From: Amphiscolops sp. MND2022
Lineage: Eukaryota
Direction of reading: 5' to 3'
DNA length: 64,000 nucleotides
NCBI GenBank assembly: GCA_964187785.1
Contig: OZ076409.1
Span: 22,260,001-22,324,000 of the forward strand
How positions within the stretch are numbered: the first letter of the stretch is position 1; the number at the start of each line of letters is the position of its first letter. Position numbers and translations under genes: made by a program. Below the pieces are notes generated by a model. That model saw only the letters and a list, made by a program, of their open reading frames with translations. It did not search any database and was not told the DNA's origin. Of the stretch, positions 1 through 64,000 are shown in pieces.

Positions 1-1886
1 TTTGTAGCTTTGAAAACCTTTTTCAATTTTTATGTGCAACTTTTCCAGATGATGCTTTCTTGAAAACTGAGCAGCCAAAAACAGTTATAACGCCGTCGAG
101 ACAAACATCTCCGGTGTTTCAAGGAAAAGTGTTTAAAGGTACAATGTTACATGATAAATTACATGATATTACATGATAAATTCCGGAATATGCCAAAAGT
201 CAAAATAAGGTGTTATAACTTTCTTAGATTTCAGAACAAAAAGTACACCCGTAGTCTTGATTGCACTTTCGAGAAAGTTTTGCACCTCGGACTTTTGTGT
301 CAATTCGTTAGTTGCAAATCGACAGCGATATCAGCAAAATCGAGTGTCTCTAGTTTTCTGATACCCTTATGAATGTTCACTATTGTCATGTTAAAGTTAA
401 AAGTCTAGCGTCTCAGAGTTAGCTTGATACAATTCTGCGATCCTCCTCACGCATGCGAATTTCAATTAGGTTTGCTAAAGTTAAAATAATTCCTGAAAGC
501 CACTAAGCTCCACGTTCGATAGTTGAACATAAAACATTTAGATTTTGAGGTTTTATTTTTCTATGGCAGTGGTAAACATCGTTTTGCTCAATCTCTTTGA
601 AACCCCACGGTTGGAAGTTTTCGTTTTGCTCCTATTAGTACCGTCCAGTATTTCCCAATGTCGAATGTCTGCAGGCGTGTAGACGTTGACGTACTAGCAG
701 CGCCCTCTTACCTAGAGTATCTCTTCATTCCGCTCAATCAGTTCCTCAAAACATTTTCAAGGCAAAGGTTTTGTCCTAGAGTTTCTCGTTTTCGTTTTGA
801 GTTTCTTTCGTCAAAGCTGGAGACTGCGATTGAGTCTCAGCCTCTTGTTTTTCGATATTTTTGGAAGGATTCGTTTTTCTAATTTAGTGTTTGTTGGTTG
901 TTTCTAACTAAAGAATTGAATGTGCAAACTATGGTGTTTTTTCACTTCTAAGCGGTCTATTTGAAAAATTATTCATATGAAGAGAAGGAAGCTTTATAGG
1001 ATGAAGATGCCTATTCTACTGTTACGAAGGAGGAAAACTTTGCAGTAGTTTGTGATGCCAATCTGCTGAACTTATTAAGTTTACCAAACATTGAACAACA
1101 CGTTAAACGGAGATCAAGTGATTGTCAAGTTGAAGGTCAGCCGAAGCCTAAGATTTTGGTAGTACTCTCTGGTTAGTTTTGGGAGGTGCTAAACGAATGG
1201 CAAGACGCTATTCATATCATTCTGCGCTATCAATGGTTTGCAAAGCCTAGCGCTAATTTTTTGTCACTTGACTAGTCACCAACATGGTTTCGAGAGGTCT
1301 ATCTATTATGTTTGAGCATTATATATACATATACATGGTTATATATCGTTATAGATCGTTAAAAGGTGTATGAATAGAATCGTTTTAGCACCTTTTTGAT
1401 TAACGATGGGGAAAACGATGATTACTTTCACTTCGCTTGCGTCTAGTTTCGTTCTTCAAGCGATGGAACAACGATGGCGATTTTTTATCGTATTTACATC
1501 GTTTTTGGTTCAGAGCATGTTTTGATGGACGACGTGATGGGAAACTGATGAAAAGTAGAAATCAAGTCACGGCAGTTCACTTGAGACTAAGCAGTTTGTC
1601 GTGCTACGGGTATTATTGTCCTTTCATCAGTTTTTGAAATGTTATTCGTTAATATCTTCTTCCTCTTTTTGGTGACCGATATCTGCTCCGATTTTATCCC
1701 AATATACAAACATTCAGTGACAGTATTGACTCAGGAGGCTCATAATAAATGAATACATAGCTCATACTCAACGGAAAAGAGGAATTTAAATAAATATCGT
1801 AGAGTTGCTTACAACCATGAATGCTTTATGGTTTCAATTTACCCTTATATAAGTTTTTTGTACAGAAATTGTACCTTATAAATATT

Positions 1887-2580
1887 AACAAGACGGGACT
1901 GTCTAGAGTCGGCGCTATGTCTAAGGTTCAGAAAGCGCAGTTTATAAAATTAGCGTAGGACGTTTCATGAAAAACTGCTGTTTCCGAACCCTGCCTCCTC
2001 CTTGATAAAACGCAATATAATTCGGATATATCGTCAAATTTCGGATATAGCGCTTCTCTTCGGATGTTGAGTCTAAAATTCCGACAGTATTGAACAAAAA
2101 TGATTGAATATATAATAACCTTATATCAAAAAAAATGAGAATCATGAAACCCTTTTCGGGCCCTTTCGGATTTTGTAACATTCATCTTGTTGCCAAATAT
2201 CAAAAAACTTGAATAGGGCACCCTTTGGAATCATTTGAAAATTTTCAAAAAAGTCTCACAGTTCCGAAAAAAAATCGAAAGTGGGGACCTTTTGGTGTTG
2301 TGCAGTTTAGTAGGTCACGTTAAAGAAGTCAAAAATGAAAGGAGGACCCTTTGCACTAAACTTGCACTGGCCGGATTTGGCCTTAGTGGTTTCAGGAGTT
2401 TCTTTAAAAAGTGGACCGATCTGTGTGAGGTCTGTGGTCTGAAGAAAAAAAGGTCACTGTAAGAGTCGGGCATTTTTCCTTAATAGGAAAAATTAGGCAT
2501 TTTTCCTTAAAGCGCCGACTAAAAAAAAGGTCACTGTAACAGTCGGGCAATTTTTGCTTCACAAAAAGCGCCGACTAAAA
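1887..2580 (-). mobile_element. Non-autonomous Helentron-type (HINE/DINE-1-like) element, family A
   Basis: Starts AACAAG plus a hairpin (AGACG..GTCT) and subterminal AGTCGGCGC; ends GCGCCGACTAAAA (end duplicated). The same termini occur at 26722-27716, 29656-30155, 32276-32658 and about 43255. Confidence 0.6.
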
Positions 2581-3074
2581 ACCTATTTTTACATCATGCT
2601 GGCACGACACCCAATTACTACCATGCCATTCACAATTAACGAGTTGGTGCCTATGAATGTCCGGAGTCCTTATTTTTTGAGTAAGAAAATATTTGACTGA
2701 ACACTCCCCTAAATCGTTCAGAAAAAAAAGAAGACTCGGGTACTTCATTAAATTTCTTTCGAAAGGAGATATATCCGCAAAAATTGAAGTCTCAACCTAT
2801 AGACGTGCAACCGTTCCCACTGAAAATGATTCAAAGCACTAAGAAACTATTAAAAATGATTGATCAATGAAAATTATCGATGACTCGAATTTGTTGTTTC
2901 AAAAGTTGTTGAGCGTATGAACTAAATGTAGCGAACATTATGTAGCGTATTATGCAAGTTTTCGCAAGAGTCTCGAATTTTGTTCAGCGTCTTAGGAGTC
3001 ACAGCCAGCCACTTATGTTGTGATTCACTTTATTTTTGTACAGGACTTCGCTCTGCGCACAGCTTTGATTACCA

Positions 3075-4790
3075 AAAATTTCGTCGTCGGAAATTTCGTT
3101 GTCAGAAATTTTTCGTCGTCAGAAATTTCGTCGTCGGAAATTAAGCTCTATAAAACTTCGCATTTTATCTAAGCTAATAGGAATTGTCCAATATTATTGA
3201 TGTCTTATAATTTATCGAGTCTTTATAATTATCTTAATATTTATCGGTAATTGTGCAATTATTGCTATTACCCTAGGTTACAAAAATCACAACTCTTGCA
3301 AAATTCTTACAAGATTTCTTGTGAGATCTTGTGAGAAAATGCATTTTTAGAATCTAACTCTGGCAAAAATCTTGCAGGAATTGCATTTTTCTGCTCAGAA
3401 TGTTACAAAAAATGCATAAATCTGACAACTTTCTAACAAAAATTGCATTTCGTGCCTTGAAAAATTTCGAACGGCTGCGGAGAAAAAACGATCGAAAAAT
3501 GTTACAAACACCCAATGTAAAGCTAAACTAATTCTAGAGGAACAACTCTTCCTTCTGGGAAAGGAAGGATATCCTTAAACTGAAGGAATTTTTGGATATT
3601 TTAGATCTTTTCACTTCAAATTCCCTAGTCTCAAGCTCTGAAATCACGATCTAAAACAGCTGTGAAAAACTTCAACTACGTAAGCACATCAAAATTAAAT
3701 ATATATTCATAGGAAACAAGTAGCTGAATAAAAAAGATGAAAAATTTGAGTCAGAAAAACATCCGTGTCGGGAACGTTTCCAAAAAATAGTAATTTTAGA
3801 GGTCATTCCATCAAAATACGGTTTTTTAGACGTTTTTGCAGTAAAATACTTATCTTATTCCATCGATTATTCAAATCTGGACCATTTTCATCTAAAATTT
3901 ATTCAAATCTAACCCGAAATCCATAAATCAAGATCGTACCTACAAGCGGCTTCAGGAACCGCGGTGCCGAAAAGCGTCCTTAATGCTACCCGGGTCATTA
4001 AGGTAACTCTGTTTGAGATGTCCTTTAAAACCAGACCTTTAAAACAGACGTTATTCAAAAAAGACAGAATTGAACGAATGTTCCCGTCTTGAACGAATTT
4101 TTAGTCGAAATTACACATCGCATTTTTCGTAAGAATTTTTCTACGCAAAAATGCATTTTTTGCAAAAATGTTATTAGAATCTTGTAAGAAATGTTCGATA
4201 TTGTAACAAATTTGCAAAATTTGCGATTCTTGTACAAACTTGTAAGATTCTTGTAAGAAATACAAAGTTTGCAAGATTTGTGATTCCTGTAACCTAGGGT
4301 ATTGACTTTTAGTAATGGTTCTAACAGAAAAAGTTTCAGATCATGTTCCTTATCCCTCCCACCCCAAATACAAAATGTTTCTTATCCGCTTCCAACACAA
4401 AGTTGTTTCGACACTTGAAGCAGAAATTCTCCGGACTTTGATAATTTTTTGACAAAAAAAGCAAAAATTCACCTCCGGAACAAGCAAAATAATTCAAGAC
4501 TGAAAATATGCCATTGCTCAATAAGCGTCTTGATGAATTGATTGAATTCAATTACCTTTTTTTGACTCAGTTTTGTTGTCCAAATGAAACTTTTTAAGAT
4601 CTCTCATTTTAATAATTAAATAATTGAATAATTCAAATAATCTCTTATCGCGAACGTTGTTAATTTTCATCAATACGACGAAATTTCCTACGACGAAATT
4701 TCTGACGACGAAATTTCTGCATTTGCTAATACGACGAAATTTCCTACGACTAAATTTCTGACGACGAAATTTCTGGCGACAAAATTTCCG
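3075..4790. repeat. Foldback element with inverted ~15-bp minisatellite arms
   Basis: GAAATTTCGTCGTC(A/G) repeats at 3075-3142 and their reverse complement ACGACGAAATTTC at 4674-4790; interrupted by the 3271-4299 MITE. Confidence 0.6.
3271..4299. mobile_element. MITE-like non-autonomous TIR element (CCCTAGG termini)
   Basis: CCCTAGGTTACAAAAATCACA ... TGTGATTCCTGTAACCTAGGG flanked by TA on both sides; the internal block 3944-4006 recurs at 30352-30416 in the second copy. Confidence 0.7.
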
Positions 4791-5014
4791 CCTCTGTTAA
4801 ATACAATACCCATTTGTATTACCGTGAGAACAAAGGCTGCGGAATTTGTTTTGAAATGCAATTTTGGAACTCAACATGCATATCTATTTGAACTAGTTTA
4901 GATCAGGATGCAAATGAGTCTATAAGTGTTGTTCAGCTTTTCTTCTTTCTCGCGAAAACCATTCCGCTACAATTTTGAAAAAATATGATATAATGAATTT
5001 TCGTTTCATTTGTC

Positions 5015-5440
5015 ATTTTCCGACCCACATTCTCAATGGGGAGGAAAATCATCATCTGTGTTGCGTTTTTTTCCCAAATTCTGCCAAATCTCCACGCTCC
5101 ATCACTTGACTATATAGTTACTTGACTATTTTAGTAGGAGGGGGGAATAAGATCTAAAGTCAAAAAAGAGAATGAGATCCAAAGGGAACAAGATCTAAAA
5201 TTTCAGGACGGGTATAAAATCTGATGGGAATAAGATCTAAAATAAAAATGGGATTAAGATCCAAAGGGAATAAGATCTAAAATTTCAGGACGGGAATAAG
5301 ATCTAAAGGGAATAAGATCTGAAATCACTAAATTTTAGATCTTACTATTTAGATCCTATTCCCCTCCCAAAATAGCTATGGCTCAAGTGATGAAGGCGAA
5401 AAGGGAGGAAAATATCCCGGTGCTTAGCGGGCGTCTTGTT
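5015..5440 (+). mobile_element. Non-autonomous Helentron-type element, family B (AAGATCTAAA minisatellite interior)
   Basis: 5' ATTTTCCGAC...GGAGGAAAATCATCATCTG; 3' GGAGGAAAATATCCCGGTGCTTAGCGGGCGTCTTGTT. The same ends occur at 28017-28245 and 36045-36460. Confidence 0.6.
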
Positions 5441-6589
5441 CAATTTAAAATGTGTATACTGCAAAATTTCTTCAGTAGAGAAATTTAGTTTTCAAAATTT
5501 TGAAAGATACATCGTAAAATGTTTAAAACTTGCAGAACCTTGCAAGATTCACGTTTTCTGAGAGAACCTAGCTAGATTTTCATTACCTGTGGAAGTTTAG
5601 CAAGAATGTGAGAAAATCTCTGAGTTTTTCGCCATCGACCGCACTGAAATTTAATTCATTATAAAAGCTTTTATTCATTTATAAAAGCTTTCTTTGGCGC
5701 ATCTATCGACAGTCTGAAGAAAACATCTTTAAAAGTTTCCAAGAGATTCAGAAAGTGCAGATCTTTTTCGAGTTCTTCATGCGTTTCTCAAGTACCCAGG
5801 AAACGTTGCCGTGCTACTACTCCCCTGGTTTCAATTCCACCCAGTGGCTCGTCGAATGGTTTGGAAAAACCTGCAACTACTGTAGATAGGCAGTTCAGTT
5901 TCGAGAGAGAGGAGATCTCCCTTTGGTCATTTCATACCTCTAGATTTCATACAATTTCACGCAAAAAATATAAATTTATTGCAAGGACCATGAATAGAAC
6001 CTCACGAGTCGTTAGTAGGGGTGTAGGATGCTTTTTCCAAGACCATAATTATGACATACTGTGTATAGTTGGAACGATTTTGTCGCACGAAAATTCTTGA
6101 TGGTTTCTAGATGGAAACAACGTGCTTGAGTAATGATGCTTGTTATTCATTTCAGCATCGTGTTGTTTAGATTTTTAATAGTTCATTGCTGTTACAAATC
6201 TTTTCCGTGAAAAGCTAGTGAATATATGTTCTTAGATGTCAGCATTTTCCAACGAACTGAGCTAACTATAGAAGTGCATTACATACAAAGCTTAAAAATT
6301 GCAAAATCTCAATTTCATAGATCGTGGCGGTGCACTTTTCAAACATCTTTATTTATATGTATATAGTATGTATCTATCTTTAGTATGTATATTGTATGTT
6401 TATATATAATGTTTAGAGCTCACTCGAAAATGGAACAAATCTCAAACATAAGGAAGTTTGTTGCTTTGTTTAGACTCCCATTAATTCCTTTACAAAGCTA
6501 TAGCCTATAGTAATGATATCATAATAATATATGCATATCATGATACACTTAAAAACAAAAAAGCGATGAAAAACGGAATCCGTACTGAC

Positions 6590-6920
6590 ACTCCAGTGGA
6601 CTTAAATCCTTGCCAGGATAACTCAAGGATTCCAAGTCCTTGACAGGATAACTCAAGGATTCCAAGGACTGCCAAGGATTTCCCCAGTTTTCGGAAAATT
6701 CACAAGTTCTTACCACTCCTGGTCCAGTCCTTAACAGTCCTGGAGAAATCCCCAGGACTGGTAAGGACTGGTCCAGGACTTGTAAGGCTAAAAGTGGCAC
6801 ATGTAAGGACTGGTCCAGAACTTGACAAGTCCTTACCAGTCTTTGGGAATCCTTGGCAGTCCTGGAATTCAAATTTTTGTCAGTACGGGAAACATTTCTT
6901 TGTCTTTGCTTGTCCCGGTT
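6590..6920. repeat. Small foldback repeat built from AAGGAC/GTCCTT units
   Basis: GATTCCAAGGACTGCCAAGGATT (~6658) is inverted at GGAATCCTTGGCAGTCCTGGAATTC (~6846). Confidence 0.5.
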
Positions 6921-9876
6921 AACCACTCACAAACGGAACAGATTTCGTATTGCTCATTTTGTTCCAAGGTTTTGGCACCAGTTTTTTTGATGCCAGATCT
7001 GCAGCCAGATCAGGCTCCAAACTAAAAATTGTCTGGGATAGCAACCCCGAGTGTCAAAATCTGTTCATAATTTGACTGTCAAGAATGATTTTTGTTCCAA
7101 ATTTTCAACTAATTTGGTTTAATTCCTGCATTTATCATAGAAAATACGACAACGCTAGTTGTTAACTTACATAAGAATTTTGTCTTTTTGTACCATTGAT
7201 ACATTTGTTCGTGTTGTTTGTTGTTAAACAAATGTCAATCATCAAACTGATCTTCTAACATTTCTCGACATTAAAATTCCAACGGTGCTGAAAATCGTTT
7301 GGTGTGATATTGACTTGGTCAGCTCAGATCAATTTCTCTCACATAGCGATACACAAAGTTGAGCACACCAAACTCTATGAAATTTATTGATGACTAATTA
7401 GTCAATTCATTTTGCCATTTGTATAAGTAAATCTTGGGAAAACCATACCATTTTTGCTTGCATACCTTCATTGAACCTTCTAGACATCATACCAAATTTG
7501 AAATCTGTTTGAAAGACGATGGAATCATTTTACTTTTCTTGAATCGAGTTCAACAGAGATTTGTTTACTTCGCTCTGAAATATTTGCTCAATTATATTTG
7601 TCAATTGAACCCTTCAGGAAAGTTATTCGTTGGTAGCGGCCACTTGGTATTTAATTATAGCATCGACCAGCTTAGAGAGTTGAAGTTAAACTGTTTAACC
7701 CACTACTGTTAGAATAAGCAGCCTAACAACTTACTGCTGCTCTTCAACAATGGATGTCAAAAGTTAGTAGTTTCGTCAGCAATCTTCTTAGGGGTAAAGT
7801 TAGGCGTGATCTGAAGCTCTTACGAGCTTTTTCGTTAATTATCCTTTTGCAGATAGAGACCCCATTGGTGCTTTGAGTTGTAAGAAAACATTTTCCACTC
7901 TTGAAGGAACAACAAATTTTAGATTTTTAAAGATGATTAATTGAAGAAAAAATTCAATTGAAGAAAAACCCACGCTGCAGAGAAAATTTTGGTTCAGCAT
8001 GTCATACAGTGTCTTTCAGTCCTGCAATAATTTATGGAAACTACACTACAATAGTGCGATTAAAGTTTCGGAAACTTAATTGGAAAGAAACGAGAAGGAA
8101 AATTTCTATTTCAAATGAAGTTTTTCGAGCATTAACGTTTCGAAAACTTTTCAAATATATCCAAGTCATTTTTATAGTAAGACTTTTTTACGACTAATTG
8201 AGCACAAAAAACATGATCAACTTGAATTGTTCGGATTAGACTTGAATGTTTCGACTTGAGCTCTAAATTGTGTCGAAATTAAACTGTGTCGAAATTAAAT
8301 TATGTCGAATTTTTTTTGTTTTGTAGTTTTGTAGTTGCCCCCCATCTTCTAGGTCCAAAAAATATCAAAGTAGTAAAGTAGTATTGGTCACCTCTAAAGT
8401 CCTTGATTTACCGCAAGTTGAGTTTTGTTCAATTGGACATTTTTTTCTGGCTTCTTTAATTAGACTCTGTCATGACTTTCTGATCAACAAGTTTTTGTAC
8501 AGAGCAGTAGTATGGTAATAACTAGTAATAACACTGGCCACAAATCACAGTTGGCAAATAACCTGATTAGTTCCGGATAAAAATTGCCAAGTAATTTCAC
8601 CGCCAGTCAACGCTTAAACATTTTGTATGCACTGGTGATCACCACATTTCTACGAAACACACTGATTGTTACATGACAAAACGGATACAATATGCCACGA
8701 AAATAAAAAAAATGGGAAAAATTATAAAGGTGAAAAGAGCGTTCGTTCGTGACGCACCAAAATCCGGGCTCTGATTCATGTTGAGTTTAAAACATAGGCG
8801 CGACGGCATGTCGCGCTTGGCCTCGAGCAGAGGATTTTTGGCAGAAATCCGAAGGCGTCATACTTCATGGCGGAAACTTTGTTGGTCCAAGAAGTAGCCT
8901 ATATCCATCCTGTTCTTCTCGAAAGAGAATGGTTTCCGTGTATCTTTCATCAGTTTTGAGAAAAATGAGCTACCAATGAGAAAAATTTTTCGAATTTTTT
9001 CATCTTTGCCCAAAAAAAACAAATATGAAAAAAATTACGTCATTTTTGGGCCAAAATGTAGTCTATGAAACGCTTGTACAATTTACGAAACCATGAAACC
9101 TGTATTTAGTCTCAGTTATGAGATATAAAGGATGAAAAATGAAAAACAGTAAAAATAGCGTTTTCTCAAAACTTCTTTTCAAAAAACCCATGAAGCCAAA
9201 TTTTTGATTGTTTTCAACGAAATTGTAGCCGAGGATCCTGCGCAACTTTTAGCGAAAACATGGTGTCCATATCTTTTCTGGGTTTTGAGAAATTTGCCTC
9301 ACAAGTTTGAAAATTTGGCACATGTCACGAAATCTGCGAAAAAACGTCACCATATGGGCACCTCCCAAAGATCGAGCCCCAAAAAAGAATCCTATGATCT
9401 TCAAGTTTGCAATCGATTTTAGTGAGTTCATTAAGTGATGAAATTATTGAGAAATGTTTTCAGTTACGGATCCATCACTAAAAAGGTATCATTGAAATTT
9501 CTAACCGACGTGACTTTTATTCACAAAGTCATGTTCTTCAAAGAGTTTAGATCGGAAACTCATGAAATTGGGTTTTTGCAAAATATCTCCGGATGTGATT
9601 GTTCGGATTGCTAAAATCAAAAGTCTTCGATTTCAACTTCTAACTTTATTCCAAGATGATTCTATCTATCATAATACATAAATATGTAATTTCTTGACCT
9701 TGTTCAAGTCAGACTCTTACGAATACAATCAAAACAATTCGAGGTTGAAACTTCTGAGGATATCAATCGTGTGTTTGCCGAAGTCCAATTAGTCCAATCG
9801 TTTCATGCGTTGCTCTGTAACAAGTAGGTTATCAATTTCTTAACTCACGTAGTAATCGCAACTTTAACTTGTGTAG

Positions 9877-10140
9877 AATACCAGTGCTTCGAATGTGGAG
9901 TCGGGCTCTCTGTTAGAGACAAGCCAGTGATGAGTATCAGAAATGGCAAACCCATGCACTACTGCAAAACATGCTTCAATGATAAAAACCAGTCACCGAA
10001 ACCAGTTGCTAGACCGACACCTGCCGGAGCAGCAGCTAAGAGCACCACCGAACCCAGTTCCCCTAGCACAGTGCCACCCGCTGCCCCTAAAGCAATATCT
10101 GAGTCACCAAAGCCGACACCACAAAAATCAACTGGACCAA
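9877..10140 (+). CDS. LIM gene exon (half-LIM plus Pro-rich linker)
   Basis: AG at 9875-76; YQCFECGVGLS...HYCKTCF; donor GTGAGT at 10141. Confidence 0.75.
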
Positions 10141-13100
10141 GTGAGTTGAAAGTATTTTTTTGAGGTGAAAAAAGTGTTTGCACAAATCCTCTGAATTATC
10201 TGCAACTTTCTTTAGTCAAGTTGTTGTATTCTATTTGAAGCTTGTAAAAGAATCGTTGTATAAAATTCAACTGTTCTCTAGCTATCTCTTTTTTCATTAT
10301 CATCAAGTGATAAACTTCATCTGCTCTTAAGTGGCAGGCAGGTACAAAACTATAAATAGCATCAATATAACAATAAGGCAGACTAATTAGTTTTTGTTAG
10401 AGTTTGTCTGTCCTCTACATTCCCCCCCTTACTATTGGCTGATGATCGGCCAATGGGGTTGTTGGAATGTTTGTTGTGGCGGATATTCCTCCACTGGTCC
10501 AGTTTCTGGTGGACGGTTGACCGTTCCTGGCAGCTTTGTTTGTTCCGGTTCGCGATTGGCCGTAACGTCTGAATATGTGTGTCTGACCGGTCTAGAGATC
10601 GTCTTCTTTCCCCTCCGGTTGTGCTGTTGGTTGATCCGGTGTTGCCGAATTCAGTCTGTTTACGGTGTTTCCTGTAATCATGACAAATGGGATTATTATA
10701 TCTAATGATTGGGTTGGTTTTTGTCAGTCTCATTGATCTGCGAATGGGTTCCTTTTCTTCCTTGTCAATTTCAGTGATTGAGCTCAAATTGCTCACTAAG
10801 TCTAGATCAGAATTTTCAAAGTTATCTTCTAAAGCGTTCTGGTTGGAGTTATTATTAATAAGTACCTTACCGTTTTCATCTCTGAGAAAAAGTTCTTGGT
10901 CCGCGTTTTCGGTGTCGGTTATGGCACGGTCTATTTCCGTGTCCGTCATATTTGCTGTGACTATGGTTAGTGGGCCCGTTGTAGTTGCTGCTTGTGGAGA
11001 GTTTGAGGTTGTACGGTCTCGAACCAACTTTGGTCTGCCTCTCCCGATTGTGCCCGTTTTGATTGTTGTATTGGGTAGTGGTTCCGGGGTTTTTGGACTT
11101 GTTGTATCCATTAATGGCGTCTCTGACTCGCTGTGCGATTCGATTACCATCGTTCGTCTGTGTTTGGACGGTGATGTGATAAATCGGCCGTCTGGTCCAC
11201 GTGACCCGATCCCTCTGTTGTTCTGGTCCTGGTTAAAGTTAGAAATTGGTTTACTAATCATTTTCCTATGTAGGTGTAGTGATATCTTCGTAAAAACAAA
11301 CCAGATTAAAATCGTGGTTATTACACACTAGATCAACACATGACAACCTTAAACGAATAAAACATTAGATACAATAATATCAACACATATTAAACATTAC
11401 AACATAAGTTTATATCATCACAGTCTTCACCCCTTCGGTTAAGCATCATATGCGACCTTCTTAATACGCTGCCGCTGGCACTGCATAATATTCCCAACAT
11501 CCACGTCGGTCCACTTCCGGCTTTTAGAACCAAACAGAGGCTCCGTTGAATTTCCTGTTTCATGAACGTCTTCCGGACATTGTGGCGCTTGAATTCGTGC
11601 ATCATCACCAACACCTAAATTAACATCTGAAACCTGATGGTCAACACGATGACCATTTATATTGTCGTCTCCTCTTGTTTCTTGTGGAGCCTGCGCAACA
11701 AATGTCTGAGGCTCGGGTAAATCAGGGGACTGGGGCTCATCATATGGTGCCTTATCAGAGATGCTCGAGGTTCCTTCCACTGCTGGAGCTAAATCCCGAG
11801 TTGAAACGGTGTCCACTCTTCCATTGGGGTACTCGATTCTCGAAAAGTAAGGTGAAATTGTCTCAACTAGCCGTACAGGCGTGACAGGTGTGTCCAACTT
11901 AAGCGCATCACGCCTTCGAACGTAGATCATTGAACCAGGAGTTGTCAAATACGCAGGAATATCAATACCAGTAATTGACGCTCTAGGGAATGAAAGAAAT
12001 CTTTCATGTGGTGTCTGATTTGTCGCTGTACACAGAAGTGCTCGTGTGCTAGCCAAAACCGTCGGAAGAACTTGTTCCCAGCTTTCTTTCGACAATCCGT
12101 GAGTTGCCAAAGCCAGCTTCAGCGCGCGGATGATCGTCCCATTCTCTCGCTCGCATTGACCATTAGCTTGAGGTCTGTAAGGTGTCGTGCGACTTTTAAC
12201 CACATTATGACGCAAAAGAAACTGTTTGAATTCCTGACTTTCAAACTGTGTGCCCCTATCAGAGTGTACCGATGAAGGTGACCCAAACAGTTCAAAGAGA
12301 GATTGTATGTGTTTAACAACTTCTTTCGCGGAAATCGTTGAGCATGGGAAAGCGAACGGGTAACGTGAGTATTCATCGACAACAACAAGTAGAAACCGAT
12401 TGCTGGTATTAGTTGGAAGTGGCCCCACAAAGTCAATCGAGAGTCGTTCCCAAGGTCTAGTTGCATGTACCAGTTGCCCCTGTGGCGGTTTAAAAAATTT
12501 TGGTTTGATCTCGGGGCAGATCTTGCACGATTGAGTAACCGTCCTCACATCATCAACTGAATAGGGCATATTCTTACTCTTAACATAATGACAGAGGCGC
12601 GCAATTCCTGGGTGGCAGAGTTGAGAATGTAAAATGTGCAACCGTCCCAGATCTCGAACAGCTGCACTACGAGACAAGGCGTCACAGACATCATTTAAAG
12701 GCCCTGGTCGATAATTGATTTTGTACTTATACTCTGAAAGTTCAAGCCGCCAACGAAGAACCTTCTCGTTCTTGATTTTGTTGCGACTGTTCATGTCGAA
12801 GAGGAAAGAAACGACTTTCTGATCAGTAATAATCTCAAATTCTGGAACAGCATGCAGTAAGTGTCTCCAACGTCTACAACACTCTACAATGGCAGAGGCT
12901 TCGCGCTCAACAACTGACTGATTCTGCTCGGAACGCGATAAGACCCGAGAGAAGAACGCAACCGGCCGTCCCCTTTGAGAAAGGGTACCTCCAAGTGCTC
13001 TCGCTGAAGCGTCAGTTTCTATGACTAGAGGTGCATCGGGCGTCGTAGAAGCTAGAACAGCTTTACTCAAGAGCTTCTTCAATTCGTCTATCACCAACTT

Positions 13101-16100
13101 TGAATTCTCCGAAAGTTGTCCAAGCTTCAAAAGATGCGGCCTGTCAGATGAAATTTGCTGGATAAGTTCACTTGAATTCGGAATCCACTTAGCGTAATAT
13201 GCAAAGAAGCCCAGTAGCCGTTCCAGTTGTTTGACAGACGTTGGCAATGGATACTCCATTAATGCTTTAAATCGAGCTGGATCGGGTTTGAGTGTACCAT
13301 CAGCAATTCTATACCCTAAAAATGATATCTCGCGAAGTGAAAACTTGCACTTCTCCATATTGAGTGTCATGTTGCACTTCTTCGCAGCCTCCAGGAAAGC
13401 AGCCAAGTTCCTGTCGTGATGTTCTTGGTCATATCCACCTATAAGAACATCATCTAAATACGCGAAAGTGTCTTCCAACTCGTTTTCATCAATAAATGCG
13501 TCCATGTTTCTCTGGAATATTGCCACGGCATTAGTTAGCCCAAAACACAGACGCGTGAATTCAAAAAGTCGACCAAAAGCTTCAAATGCAGTTAGGGGAT
13601 AGTCTTTTGCATTTAACTTAATTTGATGGTATGCACTTTTAAGATCAATATGTGAGAAAACTTTATACTTTGAAACTTTCTGCAACAGATCTTCAATGTT
13701 TGGTATGGGATAACTATCCGTGGGTGTATACTTATTGATTGTCTCAGAGTAGTCGAAAACAAGTCGAGGCTTTGTATCATAATTTATGACAAAGCACTGA
13801 GCACGCCATGGTGATTGACTTTCTTGAATAACTCCTTCTTCGAGTAATCTCGCTACTTCTTTCTTAATAAATTCGGGGTGCCTCACAAACCGACGCTTCG
13901 GAGCGACAAGTGGCTTTAATTTGCTAGTATCAACATTTGGAACAATGTCATAAGGCTTGCACTTCATCGTTTGTACGTAACACATCTTGAATGTCACTGG
14001 AGGTCGTGGCCCACTAAACGTCAAGTTAACACTCGAGTGGGTTGAAAGTACATCTAAACCAATAATAATAGGCGCAACCAAAGATGATACTACTGTGAAA
14101 GTCGTACAATATTCTTCGCCGTTCAGATGAAGCGAACCCTTATAAACACCCAACGTTTTTGCAATAGACGAATCAGCCAGTGTGATATTCGTTGGGTTGG
14201 ACGCTGCAAAACAACGTCTGTTGTCGGTAAGTAAGGCCTCGTGAACGTATGAAACATCTGAACCGGTATCCAGCAGAGCTCTAGTGGCGATGCCGTCCAG
14301 ATGAACCGGAACTATATTGGAGTTGTCTTTTCGAGCCGTGGCAAGAATGACGGCCAAAGAATTAGTATCTTCCGCAGCCTCCCCAGATGAATCTCTTCCT
14401 TGCTGAGTTTGTTGAATCGCGGCATTCTTCGACGTTCCGGTAACCGCACGACAAACAGAAGCCCAGTGGCCATTCTTACCACACTTCCGGCAAGTTGACG
14501 TTCTCGCAGGACATGCACGACGATCATGTCGAGGGCTTTTGCCACACCACCCACATCCGCCGGTGGATGGTTGGAAGGACTTGGCAGCAGCCACTGTAGG
14601 ATCTGGAAAACTAGAGGATTGTGTTTGTGTGAGGGAGCAGCTGTCCCCCATCGCAGTTTCCATCGTGATCGCTATGTTCAGCAGGTCGGACAAAGATGAT
14701 GATGGAGATTCAAGAAGTCGTTGTCGAATTTCTGGCGACTTCACTCCAGAAACAAAGGCATCTGTTAGAAGTAAATCTCTATGCTGAGCAGCTGTCAGGC
14801 TCGGTGTCGGGCATTTCCTTGCTTGAAGTTTGAGCTCACACATGTACTTCTCGACTGTCTCTTCTGGTTGTTGTCGCCGCATTCGTAGTTTGTGTCTAAG
14901 ACGTCCTTCCACTGCTGGAGCTAAATCCCGAGTTGAAACGGTGTCCTTTCTTCCATTGGGGTACTCGATTCTCGAAAAGTAAGGTGAAATTGTCTCAACT
15001 AGCCGTACAGGCGTGACAGGTGTGTTTAAGGTTGTCATGTGTTGATCTAGTGTGTAATATTGTAGTGATATCTTCGTAAAAACAAACCAGATTAAAATCG
15101 TGGTTATTACACACTAGATCAACACATGACAACCTTAAACGAATAAAACATTAGATACAATAATATCAACACATATTAAACATTACAACATAAGTTTATA
15201 TCATCACAGTAGGATTCTTCCATTTGGTGTGGTTATGGTATGTTTAGTGCCCGATACTGCTAATTGTGGTTTATCGGAATATGCACTTTCGAATTTATTA
15301 CGTTTGTGTTTTTTTCTAAGAAGAAAAATGGATAGTTACTAACTGCTTTTGCGTTTTTCTTCGTCTTCATTGGTAGCTGGTCGGACACACCGCCGGATCC
15401 ATTGAACGAGTATACCGGCAAGGTATCTGGTTTTGCTGAAACGGAATTTTTTTGTTAATTTCTCTAGGTTATCAAGTTTCAGTAGGTTACTTATTTCCGT
15501 GTTAGGTTTCCGTCCATAGTGTAATTCAAAGGCGGATTTTTTAAAACGCGAGTGTGGTGTTTTTCTCATTACGTCTAGTGATAGGTCCAGCGCTTTGCTG
15601 AAGCGTTCCCCGGCTTTAATGTTCGTTAGCAGATTTTCCTTCAGTATTCTGACCCCCCGTTCCACTAAACCGGTGGGGATATGGATATACGGTGTCCCGT
15701 ATATTAGTTTGATATAGTGTTCTTTACAGAAGTTTCTAAATGAGCGTCCCGTAAAGGCCGTAGCCTTATCGGTCCTTATCGTCTTAGGGACTCCATTTAA
15801 TTGAATGTACTGTTCAAGAAATTTTATCGCCGTTTCGCCATCGGTAGACGTACAGAAGCTTGCCGCTGGCCACTTACTAAACCGGTCCATGGATAGTAAA
15901 ATGTGAAATCGACGGTTGTCTACCGTGATTGGTCCGATAAAATCCAATTGAATTTCTTCGTTTGGATTTTCTAACCGGGGAAGGTGGTTCTTTTCCGTAC
16001 TTGGTATATCAGATTTAATACTCTTACCGGACATTTTGCAGGGGATACATGACTCGCATTTCTTTTGAATTGCCTCGGTCATCTTCGGCCACCAGAAATG

Positions 16101-19100
16101 TCTTGCGGCAGTTGTCATCTTATTGATGGCGGGGTGGCCTTTGTGTAGTAGGCTAATGATCGTTGTTCGGAGATTCTTTGGGACAATTATTTTGTCTTCG
16201 ATGAATACTAGACCGAACCGGCTTGATAGTTTCTTCTTGTGGGTTATGTATTCGTCTGGGATTTGGTCGTATTGCTGGCGTTCGAGGCAAACCAGTGTTT
16301 TTAGTAGGACCGGATCGTTGGTTGTCTCGCTCATTAGCAATTGCAGGTCTGTGGAAAAATTCTTTTCGGCTTCTCTCACCGCCTGTTCCAGGTCCCATTT
16401 GTTTGTTTCTTGTGCCAAGACTTTTGGAGCGTGCCCCATTTTGACATATTGCACGCTTTTAACTCCAACGTAGCGTGCCCAGTTTATTGCGGGTACTTCT
16501 AGGATTGACGGGTCTTGGTCCGTCTCCGACTCGATTTCGCCCTCTTCCATTGGCATGGGAGCGAACAATTCATGTCCCGGTGTAGCTGTCGATGGTTCGG
16601 GTAGATCTTGGTATTGGGCCGGCGTTGGTCTATCCATTTCCCAGAATGGATCTACGGTCCACTGTTCGGGTCTTCTTGTTTGTGGCTGGTATCCACCGCT
16701 GAGTTGCGGGCCGATTCGTTGTCTCAAATCGCCTGCCTTGTATGATTTGTTGGAGTCTCTCTTCTATTACCCGTCTTTCGTTCCGTAAGAACTTGGGCTC
16801 ATGATACTTTTTCCATTTTCCTCCGGTCATACGATAAATACCGGGTTTTACTATTTCTTTCCACCGTTGAATTAATTCAGTGGTTTCTGCTGAGGAGTCT
16901 ACTGCTGCCAGATTATCAATTGTTTTGATATCCATTTTGAAACTCTCTAAAGCGTTGCGTGTTAATGTTGAGCTGTTAAGGCAATCAATGGCGGTTTGTT
17001 TGCGCGCGTCCTGTGACCGCGGTTTGTTATTTGCTTTGCGTCCGTTTTCAACCGTCTCGCCTTCTGATTGGTTAACGTGGTTGCTAAGGCAACCGTGCTT
17101 GGAGATAAATTTGTAGTGCGGGATGACGTTATTGATGACGTATTCTTCGTCGTACGCTTCGTCTGTTTGCGGCGGCGCTGACGGATTTCTGCTCAAGTAA
17201 TCCGTAAGTGCTAAATGTTTGCCTGCGATATGGCTTACATTAATAGTGAATTGTGCCAACCGGTCCAGCCACCTTGTCAGCCGCGCGCTGTACGTTTTAT
17301 TGGATCGGTTTCGTTTAATCAATGGTTCGAGTGCTTGGTGGTCCGTGAGTAATTTAATCGGTTTACCGTAAACGTATAATCGGAAGTATTCTAATCCCCA
17401 GACTACGGCTAATAGTTCGAGTTCATTGATTGCGTATTTCTTTTCGGTGTCTGAGAGAAATCGACTTGCGAAACCTATTGTTTTTAAATTTCCGTCTGGT
17501 TGTTCTTGCCAGAGTGTTGCGCCGAGGCCTTTTGTACTGGCGTCGGTTGTTATTATGTTTGGGTAATCCGAATTGTAATGAGCCAGACACGGTATTTCCG
17601 TGATTTTTTGCTTGAGATTTTCGAATGCTGCTGTATGTTCTTCCGTCCTTATCCATTCGTTGTCTTTCTTTAATAACTGTCTCAAACTGTTTGTTTGGGC
17701 GGAGAGATTGTTTATGTACTTGGATAGATATTGGATGGCTCCCAGAAATGATTTTAATTCTTTTTCGTTGTTGGGTTGTTTCAGATTTTTTATCGCCATC
17801 AGTTTGTCTTGTAACGGTCTAATACCGTTTTGGTCTATTTTATGACCGATCCATTTTTTCTCGGATTTAAAAAATTCGGATTTGTTTCCGCTGAGTCTGT
17901 AACCGGCATTTTCCAGCCGGGCTAGAACTTCTATTAGTTCCTTTTTATGTTGTTCTTTTGATCCTTTGGTTACGATGATGATGTCGTCTAGCCATGCTGG
18001 GTGTTTATTTTCCAGTGTTTGGTCGATTTTCTCTTGAAAAATGGTCGGTATATCCGCCAACCCGTAGAATCCCATTAGGAACCGGTAGTATCCGGTAAAA
18101 TCCCCGCCGGTTACGGCGAAAATACATAGGTTTTGGGCTTCTTTGGATAGGATTAGCTGGCCATATGCGTAATCCAGATCGAGTTTTGATGTCCAGATTT
18201 CGTCTGCTGGGCCATCTGCAATTTTTCTTGAGATTCTGGAAATTAATTCCTCCATGTTGGGCATTTGTGCCTTTCTTTTGATGGTAATTTCGTTGAGTTT
18301 CCGTGAGTCCAGTGCAATTTTTATCGACTAATCTTTCTTTACCGTGATTACGGCCGGGCTGACAAAGCAATTTTCATCAATATTGTTCGCTTTTTCGACG
18401 TGGCCTTGTTTTATGAGTTTATTTATTTCTTTCCCGACCGATTGTTGTAAGTGGATCGGTATTGGTCTCCCTTTTTGCTGTATCAGTCTTGCGTCTTCTT
18501 TCAATTGTATTTTTACCTCAATTCCATTCACGGTGTGGTTTTCGTTGAAGAGTTTTTAAAATCTTTTCTTCAGGACGGTTACGTCCGAGTCCTCGATTAC
18601 ATGGTTTACCTGTGGATCGATTTTATTGGTGTCGAGTGTTATTCCCAGTTTCTCCATCCAATCCAAGCCTAATAAGGGGTTAGTTTTCTTTGTTGTTATT
18701 AGGACTTCTAAGTTGTTCCGTTTCCCGTTTATTTCGACTAATGCAGTTGTTTTTCCCTCAAATTTTATTCGGTTGTCGTTCACATCTCTGTATTCGATTC
18801 CAATCGGTCTTAATGGTGATGTACTGTTGAACTGTGACTTCGGTATTAAAGTTACCGGTGAGCCACTATCTATTATGAATTTGATTGGCCGATTGTTAAC
18901 CAATGCAGTGAGGGTGAAGAATTCTGGACCGTTCTTCTTTGTTTGGCGTGTTGAATGGATCATTTGATTTACTGAATGGATTGTGTTTGGAGACCAGTCG
19001 TCTTCTTCCGCGCTGCTTGCCTCATCGTCCTGTACGTGGTTTATTCTTTTGTTTGTTCTGCAATATTTTGTGTAGTGTCCGATTTTTTCACATTTCATGC

Positions 19101-22100
19101 ACTTCTTTCCTTTGGCCGGGCATTCGTGTTGTCTAGACCAATTGGGTGCTCCACATCTGTTGCAATCTACTTTTTTGAATTTTGTCGTTTTTCCGACAAG
19201 TCTTTTGTATTCCTTGTTTTCCTTTTATTTAGGTATCTGATTTTCTTCTCTTCCTCTGTTTCGGGTGAGTCGTTTATTTTCTCGTACATGTATTCATGTA
19301 ATGCCTCGGTGATTGCCTCTATTGACATGTCACTTTTTCTAATTTTCTTTTTGAGGTCATAGTCACCTGTTGATTTTCCGATGACGGATAGGAATTTTGA
19401 TGCTAGAAGTTCTGCCGGGGTTATTGTTTCAAATTCGCAATTTTTCTCGACTTCTAGTATTCGTTTCCATACATCCGCCGCGGACTCTCCGTCTTCCCGT
19501 TTGAGGTCGAAGAAATCGGCTCTGCTGTGTTGAACATTTCTTTCCGGTGTGAAATGTAACCGGAATAATGTATATAATTTGTATAACGGGAGTGAGCTTG
19601 GTTCTCTTTCTCTAACCGTCTTGGTCATTTCCGTGATTGCGTTTTGTCCAATTGCCCATAAGAATATGTCCTTTATTTTCGTTTCCAGTTGGTCACGGTA
19701 TTGTGGTAATATTTCCTTGTTGTTTGTCATCTTCGATAAATCCAAGTATATACTGTACGAACTTTGTGGTGATCTTGTTTGGTGTGATCTTGTTTTTCCA
19801 ATGTTGGGATGGTTAATTTTTGTGTGCACGTCCGTTCATTGGTTTTATTGAGTGTGTCGTTTGGTAGCGGTTGGTCACTCGAGTGATTTCCCGCCGACGT
19901 CCTGTTGGTGGCTCCGTTCCGTGGAGTAGTGTTTGTGTTGTCGTTCATCTTTGGAGTTGATGTGCTTGTTCTTTAGTAACTCTACGGTTACACTGACTGC
20001 GCCATGTTGTATTCTATTTGAAGCTTGTAAAAGAATCGTTGTATAAAATTCAACTGTTCTCTAGCTATCTCTTTTTTCATTATCATCAAGTGATAAACTT
20101 CATCTGCTCTTAAGTGGCAGGCAGGTACAAAACTATAAATAGCATCAATATAACAATAAGGCAGACTAATTAGTTTTTGTAAGAGTTTGTCTGTCCTCTA
20201 CACAAGTAAATTCAATTTTATGTAGAATTGCTGAATCAGTCAACTCCAATGTTTGACGATTGAGGTTTTTGTTCAAATGCAAGATGATTTTTTTTCAGTA
20301 ATTGAGTTTTCTCAACTTTTGGCCTTGTGCGACTTTTTTGGCAAAAAACGTGTTGTCAAAGTGTACCCTTTTCACTTCTATAGGTATTTTAGGCCTGAAA
20401 AATGCCTTGGGGGGGGGGAGCCTAAACCCCTTTTTTGAAGAAAAAAATTTGAACGGTGAGCTATCATTTTAACGAACAAAATGTCTACATTTATTTTGCC
20501 AAAATCTGCTTTATCAACATGCACCAATTTCGCGTTGATACTTTAACCCGGAATCCTCACGAAGTCATAAAACTGGCATAAATCAATCAGAGATCCAAAA
20601 GAGTAAGAGAAACAGACTTTTCCAGCCACAATTCCAAAATTCAACTGGTTAAGAAGCAGGTCTAAAACGAAGAAACTGAAAGAAGTCTAAGATTGCTGAA
20701 TTAAGTTTAAGGCGTCGGCACATAGTGTGGTAATATGCTAATTGGCAAGAATCGACAGAAAAACTTCCAAACTGAAAAAATCAACGGTTTAAACGACTTG
20801 TTTCTGAAATTCAGACTTTTCCGCATTAACCGAAAAACTATCAAGCAACTAACAAATTTTATTTCAGACTATTGGAAAAATCCAAAGCCAATGGAGTGAA
20901 CAAAACAGATTTTTGAAAGTTTTCACAATTTTCTGTCAATTTTAAACGACTTGTTTCTGAAATTCAGACTTCTCCGCATTAACCGAAAAACTATCAAGCA
21001 ACTAACAATTTTTATTTCAGACTATTGGAAAAATCCAAAGCCAATGGAGTGAACAAAACAGATTTTTGAAAGTTTTCACAATTTTCTGTCAATTTTAAAC
21101 GACTTGTTTCTGAAATTCAGACTTTTCCGCATTAACCGAAAAACTATCAAGCAACTAACAATTTTTATTTCAGACTATTGGAAAAATCCAAAGCCAATGG
21201 AGTGAACAAAACAGATTTTTGAAAGTTTTCACAATTTTCTGTCAATTTTAAACGACTTGTTTCCGAAATTCAGACTTCTCCGCATTAACCGAAAAACTAT
21301 CAAGCAACTAACAATTTTTATTTCAGACTATTGGAATAATCCAAAGCCAATGGAGTGAACAAAACAGATTTTTGAAAGTTTTCACAATTTTCTGTCAATT
21401 GTAAACGACTTGTTTCTGAAATTCAGACTTTTCCGCATTAACCGAAAAACTATCAAGCAACTAACAATTTTTATTTCAGACTATTGGAAAAATCCAAAGC
21501 CAATGGAGTGAGGAAAACAGATTTTTGAAAATTTTGACAATTTTCTATCAATTTTCAAATCACAAAACTGTTTGATTGAAAATCTTGAGAATCAATGAAT
21601 TAACCCGATATTTCAATACTCAAACTTTCTGAGCTATCTTCCGTAGGGTTGCTCTAATTGCATTTCAGCTCATAAATTTCGTGTTTTTTAAGCTGTTATT
21701 TCAGAATTTATTGTTCATCCTTTTCTCCTGATTTACTGCAATCGATGACATCAACCATTTCGGGATGAAGTCAGTCAGTCCACTGTCTATATATATATTT
21801 TTGATACTCTGCATTCCGGACTCCTTTTCACACAAATTGCCTCGAAATAGGTCATGGATTTATAATTTTACCTTGGGGTTCGCGAGATTTTCATATTCTC
21901 TTTGGAACTGGAAAATCTAAATTTTGAACTTTTTGCTGTTGTTTTTTTGACATGCGAAATCACCAAGCTTGTGTATTTTCTAGGTGTGAACTTGCAAATA
22001 GACGAAAGTGAAGGATCGGCCAAAGCAACCATTGCCATAGTTCCGAAAGATCAGAAAGGTAGGAAAGACTCGAGTAGCAGTAGCAGTTCCTCGGATGAAG

Positions 22101-25100
22101 AAAAAGTCAAAGACAAAAAAGCACCGGGAAAGACTACCGTCAAAACTGAAGAAGTTACTCTGGTCACTGGAAAACCAAGTGGCGCATGCTTCATTTGCAA
22201 CCAAGTTAGAAAATTCAGGATCGAAATAGCTGTTCAATGAATTCAATATTTTTAGACCAATATTGCAGTAAAACAAATTATCAACAGGTCCCCTACCGGA
22301 GTTGAAAGGGTGCGACTTTTGCCAATAATATGAATTTCAAGGATAGATTTTGGGCTTTTGAGAAAATTTCGAGCACCTTTCATCGATTTATATTTTTGAA
22401 TGTGGAACTCCAACATAAGTTATTTGTATTTTATAGAGAAGTCAATCCTGATCAACACACTTATAAAGTTTTCCATGCTGCGTTCATGAATGCAGGCTAA
22501 TATTTAAAAAATACATGGAAAATTCAGAGTTCCTGCATGGAAAAGTTTGTAGAACTTGCAAGCTCTAAAAAACTTAGAGCATATCCATGCTTAAAAAAAC
22601 ACTTCCTAACAGTTTACAGAATTTCTTAAGAAAACAAGAAAGCAACAAAACAAGAGCTGCGATCAAACTTTTGAACACATTCAACTGAGATTCTTCATTG
22701 TTATCAACGCTTGGAAACTTTAGGAAATAGATGGTACGTACTACACGTGTGGGGAGCTGAAGTACCACGAGAAATGCATCACGTGCCACGAGTGCGGCAA
22801 GGCTAACAGGAGTGACTGGCGAGAGTGTGTGATCTACCCCTCCGATGACGGAAACTCCATCAACTTCTTCTGCCCAGACTGCAATCTCAGCAGGGCCAAG
22901 AAATGCCACAAGTGTGAGGAACCCATTCTAGGTTGGTGATCACTCATCACGAAACTAGTAGAAAAGCAAACCTGGGTGAAATTAAGGTTGCCGCATATTC
23001 CTCCGATTTCAATCATCACAATGGAAAATGATCTCTACTGTCCTATTTCTCACCAAATCCCCATTAGGAGCCATAGCATTTTCCGGTAGCAATGCGTGCC
23101 ACAAATAGTAATTTTCAAAATTCAATTCGAAAACTACAAAGTATGTGATTTGAAGCTGCACTTTTGCTAGTAAGTCCGACATTTTAATCCTCAACTATCA
23201 ACACGTGTAAGTTAGGATCTTGAATGCTATAATGGACAATTGACAGACCCGAAAACAAAAAAGCGTTAGCGTGCCACAAATAGTAATATTCAAAATTCAC
23301 TTCGAAAACTACAAAGTATGTGATTTGAAGCTGCACTTTTGCTAGTAAGTCCGACATTTTAATCCTCAACTATCAACACGTGTAAGTTAGGATCTTGAAT
23401 GCTATAATGGACAATTGACAGACCCGAACACAAAAAAGCGTTAGCGTGCCACAAATAGTAATATTCAAAATTCAATTCGAAAACTACAAAGTATGTGATT
23501 TGAAGCTGCACTTTTGCTAGTAAGTCCGACATTTTAATCCTCAACTATCAACACGTGTAAGTTAGGATCTTGAATGCTATAATGGACAATTGACAGACCC
23601 GAAAACAAAAAAGCGTTAGCGTGCCACAAATAGTAATATTCAAAATTCACTTCGAAAACTACAAAGTATATGATTTGAAGCTGCACTTTTGCTAGTAAGT
23701 CCGACATTTTAATCCTCAACTATCAACACGTGTAAGTTAGGATCTTGAATGCTATAATGGACAATTGACAGACCCGAACACAAAAAAGCGTTAGCGTGCC
23801 ACAAATAGTAATATTCAAAATTCAATTCGAAAACTACAAAGTATGTGATTTGAAGCTGCACTTTTGCTAGTAAGTCCGACATTTTAATCCTCAACTATCA
23901 ACACGTGTTAAGTTAGGATCTTGAATGCTATAATGGACAATTGACAGACCCGAAAACAAAAAAGCGTTAGCGTGCCACAAATAGTAATATTCAAAATTCA
24001 CTTCGAAAACTACAAAGTATGTGATTTGAAGCTGCACTTTTGCTAGTAAGTCCGACATTTTAATCCTCAACTATCAACACGTGTAAGTTAGGATCTTGAA
24101 TGCTATAATGGACAATTGACAGACCCGAACACAAAAAAGCGTTAGCGTGCCACAAATAGTAATATTCAAAATTCAATTCGAAAACTACAAAGTATGTGAT
24201 TTGAAGCTGCACTTTTGCTAGTAAGTCCGACATTTTAATCCTCAACTATCAACACGTGTAAGTTAGGATCTTGAATGCTATAATGGACAATTGACAGACC
24301 CGAAAACAAAAAAGCGTTAGCGTGCCACAAATAGTAATATTCAAAATTCAATTCGAAAACTACAAAGTATGTGATTTGAAGCTGCACTTTTGCTAGTAAG
24401 TCCGACATTTTAATCCTCAACTATCAACACGTGTAAGTTAGGATCTTGAATGCTATATTGGACAATTGACAGACCCGAACACAAAAAAGCGTTAGCGTGC
24501 CACAAATAGTAATTTTCAAAATTCAATTCGAAAACTACAAAGTATGTGATTTGAAGCTGCACTTTTGCTAAAAAGTCCGACATTTTAATCCTCAACTATC
24601 AACACGTGTTAAGTTAGGATCTTGAATGCTATAATGGACAATTGACAGACCCGAAAACAAAAAAGCGTTAGCGTGCCACAAATAGTAATATTCAAAATTC
24701 ACTTCGAAAACTACAAAGTATGTGATTTGAAGCTGCACTTTTGCTAGTAAGTCCGACATTTTAATCCTCAACTATCAACACGTGTAAGTTAGGATCTTGA
24801 ATGCTATAATGGACAATTGACAGACCCGAACACAAAAAAGCGTTAGCGTGCCACAAATAGTAATATTCAAAATTCAATTCGAAAACTACAAAGTATGTGA
24901 TTTGAAGCTGCACTTTTGCTAGTAAGTCCGACATTTTAATCCTCAACTATCAACACGTGTAAGTTAGGATCTTGAATGCTATAATGGACAATTGACAGAC
25001 CCGAAAACAAAAAAGCGTTAGCGTGCCACAAATAGTAATATTCAAAATTCAATTCGAAAACTACAAAGTATGTGATTTGAAGCTGTACTTTTGCTAGTAA

Positions 25101-28100
25101 GTCCGACATTTTAATCCTCAACTATCAACACTTGTAAGTTAGGATCTTGAATGCTATAATGGACACAATTGACAGACCCGAAAACAAAAAAGCGTTAGCG
25201 TGCCACAAATAGTAATATTCAAAATTCACTTCGAAAACTACAAAGTATGTGATTTGAAGCTGCACTTTTGCTAGTAAGTCCGACATTTTAATCCTCAACT
25301 ATCAACACGTGTAAGTTAGGATCTTGAATGCTATAATGGACAATTGACAGACCCGAAAACAAAAACGCGTTAGCGTGCCACAAATAGTAATATTCAAAAT
25401 TCAATTCGAAAACTACAAAGTATGTGATTTGAAGCTGCACTTTTGCTAGTAAGTCCGACATTTTAATCCTCAACTATCAACAGTTGTAAGTTAGGATCTT
25501 GAATGCTATAATGGACACAATTGACAGACCCGGAAACAAACGTCAAGATGTCAAGGTATGGCTAGTCATACAAAAATGGATTGCTTCAAAGGTTCTCAAG
25601 AGAAAACTGTTGATGATAATGCATCATCGCTGAAGGACCAAAGGTTTCTACTGACTTTCGAAGAAACGTCAAAGGTTTCCATTCAAATTCAAAGAACCTT
25701 GTTCTCTTTCGGACATGTTTGTCAAAATTGTTCATTTTTAGCAGTAGCAGATTTTTATGCAAATGACACTCGGGGACTTCTTTGTCAGCTCGGCTATCTT
25801 TTGTTTCCATTCAGATGTGCACAGGGAAGAAATATATTTTCGTCATACGCGTTACTTGTGCTTAGAAGTTTGATTTTACAGCGATGGTTGTTTCTGTTCC
25901 CGTGTGAACCCCTGAACCTCCGTAAAAGAACGCAGATGGTTCACACGTAGTTGAAAATTCCTTGAAAATATGATTATGTCCTTGCTATGGTTGTAGCTGG
26001 GTCCGCATAAATCGTTGAGTTTCGAACATTTGAACCTGTATTCTTTTGTAGGATTTCGTTACTATAACTTCATCACCTTTTTCAAAGGAATATAGTTTCT
26101 GCGCGGGAAAAATATATTTATTGGACGTTCCTTTGGAGGTCTTTCTAAGGTTGTATTGTTCTTACAGGACCTTCAAAGAAATGCATTACATCCATGGACC
26201 TTGAAAGATTTTTCAAGGAATTCCTTCTTGAAAACTTAGGAAAGTAATATAAATTTGAACGAAACTCAAACAAATTTTGGGATCCCAGTATTTGTCCTCC
26301 GAAACCGTAAATGAACCTCGCCAAGGTTTGCCATCATTCCATGTTCATAAAGTATCAAGGATTTTCCACACATTATCACTTATTATTGTTATTATAATCA
26401 TTATTTAACCTGGCCGGGAAACCCGAGAACAAACACTCTTGGCAATTTTTAAAAAGCTCCAGATATTTGTGTACCAGAGTACTCTCAGTAGCTAGTTGTT
26501 TTGTCTTTGAACACTGTGGTTATTCCCACGAAACAAAACTTTTAAATTTGTACCACATGTGCATAAAATTTTCAAATTTGAAAAAATACATATTGAATTT
26601 TTGGATAAATATTTTAAAACAGCGTCAGAATTCACTTGATTGGTAAGTACTGTATAGCTTACTGATTCGTCGTTGAACTCTGAACTCCATAAAATGGCCA
26701 TTGATCGGAAAACATTGGCAGTTTTTAGTCGACGCTCCATGAAGTGAAACGCGACTATTATAGTAACTAACTTTTTGAAATTTTTTTTCAGTCCACGCGA
26801 ACTGACCAATATAGTTCTTAAAAGTTCTACTGAATTTTTGGTTTCAAATTGAATCATTTGGCCTGGCGAACTGAACCAAAAAAGTGTTTTTCTTGTTTTT
26901 CGGCGTAACACATGATACCCGGAGAGACTAAAGGGTCCGTCCCCTTTCAGTTTTTTTTGGCTTTGTGAGACTTTTTTTCGAAACAACAGTCCTCTAAGGG
27001 TCCCCCTTCAATTTTCGGATGTTTTGCGACAAAATAGATGTTGAAAAATCCCACAGGGTCCCCCTTTCAGTTTTTTTGGCATTGTGAGACTTTTTTTCAC
27101 AAAACAATTTTTCATCAAAGGGTCCTTCAATTTTTTGATGTTTTGCAACGATTGATGATAAAAAATGCGAAAGGGTCCCCCTTCAATTTTTGGCTCTTTT
27201 CTGTTCCGTCCCACCACCATTTTTTTTGGAAAATTAGTGAAAATCTGATAACAAATAGACTTGAATACAAACCAGAAAGCTTCAATTTTAGGTTTATTGT
27301 CAGGGTGATAGTTTAGGATTCAGATGCAAACTTTATTCACACTTTTTCCCTATGTAGTCACGCATTTTTGAAGAAATCAACAGCTTCCTGTTTTGAGTCA
27401 TCAATAAACACTTGATACGAACATAATTATAGTCAAAATGTGTGAACAATGTTTTGTTCAAGCAAATCAAGTGCTCTGATAACTGACGGTAACTTCCTGT
27501 TATGAAAGAAGGTTTTACTTTTAATTAGGTTAGTCTAAAGTCTAAAGTTCTTAAAGAAGTTTACTTTAAAAAATTTTGGTGGTGGGGGGGGGGTGTTTGC
27601 AACAGAAAAGAGCCCAATATTTTGATGTTTTGCAACAATCCTTTGATACTTTGAAGTCATTTTGCTATTTTTGAGCGTTAAATAATGGCGCCGTCTTGGG
27701 CCGGTCCCGGCTTGTTTGGCTATTTTGGATGCAAGTTTTGTGCGTTTTGGGGCACTTTTCATTCCGAACGTTCATTGAAACGACAAGTTGATTCATTTCT
27801 ACGAAGACGTCTGCTACGGACCTATTCTCTTTCTTGGCACTTGAATTCGATGAACACCTTTCTTTTGGAAACAGAAGGACCAGAAACAAAAAAAACGGCC
27901 ACTCGTCTTTTTACGTTTCATTGTTCCTTTTTATCATGAAATTGCCGGTTTCGATGAAAGGATAACAGAGCGTTAATAACGCCGATCCATGGTGCTGTGC
28001 AAAACCTCACAATATTATTTTCCACCCCCACATTTTATTGAGAGGAAAATCATCATCTATGTAGCGTTTTATTCTGCCTAGTTTCCGCTTTATTATATGG

Positions 28101-31100
28101 GTATTTTACTCACCGTGACCCAGTTGGTAGTGTGTCCGCCTTGCAGACAGGAAGTTGTGGGTTCGAACCACGTGGGTTCGAAGTCGGGCTGGAGCATGAA
28201 AGTTTTGCAGCGGAAAATATCTCTGTGCTTAGCGGGCGTCTTGTTTTTAGTTCCATGGATTATCATTTCATAACTTTCGAATTTTTTTTTATTGTGGAGA
28301 CGGTTAGAATGAGAAATAATCAATGTGAATGCAATAATAAGTGTAATTTGACCGACTGAATGTAGTTTGGCCAGATTTTCAGTGACATCAAATAGAGCTG
28401 AATTCCAAAGAGGAAACATTTTTAGGAGTCGGAAAAAATTTTCGACTACTTATGCAATCGTGCTGTTTTTTTTTGTTTTTTTTCTCCCGACCTTTTCATG
28501 AAAATTTCAAATTTCTCAAAAACTGTCCATACGATTTTCACGAAATTTTGCACAGTCATTCAACACCCAATAGGGCCCCTGCGTGTGCAAAGGCATCAAA
28601 ATCGTATGGCTGGGATGTGAGAAACAGCCAAAATTAGCCCAAAAATGGCCAAAAAACAGCCATTTTTCGACTTTTTTCGATTTTCCCAAAAACTGTCCAT
28701 ACGATTCGAACAAAAGTTTCTACAGTCATTCTACACCATATTAGAGTCCTATATGTGCAATGGCATCAAAATCGTTTGGCTGGGATGTGAGAAACATAGC
28801 CAAAATTAGCCCAAAAATGGCCAAAAAACAGCAATTTTTCGACTTTTCTCGATTTTCTCAAAAACTCCATGCGATTCGAACGAAATTTTCTACAGTTATT
28901 CTACACCATATTAGAGAACTATATGTGCAATGGCATCAAAATCGTATGGCTGGGATGTGAAAAACATAGCCAAAATTAGCCCAAAAATGGTCAAAATAGG
29001 GCCATTTTTCGACTTCAGAAGGAAAAAGACCTAAGCCGACTCCTTTACCGCACATGCGGCTCTGGTTCTTGTTCCTAACCCTAGTTGGAAAAATTCACAT
29101 CTTGTGCAAAATTCGTACAAAACCTCTTGTAAGAAAATGCATAAATCTTACAAAAATCTTACAAAAACTTGCATTCTTCCACTAGAGGAAATACTGAAAA
29201 AAGTTGTTGCTAGCCTATTAATCAGAAAATTTTCTGCGAGCGATTATCAATTCCATTCCCATATTCTCAACCTTAGCCTTTCCCAACAAAAGGATCCAAC
29301 CTCTCTCTGAAAACAGTGATTTCAGACGTTATTCCAGTGAAATACGATGTTTTTAGCTCCTATTCCACCAAAATACGGTGATTTTAGAGGTTATTCCACA
29401 AAAATACAGTGATCTTACACGTTATTCCAAAAAAAATGATTTCAGGCGTTATTCCTCAAAGATAGTGAATTTAGACGTTATTCTATCAAAAAACAATGAT
29501 TTTAGACGTTATTCCAGTGAGATACGGTGTTTTTAGATCTTATTCTACCAAAACAGTGATTTTAGACGTTATTCCACAAAAATACAGTGATTTTAGACGT
29601 TATTCCCAAAAAAGTGTTTTTTGGCGTTATTCCTCAAAAATAGTGAATTTAGACGTTTTTAGTCGGCGTTTTTCTAGGGAAAAGTGCCCGACACTTACAG
29701 TGGCTAGTTTTTTTCCTTTTTTCGTCAGACTAAAATCTCACTCTGATTGGGCCACTTTTCTTACAATCGAAACTACTAAAACTACTACCATAAGGCCAAA
29801 TCCGGTCAGCGGAAATTAGTGCAAAAGGATCCCCCTTTCATTTTTTACTATTTTAACGTAACCTACAAAACCGGACGAGACTAAAGGGTCCCCCCTTTCG
29901 ATTTTTTTTTCGGCATTGTGCGACTTTTCCGAAATTTTTCATGTCCGAAAAGGGGGGCCCCTTCGAGTTTTTTGATATTTTGCAACTGAATGATTGTTAA
30001 TAAATCTGAAAGGGCCCCCCTTGTACATTTTTCGACACTATGCGACATTTTCTGAAAGAAAAAAATTCAAAAATTTCAAGTTTTTTTTCAAACAAAGTCT
30101 TTCGCGCTTTTTGAGCCTTAGATATAGCGCCGACTTTAGACGTTCCCGTCTTGTTTCACCAAAATACGATGATTTTGGATCTTATTCCAACAAAAAATTT
30201 AATCTAGACCATTTCAATCTAAAATTTATGACACTCTTCCAAAATTGGACCATTTCCATCTAAAATTTACGGTATTATTCCAAATTTGGACCATTTTCAT
30301 CTGAATATTATGACAATCTAACCCAAAATCTAAACCCAAAATCCTACCAACAAGCGGCTTCAGTAAACGCGATGCCGGAAAGCGTCCTTGATGGTACCCG
30401 GGTCATCAAGGTAACCCTGTTATAGATAGACTTTTAATTCAGATGTTATTCGAAAAAGACACAAAATGGGTCCAGAAAATCTTGAACGAATTTTTGGTCG
30501 AAATAACTTATCGCATTTTTTGTAAGAATTTCTTACAAATAGATGCAAATTTTGCAAAAATGTTATCAGACTCTTGTAAGAAATGTTCAACACTGTAACA
30601 AACTTGCAAAATTTGCGATTTTCATTCAAACTCGTAAAATTGTGAGAAATGCATAATTGGTAAAAATTTAGGACAAATTTTGCAAAATTTGTGATTCTGA
30701 AAAACTAGGGAATGGAAAATTCGTTCTGAAAATTCATTTGGAAATTGTAATTTTGAACAATCCAAGCCACTTTTTTTCTAATCATGAAAAAGTGTTCAGA
30801 CACATTGTAACTTCAAAATATGAGATCCTTGAAAGTTTTGAATTGCATCTTAATATAATATGAACTCAATTAACTGATTACAAGCTGGCAGAGCTTGCTC
30901 AACACGTTTAAAATTATCTAAACCGAAAAGAAAAATAATCGGTTGAACGGTTAACCGAAGACACCTAAAAATTAAAATCTCAAAAAGTTCCGATAAAAAC
31001 AAGGATGAAAAATTCATTGAAGTCAAATTTAATTCAGTAGTGTCAAAAATAAACGGCGTCTGATCCTCACAGGCTGAAGCCCCTTAATCTATAAAGATTT

Positions 31101-34100
31101 CTGAAAAGTCGATATTTTTAACGTACCATCCCAATCCATTATTTTAGTTGTACAACCTTCTTTGCATGATTAGTAGCTTCCGGTTAATGATTTGTCCGTA
31201 ACCTATAGGGTAGTTTCTCCGGCTAATTTGTTGAATCAAACACGTTGTATTCTAGTTATCAGTCATTTGTTGGTAAACACTTCCACTTCGTGCTTTCATC
31301 AGCATCCTCGGATCGTTTTTGTTGCACAATATTTTCATGACAAAAGAGCGTATTCCACAAAATTGTCATTTTGAGCATGTGCAACGACATCGATCAACAA
31401 CTTTTTCGAGAATTGTACCAGACTCTACTGCACGCTTCAAGGCATTTAGCGGCATATGATGCAATCCACTTTCAAGTACCTAAAACATGGCGCAAATTAA
31501 AACAATTGCGTGGTGGAAACAGTTGCATGCAATGGTGAGCGCAAACGTGGAATGCAATAAGTAGTTTCAAAGGAAGGATCCTATGCAATTCTAAACCAGG
31601 CCAATTTTTGGCTGCTTTTTGAGACAGTACTACTGTCTCGTTGCATTTCGTTGCAGTAGTACATTTCGTTGCTGCTACAATAGCGTAAGAAAAGAACTGA
31701 AACTTTATCTGTATGAAATAACTTGGACTAGCATTTTACATGGTAATTTCTTTAATCTTTATGTTGCTCATAAATTCAGGGAACTGGAAAGAAAAATTGA
31801 ATGTTTAAGATTCGGTTTATTTCTTACACTATTGTTGTTCAGTACATGCGCAGCATATGTTGGCAGACAAAATTAATTTCTGCGTAGTCCACTGAAAATC
31901 AGTCATAGACATGTTTACAATGTTAGCTAGTGAATTTCACTGACTTGGTAACACGAAGAAATGTTGAACCTCAAATCACGCATTCTGTGGGAGTATATAC
32001 GAAATCCCGATAAGGAACAGAAAAATTCTCAAGATCAAAAAATCTATATTAAAAAAACATATCAGTCAATATTCGATACCAACTAAAACAAGAAAATTAT
32101 GTATTAAAAGCGATTTTCAATGATTTTTTATTGCTTTCAATACATAATTTTTTCGTCTTTGTCTGTATCGAATATTCATGATTTTTTTAAATCTTGTTCT
32201 GTTTCGGATCGGGATTTCGTATACTACTTGTTGGTGACTAATAATTTCATGAATATTCTATTGATTATAACTACAAACAAGCCGGGAACGGCCCAAGTCG
32301 GCGCCATATCTAAGGCTCAAAAAAACTCGAAAACCACTTTTTCTACAACTGGAGACAACAAAAGCTCTCAAAAAACTAAAAATTGAGAAGAAAAAATTTC
32401 CGAATTTTTTTTGAATTTTTTTTCGAAGTTTCCGCTAAGTCGCATAGTGCCTAAAAATGTAAAAGGGGGGACGCTTTTTATCTCATGTTAGACGCTTTGA
32501 ATGCGTTGAAAATGAAGTACTAAGTACATATGGTAAAAGTTGGTAAATGTGCATTAATTGCATTAATGCACAAAAAGTGGACGTTACGCGTTGAACTGAC
32601 GAAAAAAACTAGCCACTGTAAGAGTCGGGATTTTCTTCGAAAACGCTGACTAAAAAAAGGCCACTTTCGAAATAATATGCCATGTACGTTTTTTCAACTG
32701 TAAAAGCAGTTAATGACGGAATCGGAAATTTTGAAGTGCTTGTGCGGTTTTTGTGACACTTTTTTTGCTTTTGTGTGTGTGTAGATGGGGCTCTTGTGGT
32801 TGGCAACAACGATGAAACGAAGAAACACTTCCACGCCAAGTGTTTGGTGTGCGGCCATTGCGGGGCCAATATGTCCAAGGGCGAGGATCTCGTCTACTTG
32901 AACGGCGTGCTCACCTGTGCCAAGTGCAGGAAGGAACAGAGCATCACGTGTCACAAATGCAAAGAAGTAAGCGTTTTCCCAGGTTAAGCATCATGGCTAA
33001 TTTATGGATATTCATCCATGATTCATCCATGATTCATCCATGATTGATTGGATCGCCATGCCATGAATCATTCCATGATCTTGGAAAGATATCCATGATT
33101 CATGGATGATTCGTGGATGGAAACCCTTGAATCATGGATGAAAATCCACGACGCCAAGGATGATCATCGATGCAAATTAATAAGAAGGTCCAGTTTTTGA
33201 ACTGGCCGTTAAAATGGATACACTAGATTCGATGAATTATGGAAAGAATCATACCGAAAAATCTAGTTTCTGGATTGATAAATTACCAAAATACCCTCAA
33301 AAATGATCAAAACACCTAAGTGCGCAAATTAAGAGGATATCATGGGATTTGACATCTATCAAAACAAACAAATCAAAAGTTTTTGATTGGGAAGTTAACA
33401 AAAATGCCCTGCAAAAATTGAAAATCCTACATATCTTGCGGCCTGAAATCCTACCTATCCTACTTTATCATAAAGGTAAACCTGAAATTCCAATAATAGC
33501 AAAAACGACAATAAACAACAAAAAACCTCCATTTTATAGGAAGAGACACGCACAGAAAATTTTGCCTACTTTGAACGAATTTTTCATCATGTTAAATCAT
33601 AGATGAATCATGGATGACAATGGATGAAAATCCATGAAGCGTCACTGTCCCATGAATCATAGATGTTTTTCCATGAATAAGTGTGTAATGTGTTGCAAGA
33701 TCCATGATCATGGATGAATATCGATGAAATAGCAATGACGGTCAACAAGGGTTTATAACTCCTGAGTATGTATGGGAATTTACACTGTGTACTCAAGTCA
33801 ACGAGGCTTGTCATTTGTTTTTTTTTAGTTGCTAAAAATTAGTGATTTTTAAAACAATATGGCGCCCAATGCGAGAATTTTTTGAATAAACTTTGGAATA
33901 GTTCAAATTAAAACAAATATTTTGCTTGCTGGAGTTTGATTGCATGCTGAATCACTTTCAAATAGTGTCAGGACATTTCGTCGTATGATATTTCAACCTA
34001 AGAAATTTTAACCTAAGAATTTTCAGTTTATGCAATTTCAACCACTGCGATCCAACCATTAAAAATTACAACCTATTTCATTTTCAGTTGCAGGACTTTT

Positions 34101-37100
34101 CCTACAACACCATTTATTACTTCGACATTCGCTACTAAGACATTCACTATTAGGACATCTGCTACTATGGTCTATTTGCTATTCGCACTGAGCTACTATA
34201 TTTACCTATCGGATATAAGCTATTACCTTTCGACCGATTAGTCAAACTTATGATTTTGAGTCAAAATCCACAAGCAATCCGCGTTTCAGTGCTCAACTAA
34301 CCGATAATTTTGACCAATATTGTGGCAAGTTCCAGCAAACTTGATTTTCATCATTTATTAGTCTCCTTGCTTTTTCTGTAGTAGCGCCCAAATGGTGGCA
34401 AATGGAATAGTAGCTGTTTGCCCGTTGTAGCAAATGTCTTAGTAGCAATTTAAATGTAGTAGCAATTGTCATAGTTTAAAACGGCCTAGTAAAAAATGTC
34501 CTAGTAGCAAACAGCCCAATAGCAAAAGTCCCAGCCACCGCATTTTAAGCTTTCTGCAATTCCAACCTAAGCTGAGTTTTGCCTCTTGGAGCCTAATTAA
34601 TCATGCAATAATTCTAAATTGTTTCAATTTTCATGCATTTTTGAATTCAAAAGAGCTAGTTTTACGTCTATTGTGATACGTTTTGGTACGTTATGATCTT
34701 CTCATATACGGTCTCCATTTACACTTATGGTGTCATCTAAGACACGATTTTGATGCAAACTAGTTGTATTGGTGTTCTAAGTTATTTTGTTTCTGATGGG
34801 CTGAAAGGATTATGCTGTATTCCGTTTTCTTGATTATCGGCATCAATTAAAACTGCTTCTCTGCCTCTAATTGAACTAACATTATAAAAAAATGGTCTCA
34901 ATCAAAGTTTCATTACCTTGTGACGTCTCTGCTTCTGAAGCACATCTTTCCCTCTCAAGTGAAGGCGACTGTCCTCGTCTAGATCTTCTGTTCCTTTTGT
35001 TTCTCATCTCAGTTCGCTCAAAAAGGTGTTTCGTTGAAGAGAAGAAATAAAATTAGGTTGGAAAATCAAAAAATACGAAAACAGAAACAAAGTCGAAGAA
35101 TTTGTTCTTATCAGATTAGCAAAATAAAGTAGAAATTAGAACAAGATGAACTGCAGTTTATCATCTTCAGGGGGATAAGACATGTATGTCTGGTATTTCC
35201 AGTTCCTTTTCTGAGGAATTAATTTATATGGTTTTTTTCTCTAACTCTCCTTTTGTTGGGGGTTAATTTTAGCTACATGACAGTCGTGTTTTAGGTAATC
35301 ACCATTCCGTCACCGTTATACCATCTTCAGAAATAACGCACCGTTATTCCATCAGTTAAATAAAAACATGACGTAATATCTATAAATAGAATCGTACGTG
35401 ACGTATCACATTGCTTTCTGATTGGCTTCTGTATATATCATACTTCTTGTGATACACATCGATGAAAGCATTTGGATATACAGTATAAGTCGTTTCCTTG
35501 CACTATACTGAAAAGATACGAAGGATAATGATTGCGTCATACGGCTAAAAGTATTATTTGACAAGGAATGAAATTGTACTGCAGTCTGCCGCGAACTCAG
35601 TACTGCAATTGAGTTAATTTGTTAACTTCCACATGTATTAGTGCTGCATGAAAATTGCGTATAATACATTCATTTCTCAACTGACTGCACAAAGTGGTAC
35701 TACGCAACAGATAAACAAACAACTTGCACTATACGTTCATTCCTTTGTAAGTAAATCAACATCATTCATTAAATTTGTTTGACACTAATAGTAAACAATT
35801 TTCGCCATTGCTTTTACCAAGTTCGTTCAAATCGTTTGCATCGAAGCCCTGATACAAAACTATAACGTATGGCAGTGCTTGGTTGTGAACTTGAGAATAC
35901 TTCGCCATTCTATTTTTTTGTTCTGAAGGAAATTGCTCGGACAATATTCACCTGGATTTTGACTTTCAAAAAAATGTTGACACGAGTTTACTTTCCTGCT
36001 TCCAAACTGATATTCACACTGTTAGCAGCTGGACTGTTGTTTTTATTTTCCGCCCTCACAATTTTTTGTGTAGGGAGAGGAAAATCATGATCTGTGTTTC
36101 GTTTTTTTTTCACAAATTCTGCTAAATGTCCATTTTATACTTGCTCCACTTACTCAGCGTCCCTACTCAGAGTCTTCAGTAGTTAATACTCACATGCATG
36201 TAGTTACTTACTCACATGTAGTTATTTACTCCCAATTCTCCCAGCACGCTATATGCGACTTTTTGACGTTTTATCCGAAGTAAATTGGTTTTACTAAGGA
36301 GGACGCAGAGTTTAACAATTATTGCGCTGTATTCAAATTTTGACGTTATATCCGAAGTAATTGGGTTTTACCAAGGAGGAGGTTAATTTTTGATTAAGCG
36401 TGGTCTATAAGTAGCCAATTGAAGGCGGAAAATATCCCGGTGCATAGCGAGCGTCTTGTTCACTATGCTCAGTTTATTTCCAGGAAATTTCAAGTTTGGG
36501 AATCGTGTTCTAATATGACACCAGTCCCCCAGAAACAGAAAAATCGTCAAAGTTTTTGCTTTGTCTTGCTTGCCACCCAATACAGTAGCTCCGCTGTTTC
36601 AGTTTTCGCACCATTCCAGACTTTTGACGTCTCTTGCTGATTAACCCTCAGATCGAACAATTTTTCGACTTTGTTGAATGGCTGCCGCTAAATGGCAATG
36701 ATAACGGTTCTTGGGGAAAAACTCGGACAACTGATATTTTGATTTACAATTGGAATTGAGTTTCAACTGGAAACACCAATTGGGAAAAAACAGCAAATAC
36801 TTTTGGAAGGGGGCTTTAATTCAAGCTTTTAAAACTCGAGAAGCAAATCAAATAATGAAATTTTGAAAAGTTGAGCAAGATGAAACATCACAGCTAGAAT
36901 GCCGAAAATTGCAGGATTTCAACCAAAAAACCAGAGGTTGATGGATGCTTTAGATTGTCTATACATTAGTCTCACTTTACATTAATTTATATTGGTATAA
37001 GTACTTTTTCCAGTTTTTCTGAGTATATTTTACTTGTTGATGCATTTCATTGTTTTACGTTTGAGAATTTTTCGTTTTAATGTTTTTTTTTCAATACTCA

Positions 37101-40100
37101 GTCGTAGCATTTTATTTAATTCATATTTTATTGTAGTTAGAATCTAGTATTTCTGTGAAATTCAATTTTTCGTCTTCAAATTATATCGTCCTAAAGCTCG
37201 TTCGGCTATACAACCTACCTCCGTCCGATTCATTTCTGTGTTGTAATGAAATGTTATTTCAGTTGAAATTGCATAGGTTGAAATGACAGAAATTAAAATC
37301 TCTTTTAGAGAACTTGCTGATTAGGTGCGTCACAAAGTAATATTTATGATTCCATGCATGTCCTTGTATGGAAGCAACATTAAACGTTCGTACGGGACCA
37401 AGTGTTCTAGAATTCTATAGAAGCATCGGAACGTAACAAGTTTTTCAAGATATGTGATTGCGTCAGGTGAACATGCGAACACGGCATTTCCTGAATGAAA
37501 CATTCTATGATAACACGTTTTTGAAAATCAGCAGAAGCTATAATTTTGCAGGTTTGAACATTGTTTCGTTTCCTACATCAGGATTTTTTACGCTTGTTCC
37601 TTTTTAAACCATCTATAGAGCACTAAAAACAAGATTGTTGTTCAACTTATTTAGTTTAGACTATCATGGGTGGCTACAACTCAATCAAGGAAGACTCTGT
37701 TGATTCGGGAAAACTGTTTTTCCACGATAAATGTTTCATCTGCATCTTCTGTGGCCAAAACTTGAACGATGTCGACATAGGGGGCAAGACAGACGACAAG
37801 GACGTGTACTGCAAACCATGCTATCTCGAGAAGTATTGCGAAAAGTGCACCCGTTGTTCAGCTGCTCTTATCGGTAAGTTGATGTCACATTGCAGTGAAG
37901 TACCAAGAAACAAGCAGAAAATAGAAAACAAAAAGGCAACAAGGATAGCATTTTTTCATCTTATCATAATTTGTCCGTTGGGATATGAACTCAAGAATTC
38001 GGCCTTTGATTGATTGGTACATGATCGCTTCTATGCTTCTCTAGAGAGTGATTATCCAAGCACTCTACTTATTGATCCAATGACTCATATTGGGTCATCG
38101 ATGCTTCGAACTCGTTCTTGCATTCCAAGTCACACAAATTTGGAATTCAAAATATGCTTTTACCTTGTCAAACCAAGCCCACTAAAGGTCAATAAAGATC
38201 ATGTTGCCATGGGTACTGCAGCCGAAAGAAGGAGCGGATAATTTGGTAATAACACTGACGTAAAAACTCCTGTTTAAAGTTATACTAGCTTAGTATTTCG
38301 TTATAACTGAATATGGTCGCAGGCAGCAACACCCAGTACTCTAAAATTTTTACCCAAAATTACAACATCCGTAAAATTGTCAATTCGAGGTATCTCATCG
38401 ACCAAGTCACAATTTTAAGCAACCTTTTTCGGAAAGTGGTAACTAAAATAAAAGATTGAAAAAATCTTGAGTCAAATTAATTCATCTCAGTCTAAGTAGT
38501 CAAACTGCGCAAAATTTGACCAAATGAGGAAAAAGTAAACAAGGTTGACAGAATCAAGTTGTTTTCACACTGAGCAAAATTCTAACTTTGATACCTGCAA
38601 AACCCGCCTTGCATCAATTCCAATTAATTGGGATTGAAAGATAAGGGCGTGCAAATGAACAAGCAGTTCGAATAATTTTCAAATGATTGACCGTTATCAA
38701 AGTTGGGTTCCGAAAAAAGCACAAGTAAGACGAGGCAAGCGCTACAAATCTAGATCTATTTTGGTCAATGCAGCCGCACTGCAAGTTTTTCTCTAATGGG
38801 CCTTTGAATGTAAACCAAGAAAATCTGTATGTTGAATGGTGGCAAGAGAACTTGATTTTATCCGTTACAATCTACAAAATATTCACCCTGGAAAAAACTG
38901 GATTGTTAGATACATATAACAATGTTTAAATATATCTAACAAACCAGTTTTTTGTTAGTAGTACGTACCTCTTTTAGAAGTACGTACCTCTAAAAATTAC
39001 TTAATTAGTTTACTAATTAGTTAGTGTACACTAATAACTTTTTGATGTTGCTAACAACCAATCAGCGACAAGGCATATAGAATCAGGGACCGAATCAAAT
39101 CAGGCATCGCATCATGCAACGTTGCATATTCGCAATGGTTTTAGAGTAACACGATTCTGTATCAAGAGAAATGTATCGGTATACAATAATTTATTTACAG
39201 TTGCTTATTTACAATTTAAGCTTTAGATAACCGTCACGATCATGTTACAATGTTCATATGCTTTGCATAATACAATTTCTTACCAAAAAGTATTAGAAAA
39301 CACAAACATTTGTTCTTCAGAAAGTCTCCCAGTCAAACCTTTCACCGATAATCCTAAAAAACGTGTTGAGGTCCTGGGAAAAGTTTATCCTTAGGATTCT
39401 TTTGCCCTCTTCTGAGACCTCTTGGGGATAAGATGCATGACCCCTATTTGAGGGGAAACAGAAATCAGCGGGTCTGTAACAGTAGTAACCTTTGTCGTCA
39501 TTCAATACGAAGTCTTCTGCTTTCAATTTATGGGGCAAATTCAGAAAAGATTCCACCTTGGATATTGTGTAAGTGGGGTTTCTGGTCACCATTTTCTCAC
39601 CATCCAAAACTAAAAACTGCTCTCTGGGAAAGAACTGCAACCAGTGTTGGAAGTGTTTTCCGTACATGGACCAGTCTACGAAGGTATTGTCGTTTTTTAG
39701 CAAAATGTCTGTCAAATTGTTCACTTGCAATCGGCCATGGCGTTCTGAATGATAAACGTTCGAGATAGATCTACGCAACGGCTCTCTCACAATCAGAATA
39801 AATTTCAGCTTCTTGCCCAAGAATTTTTGGTAATCCAGAATGCGTTGCGGAGATGCGGGATCTGTGAAATAATTTGGGGTTTTTTCAATAGTTATTTGGT
39901 CTTCATACGAGGCAGGCATTCCTTTGAGGTACGCCCAGTATATTGGCTTGTAATCTGCCGCGTTGAAAAAATGCTGTTCTTTCAAGCAAGCAGCGACGTT
40001 GGGATGGTAAGAAATGAACTTCATAAGCGCCGTGGTTCCACATTTTTGAGACCCTACCACGATGACAGTGGGGTAATGGCTCATTTTAGCCCTGGGCGTG

Positions 40101-41188
40101 GGCGGGGCATATTTTGTGGTTCCGTAGGTCAGAAAGAATACAGCCAATACCATGCAAGCTGCGACAAGTATGAAAAATATTGGACCATTTTTAGTAAGTG
40201 GATTCATTGAGTAGTACCAAAAAAGAAACGGCGCCGAGCAACTCTAAGAACTAAGCTGACTATGAAAATTCTAACAGCATTTGTTAATAACTTTTCTTCA
40301 CACGCGGTGAGGACTTACCAGTAATATTGTAATTGGAATAACAAATTGGAAACTAGCAGTGGTCGCACGTTTAGTTGCTTTGAGAGGCCAACACTTTCAA
40401 GAAGGAAGTTCATAATGAAACAACACGTTGAGCTGATCCGAAGTTTTGATAAGTGAAGCTTGACTTGATCGTTCGTTACAATTTTTATAAGTTACTAGCG
40501 ACTATTGATTACTGTTTTGATAATTTTTTTTATCTGACTTGGAGTACCATCAATCCGCTGGATCACTTCTAAAGGCTGTTATTAACGCAACTCATCCTGA
40601 TCGGAGGCAGATGCAAATGTTGTACCGTATACTCTGGCTACAATAGAGACTTTTGCTCTTAGTTCTAATATTCTAATATAAGAATAGACAAGATAATTAG
40701 ACCTGTGACGTGGACTTCGATTTAAAGTTTTTTAAACTTTACTCAAATTTGCGCCTTTGACGACATTCCCAAACTTGTTCTTCCATTCTTGATAACAATA
40801 TTCAGCTGTTCAGATGAAAAGTTAATTTTCAAAGTTAATTTTCATAGTTTTCATTACTATGACGAATTACTACAGTTTAAAAATCCAATTTGAATCTCTA
40901 ATGCATCGAGTTTTTTTCTCTGATTTTAGTTTGAGTGGCTCTATCTTAGTTTTCAGTATTCGAGAAACTCTATTCTGGAGTGAAAACGGAAATTTCGATA
41001 ATTGATCATTTCCATTCTTTGCCATTTCAGGAGCGTTCTTTCGAGTGGCAGGCGAAAAGATCTGCAAAAATTGTTGCAAGTGTGGCGCTTGTGGGGCTGA
41101 GATTACTGGCCAGTTCACTATGAAGAGTGACGGAACATTCCAGTGCCTGGACAAAAATTGTCTGGTCAAAGACCCTGCGGAAGAATAA
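9877..41188 (+). CDS. Multi-exon LIM-domain protein, four-and-a-half-LIM (FHL)-like architecture; 5' exon not located
   Basis: Exons 9877-10140, 21984-22204, 22724-22931, 32785-32966, 37660-37873, 41031-41188. All introns are GT-AG with matching phases (1,0,1,0,1). The join gives about 415 aa: half-LIM (CFEC...CKTC), a low-complexity linker, then four CxxC..HxxC..CxxC..CxxC LIM units. Confidence 0.85.
10222..10419 (-). repeat. 3' LTR of outer Gypsy element
   Basis: Direct repeat of 20005-20202 with TG...CA ends. Confidence 0.95.
10383..11274 (-). pseudogene. C-terminal extension of outer element Pol, separated by the nested insertion
   Basis: Removing 11275-15208 plus one TSD rejoins TITTPNGRIL|HRKMISKPI in frame; the stop lies inside the 3' LTR. 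Confidence 0.75.
11275..15208 (-). mobile_element. Nested Ty3/Gypsy (Mag-like) LTR retrotransposon with rearranged 5' region
   Basis: Identical 148-bp LTRs at 11275-11422 and 15061-15208; TSD GTAGG (11270-74 / 15209-13); purine tract AAGGGGTGAAGAC before the 3' LTR. Confidence 0.95.
11439..15038 (-). CDS. Gag-Pol polyprotein (partial Gag, 2 Zn knuckles, protease, RT, RNase H, integrase), 1199 aa
   Basis: CGWC..H..C and CRKC..GH..C knuckles; LLDTGS; FAYLDD; TDAS...DALSR; HHCC; DFVGP...SDRG...ERENG. Uninterrupted frame. Confidence 0.95.
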   Translation of the reverse strand: MTTLNTPVTPVRLVETISPYFSRIEYPNGRKDTVSTRDLAPAVEGRLRHKLRMRRQQPEETVEKYMCELKLQARKCPTPSLTAAQHRDLLLTDAFVSGVKSPEIRQRLLESPSSSLSDLLNIAITMETAMGDSCSLTQTQSSSFPDPTVAAAKSFQPSTGGCGWCGKSPRHDRRACPARTSTCRKCGKNGHWASVCRAVTGTSKNAAIQQTQQGRDSSGEAAEDTNSLAVILATARKDNSNIVPVHLDGIATRALLDTGSDVSYVHEALLTDNRRCFAASNPTNITLADSSIAKTLGVYKGSLHLNGEEYCTTFTVVSSLVAPIIIGLDVLSTHSSVNLTFSGPRPPVTFKMCYVQTMKCKPYDIVPNVDTSKLKPLVAPKRRFVRHPEFIKKEVARLLEEGVIQESQSPWRAQCFVINYDTKPRLVFDYSETINKYTPTDSYPIPNIEDLLQKVSKYKVFSHIDLKSAYHQIKLNAKDYPLTAFEAFGRLFEFTRLCFGLTNAVAIFQRNMDAFIDENELEDTFAYLDDVLIGGYDQEHHDRNLAAFLEAAKKCNMTLNMEKCKFSLREISFLGYRIADGTLKPDPARFKALMEYPLPTSVKQLERLLGFFAYYAKWIPNSSELIQQISSDRPHLLKLGQLSENSKLVIDELKKLLSKAVLASTTPDAPLVIETDASARALGGTLSQRGRPVAFFSRVLSRSEQNQSVVEREASAIVECCRRWRHLLHAVPEFEIITDQKVVSFLFDMNSRNKIKNEKVLRWRLELSEYKYKINYRPGPLNDVCDALSRSAAVRDLGRLHILHSQLCHPGIARLCHYVKSKNMPYSVDDVRTVTQSCKICPEIKPKFFKPPQGQLVHATRPWERLSIDFVGPLPTNTSNRFLLVVVDEYSRYPFAFPCSTISAKEVVKHIQSLFELFGSPSSVHSDRGTQFESQEFKQFLLRHNVVKSRTTPYRPQANGQCERENGTIIRALKLALATHGLSKESWEQVLPTVLASTRALLCTATNQTPHERFLSFPRASITGIDIPAYLTTPGSMIYVRRRDALKLDTPVTPVRLVETISPYFSRIEYPNGRVDTVSTRDLAPAVEGTSSISDKAPYDEPQSPDLPEPQTFVAQAPQETRGDDNINGHRVDHQVSDVNLGVGDDARIQAPQCPEDVHETGNSTEPLFGSKSRKWTDVDVGNIMQCQRQRIKKVAYDA
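15339..19098 (-). pseudogene. Disrupted pol of outer element (PR, RT, RNase H, integrase)
   Basis: IIDSGS; LDLDYAY...AWLDD; TDAST...TDH...DYLSR; HKGH..CIPC; LDFIGP, TDK, VER. In-frame stops at 18556 and 18328; frameshifts near 16740 and 15450. Confidence 0.9.
19099..19948 (-). pseudogene. Disrupted gag of outer element
   Basis: Gag-like ORF fragments (FTPERNVQHSRADFFDLKRE...CEF) with frameshifts near 19840-19730 and 19190, ahead of the CNRC/CMKC knuckles. Confidence 0.8.
19991..20004 (-). promoter_or_regulatory. Primer-binding site of outer element (possibly tRNA-Ser)
   Basis: TGGCGCAGTC directly after the 5' LTR, complementary to a tRNA 3' end ...GACUGCGCCA. The tRNA identity is inferred. 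Confidence 0.7.
20005..20202 (-). repeat. 5' LTR of outer Gypsy element
   Basis: Direct repeat of 10222-10419, followed by TSD CAAGT. Confidence 0.95.
20788..21555. repeat. Tandem repeat, 153-bp unit x5
   Basis: AAACGACTTGTTT recurs at 20791, 20944, 21097, 21250 and 21403. Confidence 0.95.
21984..22204 (+). CDS. LIM gene exon (Ser/Lys linker, start of LIM1)
   Basis: TTTTCTAG acceptor; VNLQIDES...GACFICNQ; GT at 22205. Confidence 0.75.
22724..22931 (+). CDS. LIM gene exon
   Basis: EIDGTYYTCGELKYHEKCITCHEC...FCPDC...KCHKC; not in the ORF track; AG/GT bounded. Confidence 0.85.
23094..25540. repeat. Satellite, 175-bp unit x~14 with alternating variants
   Basis: GCGTGCCACAAATAGTAAT...GACAGACCCG repeats every 175-177 bp. 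Confidence 0.95.
26722..27716 (+). mobile_element. Helentron-type element family A copy (possibly composite)
   Basis: TTTTTAGTCGACGC ... GGCGCCGTCTTGGGCCGGTCCCGGCTTGTT; internal AAGGGTCCCC repeats. Confidence 0.5.
28017..28245 (+). mobile_element. Helentron-type element family B copy carrying a tRNA/SINE-head-like segment
   Basis: Family B termini; interior TGACCCAGTTGG (A-box-like) and GGTTCGAA x2 (B-box-like). Confidence 0.55.
28419..29073 (+). mobile_element. Helentron-type element family C with ~170-bp internal tandem repeat x3
   Basis: TTTTTAGGAGTCGG ... CCGACTCCT, hairpin CCGCACATGCGG, end CTTGTT. Confidence 0.6.
29079..30710. mobile_element. CCCTAG-terminated MITE-like element (second copy) with nested family A element
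   Basis: CCCTAGTT...AACTAGGG; shares its interior with 3271-4299; ~30-bp GATTTTAGACGTTATTCC repeats. Confidence 0.65.
29656..30155 (+). mobile_element. Helentron-type element family A copy
   Basis: TTTTTAGTCGGCG ... GCGCCGACTTT-AGACG-TTCC-CGTCT-TGTT; inserted in a T-run of the host repeat with no TSD visible. Confidence 0.65.
32276..32658 (-). mobile_element. Helentron-type element family A copy
   Basis: AACAAGCCGGGAACGGCCCAAGTCGGCGCC ... ACGCTGACTAAAA. Confidence 0.6.
32785..32966 (+). CDS. LIM gene exon
   Basis: HFHAKCLVCGHC...TCAKC...TCHKCKE; donor GTAAGC. Confidence 0.85.
32978..33750. mobile_element. Foldback/MITE with CCATGA / TCATGG repeat arms
   Basis: CCC...GGG ends with inverted ATTCATCCATGAT / ATCATGGATGAAT arms. 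Confidence 0.45.
34090..34535. repeat. Foldback with GCTACT / AGTAGC minisatellite arms
   Basis: TTGCTACT-type repeats at 34118-34200, inverted AGTAGCAA repeats at 34378-34530. Confidence 0.45.
36045..36460 (+). mobile_element. Helentron-type element family B copy
   Basis: ATTTTCCGCC...GAGGAAAATCATGATCTG; end GGCGGAAAATATCCCGGTGCATAGCGAGCGTCTTGTT. Confidence 0.6.
37660..37873 (+). CDS. LIM gene exon
   Basis: FFHDKCFICIFC...YCKPCY...KCTRC; donor GTAAGT. Confidence 0.85.
39317..40207 (-). CDS. HS3ST: Heparan sulfate glucosamine 3-O-sulfotransferase-like protein (292-300 aa class, 296 aa), intronless
   Basis: N-terminal TM anchor; 5'-PSB VVGSQKCGTTAL; EQHFF; IEKTPNYF; 3'-PB IVREPLRRSIS; KGYYC..CF..NRG C-terminal motif. 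Confidence 0.88.
   Translation of the reverse strand: MNPLTKNGPIFFILVAACMVLAVFFLTYGTTKYAPPTPRAKMSHYPTVIVVGSQKCGTTALMKFISYHPNVAACLKEQHFFNAADYKPIYWAYLKGMPASYEDQITIEKTPNYFTDPASPQRILDYQKFLGKKLKFILIVREPLRRSISNVYHSERHGRLQVNNLTDILLKNDNTFVDWSMYGKHFQHWLQFFPREQFLVLDGEKMVTRNPTYTISKVESFLNLPHKLKAEDFVLNDDKGYYCYRPADFCFPSNRGHASYPQEVSEEGKRILRINFSQDLNTFFRIIGERFDWETF
41031..41188 (+). CDS. LIM gene terminal exon
   Basis: TTTCAG acceptor; AFFRVAGEKICKNCCKCGAC...QCLDKNC...EE, stop TAA at 41186-88. Confidence 0.8.
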
Positions 41189-43254
41189 TCACTTGCTAAT
41201 GACAAAAAAAGATAGAATTGTTCGAGTATTGAAAAAAATTGGCCTGCTGGCTTAGATTGAGAAAAATTTTATAGAAATATATTTTCACAGTCAAGCTATT
41301 AATTTGAGAAACTGTAAATGTTTCCAACGTTGTAGATTAGCAACGGAGCTTCATTGGTTGAATTGCTATAAAAATCATTTTAATTCCAAATAAATTCTAT
41401 TCTAGTCAAAAGTCTATTTCTGTTCAACATAGTCCTCTTCAGGGCTCATTAATTTTCTTACAAATGCAAGAGTAGAAAAATTACAATCTATATGTATCAT
41501 TTCTAACTAATGTTCTTGGGGAAAATATAGTTTTATTAAAATTTGGAGACGTAAACATTCAAAATTTTCTAGACTGCACCATACATGCTTTTTTTCACGA
41601 ATTTATTGGGCGACTATGGATGCTGAATTGACTTTACCCTAACTTCTGTAAACTATTGGCATTTACAGCTCGTTTCTTTCATTTGCCAATAAGTCGCAAT
41701 AATACCAAAAACTTATTGCAAATCACGGAAAAAATAGCAATTTTCAGAGCCAATCAAGTACTGTATCCCCAATGAACGAGGTGAGAGCCAGCTTTACGAT
41801 GGCTTCCTTATTAAGAGCAATAAGTTGAAGAAACTCAATTTAGAAAGTTTTTGGCTTAGTCAAGCAAATCCGACAACAAACCCGAAAACATTTATGATAC
41901 CGAACTTCAAACTTCCACGGCGGATCATGTTCCCATTTATCACACTGTAAGGCCTTTTTTAAATTTCGGAAGAAAATCGTTCCCCCTTGGCAACGCAGCT
42001 TTGCAGTTCCAGGATTCGCAACCCGTGGTTGTTATTTCTTGCACTAATCACGCATCAGAATCCAAATGATTTTTCACCATGGAACTACCGGACAACTCTC
42101 GAGCCATTTGTGCTCATATTTAGTTACATCCTATCCTTCAAGATTTCAAACAATCAATCCAACATCTTCGGATTTCCTAAATACTGAATATTACGGTATT
42201 TTTTGATGCATCGAGCAAACGCATTGGAAAATATTTGTGAAGATTTGACGACGGAAAAATTTTCCAATTTCGAGAACGGAGTTTTGTTTTCCGTCAGGAA
42301 TCGTTTACCTAACATGGAGCAAGTGGGTTGTTGTCTCCATAATACCTAATGTGTTTACCTTAAAATTCAAAACCTCGTCTTGGTAACCCTGTATAACAAC
42401 CCTAAAACTTTCCAAAAGACTGTTCAAAAACGTTTTGCACTTCCATATTTACTCCCAAGTTCCGTCTTTTAGCGTTTTCAAACTTTACCGTCGTCTTTTT
42501 AAATTCCACGTCTTGCATTTTTTTGATCTTTGATCCGAAAGTCAGAAACTTTTCATATGTGGAAAACCAACGGATATAGCAAACACCTGGCGCAATTTGA
42601 AATTTCCAACAGAGGACAATGCCAAGTACAACAAGCTGGAAATGCAATTGAAAAAACCAACTCGGAAAAACAGCATTTTTACGGGTGTGCTATTGGCCCT
42701 CAGAATTCAGGAAAAGAGTCAACAATTAAGTTTTGAAATATTCAATAAGGTGAACATCCACACCACAGCGCCGAAGATACATAGAGTACAGAGAGTGTAA
42801 CATGTAAAGTGAACCATTGAAAGAAGCTTTGGAATGAAACTTCATCAGTGTTTCTTTTTATTGGATGGAGATAAGTCTGCTTTGTTGATCAACTTCATAA
42901 TTGTCTCAGTACACAGTTTATTACCTGCAATCGTCCGTGAAGTTGATTTTTGTTCGGCTCGTTTAGTTTTAGTAATGTATTATTTCTGTACAATTGAGAT
43001 TTCGTTGACTTTTTTGTTGCGGTTTTATCACCATTCGGCATTGATATCGGTCGGCGTCAACCCCTTATTATCAACATGTTTGTTGTACCGTTAACTCATT
43101 CGATTGAGTAACATCGAAATGAAAAATCAATGATGACGGTAATAATGTTTGCAGTCACATAAACTTGACAAGTGAGCGAGTTGTCGTGAACTTTGAGAAA
43201 ACAATTGATTGCTTTACAGTTAAGATAATTACATTTTTCCTCCATGGTGGAAAA

Positions 43255-43500
43255 AACAAGCTGGAAACGGCACTAGTTGGCGCCCGCCCCGCCTGAGGCT
43301 CAAGAAAGCAAGAGTACTTCAAAGCGTTAGGGATTCTCTTTTGAATAATTTCTCAATTTCACAGTATCGAAAATACCTACAGGGGGACCTTTTGGGTTCG
43401 AAACCGCTGTTTAAATCAAAAAATAAAAAAAAACTAAAAGGCGTTTTCATAGAACGTTTTCGAAAAAAAGGTCCCACAGTTCCGGAAACAACCTATTAGA
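43255..43500 (-). mobile_element. Degenerate/partial family A Helentron-type element
   Basis: AACAAGCTGGAAACGGCACTAGTTGGCGCC...GAGGCTCAAGAAAGC and GGGGACCTTTTGG. Confidence 0.4.
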
Positions 43501-44851
43501 ATCCAAAAAAATTGTACAATCCGAATACGTGTGTGAAAATAGGAATGGGCAAACCCTTCCTACTACTTTGCCAAATTATTGAACTTTTGTAGGTTTTTGA
43601 ATTTTGACATTCATGAAAACGTTTACTTCGACCGGATAAAAAGATACACGACGGAAAACCACTATAATAGTCACGTTTTATTTCATACAGCGCCGTCTAC
43701 TAATGTCAAGTTTAACGTTTTAGTGTGTACTCATAAAGCAAAAGTTCTCCCTGAAACAAATTCGCTTTCGCAACAACTGGTATTTTTGAACAAGAAAAAG
43801 AAAAAGGTTATGAGTGCTCAGAATTATGATGCCAATCAAAATGTTCGAATGGGAGTTGAATCTTATTAGCGATATTTTCATAATGTACCTTTTACTGGCA
43901 AAATGTAATTTAGAAATGAATCCGATTTGCATAGCAAGACGCCCAGTTATCACCGAGAAGCTTTCAGACCACTCGTAGAACGTGTTTATTAAATGTGTAG
44001 ATAAGCTATATGATGTTTTGCTGATGCATACGTGTTGATACTCTTCAGCAGGTTTTTCACAAGAAAGCTATAAATTTGACCATCGAAAAGTCGGCATCTT
44101 TCGAACATTGTCCACTGAAGATCTTCCTTAAAATTTCAAATAGCCAAAATTTATGCAGAGAACAGACGCAGGTTCAATGTGCAGGTACGAAGTTGTCTCA
44201 TGCAACAATAAAAATAACGGAGAGAAGAGGATTTTAGCTCAACCCTTCCCCCCGACAGTCGGCGTACCTAATTATTTAGGCAGCCAAAGTTGAAAAGGAC
44301 CAAATTCATAACTTGTTGTACCACACTGAAAACATCTATTCTTAGTAAATGGATTGTTAACCTTAGAAGTTTAACAATCTAGAATTTAGTCTCCAAAAGT
44401 ATCCAATATTCAGCCTTCTGCTTCTAGTTTGACTCAGTTTTTAGTTGGAATCAATCCTCCATCTAACCTGTGCGTTAGATTGAAGATTGAATTCAACTGT
44501 TTCATCAATTCATTCCTCTGCGCTGACACCTTATAAGCTCTGCGGTAACTTCTTTGAAACTCATTTGAAAGTTCAAAATCTATTTCGGGTCCAAGAAAAC
44601 ACTGAGAATTAGTTCGGCTTGTAATGATTGTTAAGCTGATAGCACAACATCTAGAAGCCGCATTCTTTGAAAGAGTGGGTTTATGCCAATTGTGTGAACT
44701 GACTTTACGGAATTTTAATAAGAGGCCGTAATTTAATAGTAAACAAGAGGAGAACAGTTCAAAGTCAGCGCAAACGAATGAGCAAAAGTTTCATTCCTGT
44801 CGCACTATCTGTTTCGTCGCAGTCGTGTCTGCCTTTTAATTTAAAAAAGAA

Positions 44852-45435
44852 CCCAGCGATCGAAGACATGGTATGCTTGCCAAGAACCATGGTAAATCGC
44901 TAGCTAGCCTTGCCAAGATCTTACTAAGATCTTGTCAAGGATACGATGATTATGCAAGATCGTGCCAAGCGTACCATGTTTTACCATGATCTTGGCAAGG
45001 ATGCCAAGATTAACCATGTTCTTGACAAGGGTTCCATGGTAGCAAATCCGTTTTTTTGGTAACTCTTATGTTTTATATCTATTTATTTTTATTGCACTAG
45101 TTTCTGTTGCATTCTAGAACTTCAGTAATTTCAACAAGTTACCTCAATAGGTGAGGTATTACCAAGATTAACAAATCATAGCTAGAAAAGTTGGTTTTCA
45201 CACCGATACCGCAAACCCGCAAGTTGTAATAACTTGATTCGAGGTTTGCTTTGTATGATAATATATGATACCATGATCTTTGATTACCATGATCTTGCCA
45301 TGATCTTACCATGATCTTGATAAGCGTTCCATGTATCATGATTAGCCATGATCTTGACAAGGGTACCATGGTTAACCATGATTTAGCAAGATTAACCATG
45401 ATCTTGGCAAGCGTAACGTGTCTTCAATCGCTGGG
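44852..45435. mobile_element. MITE/foldback (CCCAGCGAT TIR, CAAGATC/CCATG repeats)
   Basis: CCCAGCGATCGAAGACA...TGCTTGCCAAGA versus TCTTGGCAAGCG...TGTCTTCAATCGCTGGG. Confidence 0.7.
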
Positions 45436-45724
45436 AAGTGACTGTAATAGTCTGGCGATTTTAATTGATTAAAAACAGTGAACTAACTCCTCATCACTTC
45501 AAGTAATCTCGCTGATTTTTCAATCTAATTATTGATGGTAATCAGAATATTTCTCATTACTCTTCAAAATTCTGGGGGAAGTTAAAGATAAGTTTCATTT
45601 GACAAAAATTAATGCTAGCAATTTTTGGAAAACCGTTTTGAAACAAAACCACCAACTCATGTTTGTTGTCAATGAACTTTTAAAGCATAAATTGTTATAA
45701 AAATTTTCGAAAAAGTGAAATGAC

Positions 45725-48700
45725 TCAATTGTCATTTGAATGGCCCATCATTTGGTTGAGTTTATCCTCAGTGTTTGTCAGCCTCTGCTCGATTATCGCC
45801 ACCGTTTGGGTCAAAATGTCCATCTGGTTTGTGATTATCTCCAGTTTTTCTAGCATCCTTAACTCGTAATCTTTCTGTGAGTCATGACGGTCCACGTTCC
45901 GGGACTCAGCGTCGCCTAGAGGAGCGAAGCGATCATTGGTTAGAGTGTCAACACTGGTGTCGCCATGAGAGCTAATTTCATGCGAGTTCAGGTTCATTCC
46001 AAAAATGGGTTTGTTCAGTGTTGAAGATGCTTCAAATTGAGGTTGAATTGGCTGGAAAGAGTTGCTCGCTTCAGAGGCATTAGGAGTGAACGGTTCTGAA
46101 AACATCAATTTTTCTCAGTTGCCGTATATTGGTATACTGCAATTGGCGTTTTCAAACATGATTATGAAAAACACTTCATAAAACATGAATATAAGATATT
46201 AATTGCTACACTCAATGAAAAATCAACAATGAAATGTGGAAAATACATATAATTATAATGACTTTTGATTTGTTTTTTTTGTGGAATTGGTATCTGAAAC
46301 TAACCAATGTTCTCTAGATCCGAGTGAATAGACTTGGCAATTTCAGTGGCTTGTGTTTTAGAGGGTTGTCGCTTCTTGCTTGTTTTGGGTCTAATTCTAG
46401 TCTTGCGAGAGCTGTTGTCGAAAATCTCAGATGACTCATCAAATGGTTCTGCGAAGTTGGTGTTCCACACCAGAATCTGCTGGTCAGCCCCTGCAGATGC
46501 GAACTGGTCTCCCGAGTGACTGAAGGCCACTGCCATCGCTGCGTGGGGCTGATGGCCATGCAAGGTGTAGATCAATCTAAATTTACAGGGTATCAGCAGG
46601 GCACTAGAAGTACTCAGATTACATTCAAGCCCCCAAAAGGCACCAATGCACCCATGAATGGTCTCTTAGAAACTATTGATTCTTCGTCGAGCGGACAAGT
46701 CAAGATTTCAGTACGCTCAATAAAAAGTGCTGTAGTTCCATTTTGTCGAATTAAGTGACCTGGTGATGTCAAGTACAAATTGTATATACAGAAGCAGTAC
46801 GAGAACGGACAAAAAAGGGGCTTATCAACCGGTTGGCAGTCCTCGTTCTGAGAGCCAAAATAATTCAGCAACTGATAAGCTTGCTAACGCAGAATCTTCA
46901 AGTGAAAAAAAAAGGTTTCAATCTGAAGCAATTTTTTCATTCAAGAATCTTGAGTAAAGCTTGTTTGTTTCTCATGTGGTTTTTTATTCGACTAAGTTAT
47001 GTATGTCTTGATTGTAGTTCTCAATGTCCTCCGGTATCAAGTTTGTTCCTTTCCACCAATTATACTTATTAAGAACCAATATCATTCAAAACAGTTGCTC
47101 CAAAATTTTTCTGCAGTATGTTAGAAATTAGACTTTTTTGTTCCAGTGTGCTTCGTTTTTAGTGAAAAGCAACTTGACAACTTACTTCACCAATATCGTA
47201 AACAGTAAACAAGTGTTTTTAGATGAAACTTGTTGAAGCAAACCACTCTGCTTTTTCAGGTGATCAATTATTTAGCATGAAATGTGAAACACAAAAACAA
47301 CTTTTGGGGTAACTGAATCTGATTTTGTAGCCTTTGTGCAGTTGTTGTGACGAGATTAACACATTTAAACACAATTTCAAGTCTAAAATCTAATTCAACG
47401 AAACACCCAAATATTTTTTGGGAACACTTCTGCTGTCAATTTCAATTTACATGAAAGTTTAGCATTCCGGAAATTGATTGGATTCTCGTTAACTAGCTCA
47501 TATTAAACCACTTTTGAGATTGTTGTTTTTTATGACAACTATCGTATAATCCTTGACATTTCTACCAAGATTGTTATAAAGTAAAAAAGTCTTTGTATGT
47601 GGCGCCCTGAATCTTCAGACTTACCAAGACCATTGAAGACAGTTATGATTTCAGATAGTAGCTGATGCTCTTCCGTTTCCCAATGTCAAACCATTGCAAA
47701 ACCATTTACAAAGAGTCCATTGGATCGTTCAGCACTTTGATAAGTTACCCGGGTTGACCCTCTTACTAGCATCTTGGCTGTCTTGGCAAGATCTTGCCAA
47801 ATTCTTACTACATTTTGGCAACCATGGATCCCATGGCAAGATTCTGGTTAAGATCTTACTAAGATAATACTTATTCCAAGATCGTACCTTATCACGATGG
47901 ACAAATTTTTAAGATTATAAAAAAACACTATACCTTCGGTACAAGCAGCCGAGACTCAATCTAAAGGCTCATTTCACCCAACAACGACTATTTCTACTCG
48001 TTTTCATAATCAAAATGCTTAAACCTGCATGCAAAAATGCGTGAAAAATTGCGATAACGTAGTCTGGCTTCCAAATTTTTGACGAGAATCCTAATAACTG
48101 TTCACCTGTTTAGGACCGAGAAATGCGAATGTACCAAATGAAAGGTCATTTCAAGGGCTTTCCAAAACTTGTAACTTATCACTCCTGTCGATTCCAGAGG
48201 CGGAGAAATATGCTCTCAAACGTCCAGACCCACTATCGAAAAGTTACAAAGGAAAGACTTTAAAATCCTGAAATTTTTGTAATAATCATATTTCCAGCTT
48301 TCTTTGAGCCTGTTTCAGCAGCCTTATTACTGCTAGAAACGGCGGTCATTGCTCAAATTTGGGTAATGATTCAGCTCAAGCCTTTTCTGACGCCGTTGTT
48401 GGCGACAGTTTTGAAATTGAAAGAACAATCTCGATGACCATATATATACTTGCCATATTGGGCTTCTTAGTAAGATTTTTCTTGCCATATTGGGCTTCTT
48501 AGTAAGATTTTTCTTGCCATATTGGGCTTCTTAGTAAAATTTTTCTTGCCATATTGGGCTTCTTAGTAAGATTTTTCTTGGAAGCCTGGCTCTCTTGATA
48601 AGATCTTACCATGGCATCTTGCAATTCTTGGCAATATCTTGTCACGATCTTAGCTAAGATTTTTCCAAGAGGGTCGACCCGGGTAGTTAGTTTTTCAGAA

Positions 48701-51178
48701 CACGACCTGACTTGGTTGAATTTTTGTAAAAAATATATAGCGCCAAAAGTGCTTCACATAGCGCCAAAAGTGCTCTGAATTATCGCATATATTAACTGCT
48801 TAGGTGCCTTAGCCGTAACATGAATCTGTAGATGTTTCTTACGTGCAAAAATGCAAAAAAATACAAATACGATGCAGTTCAATTCTAACCGTCCTTCTTT
48901 GAGATCATGAATTTTAACAGTGCTATCACTGCTTGCAGAAATGAGAATCTCCCCTGCCGGATGAAAGGCCACGGAGTGAACACATGACTCATGGCTGTGG
49001 TAGCTCTGCAGAAGTCTGTTCACCCTGCAATCCCACACCTTCACACCCCCGTCCGAGAGACCTGTCGCTATACAGGTACCTGTCCCATGGAACTGTACGT
49101 CGTGCATGTGATGATCACTGTCATGGAAGGTGTGAACACATTCTTTGGACCTGAAACAGGGTGGTAGCTCAAAGTTATATTAGTGGCAAAAAAGACGTAA
49201 ATTTGAAAACCTCCTGAATTTTTGTCATCCAGTATTAATATTAGGACAGGAGTTGTTTTTTTTTCATATTCAACGTACCTTACTTACTATAGGTTTGATG
49301 AAATATGCCAAACAAGACTGCGTTCAAATACTGTTACGTAACATTTAATAACATTTAACCAAAACTGAAAAAAGTACTAAGCATTATTGATAAACATACC
49401 TGTCAGAAAGTAACCTTGTTTTACTGGTCTAATTCACCATTGCGAATAAGTTGCCTAATTAAAATACACGTGTCGAAAAAAAAGTAATTTACATTTCAAG
49501 CAGCATCGTTAAAACTATAACAAAGAGTCAGAAATGTTGAATAATTTTTTTCAAAATCACGTTCACTACAATTTTATTTTGTTCAGCCAGTGACATGGCT
49601 GTCTACTGGGCAAGCTTGGGTACAATTTGATGCAGACCTGTAATTTTCATTTTCTTCTCGTAAAGCTGTATCCACCTCCATACAATACTGTTTTTTGGCT
49701 CTTTTCCGTTCCCCTCCCCCCACCATCAATTTTTTAGGGCAAAAACAGAGAAGAACCTGTCATTTTTCGGAAGTACCTGGACTGACCTCAAATCCCAAAT
49801 TTTGGAGCACTTGTCGTCTCCGCAAGAAGCGAGTAAACCACTGTCAGGGGAGAATCGAGCTGCGTGGACCCAGTTGTTGTGTTGGTTTAGAGAAAACTGG
49901 AATTTTTGGCGATGTGAAGACCAAACTTTGATGGTTTTGTCATCCGAGGCTGTTGCCAGATACTCACCATCGTTTGAAAAGTCCACGGACCGGACGGTAG
50001 CTGTAATTAAACATCAGTTGGTTCAACTTCAAATTGACTTCAATGTTACCTTGAATTTTTGGCATTTGATAACTATGAAATTTATTTTAACCGAGATTTT
50101 TTCCATTCAAGCGTATAAAGTTGCCTCAGTTTTTTCCATTATAGTGTTCTTTGTGGTCGCATAAGGAACTTCAGGAAAGGTGATGGACAAAAATAAGTAA
50201 GTTGCTATACATGATATGCATTGATTCAACATAGGTTCAAAACGAGCATTGATTAGTTCTTGTCAGCATATGAATTTTTAAAGTATATATTGTTCCGAAG
50301 CATAAGATCGAAAGTAATCGATATTTGTTAAACACAATCCGCTTTCAATTCAAACGTTTTGGTGTTACAGTTATTTATACCACTGAAAACTCTAGTTTCT
50401 ACTGACCCGAGTGGGCTTTGAAGACATTGTTTTCTCCTTTTATGGAAGGCACCCAAAGTCGCACAGTTTTGTCACGTGATGCACTGGCCACGAGGTGCCC
50501 GGATGGAGAGAACTTCACACTAGTGATGCCATCCGTGTGACCGGAGAATCTGAAACAACCCAAAATCAATTCTTTGACGTCCATGTTTGTTTTCCCCAGA
50601 AAGTGGATTTTGAACAATTTTTCGAAAAAAACTCCACAAAGCCAGAAAACAGAAAAATTGAAATAAATTGAATTCTATTTTACAGTTTTCTGGTTTTGTT
50701 GAGTTTTTCGAATTTTCACTTTGTTATTTCATGGAAATTTGCGAAATTTGGGAATTTTTTGTTTACACCCCTGGATGTCATCTAAAACATCATTTGAAAT
50801 GGCAATATCTGGCTGAGATAAGAAAGTCAGCTTAAGATTTTTGATAATCTAATCCTTTCACCAATTTCGTTTGTGATAACAAGCCATTTCTCCCATTTAT
50901 ACGAATGTACGTTTTATAGCATTAAGTTTTAAATAGTTGAGGAACAGGATAATATTATGACAAACCATAACATGATAATTCATGACAAACCTGAACACTC
51001 TGGCTTGGGGTCCCTTGAAGTTCCAGACCATGATGGTGGCATCCATGGACGCAGAGGCCAATTGCTTACCATTGGGACTGAAGTCCACACTCGTGACCGT
51101 GTCCTTGTGCCCTTTGTAATGCTGGGCCACCGAGGGGTCGCAGCTGTCATTAACCTTGTTTCTGTCAGGGAAAACCAT
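45725..51178 (-). CDS. POC1: POC1 centriolar protein (WD40 repeats plus C-terminal POC1 coiled coil), ~482 aa
   Basis: Exons 51178-50991, 50549-50407, 50000-49787, 49150-48890, 46576-46305, 46095-45725. GT-AG, phases match, 1449 nt total. GH..WD repeats; C-terminal [23 protein letters not shown] is the POC1 motif. Confidence 0.93.
47748..48683. mobile_element. MITE in POC1 intron (CCCGGG TIR, TA flanks) containing a 32-bp x4 tandem repeat
   Basis: TA|CCCGGGTTGACCCTCTT ... AAGAGGGTCGACCCGGG|TA; CTTGCCATATTGGGCTTCTTAGTAAGATTTTT at 48449, 48481, 48513 and 48545. Confidence 0.7.
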
Positions 51179-54047
51179 GCTGCATACACTTTTTGTATGA
51201 TTCTTTCAAGTTTTGTATGATCCTTTTATGTTTTGTGATTTCTCTATACTTTTTCAATACCTTTTCAAAATTTTTTACAATTGAAACAGGTATGAATGGA
51301 ACAGTATCGGTCGAAGCAGTAGTAAGCCGGTTCAGTGATTCCAAATTATTATTGAACGTGCCAGTATGATGGTTATAAGTGAGAAATATATAAATGCCAG
51401 AATATTCATTCAATTGATTGTATACAGACAAAAATGCAGTTTTACATGCATTAAGATGAATCATGGTTGTACTATATGCACGTATATAAAGTACGCATAA
51501 TCAGAATGCACTGCCAACCATCAAAAATTTGGTACGACTTACTGCAGAAACCAAAAACAATACAACTTCTAACTTGTATACAGCGATAATAAATTTACCA
51601 TACTTTTACTTTATTGAAGCATTTAATTAGAAGTAAAAACGTTTCCAGATATTTTTGCTATCGAAGTCCGTGAATATACAATAATATAGCACCAATTTAC
51701 TATACGTCAGAGCATGGAACCGCAATTCTTGATTGATTTTACCAAATGAAATGAAAAAGGCCTCGCAATTCGGTACTCAAAAATAAAAGAAACTAGTGAT
51801 CTGAAACTGGCTGTTATGCGATATGGTACGGAAACGATATGCCAATTCGTACCGAATTTCGTTTCGAAAACATTATTATTTCCTTTCCATATTTCATATG
51901 GAAAAGGCAAATACTTAAATCAAACGTTTTTCTCAAAATTTTCCATGCTCCAAGTTTATACCCGAGTTAAAGGAATTCACCCATAAAACTAAACTGACGT
52001 AAAATAATAATCAGCGATTTGTATTTGTACAGGCTTTTGGACTTCTTTGGTTGACACCAAAGACCCCAAATGACCCCAATTTCACCTCAAAAAGCACAAA
52101 AATTGCAACACTTTCCGATTTTAATGCAATTTGGTCAAGTTTTCTGATGGACTTGCTGGCTTAGTTGTTAAAAACGTCCAACAAGGAAAGCATTCGTTGT
52201 CCAATAGGCTCCAAAAGGCTGAAGATATAAATGCAATTTGTTTTGAGAAACTGGCTCAAATTCAGACTTGAATTGACAAAAAATCCAGAGCGTTCAGTTT
52301 CTTAAACGTTTTTGTGCAGTTTTTGTCTAATTTTCGAAAGACTTGGTAGTTAGAATGTTGAAAACGTTCCACAATGAAAGAACTCGTTGTCCGGGAGGTT
52401 TTTGTAAAGAAATAAACGCAGTTTTGTATTGAAAAAGGCTCAAATTGCGACCAAAAGTAACAAATTTTCCACCAAAAGTTATGGATTTTTCACGTTTTAT
52501 GCAACCTTTGTCAAATTTGCAAGAGATGTCGTGGATCAGAACGTTGATACATTGAACAACAAAAAAATTCGTGGTCAAATAGAGTGTTTCGGGGAGAGAC
52601 ATGCAAAGTTTGGGTAATTTTCGGAAAAGTTCGAGGAATAGAATGACTGAATGGTTCAACAACGATTGCAGACGTTACCTAGTTGTGGCTTTTGTGGAAA
52701 GTATCTGCTGATTTCGGATTGGAAAAGGTCTCGAAAATTTCGAAATTCTTCAAGTTTTCCAATTTTTGACAGTTTTAGTGATTTTTTTGATAAACTTTGT
52801 CTAAGTTAGACAATCCCAAAGCTCCAGATGGTTAATCAAGCAATGCTGTACGTCTTTCGAAAGAAACGTTTGTCGTTTTCTAGGCAGAATGTTTTTTTTT
52901 CAGAATGACTCAAAGGAAATGAACATCCAAAACTTTACCGAAAATCGAGTTTTGTTGGGAGCTACTTAAATTAGGTTCGTTAGAAGAATGAAAACATTCA
53001 ACAGCAAAGAAATGCGTTTTTCATAGGCTTTATGAAGATCTATTGCAGTTTCACGTTAGAGAAGAGCCTCAAAATGATATCGAAACAGTAGAAAAAACGT
53101 TTTGGCACTTTTTTGACAGCTCAGTGAAGCTCTATACTTTTTAGTTAAGCATGCAGAATGGCTAAAAAATAGAATTTCGTCTGTAAAAAGTTCATCTGAA
53201 CGACATAAAATGATTGAAAAATAATCGAAACAAATTTTTCTTGTTATTGAACTTCTTATAAACTTTTTGTTTAAATATTTCTAGCCATTTCGTAATTCAT
53301 CAACGACTGAACCCGGTATCCAATGGGCGTGTTTGAAAATATATCTGCAGTTTTTGTCTAGAAAAGTGCCTCAAATGACCGCAAAGTTGTCGAAAAATCA
53401 AAATTTTCTAAATCACGAATACGACCTACATGTGTTTTTCATGCATTTTTTCTACATTCTTCCATATCAAACGGCCTTGCTTGTTTTCAGGTGACACGGT
53501 GAGCTCCGAAATTTTGAAATTTCAACTTACTAGATTTTTTCCGAATTTATGCATGGAAACGTATGGAAAGCGAAATGTCTTGATTCAATGCATGGAATCG
53601 TATGGAAATCACCAGATCATATGGTTCCATGCATGGAATTGCATGGAAACCTTATGAATCAGGATTAGTGTATCCGGCCCCTGTTCAGTTGCATTGATGA
53701 ATAGTTACTCACTTACAGACTAGTGGTTTTTTCCATAATGTCTTTCCACAAAAAAAACGGTTTTGAAAACAGCTCGTTTTTCATTTGACGACTAAAGGTT
53801 TCTTCTTGAAGTGACAGTTCTTCTTGATTGCTACATCCGGGCTCACCACTGAAACCAGGTTAGGCTAAATCCGAAATAGCACATGCACGCAATCCATTCC
53901 CGCTTCCAGGTTATTTACTCATACCAAAGGAATTACTTATGCCAATGGATCGAATTCATCTTGAAAAAGATCAAACGAACGTCTGCAAATGTCGACTATA
54001 CGTTCGTTATATACGCTGAGAGCTACGGAAATGCTCTGACAGTATGA

Positions 54048-54258
54048 TTCCAGGCTGATCATACTCTGGACCATGAAGGTTTATGGTTCCAGACTGGCCA
54101 TACTCTGGACATATATGGTCCAGTCTATGATACGCCATGTTCCATAAAAAAGCAAAGTTTATGGTTCCAGCCTGACCATATTCTGGGTCATATATCGTTC
54201 AGTCTATGATCAGCCTAGAACCATAAACCTTTATGGCCCAGAGTATGATCAGCCTGGA
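54048..54258. repeat. Small palindromic MITE-like element
   Basis: TCCAGGCTGATCATACTCTGG...ATGGTTC inverted at GAACCAT...CCAGAGTATGATCAGCCTGGA. Confidence 0.6.
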
Positions 54259-54675
54259 GCAATAAAAAGAAAATTAGGATAATATAGTCGGATAATTAGG
54301 ATAATTAACGCATACACTGATGAAATCACAAAACATTCCTCAACCAAAGGTGCAATACAATCACCAAATTGAAAACAAGGCAGCAAATTATCAATATTTG
54401 GCAGCTTTTGCTAAATTTTTGGTATTTTTTCGAAATAATCGAAAATCACACTTGTCACGTCAACCCGCGTTTGGAACAAAAATTAGAAGAAGAATACAGC
54501 CGCAAATAAACCAGGTACTTAGAACATTTTTAACCCAAATTTTAATTCAATTAAAATTTAACACAAGTACTTTTACAAATACTTTTAAGAATCACTGAAA
54601 AGGAAACGAATATTCATTCCTATACGCACACGCGTGGCTGCTTTTAATTTAATTTGCGCACGCGCTGGCGGCCGT

Positions 54676-54820
54676 GCGCGGTTTTTCCCGCGCATCCGCA
54701 CAAGCTACACGAGCGCGGATTTATCCGCGCAGGCTATACGAGCGCGGATTTTTCCGCGCCGTTCCCATATGCAGCATTTTTTAAACTTTCGTGCGCTCTC
54801 ACGGCCAATAGAATTGGCTC
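54676..54820 (+). promoter_or_regulatory. GC-rich palindrome cluster plus CCAAT boxes upstream of the SPRY-SOCS gene
   Basis: GCGCGG(N)CCGCGC palindromes at 54676-93, 54713-30 and 54742-59; TTTCCCGC (E2F-like); GGCCAATAGAATTGGC. Confidence 0.45.
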
Positions 54821-55031
54821 ACACACTCATCTGTTGTAATTTTCAATTGCACAACTATTCATCATCAACTCTGTATCAACAACAGCAGCTCTTTCTTCAA
54901 CGCTAACACTTCTACTCAATCTTCTACGACTATACAAAATCCCGCAGCAAATGTTAGTATTTTTCTAACTGAATTTCCATTCCCAATCAACAAAAATAGC
55001 AAGCTTCTTTAGTTTTTTTTTCTGTTATAGC

Positions 55032-58000
55032 ATGTCTCAAAACAACAACACCACCACCAGCATCGCCGCCGCCGCCACCACCACCACCAGCATCGCCGCC
55101 ACCACCACCCAGAACTATCCAGAAATGGAAATGTGGGTTATTTATTAGTTCGTTTGCTTACTGGATTGAAAACAAATTCTTATTAAATTTTCACGAGCTT
55201 GCAAATCAAACTGTTTTATTCTAGAATCATCAACGCCAACTCGCAGTCGCCTCTGCTTACCACCCCGATCTTTGTTTTGCCGCCGCCCTACGAAGAAGAA
55301 GAAGCAATTAATTCATCGGAGATCTCCCAGGACTCAATGTCCGAGGTATGTTGAAGCAATGTTCAAATTTTTGACAAAATTTTTTGTTTGCGCTCTTTAG
55401 CAATTGAGAACCTTAACGAAAGTCAAGTTGCACAATCATTGAAAAAAAGGCAACAAAAATAGTTTCCTATTGTAACAACGAATGTACACTAAACCTTCAG
55501 TTCGAAAAAATTTTGTGTGGAAAACATTGCTTTTGTGGTGTTTGCGCATTGCCATTGTACAATACAAGTGCATACACGCACGTAGGACTTGTGTAACGAC
55601 CCCGTGGGTGACCGGACAAAATCCGCGTCGCGCGGATTTTTATTTTTTGCTTTTGCCAAGCTCCCCGTGCATTGTGGGAATGTTGTTTTTGTGTTGTTTG
55701 CGCATTGCCAATGTACAATACAAGTGCATACACGCACGTAGGACTTGTGTAACGACCCCGTGGGTGGCCGGACAAAATCCGCGTCGCGCGGATTTTTATT
55801 TTTTGCTTTTGCCAAGCTCCCCGTGCAATGTGGGAATGTTGTTTTTGTGTTGTTTGCGCATTGCCAATGTACAATACAAGTGCATACACGCACGTAGGAC
55901 TTGTGTAACGACCCCGTGGGTGGCCGGACAAAATCCGCGTCGCGCGGATTTTTATTTTTTGCTTTTGCCAAACTCCCCGTGCATTGTGGGAATGTTGTTT
56001 TTGTGTTGTTTGCGCATTGCCAATGTACAATACAAGTGCATACACGCACGTAGGACTTGTGTAACGACCCCGTGGGTGGCTGGACAAAATCCGCGTCGCG
56101 CGGATTTTTATTTTTTGCTTTTGCCAAACTCCCCGTGCATTGTGGGAATGTTGTTTTTGTGTTGTTTGCGCATTGCCAATGTACAATACAAGTGCATACA
56201 CGTACGTAGGACTTGTGTAACGACCCCGTGGGTGGCCGGACAAAATCCGCGTCGCGCGGATTTTTATTTTTTGCTTTTGTCAAGCTCCCCGTGCATTGTG
56301 GGAATGTTGTTTTTGTGTTGTTTGCGCATTGCCAATGTACAATACAAGTGCATACACGCACGTAGGACTTGTGTAACGACCCCGTGGGTGGCCGGACAAA
56401 ATCCGCGTCGCGCGGATTTTTATTTTTTGCTTTTGCCAAGCTCCCCGTGCAATGTGGGAATGTTGTTTTTGTGTTGTTTGCGCATTGCCAATGTACAATA
56501 CAAGTGCATACACGCACGTAGGACTTGTGTAACGACCCCGTGGGTGGCCGGACAAAATCCGCGTCGCGCGGATTTTTATTTTTTGCTTTTGCCAAACTCC
56601 CCGTGCATTGTGGGAATGTTGTTTTTGTGTTGTTTGCGCATTGCCAATGTACAATACAAGTGCATACACGCACGTAGGACTTGTGTAACGACCCCGTGGG
56701 TGGTTGGACAAAATCCGCGTCGCGCGGATTTTTATTTTTTGCTTTTGCCAAACTCCCCGTGCATTGTGGGAATGTTGTTTTTGTGTTGTTTGCGCAATGC
56801 CAATGTACAATACAAGTGCATACACGTACGTAGGACTTGTGTAACGACCCCGTGGGTGGCCGGACAAAATCCGCGTCGCGCGGATTTTTATTTTTTGCTT
56901 TTGTCAAGCTCCCCGTGCATTGTGGGAATGTTGTTTTTGTGTTGTTTGCGCATTGCCAGTGTACAATACAAGTGCATACACGCACGTAGGACTTGTGTAA
57001 CGACCCCGTGGGTGGCCGGACAAAATCCGCGTCGCGCGGATTTTTATTTTTTGCTTTTGTCAAGCTCCCCGTGCATTGTGGGAATGTTGTTTTTGTGTTG
57101 TTTGCGCATTGCCAGTGTACAATACAAGTGCATACACGCACGTAGGACTTGTGTAACGACCCCGTGGGTGGCCGGACAAAATCCGCGTCGCGCGGATTTT
57201 TATTTTTTGCTTTTGCCAAACTCCCCGTGCATTGTGGGAATGTTGTTTTTGTGTTGTTTGCGCATTGCCAATGTACAATACAAGTGCATACACGTACGTA
57301 GGACTTGTGTAACGACCCCGTGGGTGGCCGGACAAAATCCGCTTCGCGCGGATTTTTATTTTTTGCTTTTGCCAAACTCCCCGTGCATTGTGGGAATGTT
57401 GTTTTTGTGTTGTTTACGCATTGCCAATGTACAATACAAGTGCATACACGCACGTAGGACTTGTGTAACGACCCCGTGGGTGGCCGGACAAAATCCGCGT
57501 CGCGCGGATTTTTATTTTTTGCTTTTGTCAAGCTCCCCGTGCATTGTGGGAATGTTGTTTTTGTGTTGTTTGCGCATTGCCAATGTACAATACAAGTGCA
57601 TACACGCACGTAGGACTTGTGTAACGACCCCGTGGGTGGCCGGACAAAATCCGCGTCGCGCGGATTTTTATTTTTTGCTTTTGTCAAGCTCCCCGTGCAA
57701 TGTGGGAGTGTTGTTTTTGTGTTGTTTGCGCATTGCCAATGTACAATACAAGTGCATACACGCACGTAGGACTTGTGTAACGACCCCGTGGGTGGCCGGA
57801 CAAAATCCGCGTCGCGCGGATTTTTATTTTTTGCTTTTGTCAAGCTCCCCGTGCATTGTGGGAATGTTGTTTTTGTGTTGTTTGCGCATTGCCAATGTAC
57901 AATACAAGTGCATACACGCACGTAGGACTTGTGTAACGACCCCGTGGGTGGCCGGACAAAATCCGCGTCGCTTGGATTTTTATTTTTGCTTTTGTCAAGC

Positions 58001-60528
58001 TCCCCGTGCATTGTGGGAATGATGTTTTTGTGTTGTTTGCGCATTGCCAATGTACAATACAAGTGCATACACGCACGTAGGACTTGTGTAACGACCCCAT
58101 GGGTGGCCGGACAAAATCCGCGTCGCGCGGATTTTTATTTTTTGCTTTTGTCAAGCTCCCCGTGCATTGTGGGAGTGTTGTTTTTGTGTTGTTTGCGCAT
58201 TGCCAATGTACAATACAAGTGCATACACGCACGTAGGACTTGTGTAACGACCCCGTGGGTGGCCGGACAAAATCCGCGTCGCGCGGATTTTTATTTTTTG
58301 CTTTTGTCAAGCTCCCCGTGCATTGTGGGAATGTTGTTTTTGTGTTGTTTGCGCATTGCCAATGTACAATACAAGTGCATACACGCACGTAGGACTTGTG
58401 TAAAGACCCCGTTGGTGGCCGGACAAAATCCGCGTCGCGCGGATTTTTATTTTTTGCTTTTGTCAAGCTCCCCGTGCAATGTGGGAGTGTTGTTTTTGTG
58501 TTGTTTGCGCATTGCCAATGTACAATACAAGTGCATACACGCACGTAGGACTTGTGTAACGACCCCGTGGGTGGCCGGACAAAATCCGCGTCGCGCGGAT
58601 TTTTATTTTTTGTTTTGTCAAGCTCCCCGTGCATTGTGGGAATGTTGTTTTTGTGTTGTTTGCGCATTGCCAATGTACAATACAAGTGCATACACGCACG
58701 TAGGACTTGTGTAACGACCCCGTGGGTGGCCGGACAAAATCCGCGTCGCGCGGATTTTTATTTTTTGCTTTTGTCAAGCTCCCCGTGCATTGTGGGAATG
58801 TTGTTTTTGTGTTGTTTGCGCATTGCCAATGTACAATACAAGTGCATACACGCACGTAGGACTTGTGTAACGACCCCGTGGGTGGCCGGACAAAATCCGC
58901 GTCGCGCGGATTTTTATTTTTTGCTTTTGCCAAGCTCCCCGTGCATTGTGGGAATGTTGTTTTTGTGTTGTTTGCGCATTGCCAATGTACAATACAAGTG
59001 CATACACGCACGTAGGACTTGTGTAACGACCCCGTGGGTGGCCGGACAAAATCCGCGTCGCGCGGATTTTTTTTTTGCTTTTGCCAAGCTCCCCGTGCAA
59101 CCAAATGTTTAAACACAAAAAGGACTTGTTGGTGTCGCGGTCATGGTGATTTGCTAGACATTGTCGCCTGCCTCTTGGGAAGGCAGTGTGATGCTGAAAA
59201 CATCAACAATCACAGTGATATCTATTCCAGAAGGTTGAGCCTCGACCCCCACAGAGGTTCAAACCTTCATCACTGAGAACTCTGCCGACAATGTCCGGCC
59301 CCGATCAGTATCCGCTGGACTAACAGGACCTTTATTTGACATGAAAATAGTTTCAGCAATAAAGATCCAGAGACTATGATTGTAGATTTTATAGAACGAC
59401 GTTGTTTTTGTGTTTGTTCAGGAGATGAAGTTCCGAAAGCAGCGGGACGCTTTTCAAGTTCTTTACGACTATTTTCGAAGAGGTCGCCAGTCAAGTTTCC
59501 ACGTTGTGGTCCTCACGCCGTACGTTGAGCAAATCACGAATAATTTCCTTGGTTACAGCGCTACTGTAAAAGACTACAGCAAAGTTCTTTTTCCCTGTCA
59601 ATCGATTGACGAGGACGTCAATCACGTTTACCGAAGTTTCCTCAGTTCAAACACGGACGTGAAGCCAATAAAATGGAAAAAATACGAGGTGATGGATTAC
59701 CACTACAAGCGATCCTTCGACAATCTAGTCCTCGGTATTGATTACGATGAAATTGAAAAAGATTTCCCCGCTGGCGATTCGGATTCGGACGATGATTGGA
59801 GTGACGATGGGATCTTCAATCATGATGTAGCAGTTCCTGATATAACTTTCAACAACCTCAACGACAATCAAGCCGTCAGGGTCTTCAAGGTCCTTGCAAA
59901 GATCAATGATTTCCCATCTTTGCTGGTCGGAGAAACACGCTTCATTATTGGTCTGAGCAGCCTGCCGGTAAAATCCGTCAACGATGGGTTCCCTATTAAA
60001 TTTTACTGGGATGTTGGAGAAATGCAGTTGGTTGAAAATGACACTCTTATTTTCTTGCCAGACGACTGCCTCGAGAAACTGGAGACCATTTGGCTCAATA
60101 GCAATAACGAAGAGAATATCTTCGAATTTCTTCTCATTGTCGATTTTGAGCAGGGTGTGCTGCGATTTGACCTCAACGACCAATTACTTTTGCAGACAAT
60201 CTGTTTCCAAAGTGACCTCGCTTATGAGATTAGAATTTACTTCATCAAAACCACGGAATCATTGATGATATTAGAGGTTTTTAATCAGCCAAAAGCCTTG
60301 TCAAGTATTGTGCCAGAGTGTCTGTTGAATATGTATCAAGAGCAGGCCGACGATTTGTTTAGCTGTCAATGGCCCAACGAATTTGTTGAACATCTGGTGA
60401 AAAAATTCTATTTTCAGAATTGTTCAAAAGGTTCAACGGTCACTGATGAACATCATCCCCAGATGGTTTCCCGGAAGTCTCTCTTGGAAGCCCATAGAAT
60501 TACCAGAATGCAATCGCAAGCTCTGTAA
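55032..60528 (+). CDS. Spliced gene, ~442 aa, divergent SPRY plus SOCS-box (SPSB/Gustavus-like) protein
   Basis: Exons 55032-55132, 55225-55345, 59422-60528 (GT-AG, phases 2 and 0, 1329 nt); AATAAA at 60662. Motifs GETRFIIGLS, FYWDVG, LLIVDFEQGVLRF, QPKALSSIV..CL, WPNEFVEHL. Confidence 0.6.
55525..59101. repeat. Tandem array, 156-bp unit x~23, each with a 10-bp-stem palindrome
   Basis: AAAATCCGCG-TCG-CGCGGATTTT recurs every 156 bp (155 in two units) from ~55618 to ~59070; near-identical units, no spacers. Confidence 0.95.
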
Positions 60529-60950
60529 TTTGTAATTAAACGTTGCGCTGGATAGCAGTTCTTTCTTGTTGTAACATGTTTTTTGAAGCGTTGAATTGTC
60601 TTAAAACTGCTTAAAATTCAATGTATTTTTTTCAAGGAGTGAGAAAGAATCAGTCTTCATCAATAAAATGTTTGTAATCGGTACTGTTTTTTTGGATTTT
60701 GCCACCTATACAGTCTAGACGTTTTTTGGCAGAAGACATAAAACAGTTGGAGTCTTGAAATTGATTCTCCCATCCTGTCCGAAACGCAGCAAACTATATA
60801 TGTATTCGTTGCGCCTCAAAACTTTTTCTCCCTTCAAATCACAGTTCAGTTTTTTTTAAAGTCGCTGATTACATGTTTTACTACATTTTTGAGAGTTCAG
60901 ATACACAGTACTCTTTCCGTTTCAGAGTCTCATTGTTTTGACGAAAAAAG

Positions 60951-61670
60951 ATGAATTGGCTGAACAGTGTTGTACGTAAGCGCTCCCAGAAGAAGACTCT
61001 GGGTATTGTTGGAAACGATGCAAAATCTGTTGTGTCCTCCTGGCGAATGTCACCGGAGCAAGACGAGTCCAGCCACGACAAATGGTGGGACATTGCCAAG
61101 TCGCATAATCGCTGGGTTAGAATCGGAGTGAAGTGCTACCCAAACAACCTCTCTTCGGAGATGTCAACCGCGACTTACATCGGGCTGCGACTATTCAAAC
61201 CCGATTTTCAAAGCGGCCAGTGGCAGCGGCAGGGTCACTTTTCGTTCACTGTTGAAGAGCTGACTGCGTTTGTTGCTTTGCTTGGTCTAGGTGACAAGGC
61301 GGCATTGGAATCATCAGGGGTGAAATCTGCGACGACGCAGGAGTTCAACAGAGCGATGGAGGAAGCTCTGACGGGTGGGTTCCGAGAACCTACGTCAATC
61401 TCAACTTTTGGAAAGAAGCCTACTGGCAAGAAAGGTTTTTCCAAGGTCAATGGCGCGAAAGTCGGGTCAAGCACAACCACATCGAAGAAGCGGGTCCAAA
61501 ATGTCACGGGCGACTGTTTGACCAATGGCGACAATGAGAACATAACAATCGAGGCCGACGTTGAAAACCAAAAATTGTTTGAGAAACGAGATTTTGTTAT
61601 GTTCAACGGTGAGACTGGTACGAACATAGCCACCACTGAGGATGATGATGATGAAGTTTTCATGAACTAA
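60951..61670 (+). CDS. PC4-like putative ssDNA-binding protein with acidic tail, 239 aa
   Basis: WDIAKSHNRWVRIGVKCY...TYIGLRLFKPD...QGHFSFTVEELTAF resembles the PC4 fold pattern; basic linker; DDDDEVF tail. Confidence 0.55.
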   Translation: MNWLNSVVRKRSQKKTLGIVGNDAKSVVSSWRMSPEQDESSHDKWWDIAKSHNRWVRIGVKCYPNNLSSEMSTATYIGLRLFKPDFQSGQWQRQGHFSFTVEELTAFVALLGLGDKAALESSGVKSATTQEFNRAMEEALTGGFREPTSISTFGKKPTGKKGFSKVNGAKVGSSTTTSKKRVQNVTGDCLTNGDNENITIEADVENQKLFEKRDFVMFNGETGTNIATTEDDDDEVFMN

Positions 61671-62034
61671 ACGTCTCTTAAAGCTCGATGTTTTGTTGTA
61701 TATGTGTTTGTTTGTTCTTGCGCGTGCGTTAAATTTGACATTTTTTAAATTTTGGCCAACTTCTCATTACGTTTCACTTATTGGCTTCTAAATAGGCATT
61801 TTTTCATACAGTACTTCGGTTCTCATTTATACTCATCAGGCTAACCCCTCTGTGACGTGTTGCGTATACAAGTTTGTTTCCGGACCATTTATATAAATAC
61901 CTTCTTCATATAATTTATGTTGTTGATTTTGTTTTTTTTTTACTATTTGGAATCTTCATCAATCTTAGAGTAGTTTTAATTGCTTCTGTGACACGTTTAA
62001 TTCTTGTTGCATTGCGTTTGTTGCAGATTATGCC

Positions 62035-64000
62035 ATGGGGTTCAATCCTGAGCAGTACTATAGTGTAAATCGAATGCCACAAAGACGTAGTCTGTTGCGA
62101 GCGGCCAGCAGAGACTATGAAGTGTACTTCACGGACATTGAAAGTGTGCTGGATCGAATTAAAGAGATTTTCAACCACCTCATCAACAAATTGATATCTG
62201 AGATACAGCAAGATCTTCCTGGTCATTCACACAGAATTCGATTGGTATTGAATGCGCCTACCATCAACTATCCTATTCATATCCCATTCTCGTCCGTAGC
62301 GGATTTCAACGCCGAACTGATTCTCGATGAAATTGACAGGGTCGTTAATTCCAACGAGTCATTTGATATTAGCAACAATATAAAAGTCAACGTTTTGAAG
62401 GTTTCTTTACCAACAATGGGCGGGAACCGGCTTGGAGGCATACAGAGCAGGACTGTTCCCGATATCAAGCTCTTCACGAAACAAAAGAAGTCAATAATTG
62501 TAATCAAAAGTGACCAGAACGATTGTCTTTTGCGGGCCATAGCAATTGGCATCAAAGTTAAGGAGCGATCTCCCCGGCCGCCTAGTAAAAGAAAAACGAC
62601 AAAAAACTTGCACCTGGATCGGGCTTCCGTGCAAACGCGTGAAATGCAGCATTTGATAGCCCTTCTGAAATCTGATCCAAGCATCCCCCAAGACGAATTG
62701 CAGACAATTTTGGCTGGTGGTGCTTCCTCGAAAAGACTTCCCACCTCTGCCTTTGACGACTCCTCTACTGGGTTGCTTCACCATCAGACAGCTCAAACCT
62801 CTCCTGCTTCTGGTAAACCTCTTGCTCTACAAGATTTAGAATTTTTATCTCAGTCGCAAGTGTTGAAAGACTTTTGTTTATCTGTTTACGATAGCAACTT
62901 GATGGGCACTTTCCTTAAATGTTATAATCAGGAAGCACAGCAGAAAATCGACCTTTTGTATGATGCTCAAAACAGACATGTAGATTTAGTTACCTCAATG
63001 AAAGGACTATTCGATGCTCGCCACTACTGTTACAGTTGTCACAAGGCCTTTTTCACAGTGAAGCATTTATGCTCTGCCAGTGGTTGTTTGCTGTGTCGGC
63101 AGCCTGGCTGTCTCAATAAGACCGGTTTCATCAACCTTTCGCCGCTCAATTGGACTACCTCGTCCAATGACTTGTCAAAGACCCCTCGCCAGTCACCGGT
63201 TTTCCAGTGTGATAGATGCAGGATAAAGGTACGAAGCCAAAAGTGTCTGGATTGCCATGTTACCTCTGGGGTGTGTCATTTGTACACTTTGTGCCCTACA
63301 TGCGACAATACTGTACCTAAGCGAGCTTTCTCCAATCACATTTGCTCAAAAAAACGCTGTTCTACATGCTCCGTCCATTACTCATTGTCAGACCGTAAAA
63401 ACACCTCTTCGCCTTCATCGGAACATCAATGTTTCGTACAAAAACCGAAGAGATGTATAGAGCGAGAAATACCGAATGGTGATACCAATAACGAATTTCC
63501 TGATTGTGAAATATTGGGCGGAGAGAATTATCGTGAAGAAGTTGAGAAAGAAGATCCGATGACGCAAATCAAACGCAGGAAAATGAGCAACGCTCCAGTC
63601 GATGACGATGGTACTGTTACGTCCCGTGACCAGCCAGCAAACAACTTTGCACGAGCTCCCTTGGATGACAAAATTTGGGTTTTTGACATAGAAACTGACC
63701 AGAGTTGTGGCAATGAAGGGCTACATAAACCAATTCTACTGGCAGCAGAGTCTTTGACAGGTGATGAAGTTATTTACTGTGGCTACGATTGTATAAACGA
63801 TTTTTGTGAGGATGTTTTTGCTAGTGTTGAAAGGGTTCGTCAAACTGAATGGTTTATTGCCCATTTTGGCAGTGGGTTCGATTTCCTACCAATCCTGGAA
63901 TGGCTCTACAAACAACACAAATATGTTCCCAAAATTTTGCTCAGAGGTAACAAGGTTGTGTCAATGCGTGTGGGGAATAAACGATTCATTGACTCTTATC
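62035..64000 (+). CDS. Protein-primed family B DNA polymerase (Polinton-type), N-terminal 655 aa; truncated by window end
   Basis: Hand-translated with no stop. Terminal-protein-like region (RIRLVL..YPIHIPF...IDRVVNSNESF...PTMGG), KKSIIVIKSDQNDCLLRAI, RHVDLVTSMKGLF, Cys-rich Zn region, ExoI VFDIET (63679-96), ExoII IAHFGSGFDF, RFIDSY. Confidence 0.9.
   Translation, partial: MGFNPEQYYSVNRMPQRRSLLRAASRDYEVYFTDIESVLDRIKEIFNHLINKLISEIQQDLPGHSHRIRLVLNAPTINYPIHIPFSSVADFNAELILDEIDRVVNSNESFDISNNIKVNVLKVSLPTMGGNRLGGIQSRTVPDIKLFTKQKKSIIVIKSDQNDCLLRAIAIGIKVKERSPRPPSKRKTTKNLHLDRASVQTREMQHLIALLKSDPSIPQDELQTILAGGASSKRLPTSAFDDSSTGLLHHQTAQTSPASGKPLALQDLEFLSQSQVLKDFCLSVYDSNLMGTFLKCYNQEAQQKIDLLYDAQNRHVDLVTSMKGLFDARHYCYSCHKAFFTVKHLCSASGCLLCRQPGCLNKTGFINLSPLNWTTSSNDLSKTPRQSPVFQCDRCRIKVRSQKCLDCHVTSGVCHLYTLCPTCDNTVPKRAFSNHICSKKRCSTCSVHYSLSDRKNTSSPSSEHQCFVQKPKRCIEREIPNGDTNNEFPDCEILGGENYREEVEKEDPMTQIKRRKMSNAPVDDDGTVTSRDQPANNFARAPLDDKIWVFDIETDQSCGNEGLHKPILLAAESLTGDEVIYCGYDCINDFCEDVFASVERVRQTEWFIAHFGSGFDFLPILEWLYKQHKYVPKILLRGNKVVSMRVGNKRFIDSY

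What the first reader, a model, noticed from the sequence alone, without database searches (positions are those of the whole stretch)
15024..15140. Gypsy element with no tRNA PBS: a perfect 36-nt self-complementary LTR copy in self-priming geometry
Seen: 1 nt inside the 5' LTR edge, 15024-15059 is the exact reverse complement of LTR bases 15105-15140 (45-nt loop), and there is no TGG-type PBS. On the element RNA, the 3' end of the LTR arm pairs with the base nearest the U5 edge, which is the orientation needed to prime minus-strand strong-stop DNA. The arm also supplies the ATG of the single gag-pol ORF. Known: Tf1/sushi-type chromoviruses self-prime using about 9-11 nt, whereas Mag-like elements use tRNA. 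Inference: either an independently evolved long self-priming system, or the footprint of one aberrant priming event copied into the PBS during reverse transcription.
Basis: partly seen in the sequence, partly recalled or inferred. Interest (0 to 1): 0.8.

Follow-up and report, generated by a model that had tools for sequence, protein, structure and literature searches.

The report
Copying-error fossil of self-priming retrotransposon
The 36-base mirror sequence is a one-locus rearrangement, likely a slip made while this jumping gene was being copied, whereas its sister copy and related families carry an 11-19-base site that pairs with their own end-repeat instead of a tRNA, so the group likely starts DNA copying with its own RNA.

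Summary
The 36-nt inverted copy is real, but it is not the family's primer site. The one sister copy in this assembly has only 12 nt of it, then a normal gag start. The junction occurs once in the genome. Four of 65 LTR-primer-site junctions in six families are over-extended (19, 36, 47, 116 nt), all with 5-bp target duplications; one is a palindrome ending exactly at the LTR start. These are likely reverse-transcription fold-back errors. The underlying feature holds: 31 loci here and 21 metagenome loci carry one base plus a short complement of their own LTR over the poly(A)-like signal, with no TGG, covarying by family (199 of 204 pairs), in a clade without chromodomain. Self-priming is inferred; no RNA data were obtained.

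The parts
15061..15208 (-). 5' LTR, 148 nt, TG...CA
   Evidence: identical to 11275-11422 and to both LTRs of the C6 sister
15105..15116 (-). LTR stretch that pairs with the family's normal 12-nt primer site; predicted self-primer
15105..15140 (-). LTR template of the 36-nt arm
15060..15060 (-). single A between LTR and primer site (A in 17 of 17 family representatives)
15048..15059 (-). normal 12-nt self-complementary primer-binding site, shared with the sister copy
15024..15047 (-). extra 24 nt of inverted LTR copy, this locus only; holds the ATG at 15038
14904..15025 (-). 122-nt copy of own integrase tail; shares 2 nt with the arm end; one tandem 2-nt change against the donor
14901..14903 (-). 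3 bases matching neither the integrase donor nor the sister's gag; gag resumes at 14900
11439..15038 (-). single frame, 1199 aa: chimeric start, truncated Gag with zinc knuckles, protease motif, RT, RNase H, integrase; no chromodomain hit
11772..11893 (-). donor of the 122-nt piece, 350 nt upstream of the 3' LTR
11423..11440 (-). purine-rich tract before the 3' LTR
11275..11422 (-). 3' LTR, 148 nt
15209..15213 (-). target-site duplication, upstream copy (CCTAC)
11270..11274 (-). target-site duplication, downstream copy (CCTAC)
10222..20202 (-). host Gypsy element into which this one inserted; frameshifted pol; TGG-type primer site after its 5' LTR

Best explanation
This is a young, rearranged copy of a compact Gypsy retrotransposon whose family has a 12-nt primer site complementary to its own LTR and likely primes reverse transcription with its own RNA; the 36-nt arm is likely that site over-extended by a copying error. 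Shown: the anatomy, the 12-nt site in the sister, the single locus, the same kind of arm in two other families, family-specific LTR/primer-site pairing. Inferred, normal cycle: the transcript likely starts about 11-13 nt before the end of the LTR arm; this piece pairs with the site after U5, would be cut free as in Tf1, and would prime the minus strand; the plus strand would copy it back, which regenerates the site from the LTR in each cycle. Inferred, accident: the plus-strand strong-stop DNA, ending in the site, likely folded back on its own LTR arm and was extended 24 nt into U3; it then jumped by 2 shared bases to the integrase tail on the minus strand, copied 122 nt, added 3 bases and jumped into gag. 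Integrase then inserted the product with a 5-bp duplication. The copy has lost the first 82 Gag codons and is probably a dead end.
For: Sister on C6: A + 12 nt complement + native gag start; three other proteins of the family's 90% cluster also have the native start. Junction pattern: 1 match in the genome. Of 65 LTR-site junctions in six families, 4 are over-extended, each beginning 1 nt after the LTR, each with a 5-bp duplication: 19 nt (L020), 36 nt (window), 47 nt (L218/L253), 116 nt (L252). L252 is a 266-nt palindrome whose inverted copy stops exactly at the LTR's first base and is flanked by a direct, not inverted, 5-bp repeat, so it was made before insertion. Three of four then switch into the element's own interior. 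Family-level pairing: 199 of 204 Watson-Crick pairs over 12 nt in 17 family representatives against a mean of 6.95 of 12 across families; 0 of 10000 permutations reach it. A G-C to A-T change on both sides within one family. 23 3'-LTR or solo-LTR flank controls score 5 or less. tRNA-type TGG sites appear only outside the clade. About half of Tf1 cDNA keeps a single-stranded primer-site copy at its 3' end (PMC11042837, passages), which is the substrate that fold-back needs.
Against: No RNA evidence: start site, cleavage and priming were not observed. The 17 representatives were picked because they show the pairing and are related, so the permutation test shows family specificity, not frequency. 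Two-sided changes arise automatically if the site is copied from the LTR, so they show templating, not selection on RNA structure. Five of the six families of this genome lack the AG that marks the 11-nt register in the others, so the start site is unsure. A hairpin has one integrase end; L252 needs an extra, unobserved step (second priming that unrolls it). Fold-back and copying of an over-long LTR-derived primer give the same DNA at three of the four loci. Family B counts rest on 40 scored of 297 candidates.
Confidence: 0.66

Rival explanations
1. Same family-level self-priming, but the arm is a copy of an over-long plus-sense primer (an RNA started further upstream in U3, or the 3' LTR copy of the RNA paired with the site and cut after the poly(A) signal), not a DNA fold-back.
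For: All four arms begin in exact primer register. The arm ends on the poly(A)-like signal, so it is present at the RNA's 3' end too. A primer bounded by the purine-tract cut would end exactly at the LTR start, as L252 does. Upstream start sites in U3 are known for Tf2 (PMC5341516, passages).
Against: An upstream-started RNA would not be expected to stop at the LTR's first base (L252). Normal copies keep only 11-19 nt, which a 3'-end primer does not explain simply. L020 has a patch of short pieces after the arm, some matching the LTR in either direction, more like repeated DNA-end realignment.
Confidence: 0.2
2. The arm and the 122-nt insert were made after insertion by microhomology-mediated break repair that used the 12-bp stem for snap-back synthesis.
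For: 2-nt microhomology, untemplated bases and a tandem substitution are also typical of such repair (own knowledge). The window copy's LTRs and target duplication would be untouched either way.
Against: All four arms start at the primer site; donors are only the element itself; L252 stops at the LTR start and has a direct 5-bp duplication with no element interior.
Confidence: 0.08
3. A heritable 36-nt self-priming variant with its own start codon.
For: The frame stays open through both junctions and the arm supplies an in-frame ATG. The 122-nt copy differs from its donor at 2 adjacent bases while the LTRs are identical, which could mean an earlier origin.
Against: One locus; first 82 Gag codons lost; ATG buried in a 36-bp stem; arm lengths differ at each event.
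Confidence: 0.04
4. Assembly artefact (chimeric or fold-back read).
For: Reads could not be examined.
Against: The exact 1199-aa chimeric protein is on record on a 526,742-nt contig, a different assembly unit from this 104-Mb contig (it may rest on the same reads). Clean target duplication; three like events elsewhere.
Confidence: 0.02

Closest known systems
Tf1/Tf2/Tj1 and the Tf1/sushi group of chromoviruses (self-primed Ty3/Gypsy)
   Same: No tRNA site; primer site right after the 5' LTR complementary to an LTR stretch; about 11 nt (Tf1: first 11 bases, cut between 11 and 12; PMC7175516, passages); single ORF.
   Different: No chromodomain hit in 18 of 18 clade proteins; short LTRs (79-268 nt) and about 4-4.7 kb; arm lies on the poly(A)-like signal 26-65 nt from the LTR end; nearest sampled neighbours use TGG sites; a short local hairpin after the arm rather than the two flanking duplexes of the Tf1 'pretzel' (not tested systematically).
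Tcn1 chromoviruses and TAR (Houba, Osr-1) Copia elements of plants, self-priming predicted from sequence (PMC6317226, passages)
   Same: Same diagnostic: at least 10 nt, 0-5 nt after the 5' LTR, complementary to the LTR. TAR shows that the trait arose more than once.
   Different: Other superfamily or clade, plant hosts.
Retroviral and Ty deletion-with-insertion products of faulty strand transfer, and primer sequence copied past the normal stop (recalled, no call)
   Same: Short microhomology, untemplated bases, loss of leader and gag, intact LTRs and target duplication.
   Different: The over-copied piece is the element's own LTR, not tRNA.
Self-priming animal Gypsy clade in earlier notes of this scan (e1-7857539 and others; unchecked AI notes)
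   Same: Site pairs with own LTR over the poly(A) signal; compact animal Gypsy elements.
   Different: This locus adds over-extended arms and a palindromic mini-insertion; a word search for these found no note.

Membership tests
Ty3/Gypsy LTR retrotransposon | LTRs with TG...CA, target duplication, purine tract | tested here: met
Ty3/Gypsy LTR retrotransposon | domain order protease-RT-RNase H-integrase; RT closest to Ty3 among solved structures | tested here: met
   (Ty3 E 2e-60)
tRNA-primed Gypsy | TGG-starting site 0-5 nt after the 5' LTR | tested here: not met
   absent in window, sister and 31 related loci; present in outgroups
Self-primed LTR element (sequence criterion of PMC6317226) | 10 nt or more starting 0-5 nt after the LTR, complementary to the LTR | tested here: met
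   12 nt in the sister, 0 of 1000 LTR shuffles; clade-wide
Self-primed LTR element (Tf1 mechanism) | primer is the 5' end of the transcript | not testable with these tools
   no sequencing run was listed; indirect only: AG at -11/-10 in 11 of 17 representatives
Self-primed LTR element (Tf1 mechanism) | RT/RNase H cut frees the primer's 3' end | not testable with these tools
   needs RNA-end mapping or biochemistry
Tf1/sushi chromoviruses | chromodomain at the integrase C-terminus | tested here: not met
   no Chromo family hit at E 0.05 in 18 of 18 proteins
Tf1/sushi chromoviruses | RT groups with Tf1/sushi | not tested
   no named chromovirus sequence could be fetched (one search found none); trees hold no such reference
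Tf1/sushi chromoviruses | three-duplex 'pretzel' leader | tested here: inconclusive
   four leaders folded: central duplex present; a hairpin directly after the arm in three of four; not compared with Tf1 itself
Mag lineage | RT groups with Mag/SURL/Gulliver references | not tested
   no named references in hand; paired zinc knuckles seen are a recalled Mag-like trait only; MolGy and Cigr-1 clades (PMC6238403, passages) are equally open
Heritable 36-nt primer system | same 36-nt site in sibling insertions | tested here: not met

The most novel reading that the evidence does not exclude
A widespread animal Gypsy clade gave up tRNA priming independently of Tf1/sushi and cuts its primer from the LTR stretch that carries the poly(A) signal, possibly from the RNA's 3' LTR copy rather than its 5' end; the over-extended arms (19-116 nt) and the integrase-inserted palindrome are fossils of a primer that reaches back through U3.
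Probability: 0.2. Interest if true: 0.82.

Novelty: new variant of a known kind. Interest (0 to 1): 0.55.

Why it matters
Self-priming is proven in fission-yeast Tf1 and predicted for its chromovirus kin and one plant Copia lineage. Here it is inferred for a chromodomain-less Gypsy clade with protein relatives in Hydra, a snail and several insects, next to tRNA-primed neighbours, which bears on how often LTR elements swap primers and escape control by tRNA fragments. The over-extended arms are direct DNA evidence that the primer site is templated from the element's own LTR at the reverse-transcription stage, and they show a cost peculiar to self-priming: the plus-strand end can fold back, wrecking about 4 of 65 sampled copies and even yielding a palindromic insertion. 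Annotation tools that look for tRNA sites will mislabel this clade.

Tried and rejected
Sequencing runs: none was listed, so reads and RNA ends were not examined. First metagenome scan with a single protein: nothing confirmed. Viral contigs: nothing with the clade alignment or with an outgroup protein meant to fetch chromovirus references. Atlas look-up gave no result. Three primary Tf1 papers were not held. Saci2/lennie was considered and set aside: that paper assigns tRNA primers to those families (PMC12471100, first part and passages); no sequence comparison was made. Splice-site or spliced-leader origin of the primer (T-rich tract + AG): not needed, since pairing runs through and past the AG on unspliced LTR (position 12 paired in 16 of 17) and the base before AG is A or G in 4 of 11. 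Conserved hairpin right after the arm: summed stems 71 against a shuffled mean of 52.7 (0 of 1000) but only 3 of 17 families are individually below p 0.05 and other offsets give 49-64: weak. No consistent TATA box about 30 nt upstream of the arm was seen by eye. The outer element's row in both trees is a long branch (4.1 and 5-6) and says nothing. The careful tree search did not finish; both trees are quick trees. The supplements of PMC6238403 were listed, not read; they might allow a clade name.

Full report
Observation. The inverted repeat is exact: 15024-15059 against 15105-15140, 36 of 36, 45 nt apart, and against 11319-11354. The element is on the minus strand, 3934 nt, with identical 148-nt LTRs (15061-15208, 11275-11422), a CCTAC target duplication and a purine tract. 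It encodes RT, RNase H and integrase in Gypsy order and is nested in a second Gypsy element that has a TGG primer site.

14904-15025 repeats the element's own integrase tail, 11772-11893, at 120 of 122 bases. After the LTR the order is: A, 12 nt, 24 more nt of inverted LTR, the 122-nt piece (2 nt shared with the arm end), 3 bases found in neither template, then gag.

The sister copy. An LTR search of the 1.07-Gb assembly gave five matches: this element's two LTRs, its arm, and two LTRs on C6. The C6 copy has the same four-way identical LTR, a GTTAC duplication, and after the LTR an A, the same first 12 nt, then a short leader and a native gag start. The two copies differ by 13 substitutions and a 2-nt indel in 3628 aligned columns; the indel breaks the sister's integrase frame. 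In the window copy 147 nt stand in place of 252 nt, and the first 82 Gag codons are lost. A 21-nt junction pattern matches once in the genome. In the protein collection the chimeric 1199-aa protein is on record on a 526,742-nt contig, and three other long members of its cluster have the native start. So the 36-nt form is a single event and the family's site is 12 nt, self-complementary, without TGG (0 of 1000 LTR shuffles give 12).

The clade. I fetched 60 of the 150 RT matches in the genome, mostly the closest. Of these, 31 had a readable 5' LTR junction carrying one of five further family-specific self-complementary sites, 3 had TGG sites, 2 were unusable and 24 gave no LTR pair at that size. 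For nine more distant RT loci read in wider stretches, six showed the 5' LTR end, all with TGG sites. Of 80 metagenome loci kept from 438 relatives, 24 had a flanking repeat; 21 show the same design (several are copies of one family; one has its LTRs inverted to the RT match), and 3 repeats are not LTRs. In 17 family representatives, chosen because they show the pairing, the spacer is always A, the arm ends 26-65 nt before the LTR end on an AATAAA-like word, and 199 of 204 positions pair over 12 nt, against a mean of 6.95 of 12 when arm and site come from different families (0 of 10000 permutations). Within one family a G-C pair is replaced by A-T on both sides. Pairing decays after position 12-15. 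AG stands 11 nt before the arm's end in 11 of 17, which fits an initiator and an 11-nt primer, but five of this genome's six families lack it. In quick RT trees the self-complementary rows lie on one side of a branch (99% and 96% SH-aLRT) against the TGG rows, with proteins from Hydra, Biomphalaria, a damselfly, a psyllid and moths or butterflies inside; primer sites of those named proteins were not seen. No chromodomain was found in 18 proteins. The trees hold no named reference clade.

The over-extended series. Searches with LTR end plus site for five other families and this one gave 65 junctions (12, 40, 6, 2, 3, 2; two pairs look like duplicated segments; family B had 297 candidates, 40 scored). 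Four are over-extended, each from 1 nt after the LTR, each with a 5-bp duplication: L020, 19 nt, then a patch of short pieces, then gag; the window, 36 nt; L218/L253, 47 nt, 2 unmatched bases, then the integrase core (1380-nt element); L252, 116 nt, to the LTR's first base, giving a 266-nt palindrome with TG...CA ends whose arms differ at 6 columns. 23 3'-LTR or solo flanks used as controls score 5 or less. Variable length rules out a 36-nt primer. L252 places the event before insertion: a copy made on chromosomal DNA would run on into the inverted flank, whereas a direct duplication follows.

Mechanism. Shown: all of the above anatomy. Inferred from Tf1 (first 11 bases pair with the site and are cut free: PMC7175516 and PMC4600332, passages; half of the cDNA keeps a single-stranded site copy at its 3' end and RT adds untemplated bases: PMC11042837, passages): the RNA's LTR arm primes the minus strand, and the plus strand copies it back. 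In a self-primed element that plus-strand end is complementary to its own LTR (a DNA fold of the sister's LTR plus site closes this stem, though the whole fold is not better than shuffles, z -1.39), so it can snap back, extend into U3 and then jump to the minus strand. I give this 0.66; copying of an over-long LTR-derived primer 0.20; repair after insertion 0.08; heritable 36-nt system 0.04; artefact 0.02.

Known and new. Self-priming is described for Tf1/sushi, and predicted for Tcn1 and TAR Copia (PMC6317226; bioRxiv 10.1101/2022.12.06.519325; PMC6934838; passages only). Nine searches listed no paper that, by title, abstract start or the passages I read, reports it for a chromodomain-less animal Gypsy clade; subscription journals and Repbase are not covered. 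PMC3601003 and PMC6238403 (passages) did not let me name the clade. This scan's notes, looked up after I had stated my reading, report the same clade-level signature on other genomes; they are not independent evidence. Look-ups by place, by sequence and for fold-back palindromes found nothing. It works like Tf1 by the sequence criterion; it is not filed as Tf1/sushi because the chromodomain test failed and the tree test could not be run.

Verdict. Observation partly confirmed (arm real, context incomplete); interpretation partly supported; new variant of a known kind; interest 0.55.

Noticed in passing
window 14900; L020 (element sense, 68 nt after the 5' LTR): Two independent rearrangements in different families rejoin gag within a few codons of the same motif (sister codon 83; about codon 79 in the other family). 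Unexplained; could be a pause site of minus-strand synthesis or chance.
   Followed up: partly
L252 (G000:C6, about 45765200-45765500): 266-nt palindromic insertion: LTR, primer site, inverted U3 to the LTR start, 5-bp target duplication, no coding interior.
   Followed up: yes
L207, L208 (G000:C4, about 64981200 and 64988100): 5'-truncated LTR plus 13-14 nt of primer site, then unrelated DNA, in a duplicated segment; resembles an inserted plus-strand strong-stop end.
   Followed up: partly
L050 (G000:C1:46544505-46552134): 5' LTR breaks off 2 nt after the arm's 3' end, close to the predicted cut site, and unrelated sequence follows.
   Followed up: no
L111, L080: Repeats that include LTR plus primer site plus gag start (tandem-like arrangements) in metagenome contigs.
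   Followed up: no
L118: LTRs, primer site and purine tract are inverted relative to the RT match; its site pairs over 19 nt, siblings L081/L129 over 13 + 5 nt.
   Followed up: partly
window 15209-15213 and L002 1498-1502: Both target duplications of this family end in TAC (CCTAC, GTTAC); two cases only.
   Followed up: no
L158-L175: Outgroup Gypsy families with 2-3.3-kb LTRs, 12-17 kb in all, sharing one TGG primer-site sequence; many near-identical copies with 1416-1420-aa frames.
   Followed up: partly
window 55527-59099, 23094-25540, 20788-21555, 28512-29015: Tandem arrays with 156-, 175-, 153- and 170-nt units, the first three 97-98% alike.
   Followed up: no
window 39317-40243, 59395-60528, 60942-61670: Open frames of 308, 377 and 242 aa outside the elements studied.
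   Followed up: no
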